From assembly GCA_015233675.1 (NCBI GenBank), contig JADFXH010000006.1, positions 65,285 through 129,284 on the forward strand: a stretch of DNA of 64,000 bases. Direction: 5' to 3'. The translations under genes and the position numbers were made by a program. The notes under the pieces were generated by a model. The model saw only the letters and a program-made list of their open reading frames with translations, was not told the origin of the DNA and did not search any database. The stretch is from Candidatus Omnitrophota bacterium. GTDB lineage: Bacteria > Omnitrophota > Gorgyraeia > Zapsychrales > Fredricksoniimonadaceae. Every line of letters begins with the position of its first letter. Position 1 is the first letter of the stretch. Shown here one piece after another: positions 1-64,000 of this stretch.

Positions 1-24
1 GAGGGTAAATCCTTTTTTTTTCAT
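1..24 (-). CDS. 5' end (first 8 codons, MKKKGFTL) of a further type IV pilin-like gene running off the left edge
   Basis: Reverse complement of 1-24 reads ATGAAAAAAAAAGGATTTACCCTC, the same start as the pilin genes ending at 991 and 1513. It is preceded by the same AAGGAGTCAAATA RBS block (25-40). Confidence 0.5.
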
Positions 25-45
25 TATTTGACTCCTTAAGAAAAC

Positions 46-534
46 CTAAAACATACCCTCGAAAACTCCGGTACCAATTAATTTACGTGAACCGTCTGTA
101 TTTCGACAAAGTGCTATGCTGTTAGCAGGCATAGGAAACGAACCGCCAAAAGGACAACTAATATTTGAAGACACCCCAACATCAGAGTTAATAGCTATAG
201 AAATCATGTACGTACACGATGAGCCGCCGGAGCCGGAACTGAATGATCCCCAAACAAAATTAGGGGAATAAGGTAGCGGCAAGCTCGTAGACGTAATATT
301 GCAATTATGCGTTATAAGGTAGCCTTCCGCACTATCCGCATAATTTTTTAAAATAAGTGCCCCCTCTGCAGCTTTCGAACGCATAATCCAGCTATAATAT
401 GACGGCAAAGCTATAGCCGCTAAAATTCCGACGATAATTAAAACCACGATGATCTCAATGAGGGTAACCCCTTCTTTTTCGTTAGCTCCCACTTTAGAAA
501 ATTTAAAATACGCCATTGAAAACACCAGAACCAA
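46..534 (-). CDS. type IV pilin / pseudopilin-like protein with a remodelled N-terminal leader
   Basis: Contains the ..EKEG|VTLIEIIVVLIIVGILAAIALPSYYSW pilin hydrophobic helix with Glu5, and the family C-terminus LCRNTDGSRKLIGTGVFEGMF. The start is uncertain: ATG 534, ATG 516 or GTG 492. The paralogous ATG appears mutated to ACG with a 1-nt deletion, and no SD is visible. Confidence 0.75.
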   Translation of the reverse strand: MVLVFSMAYFKFSKVGANEKEGVTLIEIIVVLIIVGILAAIALPSYYSWIMRSKAAEGALILKNYADSAEGYLITHNCNITSTSLPLPYSPNFVWGSFSSGSGGSSCTYMISIAINSDVGVSSNISCPFGGSFPMPANSIALCRNTDGSRKLIGTGVFEGMF

Positions 535-991
535 TTAAAAAACGTGTTCCGTCCATAGTTCGACAAAGAAATATAGTACTATTCCCAAAAGCGGTCTGGT
601 TTTGTCCATCGGTACACACCTTTGGAAAAGTTATTGTGCCGAATTGGCCATCAGTGGGGCGAATAGTTGCCGTAATTAAGTAGTCGTACGTATATGGAGG
701 GTTAGGAGATATGTCTGAGCCACCGTAAAAATATGTAAAATTAGGTGAAGTAGGGATTGGGAGGTTGTTTGCTTGAGTATAGGCACTGCTAAAATCCCCG
801 TTGTTTATGATTATATTTTTAAAAAAGATGCCCTCAATAGTATCTGCGTAACTTTTTAAAGTAGCCGCGGCCTCAGCAGCTTTCGAACGCTTAACCCAGC
901 TATAATATGACGAGAAAGCAATAGCCGCTAGAATACCGAGAATAACCAAAACGATAATGATTTCGATGAGTGTAAATCCTTTTTTTTTCAT
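503..991 (-). CDS. type IV pilin / pseudopilin-like protein
   Basis: MKKKG|FTLIEIIIVLVILGILAAIAF is a prepilin leader plus N-methylation-type helix. AAGGAG RBS lies 7 nt upstream. The C-terminus LCRTMDGTRFLIGSGVFNGVF is shared with neighbours. Confidence 0.9.
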   Translation of the reverse strand: MKKKGFTLIEIIIVLVILGILAAIAFSSYYSWVKRSKAAEAAATLKSYADTIEGIFFKNIIINNGDFSSAYTQANNLPIPTSPNFTYFYGGSDISPNPPYTYDYLITATIRPTDGQFGTITFPKVCTDGQNQTAFGNSTIFLCRTMDGTRFLIGSGVFNGVF

Positions 992-1012
992 TATTTGACT
1001 CCTTAAAAAAAT

Positions 1013-1513
1013 TTAGAACATGCCGCTGTAAATTCCGGTACCAATTATATTACGTGTGCTGTCAAGATTTCGACAAAGATATACGGTACTATCGGAAAGG
1101 CCGATAGTGAAACCAGAGCTAGGCCATGAAGAGCACGGATTTTGATAATTTCCTGGACCTTGACCATCACCGGGGGTAATAGTTGCGGTAAGTATGTAGT
1201 AATACGTTAAGTAAGGATTCGTATTTATAACGCAGCCGTAAGGGGGTGGCGGACTATAAATAAAATTAGGTGAGGATGGGGTTGGAACGCTAGGCGGCGA
1301 ACAATAGCCTCCAGTGCCTTCAAGCCCATAGGCTCCATGTACATAAAGAGCGGCGTCAAAAGCATCTGCATATTGTTTTAAAGCAAGTGCAGCCTCAGCA
1401 GCATTCGAACGCGTAACCCAGTTAAAATATGACGAGAAAGCCAAAGTCGATAAAATACTGAGGATAATCAAAACAACGATGATCTCAATGAGGGTAAACC
1501 CTTTTTTTTTCAT
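1013..1513 (-). CDS. type IV pilin / pseudopilin-like protein
   Basis: MKKKG|FTLIEIIVVLIILSIL leader and helix. The first ~150 nt are conserved with 503-991 and the centre is variable. C-terminus is LCRNLDSTRNIIGTGIYSGMF. Confidence 0.9.
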   Translation of the reverse strand: MKKKGFTLIEIIVVLIILSILSTLAFSSYFNWVTRSNAAEAALALKQYADAFDAALYVHGAYGLEGTGGYCSPPSVPTPSSPNFIYSPPPPYGCVINTNPYLTYYYILTATITPGDGQGPGNYQNPCSSWPSSGFTIGLSDSTVYLCRNLDSTRNIIGTGIYSGMF

Positions 1514-1634
1514 TTATTACCTTTTTTTATTTAAATTAACATTATTTACAAAGATTAGCAATAAGGGCCTCAAAATTTTCTGCATTTAGATTCCCGCGAG
1601 TTTTCCTCTCACGCTTGCTTTTAGTCTATTTATA

Positions 1635-4600
1635 TTGCATATTTATACTATGAGAGCCCCATGTGTCCATATAATTATTTTAACAGCTTTTTTGGCTAAT
1701 ACATTTGGCCCTGTGCCAATGGCCCGAGCTCAAGATTTTCGATTGCCCGCACCCGGGGTCATGGTCCATTTAAGTCCGCCGCTTGATCCTCCCATACTTA
1801 AAGGGATTAAGGTCCATCCTGATGATCCGTTTCGGTTTGATTTTATTTTGGACAAAGGAGATATGCCGACCAGGGGACATGTTCAAAATAGAAAAACAAA
1901 GAACGTGTCCCCAAGCACGTTGCCAAGCGAGTCAGGGTTGAATGTAAAAGCATCCCAGGGAGAGAACCCAACGCAAAACGAACAGGAATTACGAATTGAA
2001 TCCACAAAATTAATTAAATATTTTCTCGCCAGTTTGACCATTCCTGAGAAAGACTTATGGGTTAACCTAAGTCCTTACGAAAAGGACCGAATCATCCCTA
2101 ATTCATTTGGGCTTACAGAAATGGGCCGTGATTTATTGGCTGAAGACTATATGCTCAAGCAGATAACGGCTTCTTTAATTTATCCGGAAGATGAAACAGG
2201 TAGAAAGTTTTGGAAACGTATTTACGAAGAAGCATTTAAGAAGTACGGGACAACGGATATTCCGGTCAATACCTTTAATAAAGTTTGGATAGTACCCCAA
2301 AAAGCTGTGGTCTATGAAAATGCTAAAGCAGGAACTGCATATGTGGTGGAATCGAAATTAAAAGTAATGTTGGAACAGGATTATCTTTCATTTGAGAAGC
2401 ACCAAATGCCAACCAGGGGACATGTCCCCGCATTTGGGGACGTGTTCCCAAGCACGTTGCCAAGCAAATCTAGGGCAGAAGGTGAAAGCGCCCCAGGGCA
2501 ATCTCCGTCAGCCTTACCATATCAGGAAACCAATGCCCTAGGCTCCCAAATCGTCCGTGAGATTGTCATTCCTGAATTGACCAAAGAAGTCAATGAAAAC
2601 AAGAATTTCGCTAAATTACGCCAAATTTATAACTCGCTTATTCTAGCGACTTGGTACAAAAATAAAATTAAGGAAAGTATTTTATCGCAAGTTTATGCAA
2701 ATAAAAATAAAGTAGCCGGCGTTAGTGTAGATGATCCGCAAGAAAAAGAGAGGATATATCAGAAATATTTAAGGGCGTTTAAAACAGGTGTTTTTAATTA
2801 TATTAAAGAGGGTGTTGCTTCAACAACTCAAGAAACCATGCCAAGAAAGTATTTTTCCGGAGGGGTTAACCTGGCTTTTGAGGGTACCAATTTTAGAGAG
2901 GCGGCTATGACAGCTGCTAATCCAGCACAAGTAAGTGCAGCTATTAATAAGATTACTGAATTTAATCGTGCAATGAAGGTCATTGTGGATATATCCCAAA
3001 GTAATCAAGGATCGCCTGCAATAAATAGCACAACGATGAGCGGTGTGACTGTGCAAGGAGAAACCAGGACTGCAAAGACCTGGCCGGCCAGCAAGGATGG
3101 GAAGAGATATTACCTTTATGTAAATGAGAAAGGGCGTGTCTGGCAAAGGCTGATTAATGGCTGGATTGCGGGACAGACCGGGGTAAATTTTCCTAAAGTT
3201 TTTAGAGTCGAGGGTGAAGATTATCTGAATAATCCTGATATTGCAAAGTATTGGCGTAATCGGCGAGGAGAAACGGCTGCTTATTTGGCAGCCGATATCA
3301 ATGATATGACTGTTGCGGACCTTAATGATTCAGGATCGTCCGGGTTGGAGGCCGGTCTGGTCTACTTACAGTTCTCAGGGGATCATGATATTGATTTCAA
3401 TGTAGGCTCTCCATATAACGTAATCGTTTTGAATCTAGGAGGGAAGAAAAGATATATCTATTATGATTTTGAGTTTAGTTACTATGATTCATCGAGCAGT
3501 TCACAGAAATTCATGTTGCATGGAAGTAACGCGTTCAAAAAGTACTGGGTAAGGAAGATCAATGATCTTTCTGCGCAACGGGTTGTCGATGCGCTTCGGA
3601 AGATTTATGCAATCACGACGGACAGTCTCAGTTTGGCGGCGGGCCTTTGGGGTGTTCCTGCCAATCAGATTGATTTTGTAAAATTTGAAAAACGCAAGAA
3701 ACAGAGCGTCGAAGAGATTATCCAGGGGCTAAAGGGTTTACAGCAGTCCCAGCGGGTGAAAGTGCTTTTGAATGCTATCGAAGACGCTGGTTTTTTAAAC
3801 AATCCTGATCAGGCTCTTCCTAGAAGTTTCGGCCCCAATACAGGAAAAGTGTTAGGGACTAAAAGAATAGATGCCGCGATGATGTCCGACTCTTCGTTCG
3901 CTAATGGTCACTCCTTAGCGTATGATTCCGCGGGGAAAATACTTGTTGTCAAAAGGCTGCAGGAAAGAAAAACAGATATCTTTGAACCGATAAATAAAGG
4001 AGGAGAAAATAGCGACATTTTTGATTTAGGAGATTCGGTTGTTCGAGTTCTAAAAGATAAATCTTTAGAATATAGTCCCAAACAGCTTGAAATTATTAGT
4101 TTATTAGGGCAGAGAGGCGCCAGTCCGCGTTTATTATCTAATCCGGGCAGAACAAAAGAAGGTAATTTTTATCTGCATCTTGAAAAGGTTCAGGGAGAAA
4201 ATGTGGAAGAGTTGATAGGAAGAAAAGGGAAGTTGGATGATGTAGAGATAGAAGCAGTTAAAAGACTTGTAGATATTCTTATCGAGGAGAATATAGTCGA
4301 TGATGATTTTTATATAAATAACATTATGTTAGGACGTACGCATCCGGGGGCCCCTTTAGGTGCTTTTTTGGTAGATTTTGATTATTTAGAGAGGGTCAGG
4401 TTCAGAGCTGAAGCTATTGATAGCTATATCGTAGATTTTGAAACAATGTGGAAAAAAGCAGATCCAGACGGGCATATTGTAAAATATTTGAAAAAACGGC
4501 TCTCGGCGCAACTTTTACAAGGAAACAGCGTGCAGTTTGGTCTTCAAAATCAGGAGATGATACATAGTGAAGATTTAGATTTTAATCCTGATACAACAAC

Positions 4601-5963
4601 GCTTGTTATTAAGGGTAAAAGGGGAAAAGCCCGTTTTTTAAAGTTGATCTCGGAAGGAATAAATAGTTGGATATATGATTTCGATGATTATTCAACTATC
4701 AGGGTCATGAAAACAAAAGATTTTGAAAAGACTTATCCTATAGGAATAATTAGAACGCTGGGGGAAAAAGGTGTTGTTCCCAAGGTGCTTTCAGGTCAAG
4801 GAGTAACAAAAAATGGATATTATTATTTCCATTTTCAAAAGCTTAAAGGTGTGGATGTTAACAGCATTGTTCAAGAAAAAGGGGCGCTAAATTCGGGACA
4901 GATTAATGCGGTTGCTAAACTTTTAGATATTCTTATTAAGAATGGGATATTTGTTCATGAATTCAAAAATATTTCTAAGGTCATGCTAAAGCGAGTAAAT
5001 AAGGATTTATGGTCCGCTTATTTGGTTAATACTGATATGTTTGAGGATGTGAATGAGGAAATAATACGAGATAAGAGCTATTTAATCAGGCGGTATTTTC
5101 AGGTTTTGTCGCTGGGTGGTTGGTACCGGGCTGATCGGAAAAGGAGTCTTTTTGATCATTTGTACCAGAAACTCCCGGATAATCAAAAGCTTAACGATGC
5201 AACAGAAAAAAAAGAAAACGGCCCTTCATTGACCGAAAACCATCAGTCAGATCAGTCAATGATGGCAGAAGTAAATCGCCAAACGGAATATAAGGGGAGG
5301 TTTATGTATGATAATAAGAGGTTCAATCTGGGTAGTGATTATAAGAATAGGGACGTTATTTTAAAACCTATTGATGAAGATTGGCAAAAAGGCTGGGGTG
5401 TTTATACAGGTGATAAGTTGATCGCTGTTTATAAGAATGATAAGTTTATAGTCTTGGAAATAAAGCGGCGAACGGAAAATAAGGGGAGGTTTGTGTTTAA
5501 TAAAAAGAGGTTTAATCTTGGTATTGATAATAAGAATAAGGACGTTATTATAAAGCCCATTGATGAAGATTGGCAAAAAGGCTGGGGTGTTTATATCGAT
5601 AAGCATTTAATTGCTGATTACAGAACGGTAGATGATTCTTTTATTTTATATTTTGGAGAAATTGAAAAGGATTTAAATGATCCTGCCTTAAGAGGGTTAG
5701 GGGAAGAAAATGGCGGTATAGACTTTAGCCCTGTCAATATGAATTTACAGACTAAAGTAGAAGATTCCCGCTTTCGCGGGAATGACAACGTGAAGGGCGG
5801 GGATGTTAATGGAGGGATTAAGTTTTATCTTGACCCTGCCGTGCTCCAGCAACTCCAAAATGCCCCTGGTTTTGTGCCTGTCATTATCAATATCCAGCCG
5901 ATAATAAATTTGCGTCAATTTTTGGGCATAAAGGAGAATGCCCTTGTTAAAGGAAACGTATAA
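1635..5963 (+). CDS. large modular secreted protein A. Order: signal peptide, family N-terminal domain, unknown module, two kinase-like domains, 2 x 63-aa repeat, family C-terminal tag
   Basis: Uninterrupted 1442-codon ORF. The likely true start is ATG 1650 (MRAPCVHIIILTAFLANTFGPVPMARA|QDF). The N-domain is homologous to 9881-10945. The C-terminal ~80 aa are homologous to the ends of 7414-9009 and 9881-15319. Confidence 0.85.
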   Translation: MHIYTMRAPCVHIIILTAFLANTFGPVPMARAQDFRLPAPGVMVHLSPPLDPPILKGIKVHPDDPFRFDFILDKGDMPTRGHVQNRKTKNVSPSTLPSESGLNVKASQGENPTQNEQELRIESTKLIKYFLASLTIPEKDLWVNLSPYEKDRIIPNSFGLTEMGRDLLAEDYMLKQITASLIYPEDETGRKFWKRIYEEAFKKYGTTDIPVNTFNKVWIVPQKAVVYENAKAGTAYVVESKLKVMLEQDYLSFEKHQMPTRGHVPAFGDVFPSTLPSKSRAEGESAPGQSPSALPYQETNALGSQIVREIVIPELTKEVNENKNFAKLRQIYNSLILATWYKNKIKESILSQVYANKNKVAGVSVDDPQEKERIYQKYLRAFKTGVFNYIKEGVASTTQETMPRKYFSGGVNLAFEGTNFREAAMTAANPAQVSAAINKITEFNRAMKVIVDISQSNQGSPAINSTTMSGVTVQGETRTAKTWPASKDGKRYYLYVNEKGRVWQRLINGWIAGQTGVNFPKVFRVEGEDYLNNPDIAKYWRNRRGETAAYLAADINDMTVADLNDSGSSGLEAGLVYLQFSGDHDIDFNVGSPYNVIVLNLGGKKRYIYYDFEFSYYDSSSSSQKFMLHGSNAFKKYWVRKINDLSAQRVVDALRKIYAITTDSLSLAAGLWGVPANQIDFVKFEKRKKQSVEEIIQGLKGLQQSQRVKVLLNAIEDAGFLNNPDQALPRSFGPNTGKVLGTKRIDAAMMSDSSFANGHSLAYDSAGKILVVKRLQERKTDIFEPINKGGENSDIFDLGDSVVRVLKDKSLEYSPKQLEIISLLGQRGASPRLLSNPGRTKEGNFYLHLEKVQGENVEELIGRKGKLDDVEIEAVKRLVDILIEENIVDDDFYINNIMLGRTHPGAPLGAFLVDFDYLERVRFRAEAIDSYIVDFETMWKKADPDGHIVKYLKKRLSAQLLQGNSVQFGLQNQEMIHSEDLDFNPDTTTLVIKGKRGKARFLKLISEGINSWIYDFDDYSTIRVMKTKDFEKTYPIGIIRTLGEKGVVPKVLSGQGVTKNGYYYFHFQKLKGVDVNSIVQEKGALNSGQINAVAKLLDILIKNGIFVHEFKNISKVMLKRVNKDLWSAYLVNTDMFEDVNEEIIRDKSYLIRRYFQVLSLGGWYRADRKRSLFDHLYQKLPDNQKLNDATEKKENGPSLTENHQSDQSMMAEVNRQTEYKGRFMYDNKRFNLGSDYKNRDVILKPIDEDWQKGWGVYTGDKLIAVYKNDKFIVLEIKRRTENKGRFVFNKKRFNLGIDNKNKDVIIKPIDEDWQKGWGVYIDKHLIADYRTVDDSFILYFGEIEKDLNDPALRGLGEENGGIDFSPVNMNLQTKVEDSRFRGNDNVKGGDVNGGIKFYLDPAVLQQLQNAPGFVPVIINIQPIINLRQFLGIKENALVKGNV
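1863..1929. repeat. in-frame palindromic element, copy 1 (ATGCCGACCAGGGGACATGT..ACGTGTCCCCAAGCACGTTGCCAAGC)
   Basis: Near-identical ends to the copy at 2406-2466. Internal inverted repeat GGGGACATGT/ACGTGTCCCC. Translates as MPTRGHV..PSTLPS. Confidence 0.8.
2406..2466. repeat. in-frame palindromic element, copy 2
   Basis: ATGCCAACCAGGGGACATGTCCCCGCATTTGGGGACGTGTTCCCAAGCACGTTGCCAAGC. Same termini as copy 1. It sits in a loop that is short in the paralog at 9881. Confidence 0.8.
5283..5650 (+). repeat. tandem 189-bp (63-aa) coding repeat inside protein A
   Basis: The units start at about 5286 and 5475. ATTGATGAAGATTGGCAAAAAGGCTGGGGTGTTTATA occurs verbatim in both. At peptide level the repeat is KGRF.(Y/F).NK+RFNLG.D.KN+DVI.KPIDEDWQKGWGVY. 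Confidence 0.9.
5764..5786. repeat. small hairpin element ATTCCCGC-TTTC-GCGGGAAT(GAC) embedded in frame (peptide SRFRGNDN)
   Basis: Perfect 8-bp stem. Related hairpins occur at 50375-50392 and 43615-43664. It corresponds to an insertion relative to the C-terminal tag of 7414-9009. Confidence 0.75.
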
Positions 5964-6132
5964 TCCTCTTTTTTTTATCGTTGATTAAAATCCAATAAAA
6001 ATGCTTTGCCAAAGTCGTTTATGATGATAAAAAGAATCAAGTTCTACAACTCGCTTCATGAAGGGAATATTAACCAAGGGTTAAATTATAGACGATGGCT
6101 TCCCATATCTTCAAGCATAAAAAGGGAGAGTT

Positions 6133-7347
6133 GTGAGAAATATTCCTTTGCCTCTTATAGTTATTCTTTTCTTATCTGCTAGCTTTTCTTTCGCCGATGA
6201 TGGTGTTCTTTTTAAGAGTCAAAGAGAATTTTTGGCATCTAAAGGACTTACGTTTGATCCTTATGTCATTGAAGATTATGCCAGTATTTATAAAGGGGGC
6301 CTTATTGATAATAATACCTGGCTTGGGCGGTTTGATTTTGTCAGTGAATTTGATTTGGAAAAAGCGGGACTTCTTAAAGGGGGACTGGTCCATTTAGATG
6401 TTTTAAATGCGCATGGCGGTTTAAAACCGACGACTGACCATATGGTCGGTGATTTACAAATTGTCAGCGACATTGAAGCTACCCGTTCAAGCCGTATTTA
6501 TGAGGGATGGTACAGCCAAAGTTTTTTTGATAATAAATTATCAATAAAATTTGGTATAGTTGACCTGGGTTCGGAATTTTTAGTCAGTGATTCAGGCAAT
6601 CTTTATATCAATAGCTCTCTTAATCTTCTGCCTTCTATGTGGTTCAACAATTATAGTGATGCGGTCTATCCCGAGCCTGTCCCGGCAGTAAGGTTTAAAT
6701 ATTCTCCTAATGAACATTTCGATTTTTTAGCGGGATTGTTTCAAGGTAATCCTTTAAATAGCGATATTAACGCCCATAGTACTCATTTCGGTGATGGAGA
6801 AGGCCTTTTGAGCATTGAAGAAGGGCAGTATCATTATAAATTGCCTATAGCTGAAGGGTTGGCGGGAACCTTTAAAGGAGGTTTTTGGTATAACAGCAAA
6901 GATGTGCAGGATGTTTCTTCTCTTGATTCTAGCGGCAATCCGCTCTTATACGACGACAATTATGGGGCATACGCTATGATTGACCAGAGGGTGTTTCAAG
7001 TCAATGAGAGCCAGGGGCTTAATGTATTCTTTTTTGGCGGTGGCGCACCCGAAGACCGTAATACAATACAAGATTCTTTTGCGGGCGGACTTAATTATAC
7101 TGGACTTATACCTTGCCGTCCCAAGGACGTAACAGGGGTTGCTTTGACCAATGCTGCTATTAGCAATAAATTGCGCGCAGTAACAGGTCAGGATAAAGAT
7201 GAGACAACGTATGAATGGACGTATCAAATTAAAATCAAAGATAATATTTTTTTGCAGCCTGATATTCAATATGTCCAACATCCAAACGGTAACAATGCCA
7301 TCAAGAATGCCAGCGTTTTTATGTTGAGAACCGAAATTCATTTTTAA
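6133..7347 (+). CDS. carbohydrate-selective porin OprB-family-like outer-membrane beta-barrel
   Basis: Signal peptide (LFLSASFSFA|DD). N-terminal pattern KGLTFDPYV.EDYASIYKGGL....LGRFDFVSEFDLEKAG.LKGG..HLDVLNAHG is typical of OprB porins. Terminal aromatic residue (..RTEIHF). Confidence 0.6.
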   Translation: MRNIPLPLIVILFLSASFSFADDGVLFKSQREFLASKGLTFDPYVIEDYASIYKGGLIDNNTWLGRFDFVSEFDLEKAGLLKGGLVHLDVLNAHGGLKPTTDHMVGDLQIVSDIEATRSSRIYEGWYSQSFFDNKLSIKFGIVDLGSEFLVSDSGNLYINSSLNLLPSMWFNNYSDAVYPEPVPAVRFKYSPNEHFDFLAGLFQGNPLNSDINAHSTHFGDGEGLLSIEEGQYHYKLPIAEGLAGTFKGGFWYNSKDVQDVSSLDSSGNPLLYDDNYGAYAMIDQRVFQVNESQGLNVFFFGGGAPEDRNTIQDSFAGGLNYTGLIPCRPKDVTGVALTNAAISNKLRAVTGQDKDETTYEWTYQIKIKDNIFLQPDIQYVQHPNGNNAIKNASVFMLRTEIHF

Positions 7348-7413
7348 GAGTGGACAGCAAAGTTGTGCGATGGATAATATTTGTTTCAGGGTTTAATTGT
7401 CATGGGGTAGTCG

Positions 7414-9009
7414 GTGCCATTAATAAAAGGAGTCCCGGGTTTGTCAGACAGGTCCCATAATCTGGCTTTTACTATAATAGAACTAGTCATAGTCATTTCG
7501 GTATTGGCCAGGATGGGATCTTTCTTATATTATAAAATAGCCAATGGCAATACGGAGACGGCGAATGCCCTTGCTTTTGCTTATGTTGATGATTGTATAG
7601 AAATGATCATGTCAAAAGGAACGGGGCCTTTTAATGATTGGTTTTTTTTGCAAAGAGCGCTTAAAGGGTCAAAGAAAGAAAAAGAGGGTATTATCAAAAG
7701 AGAATTTTTGAGGAGGACCCTTTCTGGCGAAATGAATAATATTTTTAGGAAAGAAAAGATTCGGATGGGCATGGAAATTGTGGGCTTGTCGGTTGCATGG
7801 GCGGTCTATTCCGGAATCGGATATGCTTTTAACCAATGGGATCCAAGGGCCAGGCAAATGGGGTTATCAACGCAGGAAGATCGTGGAGCAGGCATGCCCC
7901 AGCTGTCCCAGACAATTGAAGATCTTATGGAAGGACCACCTTGGCAAGCCCCGCAGGCAACAGAGCCAGAACTCTCTGGGCAGACATCCCCGGAGCACCA
8001 GCCGGATGCCGACGGCAGAAAAATGAAAGAAGAAAGGCAAAAAACGAAGGCCTTTAGCAATGCGCTGGTAGGGAGGGTCAGGACAACGCTGAGAATAAGG
8101 ACGGATATAGCAGGGCCTGATCTGGACAGTTTTTATGACATCGTTGAATCATTGGCCTTGCCGGACGGTCTTCTCTCCGAAGTCATAGCGCCTTTTTCGA
8201 CCCCTGCAGAGTACTTTGAGTCCCTTCAAAGGGGCAACAGGCTGGAAGATGAGGATGTTATTGACGGGGAGGACGTTTTTCCGTCTGGTGGGTTTCCATT
8301 AAACCCCATTTATACTTTCAAGACGGGGTTGCTGACTAAGGCATGGGACGATCCAGCCAATCAAAGGAAGATCATCGATAGGATCAATAATGTTCTGGCT
8401 GACAGCCTGGAGGCCCCTGCTTATATGTATCCTGATTATCCGGGACTTTATCGGTTGCGCCTGGCAGGTCAAGGGTCTGTCGAATTGAGGGTGTATGTAA
8501 AGTCTTATAACCAAGAAGGGCAAAGAATATTGGTGATCATTGGGGTTGCCTCGAGCAATGAAGTCCATCAGAATGGAAAGAAAAGAAAATTGGAAGACGA
8601 CGTCACGGGGATCTTAGAGAAATTTAAGCCCAAGGCTGTTTATGGCACGTTCGATAAATTGCAGGCTTCCGGTCTTGATCTACAGAAAATGCAGGATGCG
8701 GCGATGGATGCGTTGGGAACCGATGAATTATCTTTTGAGGGGATACATTCTCCTTTAAATGCGATGAATAAAAATGTTAATATGGGAAATGGTGAATCGG
8801 AAATTTATAAAGGTGGTATTGACTTAAGCTCTGCCGGCATGAATTTACAAACACAAAATAACGCTGGAGGAATCAAGTTCCATCTTGATCCTGCTAAGCT
8901 AGCGCAACTTCAAAACGCCCCCGGCTTTGTGCCGGTAATCATTAATATTCAGCCAGTAACGGACCTTAGGAATTTCCTTGGGTCAGCCGATGGAAAGAGG
9001 GGGCAATAA
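7414..9009 (+). CDS. modular protein B with a pilin-like N-terminal helix, a second TM segment, a RelE/ParE-like core and the family C-terminal tag
   Basis: 531-codon ORF. A better start is TTG 7441, 8 nt after AGGAG (7428-7432), giving MSDRSHNLA|FTIIELVIVISVLA. The C-terminal GGIDLSSAGMNLQT..GGIKFHLDPAKLAQLQNAPGFVPVIINIQP matches protein A. Confidence 0.8.
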   Translation: MPLIKGVPGLSDRSHNLAFTIIELVIVISVLARMGSFLYYKIANGNTETANALAFAYVDDCIEMIMSKGTGPFNDWFFLQRALKGSKKEKEGIIKREFLRRTLSGEMNNIFRKEKIRMGMEIVGLSVAWAVYSGIGYAFNQWDPRARQMGLSTQEDRGAGMPQLSQTIEDLMEGPPWQAPQATEPELSGQTSPEHQPDADGRKMKEERQKTKAFSNALVGRVRTTLRIRTDIAGPDLDSFYDIVESLALPDGLLSEVIAPFSTPAEYFESLQRGNRLEDEDVIDGEDVFPSGGFPLNPIYTFKTGLLTKAWDDPANQRKIIDRINNVLADSLEAPAYMYPDYPGLYRLRLAGQGSVELRVYVKSYNQEGQRILVIIGVASSNEVHQNGKKRKLEDDVTGILEKFKPKAVYGTFDKLQASGLDLQKMQDAAMDALGTDELSFEGIHSPLNAMNKNVNMGNGESEIYKGGIDLSSAGMNLQTQNNAGGIKFHLDPAKLAQLQNAPGFVPVIINIQPVTDLRNFLGSADGKRGQ

Positions 9010-9045
9010 CCCTACGGAGTTGAAGAGAATATAAGTTTATGGTTG

Positions 9046-9074
9046 TTGACCGCGAGCCTTCAGGATGATAAAAT
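9046..9074 (+). promoter_or_regulatory. sigma70-type promoter candidate (TTGACC-17-TAAAAT) reading into the repeat region and tRNA-Pro
   Basis: TTGACC at 9046-9051, 17-nt spacer, TAAAAT at 9069-9074. Confidence 0.4.
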
Positions 9075-9100
9075 ATCGCCCTTGTATAACAACAAAGATA

Positions 9101-9490
9101 TTCGGGAAGGCAAGACGGCCTGCGGAAGGCAAACTTTCTGGGAAAGAATTAAGGAGGTTTGCACATCTCCCGGAGTTTTTCTCTATTGATCCCTGAAGGT
9201 TGTTCTTTTAAAGTCTGAGGAAGCGCAAACGGAAGGTAAACTTTCCTAAAAAAGAATTGTGGAAGTTTCCACATCTCCCGAAGCCTTTCTAAAAAAAATT
9301 ATTTCTGAATTCGGGGGGCAAACGGAAGGCAAACTTTCTGGGAAAGAATTAAGGAGGTTTGCACATCTCTCGAAATTTTTCTCTATTGATCTCTGAAGGT
9401 TGTTCTTTTAAAGTCTGAGGAAGCGCAAACGGAAGGTAAACTTTCCTAAAAAAGAATTGTGGAAGTTTACACATCTCCCGAAGCCTTTCT
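9101..9490 (+). repeat. 2 x 200-bp tandem non-coding repeat containing four copies of a ~52-nt structured motif
   Basis: 9123-9290 and 9323-9490 differ at 5 of 168 positions. The submotif GGAAGG(C/T)AAACTTTC..AAAGAATT..GGA(G/A)GTTT(G/C/A)CACATCTC(C/T)CG starts at about 9124, 9231, 9324 and 9431. Confidence 0.9.
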
Positions 9491-9522
9491 AGATGTAATT
9501 CTGATTAGTTTATGGTAGCTTT

Positions 9523-9596
<74 letters not shown>

Positions 9597-9880
9597 CTTT
9601 TTAGAATTTTCGGCTTCGGATGAGTCCTGTGGAATTTTCGAGAGATTAATTTTATAAAAGAATAAAGATTTTTTTGGATGCGTTGTAAATGTATATCCCC
9701 CAATATGTTGTCTAATCTTGATTAGGCGCCCCCGAGTTTGACAACCCTAAAATATGTGTTACCTTTTAGTAAGGTAACGCTTTCTCTAATCTATTCATTA
9801 TAAATTTTTCTTAGCTTCCCATTAAGTTCCCTGTCTTTATCCCAAAGAGGGGGCGCAGGGAAGTCCAAAAAGGACAAATA

Positions 9881-12800
9881 ATGTTTAAACGTTTTATTGC
9901 TTCGTTTGTTTGTCTTACCTTTATTTTTAGTAATTTCCAATATGCCCATGCTCAGGACTTTAGCATTAATCAACTTCCCGTGCCCGGGACAATGGTGGGG
10001 GTTTCCGCACCGTTTGCGCCTTTGACCTTAAAAGGACTGATCGTCAATCCCCAAAAACCGCTTGAGTTTCAATTTATCATTGATACCGGCCGCGGCCCGC
10101 AGGCCACCGCGGCAGTTAAAGATCAAGCCAATCAATTAGTTAAATATTTTTTAGTCGGACTGACCATCCCCGAAGGTGATCTGTGGGTCAACTTATCACC
10201 TTATGAAAAAGACCGCATGGTCCCTCAAGCTTTAGGCCAAACGGATTTGGGACGGGATTTACTAGCCCAAGACTATATCCTCAAGCAGTTGACCGCTTCT
10301 CTAATTTATCCGGAGAGAGATTTAGGCAAAGAATTCTGGAGCAGGGTATACGCAAAAGCCCAAGTGCAGTTTGGCACAACTAATGTTCCTGTTAACACCT
10401 TTAATAAGGTATGGATATTGCCTGATCAGGCGCAGGTGTTTGAAAATGTGAATGCTGCTTATGTTACCCAATCAACTTTAAAGGTGATGTTGGATGAGGA
10501 TTATTTAGCATTGGGGAAGAATAATTCCCCCCGCCCTAACCCTCCCCACCAGGGGGAGGGAAATGACACTCATACCTTTGCTTCACAAATCGTCCGTCAA
10601 ATCGTCCTTCCGGAAATTGAAAAAGAAGTCAACACCGGCAAGAATTTTGGGCCGTTACGCCAAATCTATCAAGCCCTGATCTTAGCTAAATGGTATAAGG
10701 AAACTATTCAAAACGGCCTTTTGGATGCGGTCTACACCAATAAGAAGAAGGTTGCCGGGGTCAACTTAGAAGATCCTGCGGTCAAAGAGCAGATTTATAA
10801 TCGATACCTCCAAGCCTACAAGAAGGGGGCGTTTAACTATATTAAAGAAAGCCCAACACCTGACGGGCAGGTTGTGCCGAGGAAGTATTTTTCGGGTGGG
10901 ACTCAAATGCGTATACCTTTTCTTAGCAGAACTCATGATGAAGCTATGCTATCAAAGCGGAAAATCGGGACTTTGTTGGCATTGACAATTTCTTTGACTG
11001 TATTGATGCCATCTGGGGCAGCATATGCTAATTATCAGAAGCATGTGCCTACGTCAAATCATCAACATCTTTCTCAAAAACAAGGCGAAAAGATCGTAAA
11101 TGAATTAGTGCAGGATATTAAACATGACAACCCATACACTAACGGCTTATTATTTGTCGGGAATGTTAAGAAGACTGACAAGGGGTATTTCTTATTAAAA
11201 AGTACCGATGTGATGATTGATACGCCTAAGACAAAGGGGATTTTATATATTTCACCAGATGTTGTAGCTGAAGTGGGAAAGAATTATATGGGGCCTAGGG
11301 TTAATTCCTTTGTTACCTTAGCCAATTTTCCTTCCCATATTGAGTATAGAAAAATGATGGTTAAATTGACAACTTTATCTAATCCGCCAGCTGTTCGCAT
11401 TGCTGCTGCAGTGGCTTTACGAAGAATGCCTGGTTCCAGCCTGATTCCGGATCTTATAAATATGTTGAAAGACCCTAATCCAGATGTACGGCTTGCGGGG
11501 GTTATAGCATTAGGCAGTAATGCGTTTGAGGTAGAAATTGGTGCTTTTCAGGAAAATGGACGTAAACTTCCGAGTAAGATCCTTTTACCATATTCGAATA
11601 ATCAGGTTTTTTCTGCCCTTGAAAGTTATTTGAAATTAGGGGTAAGAAATGATGACATGCCATTTATTTTAGAGACCTTGGTGAATCTTAGACCAGCTTT
11701 ATCAAAATCAAAAGTTGCCCATGATCTGATTAGGACCGTCCCTGTGGTGACCAGTCCCGATAAAGACATGGAAGGGTTTTTGCGACAAAGTTATTATCGG
11801 TTAAAAACAGGTCTCGCTGATAACGCCATGGCTAGTAACAGGCCCATTTTGCGTAAATTCGTAACTGGAGCGCTTGCTGCTGTATTATTAGCAGGGACTA
11901 CAGCAGAACCTGTTTTAGCACAAAGTAATGCGTTAACTATTTCTTCGACAGCGCCGATATCAGGATATTCTGTTGATAAACAAAAGGGAGAAGAAATAAC
12001 GTCTCTAGCTTCCGATCAACAGTGGCAAGCCAGAGGCGAAGAAGTAATAGATCAATTAGTAAAAGATATTGGAGATAGTCTTAAAAATTTAAATTGGCGC
12101 ATAGATGCCATAGTAGTCGATGCTAATTGGAAATACCCATTGCTTAAAAGTACTGATGTGTATATTAAAAGATCGGATGGTTCAATAGCTATTTTTAAAC
12201 CAGGACCAGGGGCATTAAGGGAGGAGGGGAAAAGCTATTGCGGAGCAAATACCGATCCTTTTATAACTTTGGCCAATTTCCCCCCGTTACCAGAATTTAG
12301 GAATAAGTTGGTGCGCTTGCTAAGTTCTCCTATTCCTGCAGTACGAGCGGCAGCTGCAATAAGCTTACGGGGAATGCCGGATAGAACCCTTATTCCACAT
12401 CTAGTTAAATTATTGGGAGATTCAAATCCCGATGTCCGCCTTGCTGCGGTCATAGCATTGGGCAGCACTGAAAGTGATATTAAACGAACATCCTCAGAGA
12501 AAGACCCTCAAAAATTATTTCTTGGGTTATTGAATCCCTATGATAATGAGACGGTGTTTTTTGCTTTGAAGAAATATATCAAAGGTGGAGTTAGAAATAA
12601 AGATGTTCCGATTATCCTAGAAACTTTAATTAATCTGCAAATTAATTCGCATGAAGACGGGTTTTTCCAGATAGTCCCAAAAGTTGATAGCCATGATAAA
12701 AACATGGAGAAATATTTGCAAAAATCTTATCTTCTGTTGAAAAGTAATATTCTTTCAAACAAACAGTCAACTTTTGAAGAATTAGGAGAGGCTGCGGGGC

Positions 12801-15319
12801 GAGGCGATCTTATGAAGGTTAAATTCTATATCGCCCACGGAGTTAATATCAATGGGAAGGATCAATTTGGCTGGACGCCTTTGATGTATGCGTCTAAATA
12901 TAATAATGAAGACGTAGTGAAGTTCCTTTTAAATCATGGTGCAGACGTTAATCTTAAGAATCATGACGCAAATACGGCTTTAATTGAAGCATCTTTTCAG
13001 GGGAATAGAAATATTGTGGAACTATTGTTAGATAAAGGGGCTAAAATTAACGCGAAAGATAAGAATGGGTACACTCCGTTGATATCTGCTTGTATATCTT
13101 CTGCAGACAATGTTGTAGAATTGCTGATTGATGGAGGAGCAAATATTAATGCCAAAGATACGAGGGGTTGGACAGCACTGAGGTGGGTACGTAATCAATT
13201 GAATGTGTTTCATGGCCCCAATATTGATGCCAAAAACAACCGTATCTTAACAATCCTCTTATCGCATGGAGCGAAGGATAATGCCATGTTCAGCCCAAGT
13301 TCTATATTGCGTAAGCTGGTAAATGGGTTGTTTGTCTCATTATTATTAGTAGGAATTATAACAAAACCGGGTTTGGCACAAAGCAATAGTTTTCCTCAAG
13401 CTTCAAGTAATTCAAAGACGCAAGCCAGTAAGAATTCTGATCCTGCATATGTTAAAGCACAGATTGATCAGTTTATGGCAAAAGCTAAAGGCAGTTTAGA
13501 TAAAATTTTGGATAGTCAGTCTTTTAAGCATATGAAAGATGTAAAAGGGGTGTTAGAACTTCAAGAATATATGGTTAAATCCGGTTATAATTTTGATAAT
13601 TTTCTTGGGACAACTCCAAGAGCAGATGAATTAATAAAGATGGGAAAATCAGCAGTTCCTGTGCTCAGGACTTATTTAAGCAATCCAGATAGAAGTATTC
13701 GTATGCTTAGCACAGGAGCGTTAGCGTTTATTTCTGATAAGAGCGCTGTTAATGATTTAAAAAAGTTGGCAAGCTCAGATCCTGAATGGATTGTTAGAGC
13801 ATTTTCTGTTTACGGGGTAATTTCTTCAACAAAATCAGAGGAATCTGTGCCTTATGGTTTAGATATTTTACGGGGGAAAGACCCCTTTATTGTTAAAGTG
13901 TTTGCAATTAATGCGATGAACAGCTATGGAGGAGGAGTTGCTACAGATGCTTTCTTAAAAGAGCTTAAAGGAAGCAGCGATGATATGTGGCTTTCGGCAG
14001 TTTTCGGATTAGGGTTATCTGCAGGGATTGAATTTCGAGCGGGTGAATTTAACGAAACAATGAAGGTGGCCTCTTTAATAGAGGCCTTAAAACAAAGTGG
14101 AATTGATATTCCGGTTGCAGATACTCCTATTGACTCATTGAATGAGTTATTAACAGATCAAAACTTGTTCAAAGTTATGAAAGTGCGGCCGGCAGAAACT
14201 CTGCCTCCCATTATGGGGCAATTAGAACAGGGAAGACAATTGGATCCTTCAGATATTATTAGGTTGAATAGGATTCTAATAGAGGCCAATTATCCATTGC
14301 AAACTCCTAAGAATAAAACATTGTCTCTGCTATTAGGGTCATTAGAAAGTTCAAATTCCAGAGTTCGAGCAGGCGCAATTGTGACTTTGAATGAAAGTAA
14401 TAATGAAGATATATTACTTCGCAGAGAAAACAATTCAGACCAAGACTTTAATGCCTTAAATATTATGTTAAACAGTAAAAATGAGGATGTTCGAGCTCTA
14501 TGTTTGGTGGCGATAGTAAAGTATTCGCCAAAATCAAAAGCAAAAGGAGTTCTTAAAAAGACTTTGAATGATCCAAGTCAAAAATTAAGAAGTGTGGCAA
14601 AACAGCTGTTAAAAGATATTGATGAGCCAGACAATGCAATGCTTATGGAAACGGCATTAAAACAAACCCAAGATACGGCGATGAACGCGACCGTGCGCTT
14701 GAAAAAAGGAGGGGATGTTGCAAGGAAGGTTTATGAACAAACATACACAGTATTAGAAGAATTATATGCGCGGCATGATTTTGACAAGGTAGCAAGGTTT
14801 CTTCTTTTATTGGCATCAAGAAAGCTTGTATTTCCTGAAGGTGAAAAGGACAGGCTGCAGAGCCGTAACGTTCTCCTTTTACAGCTCGAAGGTGAAGGTT
14901 TTGTTAACGAGATTATGTCGATTCTTAAGGATAGTGGTGCTGCCGTATTTGAGGGGGAGCCGACACTTGCTGGTGTCCGTAGCATAGAAGTGTCTGAGGA
15001 TGTTGTGAAAGTTCTACGTGCCGGATTGTATTCTATGAACCGTAGTGATAACTATGGTTTGCAAGACCCTCGGGATCTTACGGTTCCTGATGGAGCGATG
15101 ATAGGCAATAATACAGGTGGTATAGATCTTAACCAAATTAACGTCTTACACAATGGCAAGACAGTTAATGTCCAATTTGACCCCGCGCAATTATATGAAC
15201 TCATGCAGGGAGGGTTTGAAGGTTTTTCGCCGGTTATTATTAATATTACGCCTATTCAAAGTCCGTTGCCGTTGTTGGGTATCGGTACGGTCAATGAAGG
15301 GGGCTTGGCCAAAGTATAG
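9881..15319 (+). CDS. giant modular secreted protein C. Order: signal peptide, family N-terminal domain, three HEAT-repeat modules each with its own internal signal-peptide-like segment (ankyrin repeats sit in the second), a fourth module, divergent family C-terminal tag
   Basis: Uninterrupted 1812-codon ORF. MFKRFIASFVCLTFIFSNFQYAHA|QDF signal. N-domain homologous to protein A (LWVNLSPYEKDR, NTFNKVWI.P, PRKYFSGG). PBS-lyase-type HEAT motifs (P.VR.AA..AL, D.NPDVRLA.VIALG). ANK repeats at about 12790-13200. C-terminal GGIDLN..FDPAQL..GF.PVIINI.P. Confidence 0.9.
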   Translation: MFKRFIASFVCLTFIFSNFQYAHAQDFSINQLPVPGTMVGVSAPFAPLTLKGLIVNPQKPLEFQFIIDTGRGPQATAAVKDQANQLVKYFLVGLTIPEGDLWVNLSPYEKDRMVPQALGQTDLGRDLLAQDYILKQLTASLIYPERDLGKEFWSRVYAKAQVQFGTTNVPVNTFNKVWILPDQAQVFENVNAAYVTQSTLKVMLDEDYLALGKNNSPRPNPPHQGEGNDTHTFASQIVRQIVLPEIEKEVNTGKNFGPLRQIYQALILAKWYKETIQNGLLDAVYTNKKKVAGVNLEDPAVKEQIYNRYLQAYKKGAFNYIKESPTPDGQVVPRKYFSGGTQMRIPFLSRTHDEAMLSKRKIGTLLALTISLTVLMPSGAAYANYQKHVPTSNHQHLSQKQGEKIVNELVQDIKHDNPYTNGLLFVGNVKKTDKGYFLLKSTDVMIDTPKTKGILYISPDVVAEVGKNYMGPRVNSFVTLANFPSHIEYRKMMVKLTTLSNPPAVRIAAAVALRRMPGSSLIPDLINMLKDPNPDVRLAGVIALGSNAFEVEIGAFQENGRKLPSKILLPYSNNQVFSALESYLKLGVRNDDMPFILETLVNLRPALSKSKVAHDLIRTVPVVTSPDKDMEGFLRQSYYRLKTGLADNAMASNRPILRKFVTGALAAVLLAGTTAEPVLAQSNALTISSTAPISGYSVDKQKGEEITSLASDQQWQARGEEVIDQLVKDIGDSLKNLNWRIDAIVVDANWKYPLLKSTDVYIKRSDGSIAIFKPGPGALREEGKSYCGANTDPFITLANFPPLPEFRNKLVRLLSSPIPAVRAAAAISLRGMPDRTLIPHLVKLLGDSNPDVRLAAVIALGSTESDIKRTSSEKDPQKLFLGLLNPYDNETVFFALKKYIKGGVRNKDVPIILETLINLQINSHEDGFFQIVPKVDSHDKNMEKYLQKSYLLLKSNILSNKQSTFEELGEAAGRGDLMKVKFYIAHGVNINGKDQFGWTPLMYASKYNNEDVVKFLLNHGADVNLKNHDANTALIEASFQGNRNIVELLLDKGAKINAKDKNGYTPLISACISSADNVVELLIDGGANINAKDTRGWTALRWVRNQLNVFHGPNIDAKNNRILTILLSHGAKDNAMFSPSSILRKLVNGLFVSLLLVGIITKPGLAQSNSFPQASSNSKTQASKNSDPAYVKAQIDQFMAKAKGSLDKILDSQSFKHMKDVKGVLELQEYMVKSGYNFDNFLGTTPRADELIKMGKSAVPVLRTYLSNPDRSIRMLSTGALAFISDKSAVNDLKKLASSDPEWIVRAFSVYGVISSTKSEESVPYGLDILRGKDPFIVKVFAINAMNSYGGGVATDAFLKELKGSSDDMWLSAVFGLGLSAGIEFRAGEFNETMKVASLIEALKQSGIDIPVADTPIDSLNELLTDQNLFKVMKVRPAETLPPIMGQLEQGRQLDPSDIIRLNRILIEANYPLQTPKNKTLSLLLGSLESSNSRVRAGAIVTLNESNNEDILLRRENNSDQDFNALNIMLNSKNEDVRALCLVAIVKYSPKSKAKGVLKKTLNDPSQKLRSVAKQLLKDIDEPDNAMLMETALKQTQDTAMNATVRLKKGGDVARKVYEQTYTVLEELYARHDFDKVARFLLLLASRKLVFPEGEKDRLQSRNVLLLQLEGEGFVNEIMSILKDSGAAVFEGEPTLAGVRSIEVSEDVVKVLRAGLYSMNRSDNYGLQDPRDLTVPDGAMIGNNTGGIDLNQINVLHNGKTVNVQFDPAQLYELMQGGFEGFSPVIINITPIQSPLPLLGIGTVNEGGLAKV
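10520..10567. repeat. in-frame G/C palindromic element (AATAATTCCCC..CCCTCCCC-ACCA-GGGGGAGGGAAATGAC)
   Basis: Hairpin at 10540-10560. The same element with the same AATAATTCCCC flank lies intergenically at 29917-29955. It translates as NSPRPNPPHQGEGND. Confidence 0.8.
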
Positions 15320-15440
15320 AGAGAGAATTTGTTGTTCTTCATTTCCCGCCCCCTGTGGGAGACTTAGGGAGGGGGCATCGACGCGAATAAGTAGATGAAT
15401 AAGTTTTGCTCAAGATTGCTATTTATGATATTTTTAAATC

Positions 15441-16325
15441 ATGAATGGACGGCCTATACTTATATTTTGGTTTGGATTAGGCGTTTTAATACAGGCAATT
15501 TTACTGATCCAAAGCGATTTAAAATGGGGGAAACTCGCCGGCTGCGTTGGGCTTGGGCTCTGCGGGATGTTGCCCGGGAAACATGAATATAATTATGAAT
15601 TGTTGCCCCATATATTTATTTGTTTTTGTTTATTTGCTGTTAGCTTTGCCATGTTCTTCAAAGAAGATATTTTGCCTGTCATTAGTGAAAAAGTTCTTTT
15701 GTCCTACTCGTTAATATTCTGGTTTTCATTTTTTTCGTATTTTTATAAAGATGCATTTATACACAAGTTTTTATTCTTTCTATTCTTGATCCCAAGTTTG
15801 GCTACTGTTTTTATTGCTTTTATAAAATTAAAATTGAATTTTTGGGGGAAATTATTCTTTTATTCCTGGTTTCTGATCATTGTTGTTGCTTTGGGGCTGT
15901 TCAGGTTTTCCTTTAGCCATTTTTCTTTATTTTTTGATGAACAGCATGTCCCGTGGTTCGGCCCCATCGATTGCGCATTAACAGGAATGGCTTTCTTGTA
16001 TATTATTGTTAACGCCACGTATATATGGGAGCTTATTCCGCTGCGAGGGAAAAATCAATCTTGGAAAAACAGGATGAAAGAATGGCATGAATTAACCAGC
16101 CTTATGACACAGCGCTGTGATGGTCAACAGCCTACACACTTACAAACGATATTGATTCTTGTTTTGCAGGGAGGCGGATTGTTTATTAATTATCTATATC
16201 ATTTAATTCCCGCTGATTTGGTTGTCAATGTGTTAATTTTGCTCCCAGCAGTTTTGTTGATGGGTAACAGTACGACAAAAATAGCGCTGCAAGGCTCTAT
16301 GGAAGCAATGTCTAAAGAAATATAG
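15441..16325 (+). CDS. polytopic integral membrane protein, unknown function
   Basis: 294-codon ORF with about 8 hydrophobic segments. No family recognised. Confidence 0.6.
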   Translation: MNGRPILIFWFGLGVLIQAILLIQSDLKWGKLAGCVGLGLCGMLPGKHEYNYELLPHIFICFCLFAVSFAMFFKEDILPVISEKVLLSYSLIFWFSFFSYFYKDAFIHKFLFFLFLIPSLATVFIAFIKLKLNFWGKLFFYSWFLIIVVALGLFRFSFSHFSLFFDEQHVPWFGPIDCALTGMAFLYIIVNATYIWELIPLRGKNQSWKNRMKEWHELTSLMTQRCDGQQPTHLQTILILVLQGGGLFINYLYHLIPADLVVNVLILLPAVLLMGNSTTKIALQGSMEAMSKEI

Positions 16326-16334
16326 CATTTTGAT

Positions 16335-16616
16335 ATGAATGAGGTCATTATGGTTCGAGCCCATATCCATTTCTTCGGCACTGTTCAGGGTGTCGGTTTC
16401 CGCTACACCACTTTATCTTTTGCCCGGCAATTGTCTCTGACCGGGTGGGTTAAAAATTTATCCGACGGCAGTGTGCAGGCGACTGTTGAGGGCACCCGCG
16501 AAAAAATCGAAGAGCTTTTATCAAAATTAGAAGATCAGTTTGGTTCTTTTATCCGTGACCGGAAAGTCGAGTGGCTGGATACGAGAAGAGAATTTGAAAC
16601 ATTTTCTATTATATGA
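16335..16616 (+). CDS. acyP: acylphosphatase
   Basis: V.GTVQGVGFRYTT motif and ..GWV.N..DGSV....EG; ~90 aa. The start may be ATG 16353. There is a 4-nt overlap with ligA. Confidence 0.85.
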   Translation: MNEVIMVRAHIHFFGTVQGVGFRYTTLSFARQLSLTGWVKNLSDGSVQATVEGTREKIEELLSKLEDQFGSFIRDRKVEWLDTRREFETFSII

Positions 16617-18610
16617 ACCAGGCACAGGCCAAAAAAGAGATCCGGGCGCTAACCAAAGCAATCGAAGAGCATAATCATAAATATTATGTGCTCAATGATC
16701 CTGTTATTTCCGACGAAGAATATGACCGGCTGCTCAAAAAGCTGATTGGCCTTGAAGAGGCTTTCCCGTTTTTTAAGTCTGCGGCATCTCCCACCCAAAG
16801 GGTCGGAGCCAAGGTTGAGGGGGTGCTGCCGAGCGTTAAACATAGCGTGCCCCTGCTTTCATTGGATAACACCTATTCACTCGATGAGCTAAAGCAATGG
16901 TACGGCCGTGTGGTCAAGGGCTTAAATGGCCATGAGCCATCATTGACTGCGGAATTAAAAATCGACGGCCTAAGCTGTGCCTTGACCTATCGCAATGGCC
17001 GATTTGTTTTAGCGGCCACCCGCGGGGACGGGGACACCGGTGAGGATGTCACCCACAATGCTAAAACGATTCGGGATGTGCCCTTAAGCTTAAAAGGCAA
17101 AGCCCCTGCCTTGCTGGAAGTGCGGGGCGAAGTGTACATGGATAAAAAAGATTTCGCTCTCCTTAACTTGCAACGTAAGAATAATGGAGAGGCCTTGTTT
17201 GCCAACCCGCGCAATGCCGCGGCCGGTTCTTTAAAATTACTGGATGCGCGCCTGACGGCACAGCGGCATTTGAGATTCTTTGTCCACTCTACCGGAAGTT
17301 CGGATAAGAACAAGGCCAAAGCCACACAGTGGGAATTCTTGCAGATGGCACAAAGTTACGGTTTTTCAGTTAATCCGCACAATCGCCTTTGCCGTAATTT
17401 TGATGAGGTGATGGCTTACTGCGAAGAGTATCGCCTCAAGCGCCAGGAGATCAGCTATGATGTCGATGGCATTGTCGTCAAAGTCAATGATCTAAGCCTT
17501 CAGGCGCAGTTAGGAACGACACTTAAAAGTCCGCGCTGGGCCGTAGCTTTTAAATTTCCGGCGTACCAGGCAAGCACCGTCATTAAAGATATCACCGTTC
17601 AGGTTGGCCGTACCGGGGTTCTGACACCGGTGGCGGAATTAGAGCCTGTGGCTTGCGCCGGAGTCGTGATCTCCAGGGCCACCTTGCACAATTTTGATGA
17701 GATCAAACGCTTGGGCGTCAATTGTGGCGACCGGGTACTTTTGGAACGCGCCGGGGACGTTATCCCTAAAATTGTTAAAGTCTTAGAAAAACATTCCAAA
17801 TCAGATTTTGCTGTCCCTAAAACCTGCCCATCGTGTAGCGGCTTGGTCCAAAAAGAAAAAGAAGATGATGTGGCTTATCGTTGTTTGAATCCCTCTTGCC
17901 CTAAACAATTAGAGCGGCATTTGGTCCATTTTGCCTCGCGGGGGGCTATGGACATTGAAGGCTTAGGACTGACGGCGGTCAATCAGCTTTTGGACAAAGG
18001 GTTGGTCAGTGATTTGGCGGATATTTATTTTTTAAAAAAAGAGCAATTAATGGATTTAGATTTATTCGCCGATAAGAAAACGGAAAATTTACTTAAAGGA
18101 ATTAAAGACAGCAAATCCAGGCCTTTATCAAAGTTTTTATACGGCCTTGGCATTTCCAATATCGGCATTAAAGCGGCTGTAAATTTAGCTGGGCATTGTG
18201 GGTCTTTGGATGCTATTATGAATGCTTCGGCCGATAAGTTGCAGGCCATTGATGAGCTGGGGCCGGTGATGGCAGAGTCAATTGTTGAGTATTTCAAGCA
18301 GTCCCAGGTTAAAAAATTGTTGGCAAAATTTAATGATGCGGGCCTGAATTTATCAGAATCAAAAAGGCAGGTATCAGGGGGGCGCTTGGAAGGCAAAAAA
18401 TTTGTATTTACCGGCGAGCTGGCAGGTGTCAAGCGTGAGGAGGCGGGGCTTTGGGTGCAAAATCAGGGCGGTAAGGTGCTTTCTGCGGTCAGTAGAAATT
18501 TGGATTACCTGGTTGCCGGTGAAAATCCCGGGTCCAAGCTTGCCCAAGCAAGGCTGCTTGGCATTACAATATTAAATCAAAAAGAATTTGAGGAGATGGT
18601 TCATGGCTAA
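16613..18610 (+). CDS. ligA: NAD-dependent DNA ligase
   Basis: Adenylation motif ELKIDGLS, a four-Cys zinc finger (CPSC..C..C), HhH region, C-terminal BRCT (GKKFVFTGEL). Confidence 0.97.
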   Translation: MNQAQAKKEIRALTKAIEEHNHKYYVLNDPVISDEEYDRLLKKLIGLEEAFPFFKSAASPTQRVGAKVEGVLPSVKHSVPLLSLDNTYSLDELKQWYGRVVKGLNGHEPSLTAELKIDGLSCALTYRNGRFVLAATRGDGDTGEDVTHNAKTIRDVPLSLKGKAPALLEVRGEVYMDKKDFALLNLQRKNNGEALFANPRNAAAGSLKLLDARLTAQRHLRFFVHSTGSSDKNKAKATQWEFLQMAQSYGFSVNPHNRLCRNFDEVMAYCEEYRLKRQEISYDVDGIVVKVNDLSLQAQLGTTLKSPRWAVAFKFPAYQASTVIKDITVQVGRTGVLTPVAELEPVACAGVVISRATLHNFDEIKRLGVNCGDRVLLERAGDVIPKIVKVLEKHSKSDFAVPKTCPSCSGLVQKEKEDDVAYRCLNPSCPKQLERHLVHFASRGAMDIEGLGLTAVNQLLDKGLVSDLADIYFLKKEQLMDLDLFADKKTENLLKGIKDSKSRPLSKFLYGLGISNIGIKAAVNLAGHCGSLDAIMNASADKLQAIDELGPVMAESIVEYFKQSQVKKLLAKFNDAGLNLSESKRQVSGGRLEGKKFVFTGELAGVKREEAGLWVQNQGGKVLSAVSRNLDYLVAGENPGSKLAQARLLGITILNQKEFEEMVHG

Positions 18611-19133
18611 TTTTAATCCGCACAAGAAGGCAGTTCTTGTGCTCGCAGGAATTCTGGTGCTGAGTCTGTCTCTTAGCTCGTGTGATTCGTTACGCAAGAA
18701 ATTTACCCGTCAGAAAAAAAAGGGTGAGGCTGAAGATCAGGCTTTTGTCCCTGTTCTTGAACCTGAAGAATATCCGGCCCCAATAGATAATCCCCAGCAA
18801 AATTATAAAGAGAATTATGATTTGATCAAGGCTTGGTATAAGGATTTGTGGACCGCAATTGACGATAAGAGCACTGCCAGATATTTGCACTATACTATCG
18901 GACAAGTTACCAATCATATCACCCGGATGGAACAATTAGTGGATGTGCCCACACGGGCGGATTTGGCCAAGTTGGCAGGGTTTCTGGATTATTATAAAGC
19001 CTCTTTGGATACACCGTGGAATGTGCGTAATGTGTCGCGCATTCAAAGTGATTTGCGCGGCTTTGACCGTTTTTTACGGGACCATTTACGTGCTGACAGG
19101 ATCAAAGGTCATTTTGTTAAAAGTGTCAAATGA
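18603..19133 (+). CDS. lipoprotein, unknown function
   Basis: From ATG 18603: MANFNPHKKAVLVLAGILVLSLSLSSC with lipobox LSSC. It overlaps the ligA stop by 8 nt. Confidence 0.6.
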   Translation: MANFNPHKKAVLVLAGILVLSLSLSSCDSLRKKFTRQKKKGEAEDQAFVPVLEPEEYPAPIDNPQQNYKENYDLIKAWYKDLWTAIDDKSTARYLHYTIGQVTNHITRMEQLVDVPTRADLAKLAGFLDYYKASLDTPWNVRNVSRIQSDLRGFDRFLRDHLRADRIKGHFVKSVK

Positions 19134-20017
19134 AAGAATTTATCGACGATTTCATGAATTATCTTTCCGTCGAGCGCGGGCTTGCCAAAAACACGCTTTT
19201 AGCCTACCGGCGTGATTTGGCCAAGTACATTGATTATCTTTCCCCTAAAGGCATCAAAACCGCCGCACAGGTCAATCGAGAGCATGTTTCTAATTTTATG
19301 TTTGAATTAAAGAAACATGATATGTCTGCTACTACCATTTGCAGGAATTTGGCGGCGGTCAAAATGTTCCACCGCTTCTTGGTACGGGAGAATTTAGCCA
19401 AGGAAGACCCCACGACCCTGGTAGATACTCCGAAATTATGGAAGAGAGTCCCCTCGGTATTGACTCAGACAGAAATTGAGTCGATGATCATGGCGGCTTC
19501 GGGGAAAAAAATACAACAAATCAGGGACCAGGCGATACTGGAAATTTTTTACGCGAGCGGCCTGCGGGTTTCGGAACTGTCGGATTTGAAGACCACCAGT
19601 ATCAATTACGACGTGGGTTTTGTGAGGGCTGTGGGCAAAGGAAGCAAAGAGCGGATCATCCCTTTGGGGATGAAAGCCCGCGAGGCCCTGCAGAAATACC
19701 TGCTTCGCTGCCGCCCTAAATTATTGAAAAACCAGACGAATGACGTTTTGTTCTTAAGCCGTCTGGGCAAGAAGATCAGCCGGCAGAGTTTATGGGCAGT
19801 AATAAAGCTTTACGCTCGCCGGGCTAATATCAAGAAAACAATCAAGCCGCACACCCTGCGGCATACCTTTGCGACCCATTTATTGGAGCATGGCGCGGAT
19901 TTGCGCTCTGTCCAGGAAATGCTGGGGCATTCGGATATTTCCACGACCCAGATTTATACGCATGTGGACCGCGAGCGTTTAAAGAGCGTGCATAAACAGT
20001 TTCATCCCAGGAGTTGA
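19130..20017 (+). CDS. xerD: tyrosine site-specific recombinase XerD
   Basis: HTLRHTFATHLLEHGADLRSVQEMLGHSDISTTQIYTHVDRERLKSVHKQFHPR is a XerD-type C-terminus carrying the R..H..R..Y catalytic residues. Confidence 0.8.
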   Translation: MKEFIDDFMNYLSVERGLAKNTLLAYRRDLAKYIDYLSPKGIKTAAQVNREHVSNFMFELKKHDMSATTICRNLAAVKMFHRFLVRENLAKEDPTTLVDTPKLWKRVPSVLTQTEIESMIMAASGKKIQQIRDQAILEIFYASGLRVSELSDLKTTSINYDVGFVRAVGKGSKERIIPLGMKAREALQKYLLRCRPKLLKNQTNDVLFLSRLGKKISRQSLWAVIKLYARRANIKKTIKPHTLRHTFATHLLEHGADLRSVQEMLGHSDISTTQIYTHVDRERLKSVHKQFHPRS

Positions 20018-20020
20018 GCA

Positions 20021-20737
20021 GTGAAAGATTTGTTATCCCGTTTTAATCTTGGATCTTTGGCTTTGGTTCGGTCTATTGGGGTTATGGCTCAGGCCCAGGG
20101 TGTTGCGGCTTTTCTGGTTGGAGGGCCGGTCAGGGACCTGATGCTTAAACAGCCTAATATCGATCTGGATATTGCCGTTGAAGGCAATGGCATCCGATTG
20201 GCTGAGAGTTTTGCGGCTCGGCATCGCGGCGCTTTGGTAACACGCTATCCTGCTTTTAAGACAGCAACAGTGCGGCTGCATGAGGGCTCTTTGGTTGATT
20301 TTGCCACAGCCCGAGATGAAATCTACGTGCGTGGAGGTGCTTTCCCTGCTGTTAAACCTTCAGATATTAATAAGGATTTGTTCCGCCGGGATTTTACGAT
20401 CAACGCCATGGCCATTGCTATTAATCCTGAAACTTACGGAAAACTCATAGACCCTTTTGAAGGGACGCTTGATTTGAGGAGCAAGGTCCTGCGTATTCTG
20501 CACGAAAAAAGCTTTCTGGATGACCCGACGCGTATTTTACGGGCGGCCCGGTTTAAAGCAAGACTGGGATTTAGGATTGAGGCCAAAACACTAAAACTTT
20601 TAAAATCTGCCATAAAAATTAAAGTGCTTGATACAATCAAGCCGCAGAGGTATCTTAAAGACTTTAATAAGCTCCTCAAAGAGCCGAATTCTCAAGAAGC
20701 GATCAAATGTTTAAAATCATGGAATGCGTATAAATAA
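20021..20737 (+). CDS. tRNA nucleotidyltransferase / poly(A) polymerase family protein, head domain only (238 aa)
   Basis: FLVGGPVRDLML..DLDIAVEG (GG.VRD and D.D motifs) and RRDFTINAMA. It lacks the usual C-terminal body/tail. Confidence 0.7.
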   Translation: MKDLLSRFNLGSLALVRSIGVMAQAQGVAAFLVGGPVRDLMLKQPNIDLDIAVEGNGIRLAESFAARHRGALVTRYPAFKTATVRLHEGSLVDFATARDEIYVRGGAFPAVKPSDINKDLFRRDFTINAMAIAINPETYGKLIDPFEGTLDLRSKVLRILHEKSFLDDPTRILRAARFKARLGFRIEAKTLKLLKSAIKIKVLDTIKPQRYLKDFNKLLKEPNSQEAIKCLKSWNAYK

Positions 20738-20751
20738 CAGGAGTAAGACAG

Positions 20752-21120
20752 ATGCGTATTGAAAAAGTTAATTCATCTATCAAACGGGAACTCGCAAATA
20801 TTATTCTGTTAGGTGAGGTGCGCGACCCGAGGATTTCATTTGTGACCATTATCAATGTTGATGTCAGCAAAGACCTGCAACATGCCAGGGTAAGGTTTAG
20901 TACGCTTGCCGATACCCCTAAGGAGATCAAGGCAGCAATAGAAGGTTTTGAGAGTGGCAAAGGTTATATCCGCAAACTGATCAGCCAGCGCTTGGCCCTG
21001 CGGTATACGCCGGAATTCCAGTTTATTTATGACAAAGGCATCAAATATGCCGCTGATGTTGATAAAGTCTTGGAAGAAATTAAATCATTAAAATCACCCC
21101 AAGGAGAACCCCAAGGATGA
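20752..21120 (+). CDS. rbfA: ribosome-binding factor A
   Basis: R..KV...I+RELA.II...V+DPR..FVTI..V.VS.DL..A+V.FS pattern; ~120 aa; rbfA-truB synteny. Confidence 0.9.
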   Translation: MRIEKVNSSIKRELANIILLGEVRDPRISFVTIINVDVSKDLQHARVRFSTLADTPKEIKAAIEGFESGKGYIRKLISQRLALRYTPEFQFIYDKGIKYAADVDKVLEEIKSLKSPQGEPQG

Positions 21121-22079
21121 ACTTTGCCCAGAAAGTTTTAAATACCATCGACCACCATCAGAGATTCCTGGTGACTACCCATCATAATCCTGATGCGGAC
21201 GCGGTGTCTTCTGTGCTTGCGATGGCTTTTTATTTAAAAAGTAAGGGCAAGCACGTTTGTGTCCTCAATGAAGACGCTTGCCCTGAATGGCTTGAGTTCT
21301 TGCCCGGAACTTCTATGTTTAAAAAAACAGGTGATTCAAATTCAGTGGATTATGAAGTTGCCATTGTGCTGGATTGCGGCGATTTGAAACGCGTGGGAGT
21401 CGTTAAGCAATTTATTCAAAAGGACAAGCCTTTAATCAATATAGACCATCATGTGACTAATGAAAAATTTGGCAGTATCAATGTGGTTTGTCCCACGGCG
21501 TCTTCTACCTGCGAAATGATATTTGATCTGTTTCAAGAAGCAGGTTACCCGCTTAATAAGAATTTGGCTGTTCTTCTTTATGCGGGCATCATGACGGACA
21601 CAGGATCTTTTCGTTATGAAAACACCTGTGCGCACAGTCATGCGGTTATTGAGAAATTAATGGCTTTTAAAATTTCAGCGGCCCGCATGTATGATCGCCT
21701 TTTTGTGGGGATACCGGTGGCGGATATGAAGATGTTTACGGATGTTATCCATAGCGCGCAATTGCTTGACGGCAACAGGGTTTATTGTGTGGCATTGCCT
21801 AAAAAAGCGGAGGATTGTTTCTCTAAAAGTTTTGACCTAAAAGAGAAACTGTTTGCTTTTTTGCGATCGGTTGAAGGGATTGAAGTGGTGGTGATATTAA
21901 CAGAATTGAATCCTCAAGAAGTCCGTGTGAATTTGCGCAGCCGGGGAGATTTTAATGTTGCCGCTTTGGCCCAGCAGTTCGAAGGCGGAGGGCATAAAAA
22001 AGCCGCAGGCTGCAAAATTTACGGGTCTCTTGTTTATGCGCAAAAAATAATTTGTCAGGCTATACATAAAAAATTATGA
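21117..22079 (+). CDS. nrnA: DHH/DHHA1 phosphoesterase (NrnA-like oligoribonuclease / pAp phosphatase)
   Basis: HHNPDADAVSS, NIDHH and GGGH motifs. Positioned between rbfA and truB. Confidence 0.75.
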   Translation: MNFAQKVLNTIDHHQRFLVTTHHNPDADAVSSVLAMAFYLKSKGKHVCVLNEDACPEWLEFLPGTSMFKKTGDSNSVDYEVAIVLDCGDLKRVGVVKQFIQKDKPLINIDHHVTNEKFGSINVVCPTASSTCEMIFDLFQEAGYPLNKNLAVLLYAGIMTDTGSFRYENTCAHSHAVIEKLMAFKISAARMYDRLFVGIPVADMKMFTDVIHSAQLLDGNRVYCVALPKKAEDCFSKSFDLKEKLFAFLRSVEGIEVVVILTELNPQEVRVNLRSRGDFNVAALAQQFEGGGHKKAAGCKIYGSLVYAQKIICQAIHKKL

Positions 22080-22768
22080 AATTCCGGGCTTCAGTAGAAA
22101 ACTCTTTGCAGGGTATTGTGCTGGTCAATAAACCGGCAGGTATCACTTCCCACGATGTGGTGGCTTTTGTCCGCCGGACTTTTAAAATGCGCCGGGTTGG
22201 GCATGCGGGAACGCTTGATCCAATGGCTACCGGCGTGCTGGTTATCCTTCTGGGGAGAGCGACCAAGCTTTTTGATAAATTCGTGGCGTTTGACAAAACC
22301 TACCGGGCCACACTGCGTTTAGGCCTTAAAACTACTACCGCTGATATTATGGGACAGACCTTAATTGAAAGGCCTTATGATGGCGTTGATGAGGATGCGA
22401 TCAGGCGGGTTTTTATGCAATTTACCGGCAATATTGAACAAAAGCCGCCGATGGTTTCTGCGGTCAAGCATCAAGGCGAGCGCTTGTATAAAATTGCCCG
22501 CCAGGGCATAGAAGTCGAGCGCACAGCACGCAAAGTCCGTATTGATGAGTTAAGGATCTTGCAATGCCGTTTTCCTGACGTGGAATTTGTAATGAGCTGT
22601 TCTAAAGGAACCTATGTGCGCCAATTAGCTGAGGATGCAGGAGAAGTTTTAGGCTGTGGGGCATGTATTTCCCAGATCGAACGCACAAAAGTGGGCCCTT
22701 TTGAAATCAAAGATGCTGTTGACTTGGAAAATTTAAATGAAGGTCATGTCCTTAAATGGCAGTTCTAA
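22076..22768 (+). CDS. truB: tRNA pseudouridine-55 synthase
   Basis: G...V.KP.G.TSHDVV and GHAGTLDPMATGVL catalytic Asp motif. Confidence 0.95.
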   Translation: MKFRASVENSLQGIVLVNKPAGITSHDVVAFVRRTFKMRRVGHAGTLDPMATGVLVILLGRATKLFDKFVAFDKTYRATLRLGLKTTTADIMGQTLIERPYDGVDEDAIRRVFMQFTGNIEQKPPMVSAVKHQGERLYKIARQGIEVERTARKVRIDELRILQCRFPDVEFVMSCSKGTYVRQLAEDAGEVLGCGACISQIERTKVGPFEIKDAVDLENLNEGHVLKWQF

Positions 22769-23681
22769 TCTGTCTTTGAAAAAAACTTGTGCCGCCATCG
22801 GTATTTTTGACGGCGTGCATCGCGGGCATCAATATTTGATCAAACAGATGCTGACAAGGGCCCGTCGTTTAAAATTAAAACCAATTGTTATTACTTTTTT
22901 CCCCCATCCGGCCCATGTGTTATGTCCTGGTGTGAAATTGGGATATTTATCGTCGTTGAAGGACCGGCTTGTATTGCTCGATGATTTAGGGGTGGAGGCC
23001 TGCTTGGTGGTGCGTTTTACACCGAGATTTGCGCGTATTGAGCCGCAGAAATTTATTAAGGATATTTTAGTTAAGAAATTAGGGGTTGAAGCTTTATTTG
23101 TCGGAGATGATTTTCGTTTCGGTAAGGACAGACGCGGCGATATTACTTTGTTTCGGGAATTGGGGCTTAAATACGGCTATGAAACGCACGCGGTATCTCA
23201 GATTAAACAGGGAAGCCGGAGCATCAGCAGTACGCGTATACGCAAATTGTTAAGTGAAGGTAAATTAAATGAGGCCGAGCGTTTATTGGGAAGGAAAGTA
23301 TCCATCTCCGGTCCTGTGATCAGGGGATCCAGGCGCGGTAGGGATTTAGGATACCCAACGGCCAATGTTGCCTATGAGGCAGATATTCTTCCGCTGCAAG
23401 GCGTTTATGTTGTCAGAGTTTTGTTGGGTAAAAAAAGTTATTTGGCCATAGCCAATATAGGCACACGTCCTTCATTTGAAAAACAAAATTCTAATCTACT
23501 CCTGGAAGTCCATATCCTTGATTTTTCAAAGGATATTTATGGCCTGCGCTTGCAGGTCGAGTTTTTAAAAAAGATCCGCAACGAAAAAAAATTCTCCAAT
23601 CCGCAAGATCTAATTCAGCAAATCCAAAAAGACGAGGCCTTCGCACGGAAATGTTTCTTTGCAAAACTCCAATTATTTTGA
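22737..23681 (+). CDS. ribF: bifunctional riboflavin kinase / FMN adenylyltransferase
   Basis: IGIFDGVHRGH, SSTRIR, GYPTAN, HILDF..D.YG motifs. Confidence 0.95.
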   Translation: MKVMSLNGSSNLSLKKTCAAIGIFDGVHRGHQYLIKQMLTRARRLKLKPIVITFFPHPAHVLCPGVKLGYLSSLKDRLVLLDDLGVEACLVVRFTPRFARIEPQKFIKDILVKKLGVEALFVGDDFRFGKDRRGDITLFRELGLKYGYETHAVSQIKQGSRSISSTRIRKLLSEGKLNEAERLLGRKVSISGPVIRGSRRGRDLGYPTANVAYEADILPLQGVYVVRVLLGKKSYLAIANIGTRPSFEKQNSNLLLEVHILDFSKDIYGLRLQVEFLKKIRNEKKFSNPQDLIQQIQKDEAFARKCFFAKLQLF

Positions 23682-23687
23682 CAGGGA

Positions 23688-23878
23688 ATGGATATGTTAA
23701 AGAAATTTTTAAGTTTGATTGTTATTATATGTTTTTCCCTGACCAGCTTAGGCGCTATTTGCCCTATTGCTCGCTCGGCAGAGGGGGGAGATGTTTTAGG
23801 CCTACCAGCACACCCGGGACTATGGTCAATTTAAGCCCTGCCTATGAGCCGATGATCATTAAGGGTATGACGCGGTAG
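23688..23878 (+). pseudogene. frameshifted, truncated N-terminal remnant of the protein A/C family
   Basis: ATG 23688 gives signal peptide MDMLKKFLSLIVIICFSLTSLG...A and ..DVLGLPA. After an extra base near 23815 the next frame reads PGTMVNLSPAYEPMIIKG, then a stop at 23878. Compare LPAPGVMVHLSPPLDPPILKGI (A) and LPVPGTMVGVSAPFAPLTLKGL (C). Confidence 0.65.
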
Positions 23879-24016
23879 TCGTGGCACTGGACCATACCGC
23901 GTTGGATTAGGAGCTTATATATCGCAACGCCAGGTTTATCTTTTACCCGTAATGTTTATAAGGACAGGCGGGATAAGAAGGTGGTTAAGTTATAAATATC
24001 CAGGAGGTGCCTTGCA

Positions 24017-24571
24017 ATGAAAAATCAGAAACGAAGCGCCTTTACCTTCATCGAACTTATTATTGTTTTAATCATCATAGGGATATTGGCGGCGATCGCC
24101 TTGCCTAATATTTATAACTGGATAGAACGTTCCCGCGCAGCGGAATCCGTGCCTGCTATGCAACAATTTGCGAATGATCTGGATAATTATTTATTTAAGC
24201 TTAATAATTTCTCTTGGGCAGGACCTATTGATGCGACCCAATTATTTAGAAGTCCACCAGCCCTGCAGACTATTTCTACAGCTAATTTTTCGTGTGATTG
24301 TAATAGTGCTAGATATGGTATTCTGCGCACAGATTTACCAGGTGGTGTTTATGGCATTATTTGCGCAAGGGTTGATGCGAATGGCAACACGGAAACGGAT
24401 CCTATAACTGGCCAGAAAAACTCGATAATTATGAATGTTTATCCGCCTTATGTTGATAGAAATACTGGTATGCCTCTGCCTAACTCCGGACAGCGGGTCA
24501 TTACTGGGTGTGGCATATATAATGGAATGTTTGATTCTCCTCCTTCGTGGGGAGTCGAAACATGCGCCTAA
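24017..24571 (+). CDS. type IV pilin / pseudopilin-like protein (fifth paralog)
   Basis: MKNQKRSA|FTFIELIIVLIIIGILAAIALPNIYNW. AGGAGG RBS. Family end motif ITGCGIYNGMF plus a short extension. Confidence 0.85.
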   Translation: MKNQKRSAFTFIELIIVLIIIGILAAIALPNIYNWIERSRAAESVPAMQQFANDLDNYLFKLNNFSWAGPIDATQLFRSPPALQTISTANFSCDCNSARYGILRTDLPGGVYGIICARVDANGNTETDPITGQKNSIIMNVYPPYVDRNTGMPLPNSGQRVITGCGIYNGMFDSPPSWGVETCA

Positions 24572-24802
24572 TAAAAGGTAATAAAAGGGACAGGCCTCAA
24601 ACGGCGGATAGTAGGGAAAGAATTGTAAAAAGAGGGTCAAGCTAAACCAGATCCAGGGATTCATTCCTACCATCATTGAAATTTGGCCGGTCGCCACACT
24701 TCCTATCCTCAGTGAGCTTGGGCAAAAGCTCATGCAATAATCGTCACCAGTTTTATTAATGTCCTCATAGTGTTTGTTTAGTGTTCTGAGAGAATCGACG
24801 AT

Positions 24803-24877
24803 GTCATCCTGAGCCCTAAGGGCGAAGGATCTTAAAACGTCTTAAGATTCTTCGTCGCTATCGCTCCTCAGAATGAC
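24803..24877. repeat. 75-bp imperfect palindrome of the GTCATCCTGAG...CTCAGAATGAC type
   Basis: Left arm GTCATCCTGAGCCCTAAGGGCGAAGGATCTTAA. Reverse complement of the right arm is GTCATTCTGAGGAGCGATAGCGACGAAGAATCTTAA. Confidence 0.85.
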
Positions 24878-24913
24878 AAGTTTCTTCCTGCACATTAATA
24901 CCTATTTTGTGTA

Positions 24914-24942
24914 TTGACAACGTCTTTTTACGGGACTATACT
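24914..24942 (+). promoter_or_regulatory. dcw/mraZ promoter candidate (TTGACA-17-TATACT)
   Basis: TTGACA at 24914-24919, 17-nt spacer, TATACT at 24937-24942, about 40 nt upstream of mraZ. Confidence 0.6.
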
Positions 24943-24949
24943 TTCTTTT

Positions 24950-24979
24950 AAGTGGAACAAAGTGGAGGAAAGTGGAGTA
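24950..24979 (+). promoter_or_regulatory. three 10-bp-phased AAGTGGA direct repeats (MraZ-box-like operator)
   Basis: AAGTGGAACA AAGTGGAGGA AAGTGGAGTA lies immediately before the mraZ ATG. MraZ is known to bind phased GTGG-type repeats in its own promoter. Confidence 0.6.
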
Positions 24980-24980
24980 A

Positions 24981-25421
24981 ATGTTTTACGGTGAATATAG
25001 TCATGGTATTGACAATAAAGGCCGTTTGATCCTGCCTGCGCGGTTTCGCGAAGTAGCCCGGGAAAACGGCATTGATAAATTTTTTGTCACTCGCGGCTTG
25101 GATAAATGTATTTTTATGTTCGCAGAAAATGAATGGCGCCTGCAGGAGGCGCGCTTTAAGAACCTATCCTTCACTAAAGGCGAGGCGCGTTCTTTTAATC
25201 GCATGTTCTTTTCAGGTGCCGTTGAAGTCTTGCCGGATAAGCAGGGGCGGTTTATTATCCCCCAGTATCTTAAGGATTTTGCCGGCATTAAGAAAGATGC
25301 GGTGGTCATAGGAATTTCTAATCGTATTGAAATTTGGGAAACCGCCTCATGGCGGGAGTTTTTCAGCAAATCCAGCGGGGACTTTGAGAAAACCGCGGAA
25401 CATATGTTGGATGTGGATTAA
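24981..25421 (+). CDS. mraZ: transcriptional regulator MraZ
   Basis: MF.GEY.H..D.KGR...PA+FRE and a second SpoVT/AbrB-like half; first gene of the dcw cluster. Confidence 0.95.
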   Translation: MFYGEYSHGIDNKGRLILPARFREVARENGIDKFFVTRGLDKCIFMFAENEWRLQEARFKNLSFTKGEARSFNRMFFSGAVEVLPDKQGRFIIPQYLKDFAGIKKDAVVIGISNRIEIWETASWREFFSKSSGDFEKTAEHMLDVD

Positions 25422-25423
25422 GC

Positions 25424-26347
25424 ATGGGGATTTGCGAGCGTACTGATCAAGGCGAGCATTTTCACATACCTGTTATGCCTCAAGAAGCCCTTGAACTGCT
25501 CCATCTGCCGCAAGGCGGGGTGGCGGTGGATGGGACATTAGGACTGGCAGGTCATGCTTTATTGATGGCTCGGGCTTTAGGGGCCGACGGGCATTTGATA
25601 GGGATCGATCGCGACAACGCTTCTTTAGGGCAGGCTGAAAAAAAGCTGTCTTCTCTTGGTTTAAAGGTTGATTTGTTACAGGGAAATTTCAGCACGCTTG
25701 ATAAAATTTTGGCCGGCCTTAAAGTTTGCGCTGTCGACGGTATATTGCTGGATCTGGGGATATCAAGTTTTCAGCTGGATGATGCAAAGCGCGGGTTTTC
25801 CTTTAAATCCGACGGTCCTCTGGACATGAGGATGGATGCCCAGGCGCAAGAGGTTTTAGCGGCAGAGCTGGTCAATACTCTCAAAGAAAACCAGTTGGAA
25901 AAGATTATCTCTGAATTTGGCGAAGAACGTTTTGCTCGTCGTATTGCCGCGGCGATTGTGATGCAAAGGGCCAAGGCAAAAATCACAACAACTAAAATTT
26001 TGGCGGATATTATTTTACGCGCTTTGCCCAGGGGCTATACCCGGGGGAGAATCCATCCGGCCACCAGAACATTTCAGGCTTTGCGCATTGCAGTCAATGA
26101 AGAACTAGAGTCTCTGTCTCTTGGGCTGGAAGTTTGTTTTAAGATGTTAAAAAAAGGCGGACGCCTGTGTGTGATATCGTTTCATTCACTGGAAGACCGC
26201 CTTGTAAAAAATAAATTTAAGTCTTTGAACTTGTCCCTGGAAGGGACCATTCTGACTAAAAGGCCTTTGGTGGCATCTGATGAGGAATGTGCAGGGAATC
26301 CGCGCAGCCGTAGCGCTAAAATGAGAGCTATTGAGAGGATCGGATGA
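25424..26347 (+). CDS. rsmH: 16S rRNA (cytosine1402-N4)-methyltransferase
   Basis: H.PVM..E....L......VDGT.G.AGH, DLG.SS.QLD, SFHSLEDR motifs. Confidence 0.95.
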   Translation: MGICERTDQGEHFHIPVMPQEALELLHLPQGGVAVDGTLGLAGHALLMARALGADGHLIGIDRDNASLGQAEKKLSSLGLKVDLLQGNFSTLDKILAGLKVCAVDGILLDLGISSFQLDDAKRGFSFKSDGPLDMRMDAQAQEVLAAELVNTLKENQLEKIISEFGEERFARRIAAAIVMQRAKAKITTTKILADIILRALPRGYTRGRIHPATRTFQALRIAVNEELESLSLGLEVCFKMLKKGGRLCVISFHSLEDRLVKNKFKSLNLSLEGTILTKRPLVASDEECAGNPRSRSAKMRAIERIG

Positions 26348-26715
26348 GTTTAAAAGTGTATTTTAAAATTGCCTCCTTTGTCACTATAATAGCCTTGTTG
26401 TATATTCATATGCAGATGAAGATATTTGAGCTTTCCTATAACGGCAAAGATAAAGAAAAAATTATCCATGAATTAAATGACAGTAATGGTGCATTGAGCC
26501 ATCAAATCCTGACGCTTAAGTCTGCCAATAATCTGGGTAATCAACTTTTGGACCATGAAAACAGTTTGCAGTTTATGGATAATGAACGTGTAATGACAGT
26601 TGTGACGTCTGCGGGAACTGTGCAGCACTTGCAGCAACCTAAAGCTAAAGGCGTAAATCCCATGTGGAATTTATTTTCTTTTTTGGGAGCCCAGGAAGCT
26701 AAAGCCTGGGAATAA
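26344..26715 (+). CDS. ftsL: cell division protein FtsL-like (single-pass membrane, coiled coil)
   Basis: Position between rsmH and ftsI. One N-terminal TM (FKIASFVTIIALLYIHM) followed by a helical region. Sequence is weakly diagnostic. Confidence 0.6.
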   Translation: MSLKVYFKIASFVTIIALLYIHMQMKIFELSYNGKDKEKIIHELNDSNGALSHQILTLKSANNLGNQLLDHENSLQFMDNERVMTVVTSAGTVQHLQQPKAKGVNPMWNLFSFLGAQEAKAWE

Positions 26716-26731
26716 AATATCTGAGGTTAAA

Positions 26732-28441
26732 TTGTTTCTGCGCAAGTATCCACTTCGGTTTGCTGTGGTGTTCATATTTTTATTTTTAGGCTTTGCGTAC
26801 TCCGTTGGCTTCTTAATTTTTATCCAAATTTTCCGTTCCGAATATTTAAGTAATCTTGCCCAGCGCCAGCATGAACATTCCATTGTTTTAGAGCCCCGAA
26901 GAGGAACGATTTATGACCGCAACATGAGAGCTTTGGCGATCAATTTGCCGGTTTATTCGGTTTATGCCAATGCGCGAGCCATGCGCCAGCAGCATGATGA
27001 AAACGAGGCGGTGGATAAGTTGTCCGGTATTTTGAAAATAGACCCAAAACAAATCCGTGACAAATTGGATAAAGATAAATATTTTGTATGGATAGCGCGC
27101 AAGGTCCCGCAGGAAATTTATCTTCAAATTAAGGGTTTGAAATTGCAGGGCATAGGTTTTATTAAGGAAAGTAAACGCTTTTATCCCAATCAGACCTTGG
27201 CCTCGCATTTGATCGGGTTCGCCGGTCTGGATAATAACGGATTGGACGGCCTTGAGCGCGACTATGATAAATATTTGAAAGGACAGCCGGGCCACGCAAT
27301 TATCCTGCGTGATGCCCGCTCAAGGGAATTGATGTTCAATAAAGGATATATCGCTCCGGTGGATGGCTTTAGCGTGATCTTGACCATTGATGAGACGATC
27401 CAGTTTATCGCCGAGAGGGCTCTGGACCGGATGTATAAAAAATATAATTGTAAGGGAGCCAGCATTATTGTGATGGACCCCAGGACCGGTGAGATCCTGG
27501 CCTTTGCCAATCGTCCCACATATAATCTTGAAGAGGCTTCTAAAAGCACTCCGGAGTCACGTACCGATCGTGCCATTGTTTTTACTTTTGAGCCCGGCTC
27601 AGTTTTTAAAATTGTTACCGCTTCAGCGGCATTACAGGAGGGAGTGGTCAGAGAAGGGGATATGATCAACTGTGAGCATGGTGCTTACCGTGTGGCCAAT
27701 CATATTCTACATGACCATGAGCCTCTGGGGACGATTTCTTTTAAAAAGGTCATTGAGCAGTCAAGCAATATAGGGACCACCAAGGTGGCCCAGCGTCTGG
27801 GGCCGCAGCGGGTATATAATTATGCGCACCATTTTCGTTTTGGGATCAAGACAGGCATTGATTTGCCGGGTGAGGCTCGAGGGATATTAAAACCGGTGAG
27901 TAAATGGTCTAAAACTTCGATCGGTGCGGTACCTATAGGCCAGGAGATCACTGTCACGCCGATCCAATTGATGGGAGCTATTTCCGCCATTGCCAACGAC
28001 GGAATTTACATGCGGCCTTTTGTGGTTAAATCCATCAAGGATACTCAAGGGCAGATCATTTTTCGCCAAAGCCCTCTAATTTTGGATAAGGTAATTTCCA
28101 AAGTGACCTCCAAGCGCATGAAGGCTATTTTACAAGGAGTTGTTGATGAAGGGACCGGGACCAAAGCGGCCATTGCCGGTGTTCCCGCAGCGGGAAAAAC
28201 AGGGACCGCACAAAAAGTGATCGGCGGCGTTTATTCGCATTCGCATTTTTATGCAACCTTTGCCGGCTTTGCCCCGGTAGAACATCCTCGATTGGCAGCG
28301 GTGGTGGTTTTTGATGATCCGCACCCTGCCTATTATGCAGGCACGGTGGCAGCGCCTGTTTTTTCCGAAGTGGTAGGGGATTCTTTAAAATACCTTAATA
28401 CCCAGCAGCAGCCTGCAACTGAGGATGATGCCCCGGGATAA
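26732..28441 (+). CDS. ftsI: peptidoglycan D,D-transpeptidase FtsI (class B PBP)
   Basis: N-terminal TM and PBP dimerisation region. Motifs SVFK, SSN and KTGT. Confidence 0.9.
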   Translation: MFLRKYPLRFAVVFIFLFLGFAYSVGFLIFIQIFRSEYLSNLAQRQHEHSIVLEPRRGTIYDRNMRALAINLPVYSVYANARAMRQQHDENEAVDKLSGILKIDPKQIRDKLDKDKYFVWIARKVPQEIYLQIKGLKLQGIGFIKESKRFYPNQTLASHLIGFAGLDNNGLDGLERDYDKYLKGQPGHAIILRDARSRELMFNKGYIAPVDGFSVILTIDETIQFIAERALDRMYKKYNCKGASIIVMDPRTGEILAFANRPTYNLEEASKSTPESRTDRAIVFTFEPGSVFKIVTASAALQEGVVREGDMINCEHGAYRVANHILHDHEPLGTISFKKVIEQSSNIGTTKVAQRLGPQRVYNYAHHFRFGIKTGIDLPGEARGILKPVSKWSKTSIGAVPIGQEITVTPIQLMGAISAIANDGIYMRPFVVKSIKDTQGQIIFRQSPLILDKVISKVTSKRMKAILQGVVDEGTGTKAAIAGVPAAGKTGTAQKVIGGVYSHSHFYATFAGFAPVEHPRLAAVVVFDDPHPAYYAGTVAAPVFSEVVGDSLKYLNTQQQPATEDDAPG

Positions 28442-28452
28442 ATGAGAGACCT

Positions 28453-29919
28453 ATGCGCTTAAGCGAATTAATTGACGGAATTTATAGAGAGCCTTTAGTC
28501 TTTTCATATCGGAATTTTGATGTTCGTACAATTTCCTGCGATTCTCGTGAGGAACAAACAGATGGATTATTCGTAGCATTAGCCGGTACTAAATTAAACG
28601 GAGAGGATTTTATTAAGGATGCGATAGCCAAAGGGGCTAAAATTATCGCCAAGCAAGGTGAGACAAGGAAACTTAAAAACGTAAGTATCCCGGATAATGT
28701 ATGCGTTCTGGATGTGGATGATCCAAAATATTTTTTGTACTCCATAGGGCAGCGATTTTACGGAAATCCCTCTGATAAGATTAAAAGTGTGGGGATAACC
28801 GGTACAAATGGCAAGACCACTATCACCTATTTGATTGAGTCTATTATCTATGCTGCATTGAAACGCTGCGGGGTGATCGGAACAGTCAATTACCGTATCG
28901 GTGACAAAATTTTGCCTTCAAAAAATACAACTCCAGGATTTTTGGACAATCAGCGATACTTAGCGCAATTGGTTAGCCTAAAGGTTGAATATTGCGTGAT
29001 GGAAGTTTCTTCTCATGCCCTGGACCAAGGAAGGCTCGAAGGTATTCATTTTTCAGCGGGTATTTTTACTAACTTGACGCAGGATCATTTGGACTATCAC
29101 AAGGACATGGAGAATTACTTTAATGCCAAATCTTTGTTGTTCAGAAATCTTTCATCGATGGCGGTTTCTGTCATCAATGTGGATGACGATTATGGAAGGC
29201 GTCTGTGTTCATTGACCAAGAGTAAGCTTATCACCTATGCCATTGACCATCCGGCGGATTTGCGTGCCCAGAATATAACCTATCACCTAAGCGGCAGCCA
29301 ATATGAAATAGTTTTTCCTGAAGGTATGATAAAAATTCATACCCGATTTATTGGGAAACATAACATTTATAACATTTTGGCGGCGTTTGCCTGGGGGATT
29401 TCCCAGGGCTTTGCCCCGGAATGCATCCGTCAGGGTATTCAAAATTTAACTTATGTTCCAGGGAGGCTTGAGCCGGTCGAGAACGGTAAGGGAATTTTTG
29501 TATTTATAGATTATGCGCATACCGAGGATGGGCTTGTCAATGTGCTGAAAGCTCTAAGGGCTGTCAGAACTGAGAAAATAATTCTTGTTTTTGGATGCGG
29601 AGGAGATCGGGACCGCACGAAACGCCCTAAAATGGGGCATGCGGCATGTTTACTTGCGGATCACTCCATCGTTACTACCGATAATTCTCGCAGTGAGGAC
29701 CCTCTGGCGATTATTAATGAAATTATTGCCGGGTTTACAAAAAGGAATTTTGAGATCTGTGTTGACCGCAAGGAGGCGATCGGACGTGCCCTTAACCTTG
29801 CCCAAAAAGATCAAATCGTCTTAATTGCCGGAAAAGGCCATGAGGATTATCAGGTTTTTAAGGACCGTACCATTGCTTTTAATGAACGTGAAATTATAGA
29901 GGAGTTTTTGAAGGAATAA
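28453..29919 (+). CDS. murE: UDP-MurNAc-L-Ala-D-Glu--2,6-diaminopimelate ligase
   Basis: GITGTNGKTT P-loop and TTDNSRSEDP (DNPR-type DAP motif); dcw synteny. Confidence 0.95.
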   Translation: MRLSELIDGIYREPLVFSYRNFDVRTISCDSREEQTDGLFVALAGTKLNGEDFIKDAIAKGAKIIAKQGETRKLKNVSIPDNVCVLDVDDPKYFLYSIGQRFYGNPSDKIKSVGITGTNGKTTITYLIESIIYAALKRCGVIGTVNYRIGDKILPSKNTTPGFLDNQRYLAQLVSLKVEYCVMEVSSHALDQGRLEGIHFSAGIFTNLTQDHLDYHKDMENYFNAKSLLFRNLSSMAVSVINVDDDYGRRLCSLTKSKLITYAIDHPADLRAQNITYHLSGSQYEIVFPEGMIKIHTRFIGKHNIYNILAAFAWGISQGFAPECIRQGIQNLTYVPGRLEPVENGKGIFVFIDYAHTEDGLVNVLKALRAVRTEKIILVFGCGGDRDRTKRPKMGHAACLLADHSIVTTDNSRSEDPLAIINEIIAGFTKRNFEICVDRKEAIGRALNLAQKDQIVLIAGKGHEDYQVFKDRTIAFNEREIIEEFLKE

Positions 29920-29955
29920 ATAATTCCCCTCCCCACAAAGGGGGAGGGAGCCGAG
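29917..29955. repeat. G/C palindromic element (CCCCTCCCC-ACAAA-GGGGGAGGG) in the murE-murF spacer
   Basis: Hairpin at 29926-29948. Same flank and core as the in-frame copy at 10520-10567. A looser relative lies at 15343-15373. Confidence 0.8.
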
Positions 29956-29960
29956 GCTAT

Positions 29961-31337
29961 ATGTTTACAATAAGCGAAATCATAGAATCTACTAAGGGCA
30001 AGTTGGTGCAGGGGCCTGCCGGGGCAGAGGTGAGCTCTGTTTGTATTGATTCACGTATTGCCCAAAAAAGTGAATTGTTTATCGCGATTAAAGGTGATGT
30101 TTTTGACGGGCATGATTTTATCGATAATGTCATTGCCAAAGGTGTGAGGGTCCTGATTGTTCACAAATTCATTGAAGTAAAGAACCCTAAGATCAGTGTA
30201 ATCCTGGTTAAGGACACGATACGTGCTTTAGGGGATATTGCGCGTTTTCATCGTTTGCGTTTTAAGGTGCCTGTTCTTGCCTTGACAGGTTCTGCCGGCA
30301 AAACCACAACCAAGGAAATGATCGCTGCTGTTTTAAGCCGTAAATATAAAGTTCTGAAGAATGAAGGGACTCAAAATAATCATATCGGCGTGCCTTTGAC
30401 CCTCCTTAAATTAAATGTAAGGCATAAAATAGTTATATTGGAATGTGGGACGAACCAGCCCGGAGATATCGTCTGGCTTGCTGATGTGGCGCGTCCGAAA
30501 GTCGCGATTTTTACAAATATCGGCGAGTCACATTTGGAAAAATTAAAGAATCCCGATGGGGTATTTAACGAAAAGTGGACCTTGACTTCTTTTATGGGAT
30601 CAAAAGATACCGTGATCATCAATGCGGATGATGTTCATTTGGCCCCGCAGGCCCTTAAGAAAAATAATTTTAAGATCATCACTTACGGTATTAAGTACAA
30701 GGCGGATTGGCAGGCTTTTGATATCCATATCAATCGTGGTCGTTATTTGAACTTTAAAGTTGGCAGGCAAAAAATCGAATTGAATACCTGCGGTATTAAT
30801 AATGTTTATAATGCTATTGCAGCCGTAACCTGCGGCATTTTTTTTAAAGTGCCGCTTAAGGATATTACCCAAGCGTTAAAATGTTTTGACTTGCCCCAGG
30901 GCCGCGGGCAGATCATACCTTTAGGGGGGGGGTGGCTGATCAATGACACCTATAATGCCAACCCGGTGTCGATGAGATCAGCCCTGCAAATGTTGCAGGC
31001 TATTGAAACAAAAAATCAGAGAATTTGTGTTGCTGCTGACATGCTTGAGTTAGGAAGCCGATCCAAAGGCCTGCATCGGTGCATGGGAGAAGTCATTGCC
31101 TCATCGGGTATTGATGTTTTAATAACGGTGGGCAATTTGTCCGGGCTTATGGCCGCATGCGCCCGGAGTCACAATAAAAAAATGCAGGTATTTGCTTGCA
31201 CAGATGCAGAGTCTGCGCAAAAATATTTAGCAAAAGTTTTCCGTAACGGGGATGCTGTTTTGATAAAAGGTTCCAGGCGTATGAGAATGGAGCAAGTAGC
31301 TGATTTTTTATTGGCTTCACCTAAAGGATCGGGTTAA
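29961..31337 (+). CDS. murF: UDP-MurNAc-tripeptide--D-Ala-D-Ala ligase
   Basis: LTGSAGKTTTKEM P-loop, NDTYNANP motif, synteny. Confidence 0.95.
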   Translation: MFTISEIIESTKGKLVQGPAGAEVSSVCIDSRIAQKSELFIAIKGDVFDGHDFIDNVIAKGVRVLIVHKFIEVKNPKISVILVKDTIRALGDIARFHRLRFKVPVLALTGSAGKTTTKEMIAAVLSRKYKVLKNEGTQNNHIGVPLTLLKLNVRHKIVILECGTNQPGDIVWLADVARPKVAIFTNIGESHLEKLKNPDGVFNEKWTLTSFMGSKDTVIINADDVHLAPQALKKNNFKIITYGIKYKADWQAFDIHINRGRYLNFKVGRQKIELNTCGINNVYNAIAAVTCGIFFKVPLKDITQALKCFDLPQGRGQIIPLGGGWLINDTYNANPVSMRSALQMLQAIETKNQRICVAADMLELGSRSKGLHRCMGEVIASSGIDVLITVGNLSGLMAACARSHNKKMQVFACTDAESAQKYLAKVFRNGDAVLIKGSRRMRMEQVADFLLASPKGSG

Positions 31338-31342
31338 ACCTT

Positions 31343-32431
31343 ATGTTTTATTTTTTGTCGCAGTATATTCCTAATTCTCCTCATTTTAATATTTTTCGTT
31401 ATATTACCTTTCGCGCCGGTATGGCCGCGGTCACTGCTTTTTTGCTGTGTATGATACTCGGTCCCGTATTTATTAATATAACAAAAAAGCGCCGTATTCA
31501 CGAATCAGCCAAACGGCAAGATGCTCCTGGTTTGGATCAGTTTCAGATTAAAAAAGAAGGCACTCCCACCATGGGCGGAGTTTTTATAGTTGGCAGTATA
31601 TTGTTATCCATAGGACTTTGGGGAAATTGGTCAAACATGTTTGTGACTATGACTTCCTGGCTCTGTCTGTCTTTTGCGGTGCTGGGAGGCATTGATGATT
31701 ATGTAAAATTAAAAGGGATTGGGCCTCATCGGGGGATATCAGCCCGTACCAAATCCTTCTGGCAAGTCTTGATCGCTTTTATTGTTGGAGTTTTTGTGTA
31801 TTTGTACCCTTTTATAACGACCAATTTGGATGTGCCGTTTTTTAAGAATTTAATTATCAATCTGGGGCCGTTTTTCGTGTTCTGGGTGGTTTTGGTCGTG
31901 GTGGGTTCTTGCAATGCGGTCAATTTGACAGATGGTCTTGATGGCTTAGCCATAGGGAGTACCTTGATGGTTGCTTTTACAATGGCGGTTTTAAGTTATG
32001 TGACAGGTAACGTAAAAATGAGTGAATACCTATATATTCCTTATGTGCCCGGAGCGGGAGAATTGACTGTTTTCTGTGCCGCTATCGTCGGGGCAAGTCT
32101 TGGATTCCTTTGGTTTAATTGCTATCCGGCGAGTGTTTTTATGGGAGATGTTGGCTCCCTGGCTTTAGGCGGCAGTTTAGGGATGATTGCCGTGTTGATT
32201 AAAAAGGAATTATGGCTGGTGGTTTTGGGAGGGGTCTTTGTTATTGAAGCAGGATCCGTGATTTTGCAGGTGTTTTCTTTTAAGATCACCGGCAAGCGTA
32301 TTTTTAAAATGTCACCTTTCCACCATCATTTGCAGTTATCTGGTTGGAATGAAAATAAGATCATCGTCCGATTTTGGATCGTAGCTATCATCTTGGCGAT
32401 GCTTACAATAACCACGTTGAAAATTCGGTAG
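31343..32431 (+). CDS. mraY: phospho-N-acetylmuramoyl-pentapeptide transferase
   Basis: K.GTPTMGG, NAVNLTDGLDGLA, FMGD.GSL, HHH motifs; 10 TM. Confidence 0.97.
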   Translation: MFYFLSQYIPNSPHFNIFRYITFRAGMAAVTAFLLCMILGPVFINITKKRRIHESAKRQDAPGLDQFQIKKEGTPTMGGVFIVGSILLSIGLWGNWSNMFVTMTSWLCLSFAVLGGIDDYVKLKGIGPHRGISARTKSFWQVLIAFIVGVFVYLYPFITTNLDVPFFKNLIINLGPFFVFWVVLVVVGSCNAVNLTDGLDGLAIGSTLMVAFTMAVLSYVTGNVKMSEYLYIPYVPGAGELTVFCAAIVGASLGFLWFNCYPASVFMGDVGSLALGGSLGMIAVLIKKELWLVVLGGVFVIEAGSVILQVFSFKITGKRIFKMSPFHHHLQLSGWNENKIIVRFWIVAIILAMLTITTLKIR

Positions 32432-32759
32432 AAGACTAAACAGCCCTTGGGATGAATTATTTCTGCCAAAATGCTAAATATTCCCTATTTCTTGCTTGGC
32501 GATCCTATTTCCCAAAGGAATGGGAATAAAAGTACGCATTTGGCTCCAAAAATTATCCCAACGCATGTTTAGGCGTGTAGCAGTATATAAGAAATAATTG
32601 GGATCCATTGTATTATTAACAGTATTGGGATAGATTGAAGTGTATCATCCATCACGCAGCAAATAATCCAGGGTCGAAAGGGCAAATTTATCCCTTTAAT
32701 GTTTGCATGCACTATAGAGACGCTTAACTGTTCATACGCTTACTTTACTTAGAAATTAT

Positions 32760-34025
32760 ATGTCTTTTGATCTTAAGCACAAAAAGGTGACTATTATCGG
32801 CGCTGCCAGAAGCGGGATTGCTGTGGCTAATGCTGTTTTGCGGCTTGGCGGTATCGCGAAGATCACGGAGAATAAACCGCTTGATCAGTTTAGCTCTAAT
32901 CTTGAAGAATTATCTAATCTCAAGCGTGTGAACATTGAAGCCGGGGGGCATACCCGGCCTTTTGTTCAGGACAGTGATTATGTGGTCTTAAGCCCCGGAG
33001 TACGTTTCGACGTTTTACCAGTGCAATGGGCCAAGGAGCATAATATTGAAGTCATGGGTGAGGTAGAATTTGCTTTTCGACTGTGCCCTTGCCCTGTGGT
33101 TGCTATTACTGGCAGCAACGGAAAAACGACGACATCAACCGTGATAGCGGAAATCCTTAAGCGTGCAGGCGGTCAAGTGTGTTTATGCGGTAATATCGGC
33201 AGTCCATTTTCTAAACACGTCCTAGATCTAAAACCTGTGGACACGGTAGTTTTGGAGATAAGTTCTTTTCAACTGGAGAGTACTATTCATTTTCGGCCGC
33301 ATGTGGCCGTATGGACGAATTTCAGCCAGAACCACTTAGATCGGCATAAGGACCTGGAAGAATATTTTCAGGCTAAATGTAAGATTTTTACCAATCAAAA
33401 AGCGCAAGATTTTGCCGTGCTTAATTTTTTAGATACGCAACATATGAAACTGGCAGAGAAACTGCAGGCTAAAGTGCTTCTTTTTAATACCCCTGATAAG
33501 CCTGCGGGGGTTGACAATCCCAATTATCTGGCTGCGATACAAGTGGCAAAAGCTTTGGGCATAGGTGAAGAAATTTGCTATAAGACCTTTTCAGAATTTA
33601 AGGGGGTAGAGCATCGTCTTGAATTTGTGCGTCATTTGGGAGGAGTTGACTTTATCAATGACTCTAAATCAACGACGGCTGAAGCTGGCCGGTGGGCCTT
33701 GGAGAGGACCCTTAAACCTATGGTGATGATTTGCGGAGGATTAGATAAACACTTGGATTATTCGCCTTTAAAATATTTAGTAGCTAAAAAAGTCAAGCAC
33801 ATGATCGCTATCGGTCAAGCGCGTGAAATTATGAGATCAACCTTTGGGGATGTGGTGAGGGTCGATACTTACACTTCTTTGGAAGAGGCAGTTAGGGCTG
33901 CTCGCGGGATCGCAAAATCAGGTGATTGTGTCATGCTTTCGCCTATGTGTGCCAGTTTCGATATGTTTAAGGATTATGAGCATCGGGGACGGATGTTTAA
34001 AGAAATCGTAAATAATTTGGAATGA
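32760..34025 (+). CDS. murD: UDP-MurNAc-L-Ala--D-Glu ligase
   Basis: ITGSNGKTTT P-loop, Rossmann N-terminus (IIGAARSG), NDSKSTT motif. Confidence 0.95.
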   Translation: MSFDLKHKKVTIIGAARSGIAVANAVLRLGGIAKITENKPLDQFSSNLEELSNLKRVNIEAGGHTRPFVQDSDYVVLSPGVRFDVLPVQWAKEHNIEVMGEVEFAFRLCPCPVVAITGSNGKTTTSTVIAEILKRAGGQVCLCGNIGSPFSKHVLDLKPVDTVVLEISSFQLESTIHFRPHVAVWTNFSQNHLDRHKDLEEYFQAKCKIFTNQKAQDFAVLNFLDTQHMKLAEKLQAKVLLFNTPDKPAGVDNPNYLAAIQVAKALGIGEEICYKTFSEFKGVEHRLEFVRHLGGVDFINDSKSTTAEAGRWALERTLKPMVMICGGLDKHLDYSPLKYLVAKKVKHMIAIGQAREIMRSTFGDVVRVDTYTSLEEAVRAARGIAKSGDCVMLSPMCASFDMFKDYEHRGRMFKEIVNNLE

Positions 34026-34034
34026 TAAAATAAT

Positions 34035-35123
34035 ATGCGACAAGAACGAATTTCTTTAACGATGACTGTTGTGACCCTGATCTGCATAGGTATTGTGATG
34101 ATATACTCTGCTAGTTGTGTCAACGCCATGCAAACTTACGGTGACAGTCTGTATTATCTTAAGCGACATATGTTTTTTTTGGGTTTGGGTCTGGTGGCTT
34201 CATTCATTATTTTACGTATGGATTATCGCCAGATCCAACCGTATGCACGTATACTTGTGGGGATATGCGCGGTCCTTTTGTTTTTGGTTCTTATACCTCA
34301 TATCGGCTCTGAAAGTTATGGAGCCCGTAGGTGGTTTAAACTAGGTGTTTTTCATTTTCAGCCCTCTGAGCTGGCCAAACTGGCCATGATTATTTACACC
34401 GCAGATTTTCTGGATCGTAAACAGCAGGTTATTAGAAGTTTTAGACGGGGTTTTTTGCCGCCTCTTCTAGTGATGGGCATCTTGTGCGCCTTGACTGTCA
34501 AGCAGCCAGATTTGGGGACCACCGTTGAAGTGGCCGTGGTGACGTTGACTATGCTATTTTTAGGAGGTGCCATGTTATGGCACTTGGCTATTATTTTTTG
34601 TTCAGCAGTGCCTTTGGTGGTTTATTTAATTGCCAAAGAGCCTTATCGCATGGCTAGAATTATTGCTTTTCTGGATCCATGGCAAGATAGTCAAGGCATT
34701 GGATTTCAATTGACCCAATCACAGATCGCTTTGGGGTCTGGCGGTATTTGGGGGGTTGGTCTTGGGCATAGCCAGCAAAAACTTTTTTATCTGCCGGCAG
34801 CACATACGGATTTTATCCTTTCAATCATTGGAGAGGAATTAGGTTTACTTGGGACGTTATCTATTATAATACTTTTTAGTCTTTTTATCTGGCAAGGCAC
34901 ACGTATTGTTCGTCAGACTAATAATGCTTTCGGATATTTTTTAAGCATGGGTATTGTCATGATGCTGGGATTACAAGCGGTGGTTAACGTGGGGGTGAGC
35001 ATTGGAGCCTTCCCTACCAAGGGGTTGCCATTGCCGTTTATCAGTTACGGCGGTTCAGCTTTGATTTTTCATTTGATGGCCATTGCTTTACTATTGAATA
35101 TTTCCAAGATACAGGATTATTAG
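34035..35123 (+). CDS. ftsW: SEDS peptidoglycan glycosyltransferase FtsW
   Basis: FtsW/RodA/SpoVE family motifs (QPSE..K, LP..HTDFI, G..P.TG..LPF.SYGGS); dcw position. Confidence 0.9.
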   Translation: MRQERISLTMTVVTLICIGIVMIYSASCVNAMQTYGDSLYYLKRHMFFLGLGLVASFIILRMDYRQIQPYARILVGICAVLLFLVLIPHIGSESYGARRWFKLGVFHFQPSELAKLAMIIYTADFLDRKQQVIRSFRRGFLPPLLVMGILCALTVKQPDLGTTVEVAVVTLTMLFLGGAMLWHLAIIFCSAVPLVVYLIAKEPYRMARIIAFLDPWQDSQGIGFQLTQSQIALGSGGIWGVGLGHSQQKLFYLPAAHTDFILSIIGEELGLLGTLSIIILFSLFIWQGTRIVRQTNNAFGYFLSMGIVMMLGLQAVVNVGVSIGAFPTKGLPLPFISYGGSALIFHLMAIALLLNISKIQDY

Positions 35124-36188
35124 GTGAAAATACTTATAGCTACCGGTGGAACGGGCGGACATATTTTTCCGGCCATTGAAACAGCAAAAGCCTTGAGGGT
35201 GAGAGGCCACCAAGTCAGTTTTGCCGGTGTTTTGGGATCTGCTGGGGACAAGATCAAAGTTTTAGATTTTCCTGTTTTTACTCTAGCAGCTCAGGGGCTT
35301 AATGACCGTTCATTTTCTGGATGGATCAATTTTGGCAATATTATGTCTCAAGCGGTATTTCGTTCTTTTGCTGTTGTGCAGAAATGTTCTCCTGATAAAA
35401 TCATCGGTTTTGGCGGCTATGGGGCTTTCCCTGTAGTCATGGCAGGATTTTTGATGAGACGTCCTGTGTTAATTCACGAACAGAATGTGGTGCCGGGCAA
35501 GGCTAATGCCCTGCTTTCGAAGATAGTTAAAAAAGTAGCCATAAGTTTTGAGGGCAGCCGTAAATATCTTGACCCGGCTAAGGTGGTATGGACTGGATGT
35601 CCCTGCCATCATAGTGCTGAGCCATCGAGATCTGAAGGTCTCCTTGCTTTCGGTCTTGAAGAAAATAAAAGGACAATAATGCTTTTGGGCGGCTCCCAAG
35701 GCAGCCAGCGACTAAATGAAGTATTTTTCGAATTGATGAAGGATATGTCTCCTGTCCATTTTCAGGCAATACATATGACAGGCCCGCGTGATTTTCCGTT
35801 ATATGAAGCGAAATATCGAGAAGAAAAATTGCCGGTTAAAGCATATGCCTTCATTAATAATATCAGCCAGGCTTATGCCTGTTCGGATATTATTATTGCC
35901 CGTGCAGGTGCGGCGACTGTCAGTGAGATAGGGCTCTTGGGGTTGGCGTCTGTTTTAGTCCCGTATCCTTATGCAGGCAATCATCAAAAATACAATGCGG
36001 ATGTTTTAGCATTCAGAGGGGTCTCCATCATCGTTGAACAAAAAGATTTGACCAAAACTTCTCTTAAAGAGGCGGTGAGCCGTTTGGTGTTCTCAAATTT
36101 TTCAAGAGAAGCTATATTGAAGAAAACTCAAGGGTTATTTCAAAGGGACGCAGCCCTTCAGCTTGCATTGGTAACTGAGGGACTATGA
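35124..36188 (+). CDS. murG: UDP-GlcNAc--lipid I GlcNAc transferase
   Basis: GGTGGHIFPA N-terminal motif and ..ARAGA.TV.E C-terminal motif. Confidence 0.95.
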   Translation: MKILIATGGTGGHIFPAIETAKALRVRGHQVSFAGVLGSAGDKIKVLDFPVFTLAAQGLNDRSFSGWINFGNIMSQAVFRSFAVVQKCSPDKIIGFGGYGAFPVVMAGFLMRRPVLIHEQNVVPGKANALLSKIVKKVAISFEGSRKYLDPAKVVWTGCPCHHSAEPSRSEGLLAFGLEENKRTIMLLGGSQGSQRLNEVFFELMKDMSPVHFQAIHMTGPRDFPLYEAKYREEKLPVKAYAFINNISQAYACSDIIIARAGAATVSEIGLLGLASVLVPYPYAGNHQKYNADVLAFRGVSIIVEQKDLTKTSLKEAVSRLVFSNFSREAILKKTQGLFQRDAALQLALVTEGL

Positions 36189-37033
36189 GATTATCTTGCC
36201 TCGGCAATTCAAGTTTAGGAGTGCCAAGTAAGAAACAGGCAATATTTATTTTTGCAATTGCCCTTTATTTAATAATAGGGCGTTGTCCCCAATTGTTTGC
36301 CGGTGACAATCAGAACGTCTGGCGGCAGATGAAAGGACAGGATTTTATTGTTTATTATCGTGCGGATATCCCCGAAGATTTTGTCCAGACGACGATGGAT
36401 ACGGCTGAGGAAGAATTTAAGAAGGTGACGGACAATATGGGGATCACTAATAGTCTAAATTGGGCATGGAATAAGCAGGCCAAGATTTATATTTACAGTG
36501 ACGGCAATGATTATGTTAAAAATAGCGGTCAGGCAACCTGGTCACACGGGGCAGCTTTTGCAGCGGCCCGCACGATAAAGACATATCCCGAGGCCAACGG
36601 ATTTTTTGATACTGTCCTGCCGCATGAGTTGGGTCATATTATTTTTAGGGATTATATAGGATTTACGGCAATTGTTCCGTTATGGTTTGAAGAAGGAGTA
36701 GCGGTTTACCAGGAGAAGGCTAAGCGTTTAGGGTCCAACAAGATTGTCAAAGAGGCAATTGAAAATGGCCAATTTATTCCTTTATCACAACTCTCAAGTG
36801 TGCGATTATATAAAGATTCTAAATCCGAAATGGTGGGTCTGTTTTATGCTGAATCTGCAAGCGTTGTTTATTATTTAATAACGGAATTAGGTGATAGAGA
36901 GTTTTACATGCTTTGTGATGAGCTAAAATATAATACGCCTTTTCAAGAGGCTCTTCATAAGGTTTATCTAAAATTCAAAACCATAGAAGATTTGGGGCAA
37001 GCCTGGGGGCAATACTTGCAAGGGGCGGGATGA
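36185..37033 (+). CDS. membrane-anchored zincin-like metallopeptidase (HExxH), unknown function
   Basis: N-terminal hydrophobic anchor. VLPHELGHIIF (HExxH) followed by WFEEGVAVYQE (a possible third ligand Glu). ATGA overlaps with both murG and murC. Confidence 0.55.
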   Translation: MRLSCLGNSSLGVPSKKQAIFIFAIALYLIIGRCPQLFAGDNQNVWRQMKGQDFIVYYRADIPEDFVQTTMDTAEEEFKKVTDNMGITNSLNWAWNKQAKIYIYSDGNDYVKNSGQATWSHGAAFAAARTIKTYPEANGFFDTVLPHELGHIIFRDYIGFTAIVPLWFEEGVAVYQEKAKRLGSNKIVKEAIENGQFIPLSQLSSVRLYKDSKSEMVGLFYAESASVVYYLITELGDREFYMLCDELKYNTPFQEALHKVYLKFKTIEDLGQAWGQYLQGAG

Positions 37034-38427
37034 TGAACAAGCATTATCATTTGATTGGTATCGGTGGTATCGGAATGGGGACATTGGCTTCTTTGCTTTT
37101 GGACAAAGGGTATTTTGTCAGCGGTTCGGATTTGAAAGATAATGAACTGACCCATAGCCTTCGCAAAAAAGGGGCGTGTATCAATATCGGCCACCATACC
37201 GGCAATATTAAGAATCCCGATTACGTGGTTTATTCATCGGCCGTGCGCGTGAATAATCCCGAACTTATTGAATCAGAGAGCCGTAATATTCCAGTATTAC
37301 GACGGGCAGAAGTGTTGGCCCAGCTGGTTAACAGCCAGGTAGGAATTACTATTGCCGGTGCGCATGGCAAAACAACGACGACATCGATGGTTTCAAGTCT
37401 TTTGATTAATGCCGGTCTTTGCCCTACTACGGCCATTGGCGGCATTATTAACGGTCAGGCGACGTATAATGCTAATTTGGGCGAGGGGAAATATTTTGTG
37501 GCTGAAGTTGATGAAAGTGACGGCACTTTTCTTTATTTTAATCCGTATTATTCGATCATTACCAATATAGATTTTGAGCATGTGGATTTTTATAAGAATT
37601 GGGAAGGCATTACCCTGGCCTTTGCCAAGTTCATCAATTGCACGCATAAGGGTGGCGGTTTGATTGTATGTGGTGAGGACAAAAGATTGCTCGAGTTGGT
37701 GCGCCAACAGAATGTTAGGACAATTACTTATGGCTTTAGTGATGAGCAGGATGTGTATGCTTTGCGTGACGTGACCGATGGGTTTCAATCTTCTTTTTCT
37801 TGTTATACCAATAAGACTAAGTTGGGTGATTTTGAACTCAATGTTCCCGGCAGGCATAATATATTAAATGCTCTTGCCTGCATTAGTTTAGGTTTACAGC
37901 TGGGAATATCCTATGAAGTTATGTTTAATACGCTAAGAAAATTTACTGGAGTCAAACGTCGTTTTCAATTAAAGGGCAGTGTGAATGATGTGATGGTTAT
38001 TGATGATTATGGCCATCATCCTACTGAAATCAAGGCGACCCTTAGCGCAGCGCGTTTATTCGCGCCCAAACGCCTTATTACTGTATTTCAACCTCACCGG
38101 TATTCCAGGACTAAATTCCTTTTAAATGAATTTGTGGAACATTTAAGCCTTAGCGATGAATTGATATTGACGGACATTTATGCGGCCAGTGAAAAGATCA
38201 ATGAAGGGGTTGGGGTCGTGGCATTGCTTGAGAAATTGCAAAAAAAATTAGGCCCCAAGGTTATTTTTTTAAAAAAAGAAGACATTTTAAAATATTTGCA
38301 ATCTTTTGTTCAGCCTGGCGACATGGTGATTTTTTTGGGAGCAGGGGACATTTATATTCTTTCAGATGAATTGGTTAAAGTCCTGAATGAATCTTCTTTA
38401 ATAAGGCATTCACAGAAAGTATCATGA
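37030..38427 (+). CDS. murC: UDP-MurNAc--L-alanine ligase
   Basis: HLIGIGGIGM, AGAHGKTTTTSM, DDYGHHPTE motifs. Confidence 0.95.
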   Translation: MMNKHYHLIGIGGIGMGTLASLLLDKGYFVSGSDLKDNELTHSLRKKGACINIGHHTGNIKNPDYVVYSSAVRVNNPELIESESRNIPVLRRAEVLAQLVNSQVGITIAGAHGKTTTTSMVSSLLINAGLCPTTAIGGIINGQATYNANLGEGKYFVAEVDESDGTFLYFNPYYSIITNIDFEHVDFYKNWEGITLAFAKFINCTHKGGGLIVCGEDKRLLELVRQQNVRTITYGFSDEQDVYALRDVTDGFQSSFSCYTNKTKLGDFELNVPGRHNILNALACISLGLQLGISYEVMFNTLRKFTGVKRRFQLKGSVNDVMVIDDYGHHPTEIKATLSAARLFAPKRLITVFQPHRYSRTKFLLNEFVEHLSLSDELILTDIYAASEKINEGVGVVALLEKLQKKLGPKVIFLKKEDILKYLQSFVQPGDMVIFLGAGDIYILSDELVKVLNESSLIRHSQKVS

Positions 38428-39374
38428 GCGATCGAAAATTCGGAACCATAGGTGTGCTGATGGGGGGATACTCCTCGGAGCGGGAAGTTTCATTACGTTC
38501 CGGTCAGGCGGTGGCTGAGGCTTTGTCCCTGGAGGGGCATCGTGTTTTGTTGATAGACATTATCACGGATGATGTTGCCAAAATTATCCGGCAAATTCAA
38601 GCAGTTCCTTTGAATGTTGCATTCATAGCCTTGCATGGACGTCTGGGGGAGGATGGCATTATTCAGGAAATACTAGAGAAGCTTGAGATCCCCTATACTG
38701 GTTCGGGGGTCAAGGCCAGTCAAATGGCCTTCAACAAGATTTTAACTCAAAATGCACTGAAGTCAGCCGGCTTACCGGTTGCAGAGAATTTTTGTGTCAC
38801 CGATGGTAAAATCGTGGATTTTAAAACCGCTTGGAATTATATTAAATCGACACCCTTGGTGGTCAAGCCTGCCTGCGAAGGCTCGAGTATCGGTGTGCAT
38901 ATTGTGCGGCATCCTTCAGAGTGGGAACAGGCTTTTAAAAATGCATTGAGTTATGGGCCGCAGGTTATGGTTGAGCAGTTTATCAGGGGCCGTGAGTTCA
39001 CCTCCGGGATTTTTGACCGAGAGGCTTTACCATTGGTTGAAATTTGTCCAAAATCCAATTTTTTTAGTTTCAGTGCCAAATATCAAAAAGGGGCGACCAA
39101 ATACATATGCCCGGCAGAAATTTCTGAAAATTTGACTCGCAGAATTAAAGAATTGTCTTTGGCTACTGTAGAGATTTTAGGCTGTGAGGGATTTGCACGG
39201 GTGGATTTTCGTGTTGATGGCAATGAACAGCCTTTTATATTGGAAGTCAACACCATTCCCGGGTTTACGGGAACAAGTCTTTTTCCAAAAGCAGCTCATG
39301 AAGCGGGGTATAGTTTTGTGCAAGTGTGTGAAAAACTTTTAGATTTGGCCTATGGCAAAGAAATCAAGCGTTAA
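38424..39374 (+). CDS. ddl: D-alanine--D-alanine ligase
   Basis: GG.S.EREVSL.SG, HG..GEDG..Q, ATP-grasp, EVNT.PG.T motifs. Confidence 0.95.
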   Translation: MSDRKFGTIGVLMGGYSSEREVSLRSGQAVAEALSLEGHRVLLIDIITDDVAKIIRQIQAVPLNVAFIALHGRLGEDGIIQEILEKLEIPYTGSGVKASQMAFNKILTQNALKSAGLPVAENFCVTDGKIVDFKTAWNYIKSTPLVVKPACEGSSIGVHIVRHPSEWEQAFKNALSYGPQVMVEQFIRGREFTSGIFDREALPLVEICPKSNFFSFSAKYQKGATKYICPAEISENLTRRIKELSLATVEILGCEGFARVDFRVDGNEQPFILEVNTIPGFTGTSLFPKAAHEAGYSFVQVCEKLLDLAYGKEIKR

Positions 39375-40113
39375 TATATCAAAGATAGCGGTTATTCGCA
39401 CGATCGTTTTTTTATTTATCGGCTTTGTCTTATTTACAGGCTATGTCAACGCTGTTGAATTCTTGACTAGTTCTCCGATGTTCGAAGTCAAAGAGGTGAT
39501 GATTGACCGTTCTATTGGTTTTATAGACTTGCGCGCCTTGAAAGATCTAAAGGGAACAAATATTTTTAAGATTGATATTAAAAAAATCGATCGTCAGATT
39601 ACCCAGCGTTATCCCTATATTGCGCAATTAAGAGTGGTGCGCCAATTACCGGATCGCATCCTGATTTTGGCTAAAAAGAGGGAACCCCTGATGCAAATTT
39701 ATTTCAAAGGGAAGTATCTTCTCTTGGATACGGACGGAATAGCTTTATATTATACCCTTCAGCCTGTTTCCTTGCCGCAGATTTACGGGATTCCTCTTGA
39801 TCGTGGCGGATTATTCTTAGGATTGCATATTCGCAGCCGGGAAATAGTCAAGGTTGTGGAAATCCTTAATATGTTTAAGGCTTCTCCCTATTTAAAACGA
39901 TGGCGAATTCACTCTGTGCAGGCAGACAATCTCTCAAAGATTGATTTGTCTGTTGGAGAGAACATGCATGTCATTCTTGACCAAGACGATACGCAGGATA
40001 AGATAGAGTTGTTGCAGATGCTGATATCTGCTAATAAAGTTGATTTGAATAAAGTGAAGTATATTGATTTAAGGTTCAAGGAACCCGTAATAGCTAACAA
40101 CATGAGTTCGTAA
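39352..40113 (+). CDS. ftsQ: cell division protein FtsQ (POTRA domain)
   Basis: N-terminal TM and POTRA-like F.V+.V.I.....; position between ddl and ftsA. Confidence 0.75.
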   Translation: MAKKSSVNISKIAVIRTIVFLFIGFVLFTGYVNAVEFLTSSPMFEVKEVMIDRSIGFIDLRALKDLKGTNIFKIDIKKIDRQITQRYPYIAQLRVVRQLPDRILILAKKREPLMQIYFKGKYLLLDTDGIALYYTLQPVSLPQIYGIPLDRGGLFLGLHIRSREIVKVVEILNMFKASPYLKRWRIHSVQADNLSKIDLSVGENMHVILDQDDTQDKIELLQMLISANKVDLNKVKYIDLRFKEPVIANNMSS

Positions 40114-40156
40114 TGATTCCCTGCAATGGCGGGGTTAAGGTGGGGGGAAATGAGGC

Positions 40157-41389
40157 ATGTTTAAGAAAATAGCACAACTGCAATATTTCTGCGGGTTGGA
40201 TTTAGGTACGCATACCATGAAAGCCAGCATTGTCCGCGCTAAGGATGAGGAGAATCTTGACTTGTTGGGTATTTTTGAAACCCGGGCGACAGGTTTTAAA
40301 GAAGCTTCGATTAATGATATTGCCGAACTTGCTGAGTGCATTGGGCGTACGGTGCATGGTGTTATGCAAAAGACCGGCATTAAAATTCATGCCGTGCAAT
40401 TGGGGATCGGTGGGAGTTTTTTAACTACTCATCGCTCCTCGGCAGTTATTCCTTTGATTGACAGCGGGACTAAGGTGATTTCTAAATTTGATTTGCGTAA
40501 AGTTGACCATCAGGCACAACTGCTGGGGGTAAACTTAGATGAGGATATTATTCATGATTTTCCGCAGTGGTATAAGGTTGATGACATTAATACTTCAATC
40601 AATCCTGCTGGATTAATCGGCCGAAAAATTGAATCCAGTCTTTTGTTATTGACGGCCAATAGTTTGCGTGTGCGAAATTTGACTAAAGCAGTGCATCAGG
40701 CCGGATTTGAGGTTAATAGTGTGGCTTTTAGTGGATTTGCGGCCAGTGATGTGGCTATAGAGAAAGCTGATAAAGAGCAAGGATGTGCGTTGGTTGATAT
40801 CGGGGCAAGTATAACTTCTGTGATTTTTTTCAAGAATGGCATTGTGGGGGATGTTCAGTTTATTCCTTGGGGAGGCAGCTATGTGACCCAGAGTATTGCG
40901 GAGCGTTTGAGTCTGACTGTTGATCTGGCTGAAGAAATTAAAAAAACGCATGCAGTGGCCAGCCGAACAAATCCAAAGGAGGTTTCCGGTGAGATTCTTG
41001 TCAAGCGGGATAAAGATTATATACCTATCCGACGGGAATCGGTGTGCGAAGCGGTTAATTGGGAAATTGAGAATTTTTTAACCCATCTGGAAACGTTAGT
41101 TAAAGGGTCGCATTTGTATCACCAGCTGAATAAAGGAATTGTGATGGTAGGAGGGGCTTCATTATTGCCGGGAGCCATTGAGCGAATTGAAGAGCGCATC
41201 AATACACCGGTTCGCATGGGGACGTCAAATGTGGGCCTAAATAATTCAGCAGTGTATGCGGCAAGTATAGGCCTGGGCAGGATGCATTATTTGAAGAAAA
41301 AAGAAGAGAGTATTGGTATTAAAACGCCGTTGAATTTTAAGGACAAGGTCTTCAACAGCGTTAAAGAATTGTGTCAGGAGTATTTTTAG
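40157..41389 (+). CDS. ftsA: cell division protein FtsA (actin-like ATPase)
   Basis: GLDLGT...KA phosphate-1, VDIGA..T, V..GG.S.LPG motifs; end of the dcw cluster. Confidence 0.9.
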   Translation: MFKKIAQLQYFCGLDLGTHTMKASIVRAKDEENLDLLGIFETRATGFKEASINDIAELAECIGRTVHGVMQKTGIKIHAVQLGIGGSFLTTHRSSAVIPLIDSGTKVISKFDLRKVDHQAQLLGVNLDEDIIHDFPQWYKVDDINTSINPAGLIGRKIESSLLLLTANSLRVRNLTKAVHQAGFEVNSVAFSGFAASDVAIEKADKEQGCALVDIGASITSVIFFKNGIVGDVQFIPWGGSYVTQSIAERLSLTVDLAEEIKKTHAVASRTNPKEVSGEILVKRDKDYIPIRRESVCEAVNWEIENFLTHLETLVKGSHLYHQLNKGIVMVGGASLLPGAIERIEERINTPVRMGTSNVGLNNSAVYAASIGLGRMHYLKKKEESIGIKTPLNFKDKVFNSVKELCQEYF

Positions 41390-41437
41390 TAATACCTCCG
41401 CCGGCCTCTTTACCTGTGGGGATGGGAGTGATTTTTA

Positions 41438-41797
41438 TTAATCTTCTTGTGATTTATGATCTGTGCGGCGTTTGCTTAAATTGTATTCTATGTTTTTGAT
41501 GGCGCTGCGAAGTCTTGAATTATTATTAATAATATTTAGAATCCCAAGGGCAATTAATAACAGGAGCATGACAATCAGCGCAGAGTTGGTTGCTTGGGCC
41601 AATAACAATTCATCAGTAACATTGTTTTTATGAACATCAAAGCTGGTATTTATAATTTTTAAGGCATTAATAAAGGTAAACAAGAAGATAATGCCTAAAA
41701 TGGCTTCAAACAATATAATATAAAAATGGCGCCCCATCCATTGTGCGGCGCGATTGTCCCATTGTCTGATTTTATTAAATAGTTCGCTGGAAGCCAT
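41438..41797 (-). CDS. small membrane protein, unknown function
   Basis: 119-codon ORF with two clear TM helices, convergent on ftsA. Confidence 0.5.
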   Translation of the reverse strand: MASSELFNKIRQWDNRAAQWMGRHFYIILFEAILGIIFLFTFINALKIINTSFDVHKNNVTDELLLAQATNSALIVMLLLLIALGILNIINNNSRLRSAIKNIEYNLSKRRTDHKSQED

Positions 41798-41854
41798 AAG
41801 TATCTCCTAATTCTTTATTCTATGAGGAGTTAATTTTTAAGCAAGACATTTTTT

Positions 41855-42358
41855 ATGAACATTACACGATTTTATTATTTATTTGTTTTAAGTTTGTTTA
41901 TACTTCCCGGGTGTATTACCTCTCCCGGCGCCAGCGGGAATTTGGGCTATAGCCAGGCTCGCAGGGTTGTCATTGTCGGGGAGAAGGTTTCTAAGGACAT
42001 TGCGTTGTATTATCAGCGTCGGTATGATGCTATGGTGTGGTTTACGCCGACTCAAGGCTTGATGAAGGATTCAGCGCAAGTGATCTTCAAAGGCATCGGC
42101 CCCTCTCAGGCGATGAGGTCCTTGATCAATGAACTTAAAAGTATTAATTATAGTCTTGGCCGTTGGGAGATTATTGTTCCCAAGATAGGGGAAGGATACT
42201 TTTTTGCGACACTTAAGGATATGGAAACGGGAGCTCTGTCTCAAGCCAGGGGAAACATTGTGCTTACCGATTCTAAAGCCAATAAGGATATGGAAAACGA
42301 AGTGGCGCGTGTTACCAATAACAATTTCTTTGTGACCTACGAATTTCAGAAATATTAA
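41855..42358 (+). CDS. lipoprotein, unknown function
   Basis: Signal peptide with lipobox (LFILPGC). Confidence 0.55.
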   Translation: MNITRFYYLFVLSLFILPGCITSPGASGNLGYSQARRVVIVGEKVSKDIALYYQRRYDAMVWFTPTQGLMKDSAQVIFKGIGPSQAMRSLINELKSINYSLGRWEIIVPKIGEGYFFATLKDMETGALSQARGNIVLTDSKANKDMENEVARVTNNNFFVTYEFQKY

Positions 42359-42446
42359 TTCTTCATTGTCCGTTTAACAATCTTTTATATAGTGTAGTGA
42401 GACATAAATCTTTATCATTTCTGTAAAGATTTCATTAAATCAACAT

Positions 42447-42475
42447 TTTACAAAAGTAATAAGAGTGATTAGAAT
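42447..42475 (+). promoter_or_regulatory. tRNA-Arg promoter candidate (TTTACA-17-TAGAAT)
   Basis: Hexamers at 42447-42452 and 42470-42475, 20 nt upstream of the tRNA. Confidence 0.5.
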
Positions 42476-42494
42476 AACACGTTTGTAAAGCTTT

Positions 42495-42568
42495 GCGCCT
42501 GTAGCTCAACTGGATAGAGCATTAGTCTTCGGAACTAAGGGTTGCTGGTTCGAGTCCAGCCAGGCGCG
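42495..42568 (+). tRNA. tRNA-Arg (anticodon TCG), no encoded CCA
   Basis: Acceptor GCGCCTG/CAGGCGC, D arm GCTC-AACTGGATA-GAGC, anticodon stem TTAGT/ACTAA with loop CTTCGGA, T arm GCTGG-TTCGAGT-CCAGC. Confidence 0.9.
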
Positions 42569-42678
42569 TTTTTCTAAAGTAGTTGGGGTTTGGGATTTTT
42601 CTCGTCGTGAGGAAATTCTTTCCCCTGCGTAAATTCAGCCGTCGGATTACAGTCCCTTGCCTGTGAGTCAACGGCTAT

Positions 42679-43602
42679 ATGATAGAACATCCTGCGCAGT
42701 TAAAGCTTGTCGATTTATTCAAGGAATTTACCGCTTACGCTATTTTAGAAAGGTGCTTAGAACCTACCACAATTGGGTGGTATGATGCGACCATTAAATC
42801 TTTCTATAAGCATCTCCGCCGTCGGGTAATACCTGCCACTTTAGACTCCCTGAATGTTGATACCCTCCGTGATTTTCTCATTTACCAGCGACAACAAGGC
42901 AACTCACCCAGGACGATTATCAATTTATTGAAGGGTTTGAGGTCATTTTGCACCTTCTTGGTCAAGCGTGGTCATCTGGTCAAGAACCCCTTTGACGGCA
43001 TGGAAAAGCCCAAGCTACCCCGCAAACTCCCCGAATTTCTGGATGAGGAAGAGGCCAGGGGATTACTTAGGGTCTGTTTAGACAGAAAGCTCTTTTATAA
43101 ATCCCAATATTACAGGGATGTGGCCATTATAGCCATGTTCCTGTTTACGGGGGTAAGGCTCAAGGAGCTTCTTAACCTCCGCTTACCCGATTTAAACCTT
43201 GAACGGGGCTATATCAAGGTGTCAGCCAAGAATAAAGAGCGGTTAATCCCGCTTAATGAAACGGTTGTCGAGTATTTAAAGGATTATTTGAAAGTCAGGC
43301 CCCAACGGACGATAGATAATGTCTTCGTATCAACGAATAGAAAAGATAAAGCCTTGACCAGGGAAGGGCTTTACAATTTATTTGGGGAATTAAGACGAAA
43401 GCTCAAGCTCCCTAAGAAAATTTCCCCGCAGATACTGCGACATACATTTTGTACCCTCATGTTAAGGAGCGGGGTCAATATACGGGACATCCAATTGCTT
43501 GTGGGCCATTCGGACATCTCCACCACAGCCAAGTTTTATTTAGGATGTGACCCAGGACAGTTAAAGGGGGCGATTGAAAAACACCCCCTGAATTTGAATT
43601 AA
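42679..43602 (+). CDS. tyrosine integrase / site-specific recombinase
   Basis: SAM-like N-domain. Catalytic region TGVRLKEL, ILRHTFCTLMLRSGVNIRDIQLLVGHSDISTTAKFY. It lies 110 bp downstream of the tRNA. Confidence 0.9.
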   Translation: MIEHPAQLKLVDLFKEFTAYAILERCLEPTTIGWYDATIKSFYKHLRRRVIPATLDSLNVDTLRDFLIYQRQQGNSPRTIINLLKGLRSFCTFLVKRGHLVKNPFDGMEKPKLPRKLPEFLDEEEARGLLRVCLDRKLFYKSQYYRDVAIIAMFLFTGVRLKELLNLRLPDLNLERGYIKVSAKNKERLIPLNETVVEYLKDYLKVRPQRTIDNVFVSTNRKDKALTREGLYNLFGELRRKLKLPKKISPQILRHTFCTLMLRSGVNIRDIQLLVGHSDISTTAKFYLGCDPGQLKGAIEKHPLNLN

Positions 43603-43632
43603 CTTCAACGTGTCATTCCCGAATGTCGGAGA

Positions 43633-43655
43633 CCCCGCCAAAGGCGGTGGTTTTT
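43633..43655 (+). terminator. Rho-independent terminator candidate nested in an ATTCCCGA/TCGGGAAT outer hairpin
   Basis: CCGCC-AAA-GGCGG stem-loop followed by TGGTTTTT. The outer stem is 43615-43622 / 43657-43664. Confidence 0.5.
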
Positions 43656-43692
43656 ATCGGGAATCCAGGAGGTAACCATTATTGTCTTATAT

Positions 43693-43944
43693 TTGCTTAT
43701 TTGCGTTATCTGCTGTGCTTTCCCCCCGTTGGGGGTGCTGGCAGTAATTGTATTTTTAATATCCAGGGCTAAAAATTCGGGTAATGGCAGGGAGAAAATT
43801 AATTATAGCCATGTGGGATATCCACCCTGTAAATCTTTTAGCCATGAAATAGATAAAAATGGCATTTCTTGGGGGAAATCATACAGGGACAAAAGGGGGC
43901 GGATTAGATATTGTTGTAATCCCCATCATAATCATTTTTATTAA
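43693..43944 (+). CDS. small Cys/His-rich protein with an N-terminal TM (hypothetical)
   Basis: ORF only. TTG start and no recognisable family. Confidence 0.3.
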   Translation: MLICVICCAFPPLGVLAVIVFLISRAKNSGNGREKINYSHVGYPPCKSFSHEIDKNGISWGKSYRDKRGRIRYCCNPHHNHFY

Positions 43945-44076
43945 TACTTTGTGCTTGCATGGTTAAACGTGATAGGGCAACATCAAGAAAGAAGTATGCG
44001 CCCGCTCTTGTTTTCCTGTTAAAACACTTTATAATCTTAGATAAAATAGGTTTTTATAAAATCCTTTGAGGCAGGT

Positions 44077-45222
44077 ATGTATTCGAACCAAGATTTTATG
44101 ATTCCCAAAGAAGTTGGCAATGTGTTCCGCATTGCAATGATTCCAGAATTTCCGTCCTTATTCATAGGCAATTCAGGCGATAGTTTTGAGGATTCATATT
44201 CCTGTGATGATTTTACAGTAAATGTTTATACGACCAAAGCCGAATTAAAAGAAGTTGGCCTATCTGTTCAAGACCTGGGGGCTATTGATTCGAGACTTCA
44301 ACATTCTATAGGCAATTGGCTTATGAATATAAAAGCCCGAGGAGGAAATGATACAATCAAAGGAAGTCTTAAAACATTGGCTAAAGATATTTATGCAGGG
44401 CGACCAGTTAGAGATAATGATTATAAGAATTTAGCCGTCAATTTAAAGAGTTTAAAGGCCTTCCAGTACTCTGTTTCTATAGAATCAGGGAAGGGAAAAG
44501 GCAATTATTCTATTCATCTTATACATGAGCTTGTATATAACGATAAAAGAAGAAGTTTTATTGTTACTTTACCAGAAAATTTATCCCCCCGTGTAGCTAA
44601 TGAAATTAAAGGAGAAAAAGAGCTTGGCCTGTACATTTCAATAACTGTTCGAGATATTTATCCAAGACAGAAGAGGTATGAGTATAAAATGAGGCAATAT
44701 TTAGCAGGGATTAAAAAAAGTTCGCAGAATATCAAGAGGACAAAGGGGGACACATTATTAGAACAGTTTGGATATTTGGCGTATTGTAAACAATTTAAAG
44801 AAAAATACCGTAATAAGGATGCAGAATATTGGATGCAAAAATATATAGAGGTGGCCTTAGATTGCGGTGTAAAAGTTAACTGTGTTGAGGGAACTGGCCC
44901 GTCGATTGATACCCGTAAAAAATATTATTTTACGAATACAAGAATTAGCTCCGAGAATAGGAAGATTTCCGAAGAAGAAAAAAAAGAACTTGTTGATGAA
45001 TTAGCCAATTTTATTAAAAAGACGAGTAAAAAATTACACCCTGATATAAATACGTGCATTAATGAGGCTAAGAGATTAATTGAGAGATATTCATATCAAG
45101 AGGTTAAGGAAGCCTTTGAAATGGACGTGAAGCCATACCCTGGAAATACAATAGACGATTTAAGAGCGATTTTATCAGGGGAATCTCCCGCCAAATTATT
45201 AGAAGACACCCCCGTTGTATAA
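44077..45222 (+). CDS. hypothetical protein, putative replication initiator of the element
   Basis: 381-codon ORF with no family recognised. The Rep assignment is inferred only from the phased iterons and AT-rich tract immediately 3' of it. Confidence 0.6.
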   Translation: MYSNQDFMIPKEVGNVFRIAMIPEFPSLFIGNSGDSFEDSYSCDDFTVNVYTTKAELKEVGLSVQDLGAIDSRLQHSIGNWLMNIKARGGNDTIKGSLKTLAKDIYAGRPVRDNDYKNLAVNLKSLKAFQYSVSIESGKGKGNYSIHLIHELVYNDKRRSFIVTLPENLSPRVANEIKGEKELGLYISITVRDIYPRQKRYEYKMRQYLAGIKKSSQNIKRTKGDTLLEQFGYLAYCKQFKEKYRNKDAEYWMQKYIEVALDCGVKVNCVEGTGPSIDTRKKYYFTNTRISSENRKISEEEKKELVDELANFIKKTSKKLHPDINTCINEAKRLIERYSYQEVKEAFEMDVKPYPGNTIDDLRAILSGESPAKLLEDTPVV

Positions 45223-45292
45223 CTTTACACTTTCGTGTTTGACCTCACACTTTTGTGCTTAAATAGACACTTCATAGTTCCATTTTACACTT
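45205..45292 (+). repeat. iteron array: five (A/T)NACAC(T/C)(T/C) boxes at exact 20-bp spacing
   Basis: The boxes begin at 45205 (GACACC), 45225 (TTACACTT), 45245 (TCACACTT), 45265 (AGACACTT) and 45285 (TTACACTT). A very AT-rich tract follows (about 45330-45560). Confidence 0.65.
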
Positions 45293-46055
45293 GAGCCTGG
45301 TGAAATAGTGCGTATCTTATTTTATTCCATCAAGTTATAGAAAGTCAGATTTCCAAAGTAAATAAACATATAAATAAATTCTTAAATACACTAACAAATT
45401 CTTTTATAAATATGTTTTTAAAATACTACGTATTTTAAAAAGCGTCCACTCACGTGTACGCTTTAGCCTTATCCATGAAGAGATAATATTAAATGATTAG
45501 GTATTAGATGAATTTGAGAAAGATAATAATATTTATAATTCTTGAAAGCATTTTGTAATAAGGTATTCATGGAGAAAGTTATATAGACGATTTTAACAGG
45601 TCGGTCGCTTTAAGGTCTCCGCTTTTCTACTCGCTAAATCATATTCATGTGGGTTAGATATAAGGGGTGCTTGAGACTAATAAATCCTTGCGTAAAATAC
45701 CTTTAAAAATCGCCTATATAGGGAAATGTATCCCAGGCCCTTTATCGGGGCTTAAAATGCCATTTAAACGCAAATGTGGGCTTGTTTTTTGATATATAAG
45801 ACATATAGTATATAACAATTTTAGAAGCCCGTTTAAAATGCCCATTTTAGGCCAGTTTTACCTCATTATCCCTGGCTACAGATGGGGACATGATAAAAAG
45901 TCATGTTTACCCCTCCCAGGTTCGTTCCAGGCATGAAATTGCCTATAAATTCATAAAACACCAATAAAGGAATATTAAAGCCTTTAAAATGTTTAAATGC
46001 GTTCAGGTGAGGTCGCTAAGATAATTAAATCAAAAATTCAACAATTTAGCGGGTT

Positions 46056-46265
46056 TTACTTTAATAGTTTGGAAGGGGTGGTATTTAAAGCCTTGGCAAT
46101 CTTTTCGACATTGAGCAATGTGACATTTTTTTCCGCCCGCTCAATTAAACCGATGTAGTTTCTGTGCAAGTCTGCTAATTCCGCAGTCTTTTCTTGAGAC
46201 ATTCCAATTTTTAATCTTTCCTGTCGGATTCTTCTGCCAAATTTTATTAGTATTTCTTTGCCCAT
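46056..46265 (-). CDS. XRE-family helix-turn-helix transcriptional regulator
   Basis: Cro/C1-type HTH pattern: IRQERLKIGMSQEKTAELADLHRNYIGLIERAEKNVTLLNVEKIAKALN. Confidence 0.85.
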   Translation of the reverse strand: MGKEILIKFGRRIRQERLKIGMSQEKTAELADLHRNYIGLIERAEKNVTLLNVEKIAKALNTTPSKLLK

Positions 46266-46298
46266 AAAAACCTCTGTATTTGGATTTAGTATACCGTG

Positions 46299-46344
46299 TT
46301 GACAGGCTGGCTTCTACACACTACAATGTTGCACACTATAGTGT
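46299..46344 (+). promoter_or_regulatory. promoter (TTGACA-17-TACAAT) with an overlapping 12-bp perfect palindrome operator ACACTATAGTGT
   Basis: Hexamers at 46299-46304 and 46322-46327. Palindrome at 46333-46344. A related half-site TACACACTACA lies at 46315-46325. Confidence 0.55.
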
Positions 46345-46366
46345 TCATAGCGAGTTATGAAAAAAC

Positions 46367-46642
46367 ATGCGAGGGAAAGAAAAAATAATTATTTGTGTAG
46401 AAATACGAAATGAGGAATTGGGAAACATGAAACAAGTCTATAAATATGTACTGATTTTATTGACGGGCGCAATCATTGTTTTTGTTTCCTTTGTGCTTAT
46501 GGTATTTCTTTCAGATAAATTATGTATACAACCCGACTGGCTAATTATTCTTCTTTTTTTAATTCCAATTTCATTAGGAGGGGTATTTACGAAATTAATA
46601 TGCAATAGAATTTCTAAAGGAAATGTTCAAATTGAATCTTAA
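46367..46642 (+). CDS. small two-TM membrane protein (hypothetical)
   Basis: ORF with two hydrophobic helices. The more likely start is ATG 46427 (MKQVYKYVLILL..). Confidence 0.45.
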   Translation: MRGKEKIIICVEIRNEELGNMKQVYKYVLILLTGAIIVFVSFVLMVFLSDKLCIQPDWLIILLFLIPISLGGVFTKLICNRISKGNVQIES

Positions 46643-46645
46643 AAA

Positions 46646-47389
46646 TTGACATTGAAAGGATGCTTCATGGCAAAAGTTAAACGGAATTATTTGTTAGAAG
46701 GAATATTGAAGGTTTTCGAGAATGAAAAAAGAGGAGCGGTTGCAGACCTTGGTTGTGGAGATGGCGATTATTCAGTAGCTTTAACGAAGATGGGTTTTAA
46801 AGTTATAGCGTGTGATTTAGATGTTAAGCGGTTTAAACACAATGGTAAAATCGACTTTAAAGTTTGTGATGTTACCAAACAATTACCCTTCGATGACGCC
46901 TCCTTTGATTTTGTTGTGTTAGCCGAAGTGATTGAACATTTGAGAAATCCTTATCAAGTTATGCAAGAATTAAGTCGAATACTGCGTCCAGGAGGGAAGA
47001 TTATTTTATCCACACCGAACATACTTAATTTAAAATCCAGGATGAGGTTTCTATTTGAAGGGTGTTGGGAGTTCTTTAGGGAACCGCCTCTTGAGAACTC
47101 TAAAAATCCTAAATCCGTGATTTATAATCTTCATCTTATTCCATGGCGATATCATGAATTGGAATATTTATTGGCTGATTCACAATTTGAAATTCAAACT
47201 ATAGCTTCAAGTATCTATGATAGCAAGGGGTTGTCTTTCTTAAAGCCACTAATTCAGTTTCAGCTAAAGTCAAAAGAAATGAGTTCGAGAAAAAAAGGGG
47301 GCTTAGATTATTCACGAATTAACAAGATTGTGTTATCGGATGAGATTCTTTATGGTCGCCATTTGATTATAAAAGCAATTAAAAAATAA
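46646..47389 (+). CDS. class I SAM-dependent methyltransferase (small-molecule/Methyltransf_11/23-like)
   Basis: Motif I VADLGCGDGDYS, acidic loop ACDLD, post-I FDFVVLAEVIEHL, RILRPGGKIILSTPN. The likely start is ATG 46668. Confidence 0.85.
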   Translation: MTLKGCFMAKVKRNYLLEGILKVFENEKRGAVADLGCGDGDYSVALTKMGFKVIACDLDVKRFKHNGKIDFKVCDVTKQLPFDDASFDFVVLAEVIEHLRNPYQVMQELSRILRPGGKIILSTPNILNLKSRMRFLFEGCWEFFREPPLENSKNPKSVIYNLHLIPWRYHELEYLLADSQFEIQTIASSIYDSKGLSFLKPLIQFQLKSKEMSSRKKGGLDYSRINKIVLSDEILYGRHLIIKAIKK

Positions 47390-48197
47390 AGGATACAAAA
47401 GGCGTTGGGGATGAATTTCTTTGGCAAAAGGTAGGGCTATTCATTATCAACTATTTGGTTTCGAATTAATTGATTTGGGACAGAAGTAAATAAAAATGAC
47501 TATCCATGGCTGTTCTCTTGAATCACTCCCTTGTAATTCTTGGCCCTCCGTATGGGTTTATTTACGATAGGGGCATCTGAAGGCAAAATTTTAAAATTTG
47601 TAAATTTGCACCTATACCCCCTGTGGTCGCCATTTTGGGGTGGCCATTAACTATCAACATGATAAACTGATAGTCAATGGCTGGATTGATTTTGTAAAGC
47701 GCATGGGTTATGAGGGCCTTTATCACCGTATTTTGAATATTTTTGTCTGGCTGTTGAGGTAAGTTAATTATCAAATATGGTAATTATTTTAAAATCAACT
47801 TAAAGGATGGTATCGTCGTTCAAATTTTCGAAATTTCCATTATTTTTCTTAAAAATGGCACTTTTTTACCGAAATTTCACTAAAAACGACCTTTTTCGCC
47901 CTTTTTTTAAGGTAGTTCAGTGCGGTTTCCTGTGTGAGTAGCTTAAAGAGCCATCAAAAATTAAATTTCAAAATTAACCTAAATTTGACGTAACTCTTTT
48001 ATTCTCAACAAATCATATGTCGTATTCTCCGAAGAATACAACACAAGCGCAAGCCCAAAAAGGGCTTTTAGACGAATCAACAACTATTTAATTATTTATA
48101 TCTTATATATAATAAAGACATTAACCCAGCCTTGTGGGAAGGGACTATCTTTTTATGAAGCTACAACGCTTTCATAGGAACTAAACATCAAAACGTC

Positions 48198-48226
48198 TTG
48201 ACGTCATAACGTCTTAATGGTATACT
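48198..48226 (+). promoter_or_regulatory. TA operon promoter (TTGACG-17-TATACT) with AACGTCTT direct repeats
   Basis: Hexamers at 48198-48203 and 48221-48226. AACGTCTTGACG / AACGTCTTAATG repeats overlap the promoter, consistent with autoregulation by an RHH antitoxin. Confidence 0.55.
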
Positions 48227-48244
48227 TCCAGTAGAAAGTGAGGT

Positions 48245-48484
48245 GTGGCTATGGCAACATTAACTAAACGGGCAACAGTGTATCTTGACCCTACCATTCA
48301 TCGAGTCCTCAAGGTGAAGTCTGCGGAGACAGAACATTCTATTTCCGAGATTGTCAACGAAGCTCTGCGCCATGAACTGGCCCAAGACCAGGGAGATTTG
48401 GCTTCTTTTTCTAAAAGGGCAAAAGAACCTACAATATCTTATGAAGACCTTTTAAAGAAACTTAAAAGTGATGGGAAAATATAA
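48245..48484 (+). CDS. ribbon-helix-helix type II antitoxin
   Basis: N-terminal TKRATVYLDPTIHRVLKVKSAETEHSISEIVNEALR is a beta-strand plus two helices typical of the RHH/CopG fold. It overlaps the toxin gene by 17 nt. ATG 48251 is the probable start. Confidence 0.75.
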   Translation: MAMATLTKRATVYLDPTIHRVLKVKSAETEHSISEIVNEALRHELAQDQGDLASFSKRAKEPTISYEDLLKKLKSDGKI

Positions 48485-48728
48485 AATTGAAATCAAGAAG
48501 TCTGCGGTTAAAGAAATTGAAGGGCTTCCTAAAAAGGATTTACAGTCCGTTCTTCAAAAGATTGCCGCTTTAGCCGAAAATCCCAGAGGGCAGGGATGCG
48601 AAAAGTTATCAGGTCAGGATAAATACCGTGTCCGTTACGGTGATTATCGAATCATTTATGCGATTGAAGATTTGCTTTTAGTTGTTTATGTCGTCAAGGT
48701 CGGACATCGAAGGGATGTTTACAGATGA
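48468..48728 (+). CDS. RelE/ParE-family type II toxin
   Basis: K..K+ALK.I..LP....+I...I..L..NP....KL.G...YR+R.GDYRIIY.I.D..L.V.VV.VGHRRDVY pattern. Confidence 0.85.
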   Translation: MMGKYKIEIKKSAVKEIEGLPKKDLQSVLQKIAALAENPRGQGCEKLSGQDKYRVRYGDYRIIYAIEDLLLVVYVVKVGHRRDVYR

Positions 48729-48747
48729 CGTTATTTTGGATTTTTAA

Positions 48748-48774
48748 ATTATGTGAATGAGTCACATAATTTTG
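48748..48774 (+). terminator. terminator candidate after the TA operon
   Basis: ATTATGTGA-ATGAG-TCACATAAT 9-bp stem followed by TTTT. Confidence 0.5.
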
Positions 48775-48938
48775 TTCAACAACAGTAACATGAAAGGAGA
48801 AGGCTTGCAGGTTTAAGTCTTTTCCGACGGTAAAGAAGTAAGAAACTATTTTTAAAGAGACGCTTGGTGGACAAATTTAGCTTTTGATAAAACTGGTAGA
48901 AATTCAGTTTGTAAAAGAGCTAAAATTTGGTTTCTGGA

Positions 48939-48986
48939 AGTCTTCGGAACTAAGGGTTGGGGGTTCGAGTCCCTCCAGGCGCGTTT
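48939..48986 (+). repeat. attR: displaced 3' half of tRNA-Arg (anticodon loop to 3' end)
   Basis: AGTCTTCGGAACTAAGGGTTG-GGGGTTCGAGTCCCTC-CAGGCGCGTTT. The T stem differs from the intact gene by paired changes (GCTGG/CCAGC vs GGGGG/CCCTC) and remains foldable. Confidence 0.8.
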
Positions 48987-49115
48987 AGATTCCGTGGGAG
49001 GGACTCGAAGGAGCTCTGCTTATAAAGTCCGACGGATAGGAGGACTTTATAGGGCGGGTGGCCGACCCGAAGCGACTCTCGCCGCCAAGAGGCGGCGAGG
49101 TGGAGCGAAGGGCGC

Positions 49116-49136
49116 CGAGTCCCTCCAGGCGCGTTT
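49116..49136 (+). repeat. second perfect copy of the tRNA 3'-end segment CGAGTCCCTCCAGGCGCGTTT
   Basis: 21/21 identical to 48966-48986. The two copies bracket a 129-bp GC-rich multi-hairpin segment. Confidence 0.8.
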
Positions 49137-49265
49137 TAATATACTGCCCGCAAAATGAAGCAATAGAGAATATTTAAAGAATATGGTATGTTTTTTAATT
49201 TAGGTTAAATGGTTTAATCATTTTTGTCTTTACTTTAAAATAATTTTTGGCTATAGTTTTTTGCG

Positions 49266-50357
49266 ATGACAGTTGAAACTTCCTTATATAATACTCCTTT
49301 AGCAGACGAACATGTAGCCTTGGGCGCCAAAATGGTTAGCTTTGGCGGCTGGAACATGCCTTTGCAATATGAGAGCATTGCTACCGAATGGGAATATAAC
49401 CGCAAAGCGGTTTCCCTTTTTGACTGCTCCCATATGGGGGAGTTTATGATTAAAGGCGATGCAAAGGCCTGCGGGTTGGATTCCATTGTGATGCAGGCCA
49501 TCTCGGATATGCCGCTTAACTCCTGCCGTTATGGTGCCATGCTTAATGATTTAGGCGGAGTGATCGATGATCTGATCGTCTACCGCAAAGGCCTTCGAGA
49601 TTGGATGATCGTAGTCAATGCAGCTAATATAGAGAAGAACGCACGGCATTTTCGCGCTCATTTGAATTCAAGCGCTCAATTTGAAGACGCTTCTTTTAAG
49701 ACAGCCAAGTTGGATGTGCAGGGCCCCCAATCGCGGGACGCTTTAAAATTCTTGGCGCCCGGTATCGAAAAATTAACCTATTACACTTTTGATCAATTTC
49801 AGATAAATGGAATCTCCTGTTTGATCAGCCGAACGGGATACACCGGCGAGCTGGGTTATGAAATTTATTGCCCCTGGGAAAAAGCGAAAGAAATCTGGAA
49901 AACGATTTTGAACAATGCTACAGTAAAACCCACAGGCTTGGGGGTGCGTGATGTTTTGCGCGTGGAGATGTGTTACAGCCTTTATGGACATGAACTGGAA
50001 GAGACTATTTCTCCTTTGGAGGCTGGATTAGACAAATTTATTGATGAAAAAAAAGATTTTATCGGGTGTCAGTCGGTATCAGCCCATCCTCCAGGGAAAG
50101 TCATCGGTTATTTTATCAGCGCATCGCGTAGGAGTCCCAGGGCTGGGCATAAAATTTTTGATACATCGGGTAATGAAATTGGTGGGGTGACCAGCGGCAC
50201 TTTTTCTTTCGGCCTACAGCTTGGCATTGGCATAGGATTCATGATCCCCGACGCTAATAAGGTTGGAATGGGGGTGCTTTTTGGCGATGAAAAAAATAAA
50301 ACCGCAGCCACTGTTGCTAAAAGGCCATTTTATAAAAAAGGATCTTTAAAGTCATAG
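49266..50357 (+). CDS. gcvT: glycine cleavage system aminomethyltransferase (T protein)
   Basis: T.LY..H...GAKMV.F.GW.MP.QY, DVSHMG-like CSHMGEF, TGYTGE.G.E motifs. Confidence 0.95.
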   Translation: MTVETSLYNTPLADEHVALGAKMVSFGGWNMPLQYESIATEWEYNRKAVSLFDCSHMGEFMIKGDAKACGLDSIVMQAISDMPLNSCRYGAMLNDLGGVIDDLIVYRKGLRDWMIVVNAANIEKNARHFRAHLNSSAQFEDASFKTAKLDVQGPQSRDALKFLAPGIEKLTYYTFDQFQINGISCLISRTGYTGELGYEIYCPWEKAKEIWKTILNNATVKPTGLGVRDVLRVEMCYSLYGHELEETISPLEAGLDKFIDEKKDFIGCQSVSAHPPGKVIGYFISASRRSPRAGHKIFDTSGNEIGGVTSGTFSFGLQLGIGIGFMIPDANKVGMGVLFGDEKNKTAATVAKRPFYKKGSLKS

Positions 50358-50421
50358 TTATAAATTAAACTGATTTTCCGCTTTTGCGGGAATGGCATGG
50401 GCCTTTAAACAGGAGACGGGT

Positions 50422-50811
50422 ATGGAGATTGAAGAAAATTTTCTTTATACAAAAGAACATGAATGGGTTTCTATTGAGGATAATATCGCCACGATGGGCA
50501 TCACCGATTACGCCCAGGAGGCTTTGGGTGATGTGACTTACGTCGAGTTGCCTGAGGAAGGGGCTGAAGTAGAGCAGTTCGAAGAGTTTGTTTCCGTCGA
50601 GTCGGTTAAGGCGGCGAGTGATATTTTCGCGCCCATGGCCGGAAAGGTATTAGAAGTCAATCGTAAACTTGAGGACGACCCGGCATGGATCAATAAGGAT
50701 TGCTACGGCAAAGGCTGGATCGCCAGGATCGAAGTGCGTGATATGGATGAAAGCACGAACCTGATGAGTGCAGAAGAATACCGTAATTATTTGGAGTCCC
50801 TCGAACACTGA
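50422..50811 (+). CDS. gcvH: glycine cleavage system H protein (lipoyl carrier)
   Basis: Y...HEW......ATMGITD+AQ..LGD+.+VELP and lipoyl-lysine motif ESVKAAS. AGGAG lies 6 nt before ATG 50422. The ORF-track start at 50392 overlaps an upstream hairpin. Confidence 0.95.
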   Translation: MEIEENFLYTKEHEWVSIEDNIATMGITDYAQEALGDVTYVELPEEGAEVEQFEEFVSVESVKAASDIFAPMAGKVLEVNRKLEDDPAWINKDCYGKGWIARIEVRDMDESTNLMSAEEYRNYLESLEH

Positions 50812-50854
50812 TTAGACCTGACCCTCCCTGCGGCCCGTAAGAGAGCCTTCGGTT

Positions 50855-52246
50855 ATGATAAGGTCATCTTGTCGACTAGAAAATAGTAAAAATAGGATTT
50901 TTAAATTGAACCCGTATATCACTAATACTCATCAAGAAGTCGGACAGATGCTTAAGGATATCGGTGTCGACAACATCGACGCCCTTTTTGCTGACATTAA
51001 GCCTGCACTAAGGCCTGTATCATTTGATCTTCCGCGGGGCCTTTCAGAAAGTGAAATTGTGCGTCATCTGACAGCTTTGTCTTTAAAGAATAATGTGCAC
51101 GTCATTCCTTTTATTGGCGGGGGATTTTATGATCATTATATCCCCGCGGCAGTATCCGCATTGATTTCTCGAGGAGAATTTTATACCGCATATACTCCTT
51201 ATCAGCCCGAATGCTCCCAGGGCACTTTACAGGCTTTGTTCGAGTATCAAAGTTCTATGTGCGCATTGACTGGTATGGAAGTTTCCAACGCTTCTTTGTA
51301 TGACGGGGGCACGGCCCTTTATGAAGCCATGATGATGGCCATCCGGATAACCGGGCGCAATAAAGTGATCATGGATGGAGGGGTCAGCCCTATTTACCGC
51401 AAGATTTTAAAAACATACACACACCATTTGTCTTATCAATTTGAAGAAACCCCTGTCGTGCATGGGCAAAGCAGCAGGGAAGAAATATGCCGACTTTTAG
51501 ACAACAAAGCCGCAGTTATCATACTGCAGAATCCTAATTTTTTCGGCGCCATTGATGATTTTACTGACGTCATACAAAAGGCCCATAGCGTCGGAGCATT
51601 GGCAGTTGTCAGCGCGTATCCCGTTTCATTGGGCGTATTAAAAACGCCTGCGTCCATGGACGCTGATATCGTTACCGGTGAAGGCCAGTCTTTGGGGTTG
51701 CCGCTTAATTTTGGCGGCCCATATTTGGGATTTATGTGCGCCCGTAAGAAATATATCCGTAAAATGCCCGGACGCATCGTCGGAGAAACAGTGGATTCCG
51801 GGCTTCGTCGCTGTTATGTCAATACGTTGCAGGCGCGCGAACAGCATATCCGCCGGCAAAGGGCCACGTCGAACATCTGTACTAATGTGTCTTTATGCGC
51901 CCTGCAGGCGGCGATCTTTATGGCGGTGGTCGGGAAGAACGGTCTGAAGGAAATGGCGCAGCTGAATTTAGATAAAGCTGAATATGCTAAACAACTTTTG
52001 TCCAAGATCAAAGGTGTGGAGGTCAAGCGATCCTCTCCTACCTTCAACGAATTTACCGTGCATCTGCCCGTGGATGCCTCAGCGGTGGTTGGGGCCATGA
52101 TGAAAAAAGGTTTCGCGGCTGGCTTTCCCCTGGGCCGTTATTATCCGGGCATGGAACGTTATTTGCTGATCGCTGTAACGGAGAAGAGGACCAGGGAAGA
52201 AATCGAGCGTTACGCCAAAGCGTTGCAGGAATCATTAGAGCAATAG
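50855..52246 (+). CDS. gcvPA: glycine dehydrogenase (decarboxylating) subunit 1
   Basis: YI..T..E...ML..IGV, FIGGG.YDHYIPA, YTPYQPE.SQG.LQ motifs. The true start may be TTG 50906 (LNPYITNT..). Confidence 0.93.
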   Translation: MIRSSCRLENSKNRIFKLNPYITNTHQEVGQMLKDIGVDNIDALFADIKPALRPVSFDLPRGLSESEIVRHLTALSLKNNVHVIPFIGGGFYDHYIPAAVSALISRGEFYTAYTPYQPECSQGTLQALFEYQSSMCALTGMEVSNASLYDGGTALYEAMMMAIRITGRNKVIMDGGVSPIYRKILKTYTHHLSYQFEETPVVHGQSSREEICRLLDNKAAVIILQNPNFFGAIDDFTDVIQKAHSVGALAVVSAYPVSLGVLKTPASMDADIVTGEGQSLGLPLNFGGPYLGFMCARKKYIRKMPGRIVGETVDSGLRRCYVNTLQAREQHIRRQRATSNICTNVSLCALQAAIFMAVVGKNGLKEMAQLNLDKAEYAKQLLSKIKGVEVKRSSPTFNEFTVHLPVDASAVVGAMMKKGFAAGFPLGRYYPGMERYLLIAVTEKRTREEIERYAKALQESLEQ

Positions 52247-52275
52247 CTTGCGTATTTTGTGATTATTTGTTCATT

Positions 52276-52446
52276 GAGAAGAATAGGTATTATGTATTCG
52301 GCACGGAATATTTTTCCCGTTTGCTTCGGTTTACAGCAAAAATGTTCTAAAGATTCTCTTCATTTGGAACATTTTTGCTGTAATTCCTCGCAGACTTTTG
52401 GGAAAAAATTCCTGAATGTGCCAAATACATAATACCTATTCTTCTC
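52276..52446. repeat. 171-bp imperfect palindrome (MITE-like or structured RNA) in the gcvPA-gcvPB spacer
   Basis: The outer ~24 nt (GAGAAGAATAGGTATTATGTATT) and inner 17 nt (TACAGCAAAAATGTTC) pair almost perfectly with their reverse complements at 52372-52446. The middle of the arms has diverged. Confidence 0.85.
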
Positions 52447-52467
52447 AAACGCAAGCATAGTTTGCAT

Positions 52468-52633
52468 GGCAGCAGGGATAGATTTGTTTTTGTGAACGAA
52501 CTGTCTTTTTAGTCAAAAGTTTGTTGTTATTACGGGAATCCTGAGGCTTTTGGCTGAAGGATGGCTGAACAACATGCTTTTGACGTTAAAAAAATGACCG
52601 TGAGTGAATAAAAGTAAATCTATGCCTGTTGCC
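52468..52633. repeat. second long nested inverted repeat in the same spacer
   Basis: Outer arms GGCAGCAGGGATAGATTT / AAATCTATGCCTGTTGCC. Inner arms GTCAAAAGTTTGTTGTT / AACAACATGCTTTTGAC. The loop contains GGGAATCCTGAGG. Confidence 0.7.
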
Positions 52634-52658
52634 TCATAGCGAATGGTATGGAGTATTT

Positions 52659-54134
52659 ATGGAATTAATTTTTGAAAAATCAATAGCGGGGCGTAAGGGG
52701 TTTTGTTTTGGCCCCTCTGACGTCCCCATCCATGCGCAAATTGATCCTAAATATGCACGCACCCAAGATGCTCCTTTGCCGGAAGTTTCTGAGCTCGACG
52801 TGGTGCGTCATTACACCCGTCTGTCGCAAAGAAATTTTTCTATTGATACACATTTTTATCCTTTGGGTTCATGTACCATGAAATATAATCCCAAGTTTAC
52901 CGAGGCCCTGGCGCGCTTGTCGGGCTTTACGGACCTGCATCCGCTTCTGGCTCAATTATCCGGCGGAGAGCAGTGGACTCAGGGGGCCTTGCAAGTTTTG
53001 TATGAATTAGAACAATGGATGTGTGAAATAACCGGCTTCAGTAATTTTACCATGCAGCCTTTAGCCGGAGCTCACGGAGAATTGACCGGCATAATGCTCA
53101 TGGCGGCGTATCATAAGTCTAAGGGGAACGTCAAGAAAAAATACGTTATTGTGCCCGACTCTGCGCATGGCACTAACCCTGCTTCTGCTGCAGTGGCTGG
53201 GTATGAAACTCTTTCCATTCCTTCTAATAAAGACGGCGGCATGGATTTAGATGCGCTTAAAGCCGCTGTTAATGGTGAGACCGCCGGCCTTATGATGACC
53301 AATCCCAGCACCTATGGTGTGTTCGAGCCGAATATCAGTGAAATTGCTGATATTATTCATGCGGTCGACGGTATCATGTATTATGATGGTGCTAACCTAA
53401 ACGCTGTATTAGGGCGCTGCCGTCCGGGAGATGTTGGCTTTGATGTGATGCATATTAATATACATAAAACGTTCGCCACACCTCATGGCGGCGGTGGTCC
53501 GGGGTCAGGGCCCGTCGGGGTCAATGAGAAGCTGGCCAAATTCCTGCCGATCTCACGCGTGGTCAAACACAGCGACGGTATTTACGCACTGGATTATGAT
53601 TATTCTGAATCTATCGGTTACATCGCTTCATTTTACGGCAATTTCGGACTTCTGGTGCGGGCGTACGCTTATGTGCTGATGTTAGGCAAGGAAGGTTTGA
53701 TCGAGACGGCCAATCACGCGGTGCTTAACGCTAATTATATTATGAATAAGCTGGAGCCTTATTATAAAATATGTTTTGATCGGATTTGTATGCACGAAAG
53801 TGTTTTTTCTGCTTCACAACAAGCTGAGCGGGGGGTGACAGCGACGGATATAGCTAAGTTCCTTATTGATCAGCAGGTGCATCCTCCGACGGTATATTTT
53901 CCCATTAGTGTGCCCGAAGCTGTCATGATCGAGCCTACTGAGACGGAATCTAAACAAACAATGGACCGTTTTATTGAGACAATGATCGAGGCGGATAAGC
54001 TTTCACAAACTAACCCCAAGATTTTTAAAGAATTCCCCAAAACCATGCCGGTAACCCGACCTGATGAAGTTAAAGCCGCTCGTGATGTTAAAACCAGTTT
54101 CTTTTTGGCTCCGGCAGAGCCTGAGTCGTCTTGA
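52659..54134 (+). CDS. gcvPB: glycine dehydrogenase (decarboxylating) subunit 2
   Basis: LIFE.S..GR.G, GSCTMKYNP, PDSAHGTNPASA, and HINLHKTF-like HINIHKTFATPHGGGGPG (PLP lysine). GGAG lies 7 nt before ATG 52659. Confidence 0.95.
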   Translation: MELIFEKSIAGRKGFCFGPSDVPIHAQIDPKYARTQDAPLPEVSELDVVRHYTRLSQRNFSIDTHFYPLGSCTMKYNPKFTEALARLSGFTDLHPLLAQLSGGEQWTQGALQVLYELEQWMCEITGFSNFTMQPLAGAHGELTGIMLMAAYHKSKGNVKKKYVIVPDSAHGTNPASAAVAGYETLSIPSNKDGGMDLDALKAAVNGETAGLMMTNPSTYGVFEPNISEIADIIHAVDGIMYYDGANLNAVLGRCRPGDVGFDVMHINIHKTFATPHGGGGPGSGPVGVNEKLAKFLPISRVVKHSDGIYALDYDYSESIGYIASFYGNFGLLVRAYAYVLMLGKEGLIETANHAVLNANYIMNKLEPYYKICFDRICMHESVFSASQQAERGVTATDIAKFLIDQQVHPPTVYFPISVPEAVMIEPTETESKQTMDRFIETMIEADKLSQTNPKIFKEFPKTMPVTRPDEVKAARDVKTSFFLAPAEPESS

Positions 54135-54865
54135 CCGAAGCTAAGGCCGAATGGCAGGATCTCTTTTTGATGAAGCTAAGGGACATTTCTTTTTCCACTC
54201 CGCAGGAAAACATCGCTTTTGATGAAGTTTTATTATCCTTGGCCGAAAAGTACTCGGGGGGTGAATGTTTGCGTTTTTGGGAATCCTCAAGAATTTTTAT
54301 TGTGCTTGGCCGTATCGGCCGTGCGGAAATTGATATAAATTCCAATCAAATCCAGCAAGATAATGTTTCTGTGTTGAGACGTTCTTCGGGGGGAGGGACA
54401 GTCCTTCAAGGCCCCGGATGTCTTAATTATACTTTAATTCTTTCGAAACAAAAGCATCCGGAGATTAATGACTTACGTAAATCTTATGAATGGATCAGTG
54501 ATAAAGTCATTGCGGCTTTACGAAAATCAGGGTTGGATGCGTATTTTAGGCCTATGTCAGATTTGGCTACAGGTTCTGGAGAGAAAAAATTTTCCGGCAA
54601 CGCTCAACGCCGTGCAAAAAGCTATATTTTGCATCATGGCACTATTCTCTATAAGTTTGATTTATCTCTCATCAGCCGCTATTTGAAGATGCCCCAGGAG
54701 GTTCCTGAATATCGCAAACATCGACCGCACATGGATTTCGTAACTAATGTTCCCATTGACCCGAATGTTTTTAAAGGACATCTGGCCCAAATTTTTCAGA
54801 CTTCAACGATGCAACCCCCAAGCCCTCAAGAACTTTCATTTCTAAAGGAATTCTTAAATAGTTAA
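54131..54865 (+). CDS. lipoate--protein ligase / octanoyltransferase family protein (BPL/LPL catalytic domain)
   Basis: RRSSGGGTV.QGPG..NY and KFSGNAQRR (catalytic Lys region). Adjacent to the gcv genes with a 4-nt overlap. Confidence 0.75.
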   Translation: MTEAKAEWQDLFLMKLRDISFSTPQENIAFDEVLLSLAEKYSGGECLRFWESSRIFIVLGRIGRAEIDINSNQIQQDNVSVLRRSSGGGTVLQGPGCLNYTLILSKQKHPEINDLRKSYEWISDKVIAALRKSGLDAYFRPMSDLATGSGEKKFSGNAQRRAKSYILHHGTILYKFDLSLISRYLKMPQEVPEYRKHRPHMDFVTNVPIDPNVFKGHLAQIFQTSTMQPPSPQELSFLKEFLNS

Positions 54866-54898
54866 TGATATTTTATATAAATTTGTTAATATAAAATC

Positions 54899-56137
54899 AT
54901 GACTACAAAAATTTCTTTTCTCTCTTTTATATTGATGACTTTTTGTTTGGTTTCCAAGTCTGGTGCGGCTGATCCTGTGATAATTAATACAGATAAGAGC
55001 TATCAACAATACACGGATTTTTTTGAGAAGGTTTATAAAACTTTTGAGACCAATTATTATCTTGCGCCTGACCGCAAAATTTATGACCATTTTTTGAAGA
55101 AGTTTAACAGTAATATTTACGCTCAGCTTAAAAGCGAAGGGAAGAGTGATGATTATGTCCGCTGGCGTAGTGCTTGGTATTTGGTAGACGCTTTAAGGTC
55201 CAAGGATGATAAATTTACCCAATTTTATCCTCCCAAACCCGCTGTAAAATTCAAGCATGAGGCTCTTGGTCAAAAGATTGATCTTGGTATTGAGGGTAAA
55301 AAGAATGCGATCGGTTTTTTGGTGACCCGCATGGAGCCGCGCTCGGATGCTTATGATAAGGGCTTGCGCGAAGATGATATAATTTTGCAAATTAACTCAC
55401 AGAGAGTTCAGGGCATGACTGAGGAAGCTATTGAAAGCAAATTAACTCCGCTTATAAATTCGAAAGTCAAACTGTCCTATCTGAGTAATGAAACCAAGGC
55501 GCAAAAAGTAATTGTAGCTGTCAGCAAAGAATATTTCAAACAGACGGTGTTTATGCATCCGGTGCCGGTAGAGGGTGTCTTTTGCCTGGAAGTTCCCAAA
55601 TTTGACCGTATGACCGGCGAAGATATGTTTCATTTTTTAAGATTGGTAGAAGCTCGGAACCCTAAAGGGCTTGTGTTGGATTTGCGGGGGAATCCCGGAG
55701 GCCCGCCTTTAGCGGCAAGAGAAATTTCCGCCTTTTTCCTGAAAGGCGGGGAAGAATTTGCGTATTTTCAGAAACGTAATTCACCCAGAGCGGATTTGGA
55801 TATCCCTGTTATTGATCCCCAATATCAGTTTAGGGGACCTATCGTCATTCTTGTTGGTGCTGATACGGGCAGTGCCGCAGAATTATTTGCCGGCATTATG
55901 CAGTTTAAGGGCAGGGCGGTTGTTCTGGGGGTAAATACGGCAGGTCAGATTTTGTTAAAAAGCATGTTTCCGATGGACGATGGCTCCATGGTTGCTTTGG
56001 TTACTTCCCGGGGGTATTATCCAGATGGAACGGTTTTTAGTTTTGACGGTATAACGCCGGATAAAATAATCAGTGATGCTCCTAAGGATGGCTTGATCAA
56101 TTTAGCTGCGGCCTATATTTCAATGAAAACCAGGTAA
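54899..56137 (+). CDS. S41 family C-terminal processing peptidase with a PDZ domain
   Basis: Signal peptide. PDZ-like GL+EDDIILQIN. LDLRGNPGG motif and TGSAAE (catalytic Ser region). Confidence 0.85.
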   Translation: MTTKISFLSFILMTFCLVSKSGAADPVIINTDKSYQQYTDFFEKVYKTFETNYYLAPDRKIYDHFLKKFNSNIYAQLKSEGKSDDYVRWRSAWYLVDALRSKDDKFTQFYPPKPAVKFKHEALGQKIDLGIEGKKNAIGFLVTRMEPRSDAYDKGLREDDIILQINSQRVQGMTEEAIESKLTPLINSKVKLSYLSNETKAQKVIVAVSKEYFKQTVFMHPVPVEGVFCLEVPKFDRMTGEDMFHFLRLVEARNPKGLVLDLRGNPGGPPLAAREISAFFLKGGEEFAYFQKRNSPRADLDIPVIDPQYQFRGPIVILVGADTGSAAELFAGIMQFKGRAVVLGVNTAGQILLKSMFPMDDGSMVALVTSRGYYPDGTVFSFDGITPDKIISDAPKDGLINLAAAYISMKTR

Positions 56138-56138
56138 T

Positions 56139-56480
56139 ATGTTCACTCTTTTCATGGTATTTTTCGGTCAGTGTGTTTTTGCTGTTATTGTCATTTTTGT
56201 TTTGAAGAAACTCTTGGACAAGGAATTGATGAGCGTTGCGCTTGAGAAATTTGAATCCTGTAAAATATCCTCAGATATCAAAGAAATTAACGTGTATTCG
56301 GCTTCGGCGATCAGTAATGAGGTCAAGAATCATTTTGAATCCGTAAGACAACGTAAAATGCCTCAAGCAAATTTGAATTTTCGTGAAAATGCCGACCTCA
56401 AAGGAGGGCTGGTAATTGTCGCGGGGGATCTTCTTTTGGATTTCAGTCTTTTTAGCCGTTTGCAGAATTTTTGGGCATGA
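56139..56480 (+). CDS. small single-TM protein (hypothetical)
   Basis: ORF with an N-terminal TM and a helical tail. No confident family. Confidence 0.4.
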   Translation: MFTLFMVFFGQCVFAVIVIFVLKKLLDKELMSVALEKFESCKISSDIKEINVYSASAISNEVKNHFESVRQRKMPQANLNFRENADLKGGLVIVAGDLLLDFSLFSRLQNFWA

Positions 56481-57193
56481 ATATTTTGAGTAAAAAAATC
56501 CTTATCATCGTTCCTGCTTTTAATGAGCGCGGCAATATCGGTCGCACGGTCGAAGAAATCCGTAATATTGCTAACAGTGCGGATATTTTGGTTATTGATG
56601 ACGGCTCTTGGGATTCCACTGCCCAAGAAGCCTGTCAGGCTGGCGGCATGGTGGTTTCTTTGCCTTTTAATTTGGGGATCGGTGCCGCGGTACAGACTGG
56701 ATTTAAATACGCTCAAAGGCATCAGTATGATATTGCCGTACAAATTGACGGGGATGGTCAGCATGATGCGGCTTTTTTGTATAAAATCATTGGGCCTATA
56801 TACCGCGATGAGGCGGATATGGTTGTTGGAAGCCGGTTTCTTGAAAAGTCTGGCGGGTATCAATCATCGTTTAGCCGCAGGGTGGGAATTAATTTTTTTG
56901 TACATTTGATCAATGTCCTGACCAGAGTGAGGGTTTATGATCCCACTTCGGGATTTCGGGCGTACAATAAAAAAATAATAGCGTTATTTGCTGAATATTA
57001 TCCGTATGATTTTCCTGAACCTGAGGCTATTGTGGTGGCCCAACAGGCTGGAGCGCGAATAGTTGAAATGCCGGTAGCCATGCGCAAAAGAGAACAGGGC
57101 GACAGTTCTATTCGTTATATGAAGACGCTGTACTATATGGTCAAAGTGACGTTGGCGATTCTTTTACATATGATCCGTCAAAAGAAGGTTTGA
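56471..57193 (+). CDS. family 2 glycosyltransferase (polyprenyl-phosphate sugar synthase-like)
   Basis: ILIIVPAFNE..NI, LVIDDGSWDST, DGDGQHD motifs. Confidence 0.9.
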   Translation: MGMNILSKKILIIVPAFNERGNIGRTVEEIRNIANSADILVIDDGSWDSTAQEACQAGGMVVSLPFNLGIGAAVQTGFKYAQRHQYDIAVQIDGDGQHDAAFLYKIIGPIYRDEADMVVGSRFLEKSGGYQSSFSRRVGINFFVHLINVLTRVRVYDPTSGFRAYNKKIIALFAEYYPYDFPEPEAIVVAQQAGARIVEMPVAMRKREQGDSSIRYMKTLYYMVKVTLAILLHMIRQKKV

Positions 57194-57552
57194 GTATGAA
57201 TATTCATGTGGTGGCTTTCGTGGTTTCGGTTGCGATTTTTTTATTTGTCATTGATTTAGTGCGTCGCAGACGACTAACGTTCAAGTACGCGATGGCATGG
57301 CTTCTGGTTTCTGCGGGGGCGATTTTTTTTGCGGTGTTTTATCGCATGCTTTTTGCCTGCGCGGCCTTCCTTGGTTTTGAACTGCCCAGCAATTTTATTT
57401 TTTTTACCTTGTGCTGTGTGTTTGTATTTTTGAGCCTTTTGTTGACGGTATTTTTGTGCCAGCAGAATAATCGCAATGATGTGATGGCCCAGAAGATAGC
57501 CCTGCTGGAGTTTGAGCTTAAGGAATTGAAAAAGAAATTGAAAGTCGAATAG
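57190..57552 (+). CDS. small multi-TM membrane protein commonly paired with GT2 (DUF2304-like)
   Basis: Three or four TM helices plus a C-terminal coiled coil. 4-nt overlap with the GT2 gene. Confidence 0.6.
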   Translation: MSMNIHVVAFVVSVAIFLFVIDLVRRRRLTFKYAMAWLLVSAGAIFFAVFYRMLFACAAFLGFELPSNFIFFTLCCVFVFLSLLLTVFLCQQNNRNDVMAQKIALLEFELKELKKKLKVE

Positions 57553-57606
57553 AGTCCGATTGTGAAGGATGAACAGTTATTCATCTTTGTTAATATTTTA
57601 GATGGG

Positions 57607-57716
57607 CACGCGTAGAAAGGGATAAATTTGTTCTTTTTGCTCCTGGGGTCATTTTCTTAACGCCAAAAATGACACAGCCGCTTCAAAGAACAATTTTATC
57701 CCTTTCTACGCGTGTC
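57607..57716. repeat. 110-bp imperfect palindrome in the intergenic region
   Basis: CACGCGTAGAAAGGGATAAATTTGTTCTTT.. pairs with ..AAAGAACAATTTTATCCCTTTCTACGCGTG. The inner TCATTTT / AAAATGA also pairs. Confidence 0.85.
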
Positions 57717-57778
57717 TGCGAAATAATTAATATGAGCAAATAAAATAACTAAAATAAATTGATCCCGCATATTGAGAA

Positions 57779-58756
57779 ATGTTCATAACTCCAATTACTA
57801 TCAGCGTTATTATCCCTGCTTACAATGCCTCGGCTACTATTGGCCGGACCCTGGAAGCTTTGTCTAGGCAAAAATGTAATCAACCCTTTGAGGTAATAGT
57901 AGTGGATGACGGTTCTTGTGATAATACTGCGGATATTGTATGCTCATTTGCCGCAGCACGTTATGTGCGTCAGGATAACGCCGGACCGGCTTGTGCTCGC
58001 AATCATGGCGCTAATCTGGCGCGGGGCAAATTCTTGGCGTTTACAGACTCTGACTGTATCCCACATGAGGATTGGATATCGCGGTTGATGGAAACCTTTG
58101 GACAGCAAGAGATTGGGGTTGTCTGCGGGAGTTATGGGATTGCCAATCCTAAGTATTGGTTGGCTAGGTGTGTTTACAAAGAAATTTTATGGCGGCACAC
58201 CCGTTTGATGCCGGATTATCCTAATGCTTTTGGCAGCTATAATTTTTGCGTCAGAAAAGAAGTTTTCGATGCTATTGGAGGGTTTAATTCAGCTTACCGG
58301 CATGCTAGTGGTGAGGACAATGATCTCAGCTATAAGATTACACAATCAGGCTGGCGGATTTATTTTCAGCGCAAAGCCCTGGTGGATCATTACCATACGG
58401 TCAAAGTGGTTAAATATTTGAAAGAACAATTCCGTCATGGTTTCTGGCGCGTAAAAATGTATATGGATCATCCGCGTATGATGAGCGGGGATGGTTATAC
58501 ATTCTGGAAGGACATCATTGAGATGCCTTTAGCAGGGGGGCTTTTTTTAGGGTTGGCCTTAAGTGCGTTTCATTACATCAGGCTGGTTGAAGTAGTATAT
58601 TTAATATTAGTTCCTTTTTTATTTTTTGAAATTTATTACGCGTTAATCATGACACGCTGTTTCTTTGAAGGCATTTTATTCGGTTTTGTACTTTTATTTA
58701 GAGCTTTTGCCCGTATGATTGGTTTCTCGACGGGAATTGTGGCCTTTTTGTTTTAA
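57779..58756 (+). CDS. family 2 glycosyltransferase with C-terminal TM helices
   Basis: ISVIIPAYNA, VIVVDDGSCDNT, TDSDC (DxD), FRHGFWR (QxxRW-like) motifs. Confidence 0.85.
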   Translation: MFITPITISVIIPAYNASATIGRTLEALSRQKCNQPFEVIVVDDGSCDNTADIVCSFAAARYVRQDNAGPACARNHGANLARGKFLAFTDSDCIPHEDWISRLMETFGQQEIGVVCGSYGIANPKYWLARCVYKEILWRHTRLMPDYPNAFGSYNFCVRKEVFDAIGGFNSAYRHASGEDNDLSYKITQSGWRIYFQRKALVDHYHTVKVVKYLKEQFRHGFWRVKMYMDHPRMMSGDGYTFWKDIIEMPLAGGLFLGLALSAFHYIRLVEVVYLILVPFLFFEIYYALIMTRCFFEGILFGFVLLFRAFARMIGFSTGIVAFLF

Positions 58757-58903
58757 GAAAAATAAAAATATTTTAATAATCCCTTGAATCGCATTAAGCC
58801 TATGTTAAGATGATAAATATAAAAGAAAAAATGCGTTTTAGAGTTGAGGGTTTCATATTTAGATATTACATTTTTCGACGGACAATCTAACATAGGTTTT
58901 TTG

Positions 58904-59488
58904 ATGAGCAAAGAATCCGCAGAAGAAAAGTTATTGAAAATGATGCAAAAATCAGCGTCTTCCGTCGCTATTAAACCGCCGGTACAGGGGGCCCTTAAAA
59001 AGAAATTCAAACTATCTTTTAGCATTAACGCTTTAAATTCGTTTTTATTTTTAGGGATTCTTGCTTGTATCATTGCGCTGGGCCTTGAGATGCGTTCCGG
59101 GATTTTCTTGCTTAATCAAGAAGTTGAGTTTTCCCCTGAATCAAAAGCTGATGTTGCGTTGTCTGATATTGCTTTACCCTCCATCCCAAGCGCTAATTAT
59201 TATCTGCAGAAAATTAACGGACGTAATATTTTTAAGCCGTACGTCCTTAAAACCGTTCAAAAAGTAGCTGCACAAGATTTTGCGCAACGGATGTCGAGGT
59301 ATAAATTAGTTGGCATCGCCTGGTTAGATTTGCCGGAAACAGCTTCAATCATGATCGAAGATAGGCAGAAAAAAGAAACATTATTTCTTAAGCAGGGTGA
59401 ACAGTTAGAAGGCGTCACTGTTAAGACCATCTATACGGATAGAGCGGTCTTCAGTCACGAAAATGAGGAGACGACAATCAAGCTATGA
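58904..59488 (+). CDS. GspC/PilP-like secretin-associated inner-membrane protein
   Basis: From ATG 58904 there is one TM (FLFLGILACIIALGL). The C-terminal pattern YKLVGIAW......ASIMIEDR...ETLFLKQGEQLEGVTVKTIYTDRAVF is typical of the GspC HR / PilP domain. 4-nt overlap with the secretin gene. Confidence 0.5.
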   Translation: MSKESAEEKLLKMMQKSASSVAIKPPVQGALKKKFKLSFSINALNSFLFLGILACIIALGLEMRSGIFLLNQEVEFSPESKADVALSDIALPSIPSANYYLQKINGRNIFKPYVLKTVQKVAAQDFAQRMSRYKLVGIAWLDLPETASIMIEDRQKKETLFLKQGEQLEGVTVKTIYTDRAVFSHENEETTIKL

Positions 59489-61131
59489 GCAAACACATCC
59501 CTAAACTCAAGTTTTTGATTCTTTTTCTGGTTGGACTTGCGGGCTCAATCGTATTTTTTACATTTGCCAAAGCGCAAACAGACGATGAGGCCAAAGCCAT
59601 CAAACCCATCATTATGACCGAGCCTAAGGATTCCCTGGAAGACAGGATGGAGCGTAAAATCACGCTGGATGTTCGCGATATGAATATCGTAGACGTGATT
59701 AAATTCCTGGCCCAAAAGGGTGAATTTAACGTCATCATCGCTCCGTCAGTAGAAGGCCGTACTACGGTCCTTTTGCATGACGTGCTCATCAAGGACGCGT
59801 TGGATATTGTCGTCATCTCCAATAAATTGGCGTATCACATGGATGATGACATTGTCCAGGTGATGTCCGCCGGTGAATATGAGGCGATGTACGGTAAACA
59901 GTTTAGTGATAAGACGCAGGTGAGCATTGTGCGTTTGCAATATGCCAAGCCCAGCTATGTATTGGCAGCGCTTGATAATATGCGCAGTAATCGCGGAAAA
60001 ATTATTATAGATGAAGATACCGGTTCAGTGGTATTAGTTGATACTCCTCAATCGATTGCTTTGATGAAGAAAGCCATTTTGCAGATTGAGCAGCCGCTGG
60101 AAACCATGGTTTTCAATTTGAAATATGCCAAAGCGGATATAGTTGCTGAAAAGTTACGCTCTCGTATTGACGCTAAAGCGGTGGGGACTATTACTGCGGA
60201 TGAGCGTTCTAATCAAATTTTGGTACGCGTATTCCCTGGCCGCCGCGATGAAGTTGAAAAGACTGTTCGCAGTTTAGATCTACCCACCAAAGAAGTTTTG
60301 ATCGAAGCCAGGGTCTTGCAGATTGTCATAAATCCGACCAATGATGTGGGCATGGACATAACGGCGCCGATTACTAGCAATGGACATAATCAACTCAGTT
60401 TATCGAGTCTCCCTTTAAAGGAGGCTGCCTTGTCTGCTGCGGATAATTTGTCAAACAATTTTGGCAGAATCGCGGTGGGGAATTTCAACGGCAATGATTT
60501 TACGGCGGCCATACGCGCTTTACAGCAGGTCAGTGACACTAAAATTCTTTCCACTCCCCAGATTTTAGTGACCAATAACGAGGAGGCCAAAATCCATATC
60601 GGTGACACTGTCCCTTATATTGTAGCCACCACCAACGGTACAGGGACTAATGCGATTACCTCTGACGATGTTCGTTTCGTTGATGTCGGCCTTAAATTAA
60701 GCGTTATTCCTACCATTAATGATGATGGGATGGTAACCATGAAGCTGACGCCGGAAATTTCCGAAGTGGTCGCTAAGATCACTTCAGCCGAAGGCAGCAC
60801 TATTCCTCAAGTGAATAAAACTGAAGTTGAAACATCTGTCATGGTCAAGGATGGTCAAACCATTGTGATGGCCGGATTGCGCAATCAGAATAAGTCACAT
60901 ACGAAAAAAGGCATTCCGGGGCTGATGGATATTCCCTGGATAGGAGGGGCCTTCAGCCGCACTGCGGATACTCTTACTAATTCGGAGATTATTATTTTAA
61001 TAACACCTCATATTGTAAAGGGTACTGATGATTTTGAAAAAACAGTTGGCGCTATTAAAGGATCAAAAACTTATAACGAAAGCATTAAATTGAATGAGCC
61101 TGCTACACCGGCAGGCGCCGAATCCAAATAA
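59485..61131 (+). CDS. type II/IV secretion-system secretin
   Basis: N0/STN-like ITLDVRDMNIVDVIKFLAQKGEFNVII. Secretin core with ...VLSTPQILVTNNEEAKI.IGD..PY and GIPGLMDIPWIGGAF motifs. Confidence 0.9.
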   Translation: MSKHIPKLKFLILFLVGLAGSIVFFTFAKAQTDDEAKAIKPIIMTEPKDSLEDRMERKITLDVRDMNIVDVIKFLAQKGEFNVIIAPSVEGRTTVLLHDVLIKDALDIVVISNKLAYHMDDDIVQVMSAGEYEAMYGKQFSDKTQVSIVRLQYAKPSYVLAALDNMRSNRGKIIIDEDTGSVVLVDTPQSIALMKKAILQIEQPLETMVFNLKYAKADIVAEKLRSRIDAKAVGTITADERSNQILVRVFPGRRDEVEKTVRSLDLPTKEVLIEARVLQIVINPTNDVGMDITAPITSNGHNQLSLSSLPLKEAALSAADNLSNNFGRIAVGNFNGNDFTAAIRALQQVSDTKILSTPQILVTNNEEAKIHIGDTVPYIVATTNGTGTNAITSDDVRFVDVGLKLSVIPTINDDGMVTMKLTPEISEVVAKITSAEGSTIPQVNKTEVETSVMVKDGQTIVMAGLRNQNKSHTKKGIPGLMDIPWIGGAFSRTADTLTNSEIIILITPHIVKGTDDFEKTVGAIKGSKTYNESIKLNEPATPAGAESK

Positions 61132-61154
61132 TTCCAAGGACGGAGATCAAACTT

Positions 61155-61952
61155 ATGGGCAGACCATGTAAAGAATTTTTAAGCAGACTCAACCTTACGA
61201 CGTTGAAACGATGGGGCGTTTTCACGGCGATATTTTTTATTCTTGCCCTTTTGGGAAACGTTTGGCGGGCGAGTGCCCAGGAGGCGGCCGATGTTCAGCC
61301 GCCTCAGCAAGCTGTTGGCGGTAACGTTGATGAGGCGCAGGCTGAGCGCCAGGATTTTGTCAAAGAGATCCGTAGGGTTGAAAATCTCAATAAAAAATAT
61401 ACCCAGGAAATCCAAGACATACGCTCTTTGTTAGCGGATAAAGATGCTGATTATCAGAAACGTATGCAAGATTTAGAAAATAAACTGGCCGTCCAGCAGG
61501 ATGAAAATTCTAAAAAGGAAGTTGCTAAAGAGCAAAGCGTGCAGACAACCCAGGAGTTGGAATCCAAGACTAATGAAATGCTTGCTAAAGGCGGAGACAT
61601 GGATCCGCAGGATAAAAACTTCAGGGAAGAATTGGCCAAGGCCCATTACAATATGGGTAATATTTATTTTGAACGCGGAGAATATCAGCGAGCTGTCGTG
61701 GAATATTACCAAGCGGTAGACCTAACACCTAACGATCCTGATACCCATTACAATTTAGCTTTTGTCAGCGGCGAATATTTGGGTGATCAGGAAACTGCTT
61801 TGAAGCATTATCAATGGTATTTGTATCTTAAACCTGATGCGACTGATATTCCTGCTGTTAAAGAAAAAATCCTTCAGGCTAAACTTTCTTTGCGCAGCAA
61901 AATTGACTCCCCATTGGATAAAAGCGACGGTAATTTTAATTTAACCCGTTAG
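61155..61952 (+). CDS. TPR-repeat protein with a coiled coil (possible secretin pilotin/accessory)
   Basis: Signal/TM segment. TPR motifs AHYNMGNIYFERGEYQRAVVEYYQAVDLTPNDPDTHYNLAFV. Confidence 0.7.
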   Translation: MGRPCKEFLSRLNLTTLKRWGVFTAIFFILALLGNVWRASAQEAADVQPPQQAVGGNVDEAQAERQDFVKEIRRVENLNKKYTQEIQDIRSLLADKDADYQKRMQDLENKLAVQQDENSKKEVAKEQSVQTTQELESKTNEMLAKGGDMDPQDKNFREELAKAHYNMGNIYFERGEYQRAVVEYYQAVDLTPNDPDTHYNLAFVSGEYLGDQETALKHYQWYLYLKPDATDIPAVKEKILQAKLSLRSKIDSPLDKSDGNFNLTR

Positions 61953-61963
61953 AATTATTTTTT

Positions 61964-63538
61964 ATGACCGAACATTTCGGAAAAATTTTGATAGCAGCGG
62001 CACTGGGAATCCTTTTTAACGCTCCATGTTTTGCAAATAATTTGTCGGTTACGAATGTAACTTTAGGCACCAGGAATCCCAATGCCAAGACAGTAGCTGT
62101 AACTTTCAATGTCAGCTGGCAAAATTCCTGGCGTAATAAAATAAATTATGATGCCGCCTGGCTGACTGTGCGTTTGAACAAGGCCCAGGTAACGACTGCC
62201 AATGAAGTATTGTGTCAAATTACGGCAACTGGTTTAAATCCAGCTGGAACTTCGACTGGAAACGGCTCGAATTTACAACTTTATGTGCCTCAAGATGCAA
62301 CAGGTGCCTTTTTGCAGCCTGCTTCCACAGGTTTTGTGGGGAATGTTACTACTCAAAATGTGCAGTTGACTATCAATTATCAAACCTGTGGGTTTAGCGA
62401 TACTGATCAGATTTATGCGAGCGTTTTTGGGTTAGAAATGGTCTTTATCCCCCAAGGTTCTTTTTACGCAGGGGACTATAACACAAGTGCATCTTCCTTA
62501 AATAGCGGCAGTAGTGATGCTGCTCCATGGCATATTGGAAGTGAGAATGCCATACCTGTCACAAATGCGACTTCAGGGGGATATCAATACGTTTCCGCTA
62601 GTAATCCGGGAGAGTTTCCAACAGGCGCAACATTTACAATTCCGGCTGCTTTCCCTAAAGGATATAACGCCTTTTATACGATGAAATATGAAATTAATGA
62701 AGGCCAATGGGTGCAATTTATAAATTCTTTACCAGCAGCTTCCCGCTTAAATCGTGACTTGGCGGACACAAACCATAAAAATTCTACAAGCGTGATCTAT
62801 CGTAATACCATCAGCTGTTCAGGAACTCCCTTGTTATGTTCAACACAACGGCCGTCACGCGGGCTTAACTACTTAAGTTGGATGGACTTAGCGGCGTTCT
62901 TAGACTGGGATGCATTGCGTCCCATGACAGAATTAGAATTTGAAAAAATGTCCAGGGGGCCTCTTTTGCCGAATCCGGGAGAATATGTTTGGGGGACTCA
63001 AACGATTACAGCAGCTGCCGCGATTAGCGGAACAACTGAAGATGGAACAGAGACTATAACGTCATCTAATGCAAATGCCAATTATAATAATACAACTTTT
63101 TCCGGTGGAGATTCATCTTTGGGGGTTGGGTATAATATGGGTTCTTTGCGCGGGGGTATTTTTGCGGTCTCTAATTCAACGAGAGCGAGTTCTGGAGCTT
63201 CTTATTACGGCGTTATGGATCTTGGGGGAAATTTAAAAGAACGTGTTGTAACTATCGGTAACAGCACGGGTTTGGCTTTTTCAGGAAATGAAGGAGTCGG
63301 GAATCTTAATACTACAACGGGTTATGAAGGCAATGCCAATGTTGCCGGCTGGCCGGGGATGGATGCTCAATCTCAGAATGGCGTTGATGGAGCGTTAGGC
63401 TCAGGATTCCGCGGCGGTTCATGGGGTGATAGCTCTATTTATTTAAGAACATCAGACCGTACTGAAGCAGCGCTAACATCAGCATCTGCTCTTAATACTT
63501 TTGGTGGCCGTGGAGTAAGGACTTATGATGGAAATTAA
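61964..63538 (+). CDS. secreted protein with a C-terminal FGE-sulfatase (SUMF1/PvdO-like) domain
   Basis: Signal peptide. YEI...QW..F, GFRGGSW and ..GGRGVR motifs characteristic of formylglycine-generating-enzyme-like folds. Confidence 0.65.
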   Translation: MTEHFGKILIAAALGILFNAPCFANNLSVTNVTLGTRNPNAKTVAVTFNVSWQNSWRNKINYDAAWLTVRLNKAQVTTANEVLCQITATGLNPAGTSTGNGSNLQLYVPQDATGAFLQPASTGFVGNVTTQNVQLTINYQTCGFSDTDQIYASVFGLEMVFIPQGSFYAGDYNTSASSLNSGSSDAAPWHIGSENAIPVTNATSGGYQYVSASNPGEFPTGATFTIPAAFPKGYNAFYTMKYEINEGQWVQFINSLPAASRLNRDLADTNHKNSTSVIYRNTISCSGTPLLCSTQRPSRGLNYLSWMDLAAFLDWDALRPMTELEFEKMSRGPLLPNPGEYVWGTQTITAAAAISGTTEDGTETITSSNANANYNNTTFSGGDSSLGVGYNMGSLRGGIFAVSNSTRASSGASYYGVMDLGGNLKERVVTIGNSTGLAFSGNEGVGNLNTTTGYEGNANVAGWPGMDAQSQNGVDGALGSGFRGGSWGDSSIYLRTSDRTEAALTSASALNTFGGRGVRTYDGN

Positions 63539-64000
63539 TTCAGTGTCAAAGCGAGATGTCCGGAAAGTGACGGAGCGATTTCTTATATTATTTTCTTTAT
63601 CATTCATATTTTTTATATGCATAACTGCCTCTAGCGTTTGGGCCAGTAATTTGAAATTGAGTAATTTAGACGAAATCAATGCCAATACAGCGGCAGGGAC
63701 CATAACATTTTCATTTAATTTGGCACAGGATAATAGTTGGCGCAACCAAACCAACTATGATGCCGTATGGGTTTTCATGAAATATTCGACCGATGGGGGG
63801 GCAACATGGAAACATGCTTCTATGGCTGGATCCGGAGTTAATCCAGCTGGTTTTTCCATCCCAGCTCAATTTCAAAATCAATTTGAAATCATGGTCCCTT
63901 CGGATCAAAAAGGTTTTTTTCTTCAAAGGTCTGGTCAGGCTTCTGGAACTATTGCTTTAACAGGCATCCAATTTGTTTGGAATTATGGCTTGGACGGAGT
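63525..64000 (+). CDS. paralog of the N-terminal domain of 61964-63538, partial (runs off the right edge)
   Basis: Hand translation from ATG 63525 is open to the window end: MMEINSV..FIFFICITASSVWA|SNLKLSNL..TITFSFNLAQDNSWRNQTNYDAVWVFMKY. Compare TVAVTFNVSWQNSWRNKINYDAAWLTVRL in the preceding gene. It is not in the ORF track because it lacks a stop. Confidence 0.6.
   Translation, partial: MMEINSVSKRDVRKVTERFLILFSLSFIFFICITASSVWASNLKLSNLDEINANTAAGTITFSFNLAQDNSWRNQTNYDAVWVFMKYSTDGGATWKHASMAGSGVNPAGFSIPAQFQNQFEIMVPSDQKGFFLQRSGQASGTIALTGIQFVWNYGLDG

Follow-up and report, generated by a model that had tools for sequence, protein, structure and literature searches.

Two loop insertions in an Omnitrophota protein are copies of a dispersed, hairpin-bearing repeat

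Protein A, encoded in a 64,000-nt stretch of DNA from a Candidatus Omnitrophota bacterium (contig JADFXH010000006.1; hereafter the window), contains two related segments of DNA, read in frame, at positions that are gaps in the alignment with its paralog, protein C. These segments raise the question: how did the same DNA come to lie twice within one reading frame, as a dispersed element of the REP or MITE type, as an RNA hairpin selected within the mRNA, or as an ordinary repeat of the protein? The evidence assembled here indicates that the two sequences probably belong to a family of dispersed, non-autonomous Omnitrophota repeats that behaves like the Rickettsia palindromic elements (RPEs).

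By exact look-up, protein A is deposited as MBF0571302.1 (HQL12_05460; 1437 aa, with the start placed at the ATG at 1650). Its signal peptide is followed by an N-terminal domain of ~350 aa, a middle part that varies and, at the C terminus, a GGIDL..PVIINIQP domain. The N-terminal domain is Omnitrophota-specific and belongs to a family of at least 1617 homologs among 8000 candidates scored. A search of protein A against Pfam gave no match, and a Foldseek search of an AlphaFold2 model of the N-domain against the PDB gave no significant one. Aligned with paralog C by BLASTP, protein A has 35 aa opposite a gap after FILDKGD (site 1) and a site-2 loop, from after EQDYLSFEKH, with 27 gap positions. 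Both window copies fill these gaps, which bears out the proposal in the initial annotation that the insertions fall where protein A outsizes its paralog. In the AlphaFold2 model (mean pLDDT 73), both copies are predicted to be coil (pLDDT 39-59) and are flanked by confident elements, with pLDDT of 83-95 in most 10-residue blocks of the flanks; a third loop site of the N-domain is also modelled as coil. As far as the model goes, the insertion points are compatible with the fold: both window copies lie in loops. A further family of small GC-rich hairpins is represented in frame at 5763-5784, in the C-terminal domain.

The two copies and their parts are listed in Table 1. That they share termini, at 1863-1928 and 2406-2465, is confirmed by exact matches of ACCAGGGGACATGT at 1869-1882 and 2412-2425 (four matches in the window with up to two mismatches, against 0.34 expected) and of CCCAAGCACGTTGCCAAGC at 1910-1928 and 2447-2465 (0.03 expected in the window by chance); allowing up to three mismatches, CCCAAGCACGTTGCCAAGC was found nowhere else in the window. 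The 64-kb window holds only two copies of the repeat. The original estimate of an element of ~60 bp, ending at 1929 and 2466, was too short: similarity runs on to ~1962 and ~2502, and copy 1 probably continues to ~1981, since its 3' extension ..CCCAACGCAAAACGA agrees with the conserved end of other copies. On the left, information content in the flank reaches 1.5-1.7 bits in the 6 nt of the 5' box only.

Table 1. Host gene and repeat copies, in coordinates of the window
Feature	Position	Strand	Description and evidence
Protein A, host gene	1635..5963	+	ORF list; 1442 aa from TTG at 1635
Copy 1, full unit	1863..1981	+	Loop site 1 after FILDKGD; encodes MPTRGHVQNRKTKNVSPSTLPSESGLNVKASQGENPTQNE; nhmmer 1864-1962, E = 2e-26
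Copy 1 5' box	1865..1870	+	GCCGAC (family consensus GCCAAC); left-flank information content
Copy 1 hairpin	1873..1912	+	12-bp stem GGGGACAUGUUC/GAACGUGUCCCC, one U.G pair, 16-nt A-rich loop
Copy 1 tail, unstructured	1913..1962	+	AAGCACGTTGCCAAGC...TTGAATGTAAAAGCATCCCAGGGA, read as PSTLPSESGLNVKASQG; aligned to copy 2 and 39 copies
Copy 2	2406..2502	+	Loop site 2 after EQDYLSFEKHQ; encodes MPTRGHVPAFGDVFPSTLPSKSRAEGESAPGQ; nhmmer 2407-2502, E = 5e-21
Copy 2 hairpin	2416..2449	+	14-bp stem GGGGACAUGUCCCC/GGGGACGUGUUCCC, two wobble pairs, loop GCAUUU
Copy 2 tail	2450..2502	+	One-base shift relative to copy 1; pairwise alignment and codon phase

Both copies lie inside the reading frame of protein A and are read through as MPTRGHV...PSTLPS, as had been described. 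The inverted repeat reported earlier is likewise present, and both copies fold as hairpins of 12-14 bp: copy 1 at -21.5 kcal/mol (z = -4.5 in the sense RNA; also recovered by the hairpin scan and in the RNAalifold consensus) and copy 2 at -29.5 kcal/mol (z = -3.8 in the sense RNA). Folds of the antisense strand are less distinctive (z = -2.7 and -2.3 for copies 1 and 2, respectively). The hairpin interior of copy 2 belongs to a different subfamily from that of copy 1, and its CCCC..GGGG type is also found at two other loci (L027 and L108). Because the two interiors differ and both are found in other genomes, the window copies represent independent acquisitions and not a duplication within the gene. 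When the two tails are aligned, a 1-nt indel at column 105 shifts the frame, and homologous DNA is read as LNVKASQGE in copy 1 and as AEGESAPGQ in copy 2. Rfam 15 identified two tRNAs only in the whole window at the gathering threshold, and a search of 1750-2650 at a permissive E-value returned chance-level matches only (E = 0.9-6.6). Elsewhere in the window, another small GC-rich hairpin family is represented within protein C (10539-10561) and in an intergenic position (29926-29949).

Comparison of copies from many genomes defines a unit of ~100-120 nt that starts with a GCCAAC box at its 5' end, continues as a hairpin and closes with ~60-80 nt of unstructured tail. The hairpin module, of which there are many copies, is an imperfect palindrome of 26-46 nt whose asymmetric mismatch is conserved; its layout is REP-like, with a GCCAAC-CA box followed by GGGGACATGT..ACGTGTCCCC. 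Its outer stem, GGGGACAUGU/ACGUGUCCCC, is fixed; the interior is free and varies while staying paired. Covariation supports the hairpin, the first unascertained pair being UA in 26 copies, CG in 7 and AU in 1. The RNAalifold consensus contains a 12-bp hairpin only, in the 5' third, and leaves the tail unpaired. Calling the element palindromic is therefore correct for its 5' third and incorrect for the remainder of the unit. The unit ends, GCCAAC... and ...CGCCAAAC/CGACAAAC, are direct and not inverted, and terminal inverted repeats, sought in an alignment fold of the copies, were absent, with no terminal pairing. CGCCAAC-like motifs stand at both ends of many full units; they are candidate target duplications but could equally be part of the element itself. 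The earlier assignment to a REP/MITE-type DNA element in coding sequence survives in so far as this is a dispersed nucleic-acid repeat; a MITE in the strict sense is not demonstrated, as neither terminal inverted repeats nor a clear target-site duplication nor, among the neighbouring ORFs read, a transposase turned up. Two sense frames of the element, and sometimes all three, are free of stop codons, and small indels in its spacer re-phase it.

The element is not confined to the gene of protein A. A genome scan found more than 116 loci among the matches listed, including up to ~14 in a single MAG (CAZKUL01), and a tail-anchored scan of metagenomes contributed 72 further loci. Sorting of the unique copies found in metagenomes and MAGs of Omnitrophota gave a census of 128. 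The N-domain family accounts for 93 of these (73%), at three different loops, and linkers of other proteins for another 16. Of the latter, the linker between the domains of an aldolase-like protein holds nine, E2 lipoyl-domain linkers three, a 'KIDW' family three and another ORF one. All told, 109 of the 128 copies (85%) are intragenic, within sense ORFs of hundreds to 2772 codons that stay open, and the remaining ~19 are intergenic, beginning 0-7 nt downstream of the preceding gene's stop codon. Not a single copy is antisense, and this holds for the ~19 intergenic ones as well. The intragenic copies are read through in frame and would presumably be translated with their hosts. In the 117 unique copies whose hairpin start could be pinpointed, the hairpin is read in the PGD frame in 56, the TRG frame in 54 and the QGT frame in 7; one copy (L001), for example, is read as QPGDM..GTCPQAGCQAS. 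The tail is read in two frames, as LNVKAPQG or EGESTPGK. The encoded peptide has a high content of Pro, Ser, Thr, Gly, Gln, Asn and Lys. Among homologs of protein A, about 13 of 120 carry the element; close homologs (67% identity) have empty sites, and two paralogs from the same MAG (P0044 and P0057) also do without it.

Three further ideas were considered and rejected. The phase of the intergenic copies is inconsistent with their being read through in frame from the upstream ORF, translational bypass does not apply where the frame is always open, and the core sites are unlike the RYYYAAC/GTTRRRY of integron attC sites. I was unable to find the hairpin pattern in viral contigs (0 matches) or, by blastn with a window copy and a Caulobacter doublet, any match in plasmids. 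A profile of the encoded peptide recovered one 47-aa fragment from 5.8 billion proteins, the query being too short for a database of that size. A literature search turned up no paper that deals with repeats of Omnitrophota or with the hairpin sequence itself.

Copies also occur in decayed forms, as tails only, with nested 35-nt inserts or with eroded hairpins. The modularity of the unit is clearest at L108, where one of two adjacent paralogs has a 36-nt hairpin segment that is cleanly missing from the other, with CCAA repeats on either side that could be either a duplication or deletion microhomology; the tails of these paralogs are ~97% alike and their flanks ~83%. A mobilising enzyme for the element was sought among the ORFs at three high-GC loci, described below, and none was found. 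Since the copies examined include no near-identical pairs, and no polymorphism was seen within populations, these data do not demonstrate recent mobility.

The same hairpin core is found in the high-GC genomes of Caulobacter, Aminicenantes and Acidobacteria, as intergenic inverted doublets ~30 nt apart; no doublets were found among the Omnitrophota copies. At three high-GC loci with clustered hairpins, I went through the ORFs between the hairpins by eye, with no domain search, and recognised no RAYT or other transposase-like product; these ORFs looked like genes for a SAM-methyltransferase-like protein and a PIN-like protein, and otherwise like ordinary genes.

The reading that I consider probable is thus the one given at the outset: the two window sequences belong to a repeat family that is modular, that sits in loops of several host families as well as between genes, and that is preserved in various stages of decay. 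Support also comes from the inverted doublets of the core hairpin in high-GC phyla and from the other small GC-rich hairpins of the window, which behave alike. The element would be selfish or neutral, having spread to many places and survived where it did no harm. One such place would be the short spacers of operons, directly behind stop codons; the other would be disordered loops and linkers, where an in-frame copy could simply be translated as extra peptide. The repeat occupies three permissive loops of the greatly expanded N-domain family, in which duplication of genes and gene conversion among paralogs have probably spread it further. The hairpin may serve as a handle for a single-stranded-DNA enzyme acting in trans, of the RAYT or IS200/IS605-like kind, and the uniform sense orientation would then result from strand-specific insertion combined with selection. 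Several findings sit uneasily with this account. The window holds two copies only, neither terminal inverted repeats nor near-identical copies were found, no mobilising enzyme was recognised in the ORFs read, and the only candidate target duplications are the CCAA repeats and the CGCCAAC-like ends. Nearly three quarters of the copies are in one family, a skew that recombination alone could produce, and random insertion would not predict a sense-only orientation, least of all for intergenic copies free of coding constraint.

The sense-only orientation is the reason to keep, as a minority view, the alternative already raised by the initial annotation, namely that the hairpin is a selected RNA structure. 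The element would be a cis-acting module whose sense hairpin, within mRNAs or just behind stop codons, gives a signal for stability, processing or ribosome pausing, and which spread and was kept for the regulation of secreted-protein genes and operons. Orientation and the position of intergenic copies directly behind stop codons both suit this idea, as do hairpin interiors that vary yet remain paired. So does the asymmetry of the stem, ACATG/CGTGT, which gives a U.G pair in the sense RNA and an A.C mismatch on the other strand. In a sample chosen without reference to the hairpin, 62 copies have an intact GGGGA...TCCCC outer stem, and 50 of these keep the asymmetry; its retention could reflect function rather than descent. 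However, many copies are decayed, hairpin-less or interrupted by nested inserts while occupying the same loops of intact ORFs, most members of the N-domain family lack the element, and the conserved 60-80 nt tail has no predicted structure. Moreover, no Rfam family matches, and the occurrence of the core in both orientations, as doublets in high-GC genomes, points to recognition at the level of DNA. I regard the regulatory module as unlikely.

A more speculative proposal, and to my mind a slightly longer shot, is that the element is active. Sense-only copies, docking at stop codons and the U.G-giving asymmetry would then be marks of an RNA-level or transcription-coupled system, either a cis-regulatory hairpin that a host factor recognises or an element spreading through an RNA or single-stranded intermediate. 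Omnitrophota would use it, with several other hairpin repeat families, for repeat-driven variation of three surface loops in a huge family of secreted, effector-like proteins, and the core found across phyla would be the site of a horizontally travelling, undescribed enzyme.

It is decidedly improbable that the repeat is a non-mobile indel cassette, which arose once in the N-domain family and spread there by duplication and gene conversion, the other copies being rare accidents of recombination. Such a history would explain the concentration of copies at three fixed sites of one family, their uniform orientation, and the L108 paralogs, whose tails are closer than their flanks as expected of gene conversion. 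It runs against the three N-domain sites, which are not homologous to one another, against the at least four unrelated host families and ~19 intergenic sites, which need non-homologous insertions, and against the presence of the hairpin core in intergenic repeats of other phyla. Finally, the idea of a protein-level repeat, in which a linker peptide (MPTRGHV..SPSTLPS..LNVKAPQGN) was duplicated in the family under selection for a function such as flexibility, glycosylation or binding, deserves almost no credence, for although a Pro/Ser/Thr-rich peptide in exposed loops at the same three family positions is what it would lead one to expect, the same DNA yields unrelated peptides (TRGHV, QPGDM or QGTC from the hairpin, LNVKAPQG or EGESTPGK from the tail), the two window copies already differing in the frame of their tails, and ~19 copies have no translation at all; the reading of the element in two or three frames rules out a conserved peptide repeat of the ordinary kind.

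If the two window sequences are indeed copies of an RPE-like repeat, the RPE phenomenon, the incorporation of selfish hairpin DNA into proteins, would reach beyond Rickettsia, and on a large scale, into a candidate phylum that is free-living or epibiotic; a family of at least 1617 homologs would offer three loops as landing sites, used by this repeat and several more. For annotation, the repeat accounts for low-complexity inserts (MPTRGHV, QPGDM, LNVKAPQGN) and for spurious short ORFs in MAGs of Omnitrophota. In protein evolution, it marks loops and linkers that naturally tolerate insertions, and offers a case of one DNA segment used in several reading frames. It also poses questions about mobile elements: which enzyme acts on a core common to Omnitrophota, Caulobacterales, Aminicenantes and Acidobacteria, why are all copies sense, and why do the intergenic ones abut stop codons?

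Among known systems, RPEs, the 'protein-coding palindromes', are the closest in behaviour. They are found both as in-frame insertions in unrelated genes and between genes, and are translated at fold-compatible positions (reviewed in PMC10969869). Like the Omnitrophota repeat, RPEs are dispersed repeats of ~100-150 nt, genic in frame as well as intergenic, with several families per genome; the likeness is one of behaviour, and no sequence relationship is to be expected across phyla. Unlike RPEs, the Omnitrophota unit is palindromic only in its 5' third, the rest being an unstructured tail, is concentrated in three loops of one expanded family, and is read in two or three frames with all copies sense. 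With the REP/REPIN-RAYT system it has in common a short imperfect palindrome with conserved flanking bases and an asymmetric mismatch in many copies, and its core forms extragenic doublets in Caulobacter, Aminicenantes and Acidobacteria. However, the Omnitrophota hairpin is single, lies within genes in most cases and forms part of a longer unit that is not palindromic. REPs of E. coli often lie within ~15 nt of stop codons. The BOX, ERIC, Correia and RUP elements are MITE-like repeats that occasionally form in-frame fusions with host ORFs (PMC10969869). They resemble the present repeat in being short, non-autonomous, multi-copy and sometimes modular (BOX with its A, B and C modules), but they have terminal inverted repeats and usually target-site duplications, where the Omnitrophota element has at best the 4-nt CCAA. 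Finally, the GC-cluster or 'byp' insertions of yeast mitochondria are mobile GC-rich hairpins in coding sequence, and byps break the reading frame and are skipped by the ribosome. The Omnitrophota element, by contrast, keeps the frame open through small re-phasing indels, so that plain translation suffices.

Protein A (MBF0571302.1, HQL12_05460), encoded on a 132-kb contig of a Candidatus Omnitrophica MAG, is a single ORF of 1442 aa that carries two related segments where the initial annotation had placed them, with termini identical in both copies over 14 nt on the left and 19 nt on the right. The right terminus has no third occurrence in the 64 kb window with 3 mismatches allowed, and the chance expectation there, mismatches allowed, is 0.34 for the left terminus and 0.03 for the right. 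The suggestion that the segments account for the extra length of protein A relative to its paralog C also held: the N-terminal domains are 46% identical (BLASTP), and the segments lie exactly at the gaps of C, one of 35 aa that follows FILDKGD and another, of 27 positions, in the loop behind EQDYLSFEKH. The right boundary had to be moved, as similarity runs on to about 1962 and 2502 with ~75% identity in pairwise alignment. These tails stand in different frames through a 1-nt indel, GTAAAAGCATCCCAGGG of copy 1 being translated V-K-A-S-Q-G and the homologous GTGAAAGCGCCCCAGGG of copy 2 (G)-E-S-A-P-G. The sense-strand RNA of copy 1 folds at -21.5 kcal/mol (z = -4.5) and that of copy 2 at -29.5 kcal/mol (z = -3.8); folding of the opposite strand is less distinctive, since two U.G pairs of the sense stem turn into A.C mismatches there. 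The hairpin interiors are wholly different (a 16-nt A-rich loop in copy 1, CCCC-GCATTT-GGGG in copy 2); the copies thus belong to different subfamilies and did not arise by recent internal duplication.

The pattern CAGGGGACATGT-N(4-34)-ACGTGTYCCC, scanned over 185,579 species-representative genomes, matched more than 116 loci, where my own estimate was that about 4 would be expected. A nhmmer profile from 39 copies recovered further ones, tail-only copies included, and an independent tail-anchored metagenome scan added 72 loci. Among the matches listed, the full unit occurs in low-GC MAGs (38-53% GC) of Omnitrophota type, several deposited as 'uncultured Planctomycetales', and high-GC genomes (58-72% GC) carry the core hairpin only, extended as GTACC..GGTAC. 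Hosts of this core include Caulobacter and Caulobacterales, Aminicenantes, Acidobacteria and Polyangiaceae, among others; there GGGGACATGTACC..GGTACGTGTCCCC is intergenic, present in many copies and usually arranged as an inverted doublet ~30 nt apart.

After removal of duplicates, 128 copies could be classified. Within the family that shares the N-terminal domain of protein A, 8 lie at loop site 1, about 69 at site 2 and about 16 at site 3, after VYADKNKxxG. The interdomain linker of an aldolase-like protein holds 9, lipoyl-domain linkers of E2 acyltransferases 3, the 'KIDW' family 3 and one other ORF 1; about 19 are intergenic. None of the 128 is antisense to its host or flanking genes. In nearly all cases the intergenic copies start 0-7 nt past the stop codon of the gene upstream, which has the same orientation, and they stop 23-94 nt short of the next. 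The data are consistent with a dispersed nucleic-acid repeat, tolerated both in operon spacers and in disordered loops and linkers, where it is translated, and I consider it probable that this repeat is selfish or neutral.

Upstream of the hairpin, the rise in information content is confined to GCCAAC. The RNAalifold consensus is one 12-bp hairpin, of which 10 pairs are set by the search pattern; the first free stem pair covaries (UA 26, CG 7, AU 1, UU 5), and the interiors fall into recurrent types with pairing kept in each. Of the tail-anchored copies, whose selection is independent of the hairpin, 62 have an intact GGGGA...TCCCC outer stem; the ACATG/CGTGT asymmetry is kept in 50 of these, and 1 is symmetric. 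The tail, without predicted structure, reaches ~20 nt past CCCAGGGAAAC, to ..GTTCGACAAAC or ..GTACGCCAAAC, as seen in intergenic copies. At locus L108, a clean indel of 36 nt, CCAACCAGGGGACATGTCCCCGAAGGGGACGTGTCC, between CCAA flanks sets apart two adjacent paralogs whose tails are ~97% identical; the hairpin is thus a separable module. Tail-only forms and eroded hairpins also occur, and some copies carry a nested insert (GGTCCTCAAGCCGGACACTCGCAGTTGCTCGCA or a variant, ~35 nt), which lies in the tail just 3' of the hairpin and leaves the frame open. Passive tolerance by itself does not explain the strict sense orientation, the stop-codon adjacency and the conserved asymmetry, which agree with either strand-specific insertion of single-stranded DNA together with selection, or an RNA-level role. 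That the element is a functional mRNA hairpin, a reading on which these same features bear, seems unlikely to me.

For the N-terminal domain of protein A (~350 aa), neither Pfam nor a fold comparison with the PDB gave a match. At least 1617 homologs were found among 8000 candidates scored, in fusions with many different domains. When the 120 best of these are aligned, loops 1 and 2, which correspond to about 1860-2000 and 2400-2540 of the window, are hypervariable in length (commonest 27 and 33 aa, up to 64 and 74), and ~13 of the 120 carry the element at one or both sites, as PTRGHV..SPSTLPS..LNVKAxQG or QPGDM..GTCPQAGCQAS..LNVKAPQG. Empty sites occur among the closest homologs, P0002 (both sites) and P0001 (site 1), each 67% identical to A, and two paralogs from its own MAG, P0044 and P0057, lack the element. 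That recombination alone spread the element, and only inside the family, is distinctly unlikely, given the copies in aldolase-like, E2 and 'KIDW' proteins and between genes. The same loops in many other homologs hold recurrent peptides (VIPAKAGIH, VIARSEATKQS, VILSAAKDL..SSATPQND, SSPNAxVGD, SPPLxGGxRGG); numbering at least 5, they each turn up at site 1 and at site 2, in unrelated proteins of the family, and they too look repeat-derived.

An AlphaFold2 model of protein A from the ATG at 1650 (69 sequences, mean pLDDT 73, pTM 0.68) predicts copy 1 (model residues 72-104) and copy 2 (253-284) as coil with block pLDDT 39-59, flanked by confident strands and helices, and bears out at the level of prediction the earlier placement in surface loops. 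Site 3 (352-362) is likewise coil.

The hairpin is read in the PGD frame in 56 copies of the census, TRG in 54 and QGT in 7. At L001, which encodes the homolog P0040, the nucleotide element ..GCCAACCAGGGGACATGTTCAA..GAACGTGTCCCCAAGCAGGTTGCCAAGC..TGAATGTGAAAGCACCCCAGGGAAAC is as in protein A, with the hairpin part translated one base out of phase and a spacer 1 nt longer restoring phase. This shift is proof that the repeat is a DNA-level one, and a peptide-level repeat is barely credible.

Proteins A, B and C have in common a ~70-aa C-terminal module, GGIDL..NLQT..GGIKF.LDPA.L..LQNAPGFVPVIINIQP, for which Pfam has no match. The N-domain is common to A and C, and the middle parts are different, A having tandem kinase-like repeats and C having HEAT and ankyrin repeats; the architecture looks like that of a polymorphic secreted-effector family.

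Coordinates of features in the window and, where prefixed by L, in loci from the genome and metagenome scans
Feature	Position	Remarks
Three tandem paralogous pilin-like genes	46-1513 (- strand)	immediately upstream of protein A
Pilin-like gene, one scanned of the three	1013-1513	type IV prepilin N-terminal methylation motif
Protein A	1635-5963	host of both copies
Copy 1	1863 to probably about 1981	loop site 1
Copy 2	2406-2502	loop site 2
Third in-frame GC-rich hairpin	5763-5784	different family, GATTCCCGCTTTCGCGGGAATG, encodes ..DSRFRGND..; in conserved C-terminal domain of A, 15-aa insertion vs B
Protein B	7414-9009	
Tandem array	9123-9500	178-nt segment, 95% identity, 200-nt period, ~100-nt sub-repeat in each; intergenic, just upstream of tRNA-Pro
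tRNA-Pro	9523-9597	
Protein C	9881-15319	paralog of A
GC-rich palindrome	10087-10115	CGGCCGCGGCCCGCAGGCCACCGCGGCAG, -16.1 kcal/mol, loop site 1 of C
Small hairpin CCCTCCCCAC..GGGGGAGGGA	10539-10561	in frame, loop site 2 of C (..NPPHQGEGN..)
Same small hairpin	29926-29949	intergenic, 7 nt past stop codon of ORF 28453-29919
tRNA-Arg	42494-42569	
Tyrosine integrase gene	42679-43602	directly after tRNA-Arg
tRNA-Arg 3' half, repeated	48939-48986; 49116-49136	92% identity; second in part
Apparent integrated island	42494-49136	~6.4 kb, with methyltransferase
Stop-adjacent intergenic copies	L084:4681-4768; L084:7937 to L067:37; L067:1361-1461; L143:11651-11759; L118:3101-3187; L150:7298-7395; L182:11084-11201	among others
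Nested-insert copies	L001:1618-1749; L020; L034:4082-4212; L097; L182:11084-11201	
Two repeat families side by side	L121:1227-1301	site 3
High-GC core	L009; L010; L012; L053; L056; L069; L072; L080; L083	among others

How does the element compare with known systems? My literature search gave nothing on elements of this kind in Omnitrophota. The hairpin module of the element is similar to units of REP and REPIN type, with a core that also occurs in such doublets of other phyla; membership of REP/RAYT or MITE families is not established. The element has no terminal inverted repeats and only short, ambiguous direct repeats, and no transposase was identified. The closest described phenomenon is that of the Rickettsia palindromic elements (RPEs), which likewise form in-frame fusions with ORFs that are unrelated (PMC10969869). 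I rate the element as joining the in-frame coding repeats of RPE type, with unusual features.

Follow-up and report, generated by a model that had tools for sequence, protein, structure and literature searches.

The 64,000-nt stretch of DNA analysed here, called the window, comes from a Candidatus Omnitrophota genome (positions 65,285 to 129,284 of contig JADFXH010000006.1, assembly GCA_015233675.1). Near its start, the genes of proteins A and B are separated by an OprB-family porin gene, and a tRNA-Pro gene lies between B and C (Table 1). Between B and C, a single further open reading frame reaches 60 aa; it lies on the minus strand (9791..9973) and overlaps the start of C, and the remainder of the interval consists of tRNA-Pro and repeats. 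The window also encodes four pilins and a secretin (59485..61131), as well as a genuine RelE/ParE toxin.

Table 1. Features of the protein B locus and of the comparison genes, numbered from the first letter of the window.
Feature	Coordinates	Strand	Remarks
Protein A	1635..5963	+	Typical member: Sec signal, conserved N-terminal domain (NTD), variable middle, tag
OprB-family porin	6133..7347	+	Between A and B; Pfam OprB, 2e-58
Promoter-like site TGGACA-16-GATAAT	7351..7378	+	Between OprB stop and B start; consensus scan 10/12, pattern match only
Shine-Dalgarno AGGAG	7428..7432	+	8 nt 5' of TTG 7441; direct sequence reading
Protein B	7441..9009	+	522 aa from TTG 7441; open frame 7414..9009
Class III (prepilin)-like motif and hydrophobic helix	7465..7509	+	A|FTIIE; helix Ala9-Ala23, then Arg24
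Second, weaker hydrophobic segment of B	7759..7833	+	aa 107-131, ...GMEIVGLSVAWAVYSGIGYAF; KD19 peak 1.26 (usual threshold 1.6)
Segment claimed to be RelE/ParE-like	8437..8571	+	aa 333-377, YPGLYRLRLAGQ...EVHQ
Pre-tag linker of B	8695..8766	+	DAAM (aa 419-422) and LNAM (aa 439-442), copies of the D-x-A-M junction motif
C-terminal tag of B	8812..8982	+	GGIDLSSAGMNLQTQNNAGGIKFHLDPAKLAQLQNAPGFVPVIINIQPVTDLRNFLG, aa 458-514; ends 8 residues before the stop
tRNA-Pro(CGG)	9523..9597	+	3' of B; Rfam 68.7 bits, ARAGORN
Protein C	9881..15319	+	Typical member: Sec signal, NTD, HEAT and ankyrin repeats, divergent tag
Pilin with Ala at -1	24017..24571		Bona fide; KRSA|FTFIEL, N_methyl 29 bits
Genuine RelE/ParE member	48468..48728		With RHH antitoxin, 48245..48484

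Protein B is identical to HQL12_05470, a hypothetical protein that NCBI lists for a MAG of Candidatus Omnitrophica with the start placed at GTG 7414 (531 aa); an in-frame TAG lies upstream at 7408-7410. The start proposed in the original prediction, TTG 7441 with the translation MSDRSHNLA|FTIIELVIVISVLA, agrees with our reading of the sequence. All four segments of B show codon bias in frame (log-likelihood ratio +0.15 to +0.28), in every segment matching the strength seen in A, C and OprB, and the ratio is negative in the five other reading frames of the region. Moreover, the GC content of B (0.456) and its GC3 (0.465) equal the values of the housekeeping genes. The open 522-531 codons, the codon bias, the AGGAG and TTG pair, the promoter-like site and the housekeeping-like composition together establish that B is a real gene, coding-like throughout.

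The bulk of this protein has no relatives. HMMER searches with residues 1-450 against 1.84 billion representative proteins, and k-mer and phmmer searches with the core against 5.8 billion clusters, returned only the self-match, and among 5,937 ORFs of 79 related loci phmmer, blastp and blastx found only B itself. Residues 1-450 are thus an ORFan, and B is known from one MAG. Searches of B against Pfam, NCBIfam, PADLOC and PHROGs gave nothing except a weak N_methyl match, and a PDB sequence search gave no match; within the middle (aa 30-440), neither relatives nor a recognisable toxin domain could be detected. An origin of the core as a frameshifted or antisense derivative of an A- or C-like gene was rejected, since the tag gave the only matches of an all-frame blastx search. 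A single-sequence AF2 model of B has a pLDDT of 35 and a pTM of 0.20, the core being an ORFan with no MSA. As a separate observation, aa 354-386 align at 5.5 bits with the 56-aa tandem repeat of two other loci, L018 and L012 (SY..GQR..V..G...V..NG..RKLE); 4 of 2000 shuffles score at least as well, and this is a weak, post hoc lead.

It is the C-terminus that ties B to its neighbours. The original prediction had assigned to B a tag shared with A and C, and the searches bear this out: by tblastn the tag of B shows 58% identity with that of A (E 1e-21) and matches that of C (E 4e-6), and phmmer with the whole B ORF found tag matches in 75 of the 79 other Omnitrophota loci, with 60-80% identity to the tags in most of the 79. 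These loci are essentially all from Omnitrophota MAGs, many of which were deposited as 'uncultured Planctomycetales', and 363 proteins bear the tag at E<=1e-3, with several copies per genome. In most cases the tag stands at the very C-terminus, as does the GGIDL...PVIINIQP...FLG module of B. Its consensus of about 65 aa (D-x-A-M ... GGIDL..NLQTQN..IKFHLDPA.L.QLQNAPGFVPVIINIQP...L..FLG) consists of two conserved blocks and a linker of variable length, and in 90 of 201 tag proteins a D-x-A-M lies in the 60 aa that precede GGIDL, as against 9.5% of background windows. When 50 tags are compared over a conserved block of 28 codons, nucleotide diversity is 0.17, 0.08 and 0.49 at the first, second and third codon positions, a strong excess at the third which shows that the tag is under selection at the protein level; because of this pattern, the tag was rejected as a translated DNA repeat or RNA element. 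An AF2 model of the tag alone, built on a 123-sequence MSA, is mostly coil (pLDDT 65). No match to the tag was found in Pfam, NCBIfam or the PDB, and a literature search found no paper describing it. This unannotated peptide, essentially confined to MAGs that are labelled or binned as Omnitrophota, is the strongest part of the finding, and the tag family, undescribed until now, is defined in the present analysis.

The tag is usually carried by proteins of 1000-3400 aa that have both a Sec signal and, in their N-terminal part, a conserved domain of about 400 aa (AQAQDFRLPAPGVMVHLSPP...). This domain is likewise unannotated, and a PDB sequence search with the NTD of A gave nothing. Of the 48 complete ORFs that reach 400 aa, 44 have the A/C-type NTD, and the Sec-type signal peptides were read by eye from the listed N-termini. 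Some short tag-bearing ORFs lack a signal peptide. From the NTD and the Sec-type N-termini in the family, it seems that the tag normally acts outside the cytoplasm. The termini of family genes are 70-80% identical in DNA between genomes, and the middles are dissimilar even between syntenic orthologues. B departs from this architecture, as phmmer with the NTD of A found no NTD in B.

The original prediction had further proposed that the locus delivers variable effectors by a pilus or pseudopilus-related route, which the comparison of loci does not support. In the 79 loci pilins do not recur beside tag genes, two syntenic relatives carry ribE-fabZ where the window has its pilins, no OprB homologue was found in any of the 79 loci, and nearly all complete large family members have the Sec and NTD arrangement described above. 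No conserved neighbour that could represent machinery was found in the 79 loci, the commonest neighbours of tag genes being TPR proteins (11 of 79). The tag genes are dispersed in the genome, and such dispersal, together with the lack of a conserved neighbour, is what one would expect if their products share a sorting pathway.

Synteny also bears on how B may have arisen. Homology with the two syntenic loci, L024 and L001, begins exactly at the tag (8812) and runs past the stop codon into the tRNA-Pro region, and at the position of B both loci carry a normal NTD-bearing gene of 1489-1882 aa. The tRNA-Pro is conserved in both, and it appears to mark the ancestral end of the tag-gene locus. One could therefore read B as a young chimera or decaying remnant of no maintained function, in which a rearrangement fused the original 3' end (tag, tRNA promoter and tRNA-Pro) to unrelated open sequence, either when OprB and foreign or novel sequence arrived between tandem tag genes or by tag-to-tag recombination. 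The restriction of the core to a single MAG is in keeping with such an origin, as are the NTD-less tag ORFs examined in three loci (L045, L007 and L058), all of which are 3' halves of split genes, and the frequent deletions and fragments in the family (L023, L054 and L031). Against this reading stand the 522 stop-free codons in a context of 42-46% GC, a codon bias equal to that of A, C and OprB with housekeeping-like composition, and a good ribosome-binding site, promoter-like site and export-competent helix exactly at the start, and upstream there is no trace of NTD-coding DNA. We consider this reading possible but doubtful.

The claim made for the middle of B was a RelE/ParE-like core, and by every sequence comparison the resemblance is at chance level. 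BLASTP of B against the RelE of the window gave E 26, and in another region; a Pfam search with the claimed segment gave no match (E limit 10, with the HMMER speed filters dropping most matches above about 0.1); hhalign with a 43-sequence RelE profile gave a probability of 0.2% over 11 columns; and neither the RelE HMM run with --max nor PADLOC matched B to this family. The Smith-Waterman score of 18 between the segment and the RelE core comes from YRLR/YRVR only and is reached by 3917 of 5000 shuffles (78%) and by 57 of 67 window ORFs. When aa 286-385 were aligned to the RelE model with hmmalign, one residue was aligned. The invariant RelE residues are not matched, and those of the catalytic region, K77, H80 and R81 (numbered by alignment A3), correspond at best to I, S and S in the alignment first proposed. 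Nor is there a cognate immunity or antitoxin gene: none stands next to B, which has OprB upstream and tRNA-Pro downstream, and B has no homologous loci in which to seek one. It might still be argued that aa ~290-395 form a RelE/ParE-type fold serving as a toxin-like effector cargo. The low-confidence AF2 model (pLDDT 35) has a helix at 305-319, strands at 336-340, 347-355 and 363-371 and a helix at 380-393, an element order that fits many small alpha/beta folds, RelE included, and an insignificant hhalign helix match falls in roughly the same linear order as YRLR/YRVR. The negative sequence tests, the absence of the invariant residues and the missing antitoxin speak against it, and export would remove a ribosome-dependent mRNase from its target. 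Such a fold is very improbable, and the proposed combination of a pilin anchor with a RelE-fold toxin is unsupported.

The pilin-like N-terminus fared better, though only in part. The motif A|FTIIE with Glu5 is correctly placed, 9 residues from the TTG start or 18 from GTG 7414, and the alanine that replaces glycine at -1 is real and is also used by the pilin at 24017..24571. The only Pfam match of B is N_methyl (PF07963), covering profile positions 3-20 of 27 with 13.3 bits for the full protein and 16 bits for the N-terminus alone (E 0.009-0.06 over 24,736 models). B nevertheless falls below both curated cut-offs (gathering score 21.2 for PF07963 and 16.3 for TIGR02532), TIGR02532 giving nothing at E<=1. 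Smith-Waterman alignments with the pilins of the window keep register from Phe+1 onwards and score 47-49, a level that only 1 of 3000 shuffles reaches, but a few unrelated transmembrane N-termini also score 43-53. The PilFind rules (PMC3244431) call for a [GAS]-x4-[DE] motif among the first 35 residues, an uninterrupted run of 14 or more uncharged residues directly behind it, exactly one transmembrane segment and a length below 350 aa. B has the motif as A9-FTII-E14 from the TTG start, but the uncharged run after Glu14 (LVIVISVLA) is of 9 residues before Arg24, which is position +15 counted from Phe+1, compared with 22-24 in the pilins of the window; B is 522 aa long; and beside its strong transmembrane helix (KD19 hydropathy peak 2.13) it has the sub-threshold second segment. 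The likeness to pilins thus seems more than chance, yet it remains sub-threshold. The idea that the helix is instead the internal transmembrane segment that follows the NTD in a few family members is unsupported, because none of those segments has the FT.IE motif.

These features could be taken at face value, in which case B would be a type IV pilin-like protein (a minor pilin or pseudopilin) that the prepilin peptidase cleaves after Ala9 and that, once N-methylated, is built into a type IV filament or pseudopilus at or near its tip, where it presents cargo and tag; this is the route of the original prediction. Large pilin-like proteins are known in PVC bacteria. Besides the Glu5 motif, the N_methyl match, the in-register alignment and the pilin precedent for Ala at -1, this reading draws on the occurrence of the motif with a transmembrane helix otherwise only in pilin-like proteins among the sampled ORFs, on the pilins and secretin of the window, and on the T2SS/T4P-like loci and class III signal genes that have been noted near Omnitrophota giant genes (10.1101/2023.11.21.568195). 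It is weakened by the sub-cut-off scores, the early arginine, the short uncharged run and the length, by a leader with no basic residues beside the cleavage site, and by the comparable scores of unrelated N-termini; B has no pilin-domain homology, the adjacency of pilins is not conserved, and B alone among the sampled tag proteins starts in this way (0 of ~180 others). We think it unlikely.

The weakly charged leader, the Lys/Arg-rich loop (13 K/R in aa 60-118) and the second hydrophobic segment that the loop precedes allow other topologies. The N-terminus might be an ordinary Sec signal peptide, which SPase I could perhaps cut at VLA|RM, or else the opening helix of a membrane hairpin of two helices, its pilin likeness being compositional. 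The uncharged stretch L8-A23 (16 residues) has the length of a signal peptide and ends in V-L-A before the arginine, and both the transmembrane N-termini of non-pilins that score well against pilins and the basic loop would be compatible with this. On the other hand, a glutamate that lies within the h-region, exactly five residues past [GA]-F-T, is the hallmark of class III signals, the per-model significance of N_methyl is high, and the hydropathy of the second segment is under the usual threshold. This reading, too, is improbable.

Taken together, B is best explained as an orphan cargo, exported or anchored in the membrane, which makes use of the sorting tag of an undescribed Omnitrophota family, an explanation to which we would give about an even chance. 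The N-terminal helix, which most probably arose from a class III (prepilin) signal by degeneration and acts as export signal or anchor, would insert in the inner membrane N-in/C-out, so that the bulk of the protein and the tag would lie outside the cytoplasm; the helix would thereby supply the export function required by the tag. The tag, non-globular alone, probably folds on a partner and may direct B to the destination of A and C, be it outer-membrane translocation or surface attachment. As a sorting signal, it would follow the logic of C-terminal sorting domains of other phyla. A hybrid version of this explanation, in which the tag pathway accepts substrates that enter the envelope via a class III signal, is quite improbable; if true, the tag would be read by the T2SS/type IV filament-like secretion machinery, which Omnitrophota conserve beside their giant surface proteins, or would pass cargo on to it, and tag and D-x-A-M would constitute a new phylum-specific system of protein sorting and processing.

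Omnitrophota are ultra-small and probably host-dependent or predatory, and their surface and giant proteins are under active study. The tag and the NTD mark hundreds of large, hypervariable proteins of this phylum that are apparently Sec-exported. With a candidate phylum-specific sorting signal, the secreted or surface proteome of these uncultured organisms could be catalogued and the apparatus that recognises the signal could be sought. Within the family B stands apart by its pilin-like start, its orphan cargo and a codon composition like that of its host, and it suggests that new cargos can acquire the tag by recombination.

Compared with known systems, B resembles RelE/ParE proteins (PF05016 and relatives) only in the four residues YR(L/V)R and a generic alternation of beta-strand residues; it differs in lacking significant similarity, the invariant residues and an antitoxin, and its segment lies inside a 522-aa protein predicted to be exported. 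With type IV pilins, pseudopilins and other class III signal-peptide proteins (PF07963, TIGR02532) it shares a short leader, [G/A]|F-T-hydrophobic-hydrophobic-E, a hydrophobic helix and an aromatic YY about 20 residues in, and canonical pilins and a secretin are present in the same window; unlike them, it scores below the cut-offs, its leader is weakly charged, an arginine stands at +15, and it has 522 aa and no detectable pilin globular domain, and its tag is otherwise found on Sec-dependent proteins. The tag family differs from Rhs/CDI-type polymorphic families in that its variable part is internal rather than C-terminal and in having neither immunity genes nor recognised toxin domains, but it resembles them in its conserved ends, swapped middles and common fragments and deletion derivatives. 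With the T9SS CTD of Bacteroidota (TIGR04183) the tag has no sequence similarity; at ~65 aa in two blocks with a variable linker it is predicted to be mostly coil, not a beta-sandwich. Like that domain, it is a conserved, phylum-restricted module that occupies the very C-terminal end of many unrelated cargos, which are multi-copy, dispersed and mostly Sec-signal-bearing.

Gene B (522 aa, 7441..9009, + strand) is a real coding gene with a native-looking composition, because its codon bias, its GC and GC3 contents and a promoter-like site ahead of it all agree in this. Its reading frame starts at GTG 7414 or TTG 7441 and stops at 9007-9009, and AGGAG at 7428-7432 sits 8 nt before TTG 7441, as the original prediction had stated. 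An in-frame TAG (7408-7410) bars any longer reading, and the next downstream ATG (the Met in ...ARMGS) is without a comparable ribosome-binding site. In its 531-aa version the protein is identical to HQL12_05470, a 'hypothetical protein' at NCBI from a 132-kb contig of a Candidatus Omnitrophica MAG. With a codon model whose training set was 20 housekeeping genes from the window, the in-frame log-likelihood ratio of B is +0.15 to +0.28 in four of four segments and negative in all five other frames, on a par with ligA, the porin gene OprB (6133..7347) and two related genes, A (1635..5963) and C (9881..15319). The GC (0.456) and GC3 (0.465) of B equal the housekeeping means (0.444 and 0.448). GC and GC3 of A, OprB, C and a 294-aa membrane protein lie below those of B and the housekeeping genes (GC3 0.33-0.40, or 0.33-0.37 without the membrane protein, versus about 0.45-0.47), which suggests that the large tag genes differ from B in history or expression level.

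The C-terminal family tag assigned to B is genuine: the last ~65 residues of A, B and C (GGIDL ... FLG) are mutually alignable. A tag profile matches 363 proteins at E<=1e-3, in none of which the tag is covered by a Pfam annotation, and in GTDB species representatives it recovers 79 loci, essentially all from Omnitrophota MAGs; many tag-bearing MAGs are deposited as 'uncultured Planctomycetales', and some genomes hold at least 4-6 copies. Among the 91 tag-bearing ORFs of these loci, there are usually 0-25 residues between the tag and the stop. For codon positions 1, 2 and 3, nucleotide diversity is 0.17, 0.08 and 0.49 (28-codon conserved block, 50 tags), and by this pattern the tag is a selected peptide; the excess at third positions rules out a DNA repeat. 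AlphaFold2 with a 123-sequence alignment predicts mainly coil with two short helices (pLDDT 65, pTM 0.26), compatible with a peptide that folds on a partner. The tag consists of two conserved blocks, and the linker between them accepts insertions. A small palindromic element, AGATTCCCGCTTTCGCGGGAATGACAA (translated ...DSRFRGNDN...), lies in frame in this linker in A (5762-5788) and at the same tag position in L001 (6403, 7221), L002 (8811) and L003 (10062), three of the 79 related loci; the sampled loci contain 16 copies of its 16-nt core, some in intergenic DNA, and the element looks like a REP/MITE-like hairpin tolerated in the tag.

Residues 1-450 of B, tag excluded, matched only themselves in a k-mer/phmmer search of 5.8 billion clusters, an exhaustive phmmer search of 1.84 billion 50%-identity representatives and lenient searches of 5,937 ORFs from the 79 loci, and judged by these searches the core is an ORFan. 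No match beyond a weak one to N_methyl was found for B in Pfam, NCBIfam, PADLOC, PHROGs or PDB sequences. Since B has no homologues, AlphaFold2 was run on the lone sequence, and the model (pLDDT 35, pTM 0.20) is unusable. The RelE/ParE-like core proposed for this region was not borne out. The window does encode a genuine RelE (48468..48728; ParE_toxin 4e-12) with an RHH partner (48245..48484), to which the claimed region has no match by BLASTP. Pfam returned zero families for aa 301-413 at an E-value limit of 10, where HMMER speed filters drop most matches above ~0.1; the RelE HMM with all filters off gave zero matches to B, and hmmalign placed one residue, essentially nothing. The profile comparison by hhalign (43 RelE sequences against aa 287-440) gave a probability of 0.2% over 11 columns within a helix. 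The best local alignment of the claimed segment with the RelE core (YRLR/YRVR, score 18) is no better than what 78% of shuffles and 57 of 67 window ORFs reach, and the family's invariant K77, H80 and R81 have no counterpart in B. Nor does a small immunity or antitoxin gene adjoin B, its neighbours being OprB upstream and repeats and tRNA-Pro downstream. B fails all the RelE/ParE criteria that could be tested. A helix, three strands and a helix in the low-confidence model make a small alpha/beta module likely at aa ~305-393; nothing links it to RelE, its likeness being within chance on sequence comparison, and a RelE-fold toxin cargo is extremely improbable.

The pilin-like N-terminus was upheld in part. 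The motif A/FTIIE (slash between positions -1 and +1), with Glu at +5 and then LVIVISVLA, is correctly placed, and among the sampled ORFs its combination with a hydrophobic N-terminus occurs outside B only in pilin-like proteins. Smith-Waterman alignments with the window pilins are in register, starting at Phe+1 on both sides and spanning the YY and Y.D..IE positions, and their scores of 47-49 are matched by 1 of 3000 shuffles; under a stricter control, in which several unrelated hydrophobic N-termini score 43-53 against pilins, B is ~2 sd over the mean and no extreme outlier. The tests of type IV pilin membership by HMM cut-off, uncharged stretch and size, however, were failed. N_methyl, the sole Pfam family responding to B, scores 13.3 bits with the full-length protein; with residues 1-70 alone it reaches 16 bits (E 0.009) and covers profile positions 3-20 of 27, and both values fall short of the 21.2-bit cut-off. 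TIGR02532, on which three neighbouring pilins score 26-37 bits, does not report B. The PilFind rules ask for 14 uncharged residues after the motif and at most 350 aa, whereas B has 9 after Glu5, then Arg (+15), and 522 aa in all (PMC3244431). Its leader is weakly charged, and after the helix come a loop rich in Lys and Arg and then another hydrophobic segment, below threshold (KD 1.26). The Ala at -1 is no obstacle in this organism, whose prepilin signals use Ala, as shown by a bona fide pilin of the window (the fourth pilin-like gene, 24017..24571); L032:537-1136, in a related locus, likewise has Ala there (RRA/FTLTE). A class III signal is the probable origin of the N-terminus of B, which can certainly act as an export or anchor helix; processing by prepilin peptidase is uncertain and incorporation into a filament unlikely. 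That B is a true pilin-like subunit is quite improbable, and about equally improbable is a conventional Sec signal or a two-helix anchor whose likeness to pilins would be compositional only.

Coordinates of features in the window and in related loci
Feature	Location	Strand	Remark
Promoter-like site	7351-7378		ahead of B
Promoter-like site of tRNA region	9046-9074		
tRNA-Pro(CGG)	9523-9597		downstream of B
Fourth pilin-like gene	24017..24571	+	N_methyl 29 bits; Ala at -1, MKNQKRSA/FTFIELIIVL...
Second tyrosine recombinase	42679..43602		
Secretin, then TPR protein	59485..61952	+	Secretin plus Secretin_N, 9e-49; ~50 kb from B
D/N/E-x-A/S-M sites, A	2898, 2964, 3870, 5250		
D/N/E-x-A/S-M sites, B	8695, 8755		
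D/N/E-x-A/S-M sites, C	10937, 11819, 13277, 14630, 14672, 15089		
Split/collapsed family genes	L045 2520-7235; L007 6408-10204; L058 315-1983; L023 9710-10180		

The conserved N-terminal domain (NTD, ~400 aa) of A and C is present in 44 of the 48 complete tag ORFs with 400 aa or more, and the tag-ORF N-termini listed look like Sec-type signal peptides (judged by eye). NTD-less tag ORFs elsewhere (L045, L007, L058) are 3' halves of split genes, and only B among such ORFs has a start and a hydrophobic helix of its own. In other MAGs, several family genes consist of one NTD-bearing and one tag-bearing ORF, and one of 156 aa (L023) is reduced to a signal peptide, the NTD start and the tag; these could reflect frequent frameshifts and deletions, or assembly errors. 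Family proteins have unrelated middles even in syntenic orthologues, with ends of 70-80% DNA identity. Two loci, L024 and L001, share synteny with the window; their gene order is ribE-fabZ-[one or two tag genes]-tRNA-Pro-small ORF-ligA-xerC..., and that of the window is pilins-A-OprB-B-repeats-tRNA-Pro-C-membrane protein-small ORF-ligA.... Their homology with B starts exactly at the tag (8812) and extends beyond the stop codon into the conserved promoter region of the tRNA, so the 3' end on which B sits is the ancestral one of the locus, whereas the body of B is a different one. Cargo replacement through recombination at the tag would fit this, and so would a remnant of a rearrangement; that B, with its orphan body and coding signal throughout, is a non-functional chimera or remnant seems to us unlikely.

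Upstream of the tRNA is a 200-nt unit in 1.8 tandem copies of 97% identity (9123-9491; region 9036-9601), which includes copies of the stretch found ahead of the tRNA in L024 and L001. With these two loci the tRNA region shares 85-89% identity, more than the flanking genes do. Only in the window do C and the membrane protein (9881..16325) stand between tRNA and ligA, which suggests an insertion beside the tRNA. The interval 42679..48728, between the dcw cluster and the glycine-cleavage genes, holds a second tyrosine recombinase, a 381-aa ORF without annotation, a methyltransferase and the RHH/RelE pair (48245..48728), and may be a small mobile island. Across the 79 loci neither pilins, nor OprB, nor any other neighbour of tag genes is conserved; TPR proteins are the commonest neighbour elsewhere, yet in 11 loci only.

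The favoured reading, about as likely as not, is that B is an exported or anchored orphan cargo, targeted by its tag like A and C. B would be translated from TTG 7441 and its N-terminal helix inserted N-in/C-out; the helix might then undergo cleavage, in the manner of a class III or a class I signal, or be kept as an anchor, and the orphan body and tag would end up extracytoplasmic. The tag would send B to the destination of A and C, by export across, or attachment at, the outer envelope. From topology onward, we infer these steps by analogy both with most family members, which are Sec-dependent, and with the C-terminal sorting domains that other phyla have. Ahead of the tag, D-x-A-M is found in 45% of proteins versus 9.5% of background windows, and B has two copies of this type, DAAM and LNAM. 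The broader D/N/E-x-A/S-M lies at module junctions of family proteins, after the NTD, ahead of internal hydrophobic segments and 1-35 residues (mostly 1-15) ahead of GGIDL; three copies in C precede a basic stretch and a signal-peptide-like hydrophobic segment ending AQS or AYA, and the motif could be a candidate processing site or fusion scar. In L018 (aa 2291-3330 of ORF 2..10219) and L012 (ORF 3..716), a 56-aa repeat, EEQLAKQIRQAHG..SLTSYEI.GQRRYVSMG..G.AYEYVIENGQARKLEGT, abuts the tag in at least 14 tandem copies and weakly resembles B aa 354-386, a likeness noticed post hoc (5.5 bits; p ~0.002 by shuffling); A has two copies of a different ~60-aa repeat before its tag.

The tag family and its NTD are absent from Pfam, NCBIfam and PDB and were not found in the searchable Omnitrophota literature, which describes giant proteins that have T2SS/T4P-like loci and class III signal genes in their vicinity (10.1101/2023.11.21.568195). 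B would be a secreted protein whose C-terminal sorting-type module is lineage-specific.
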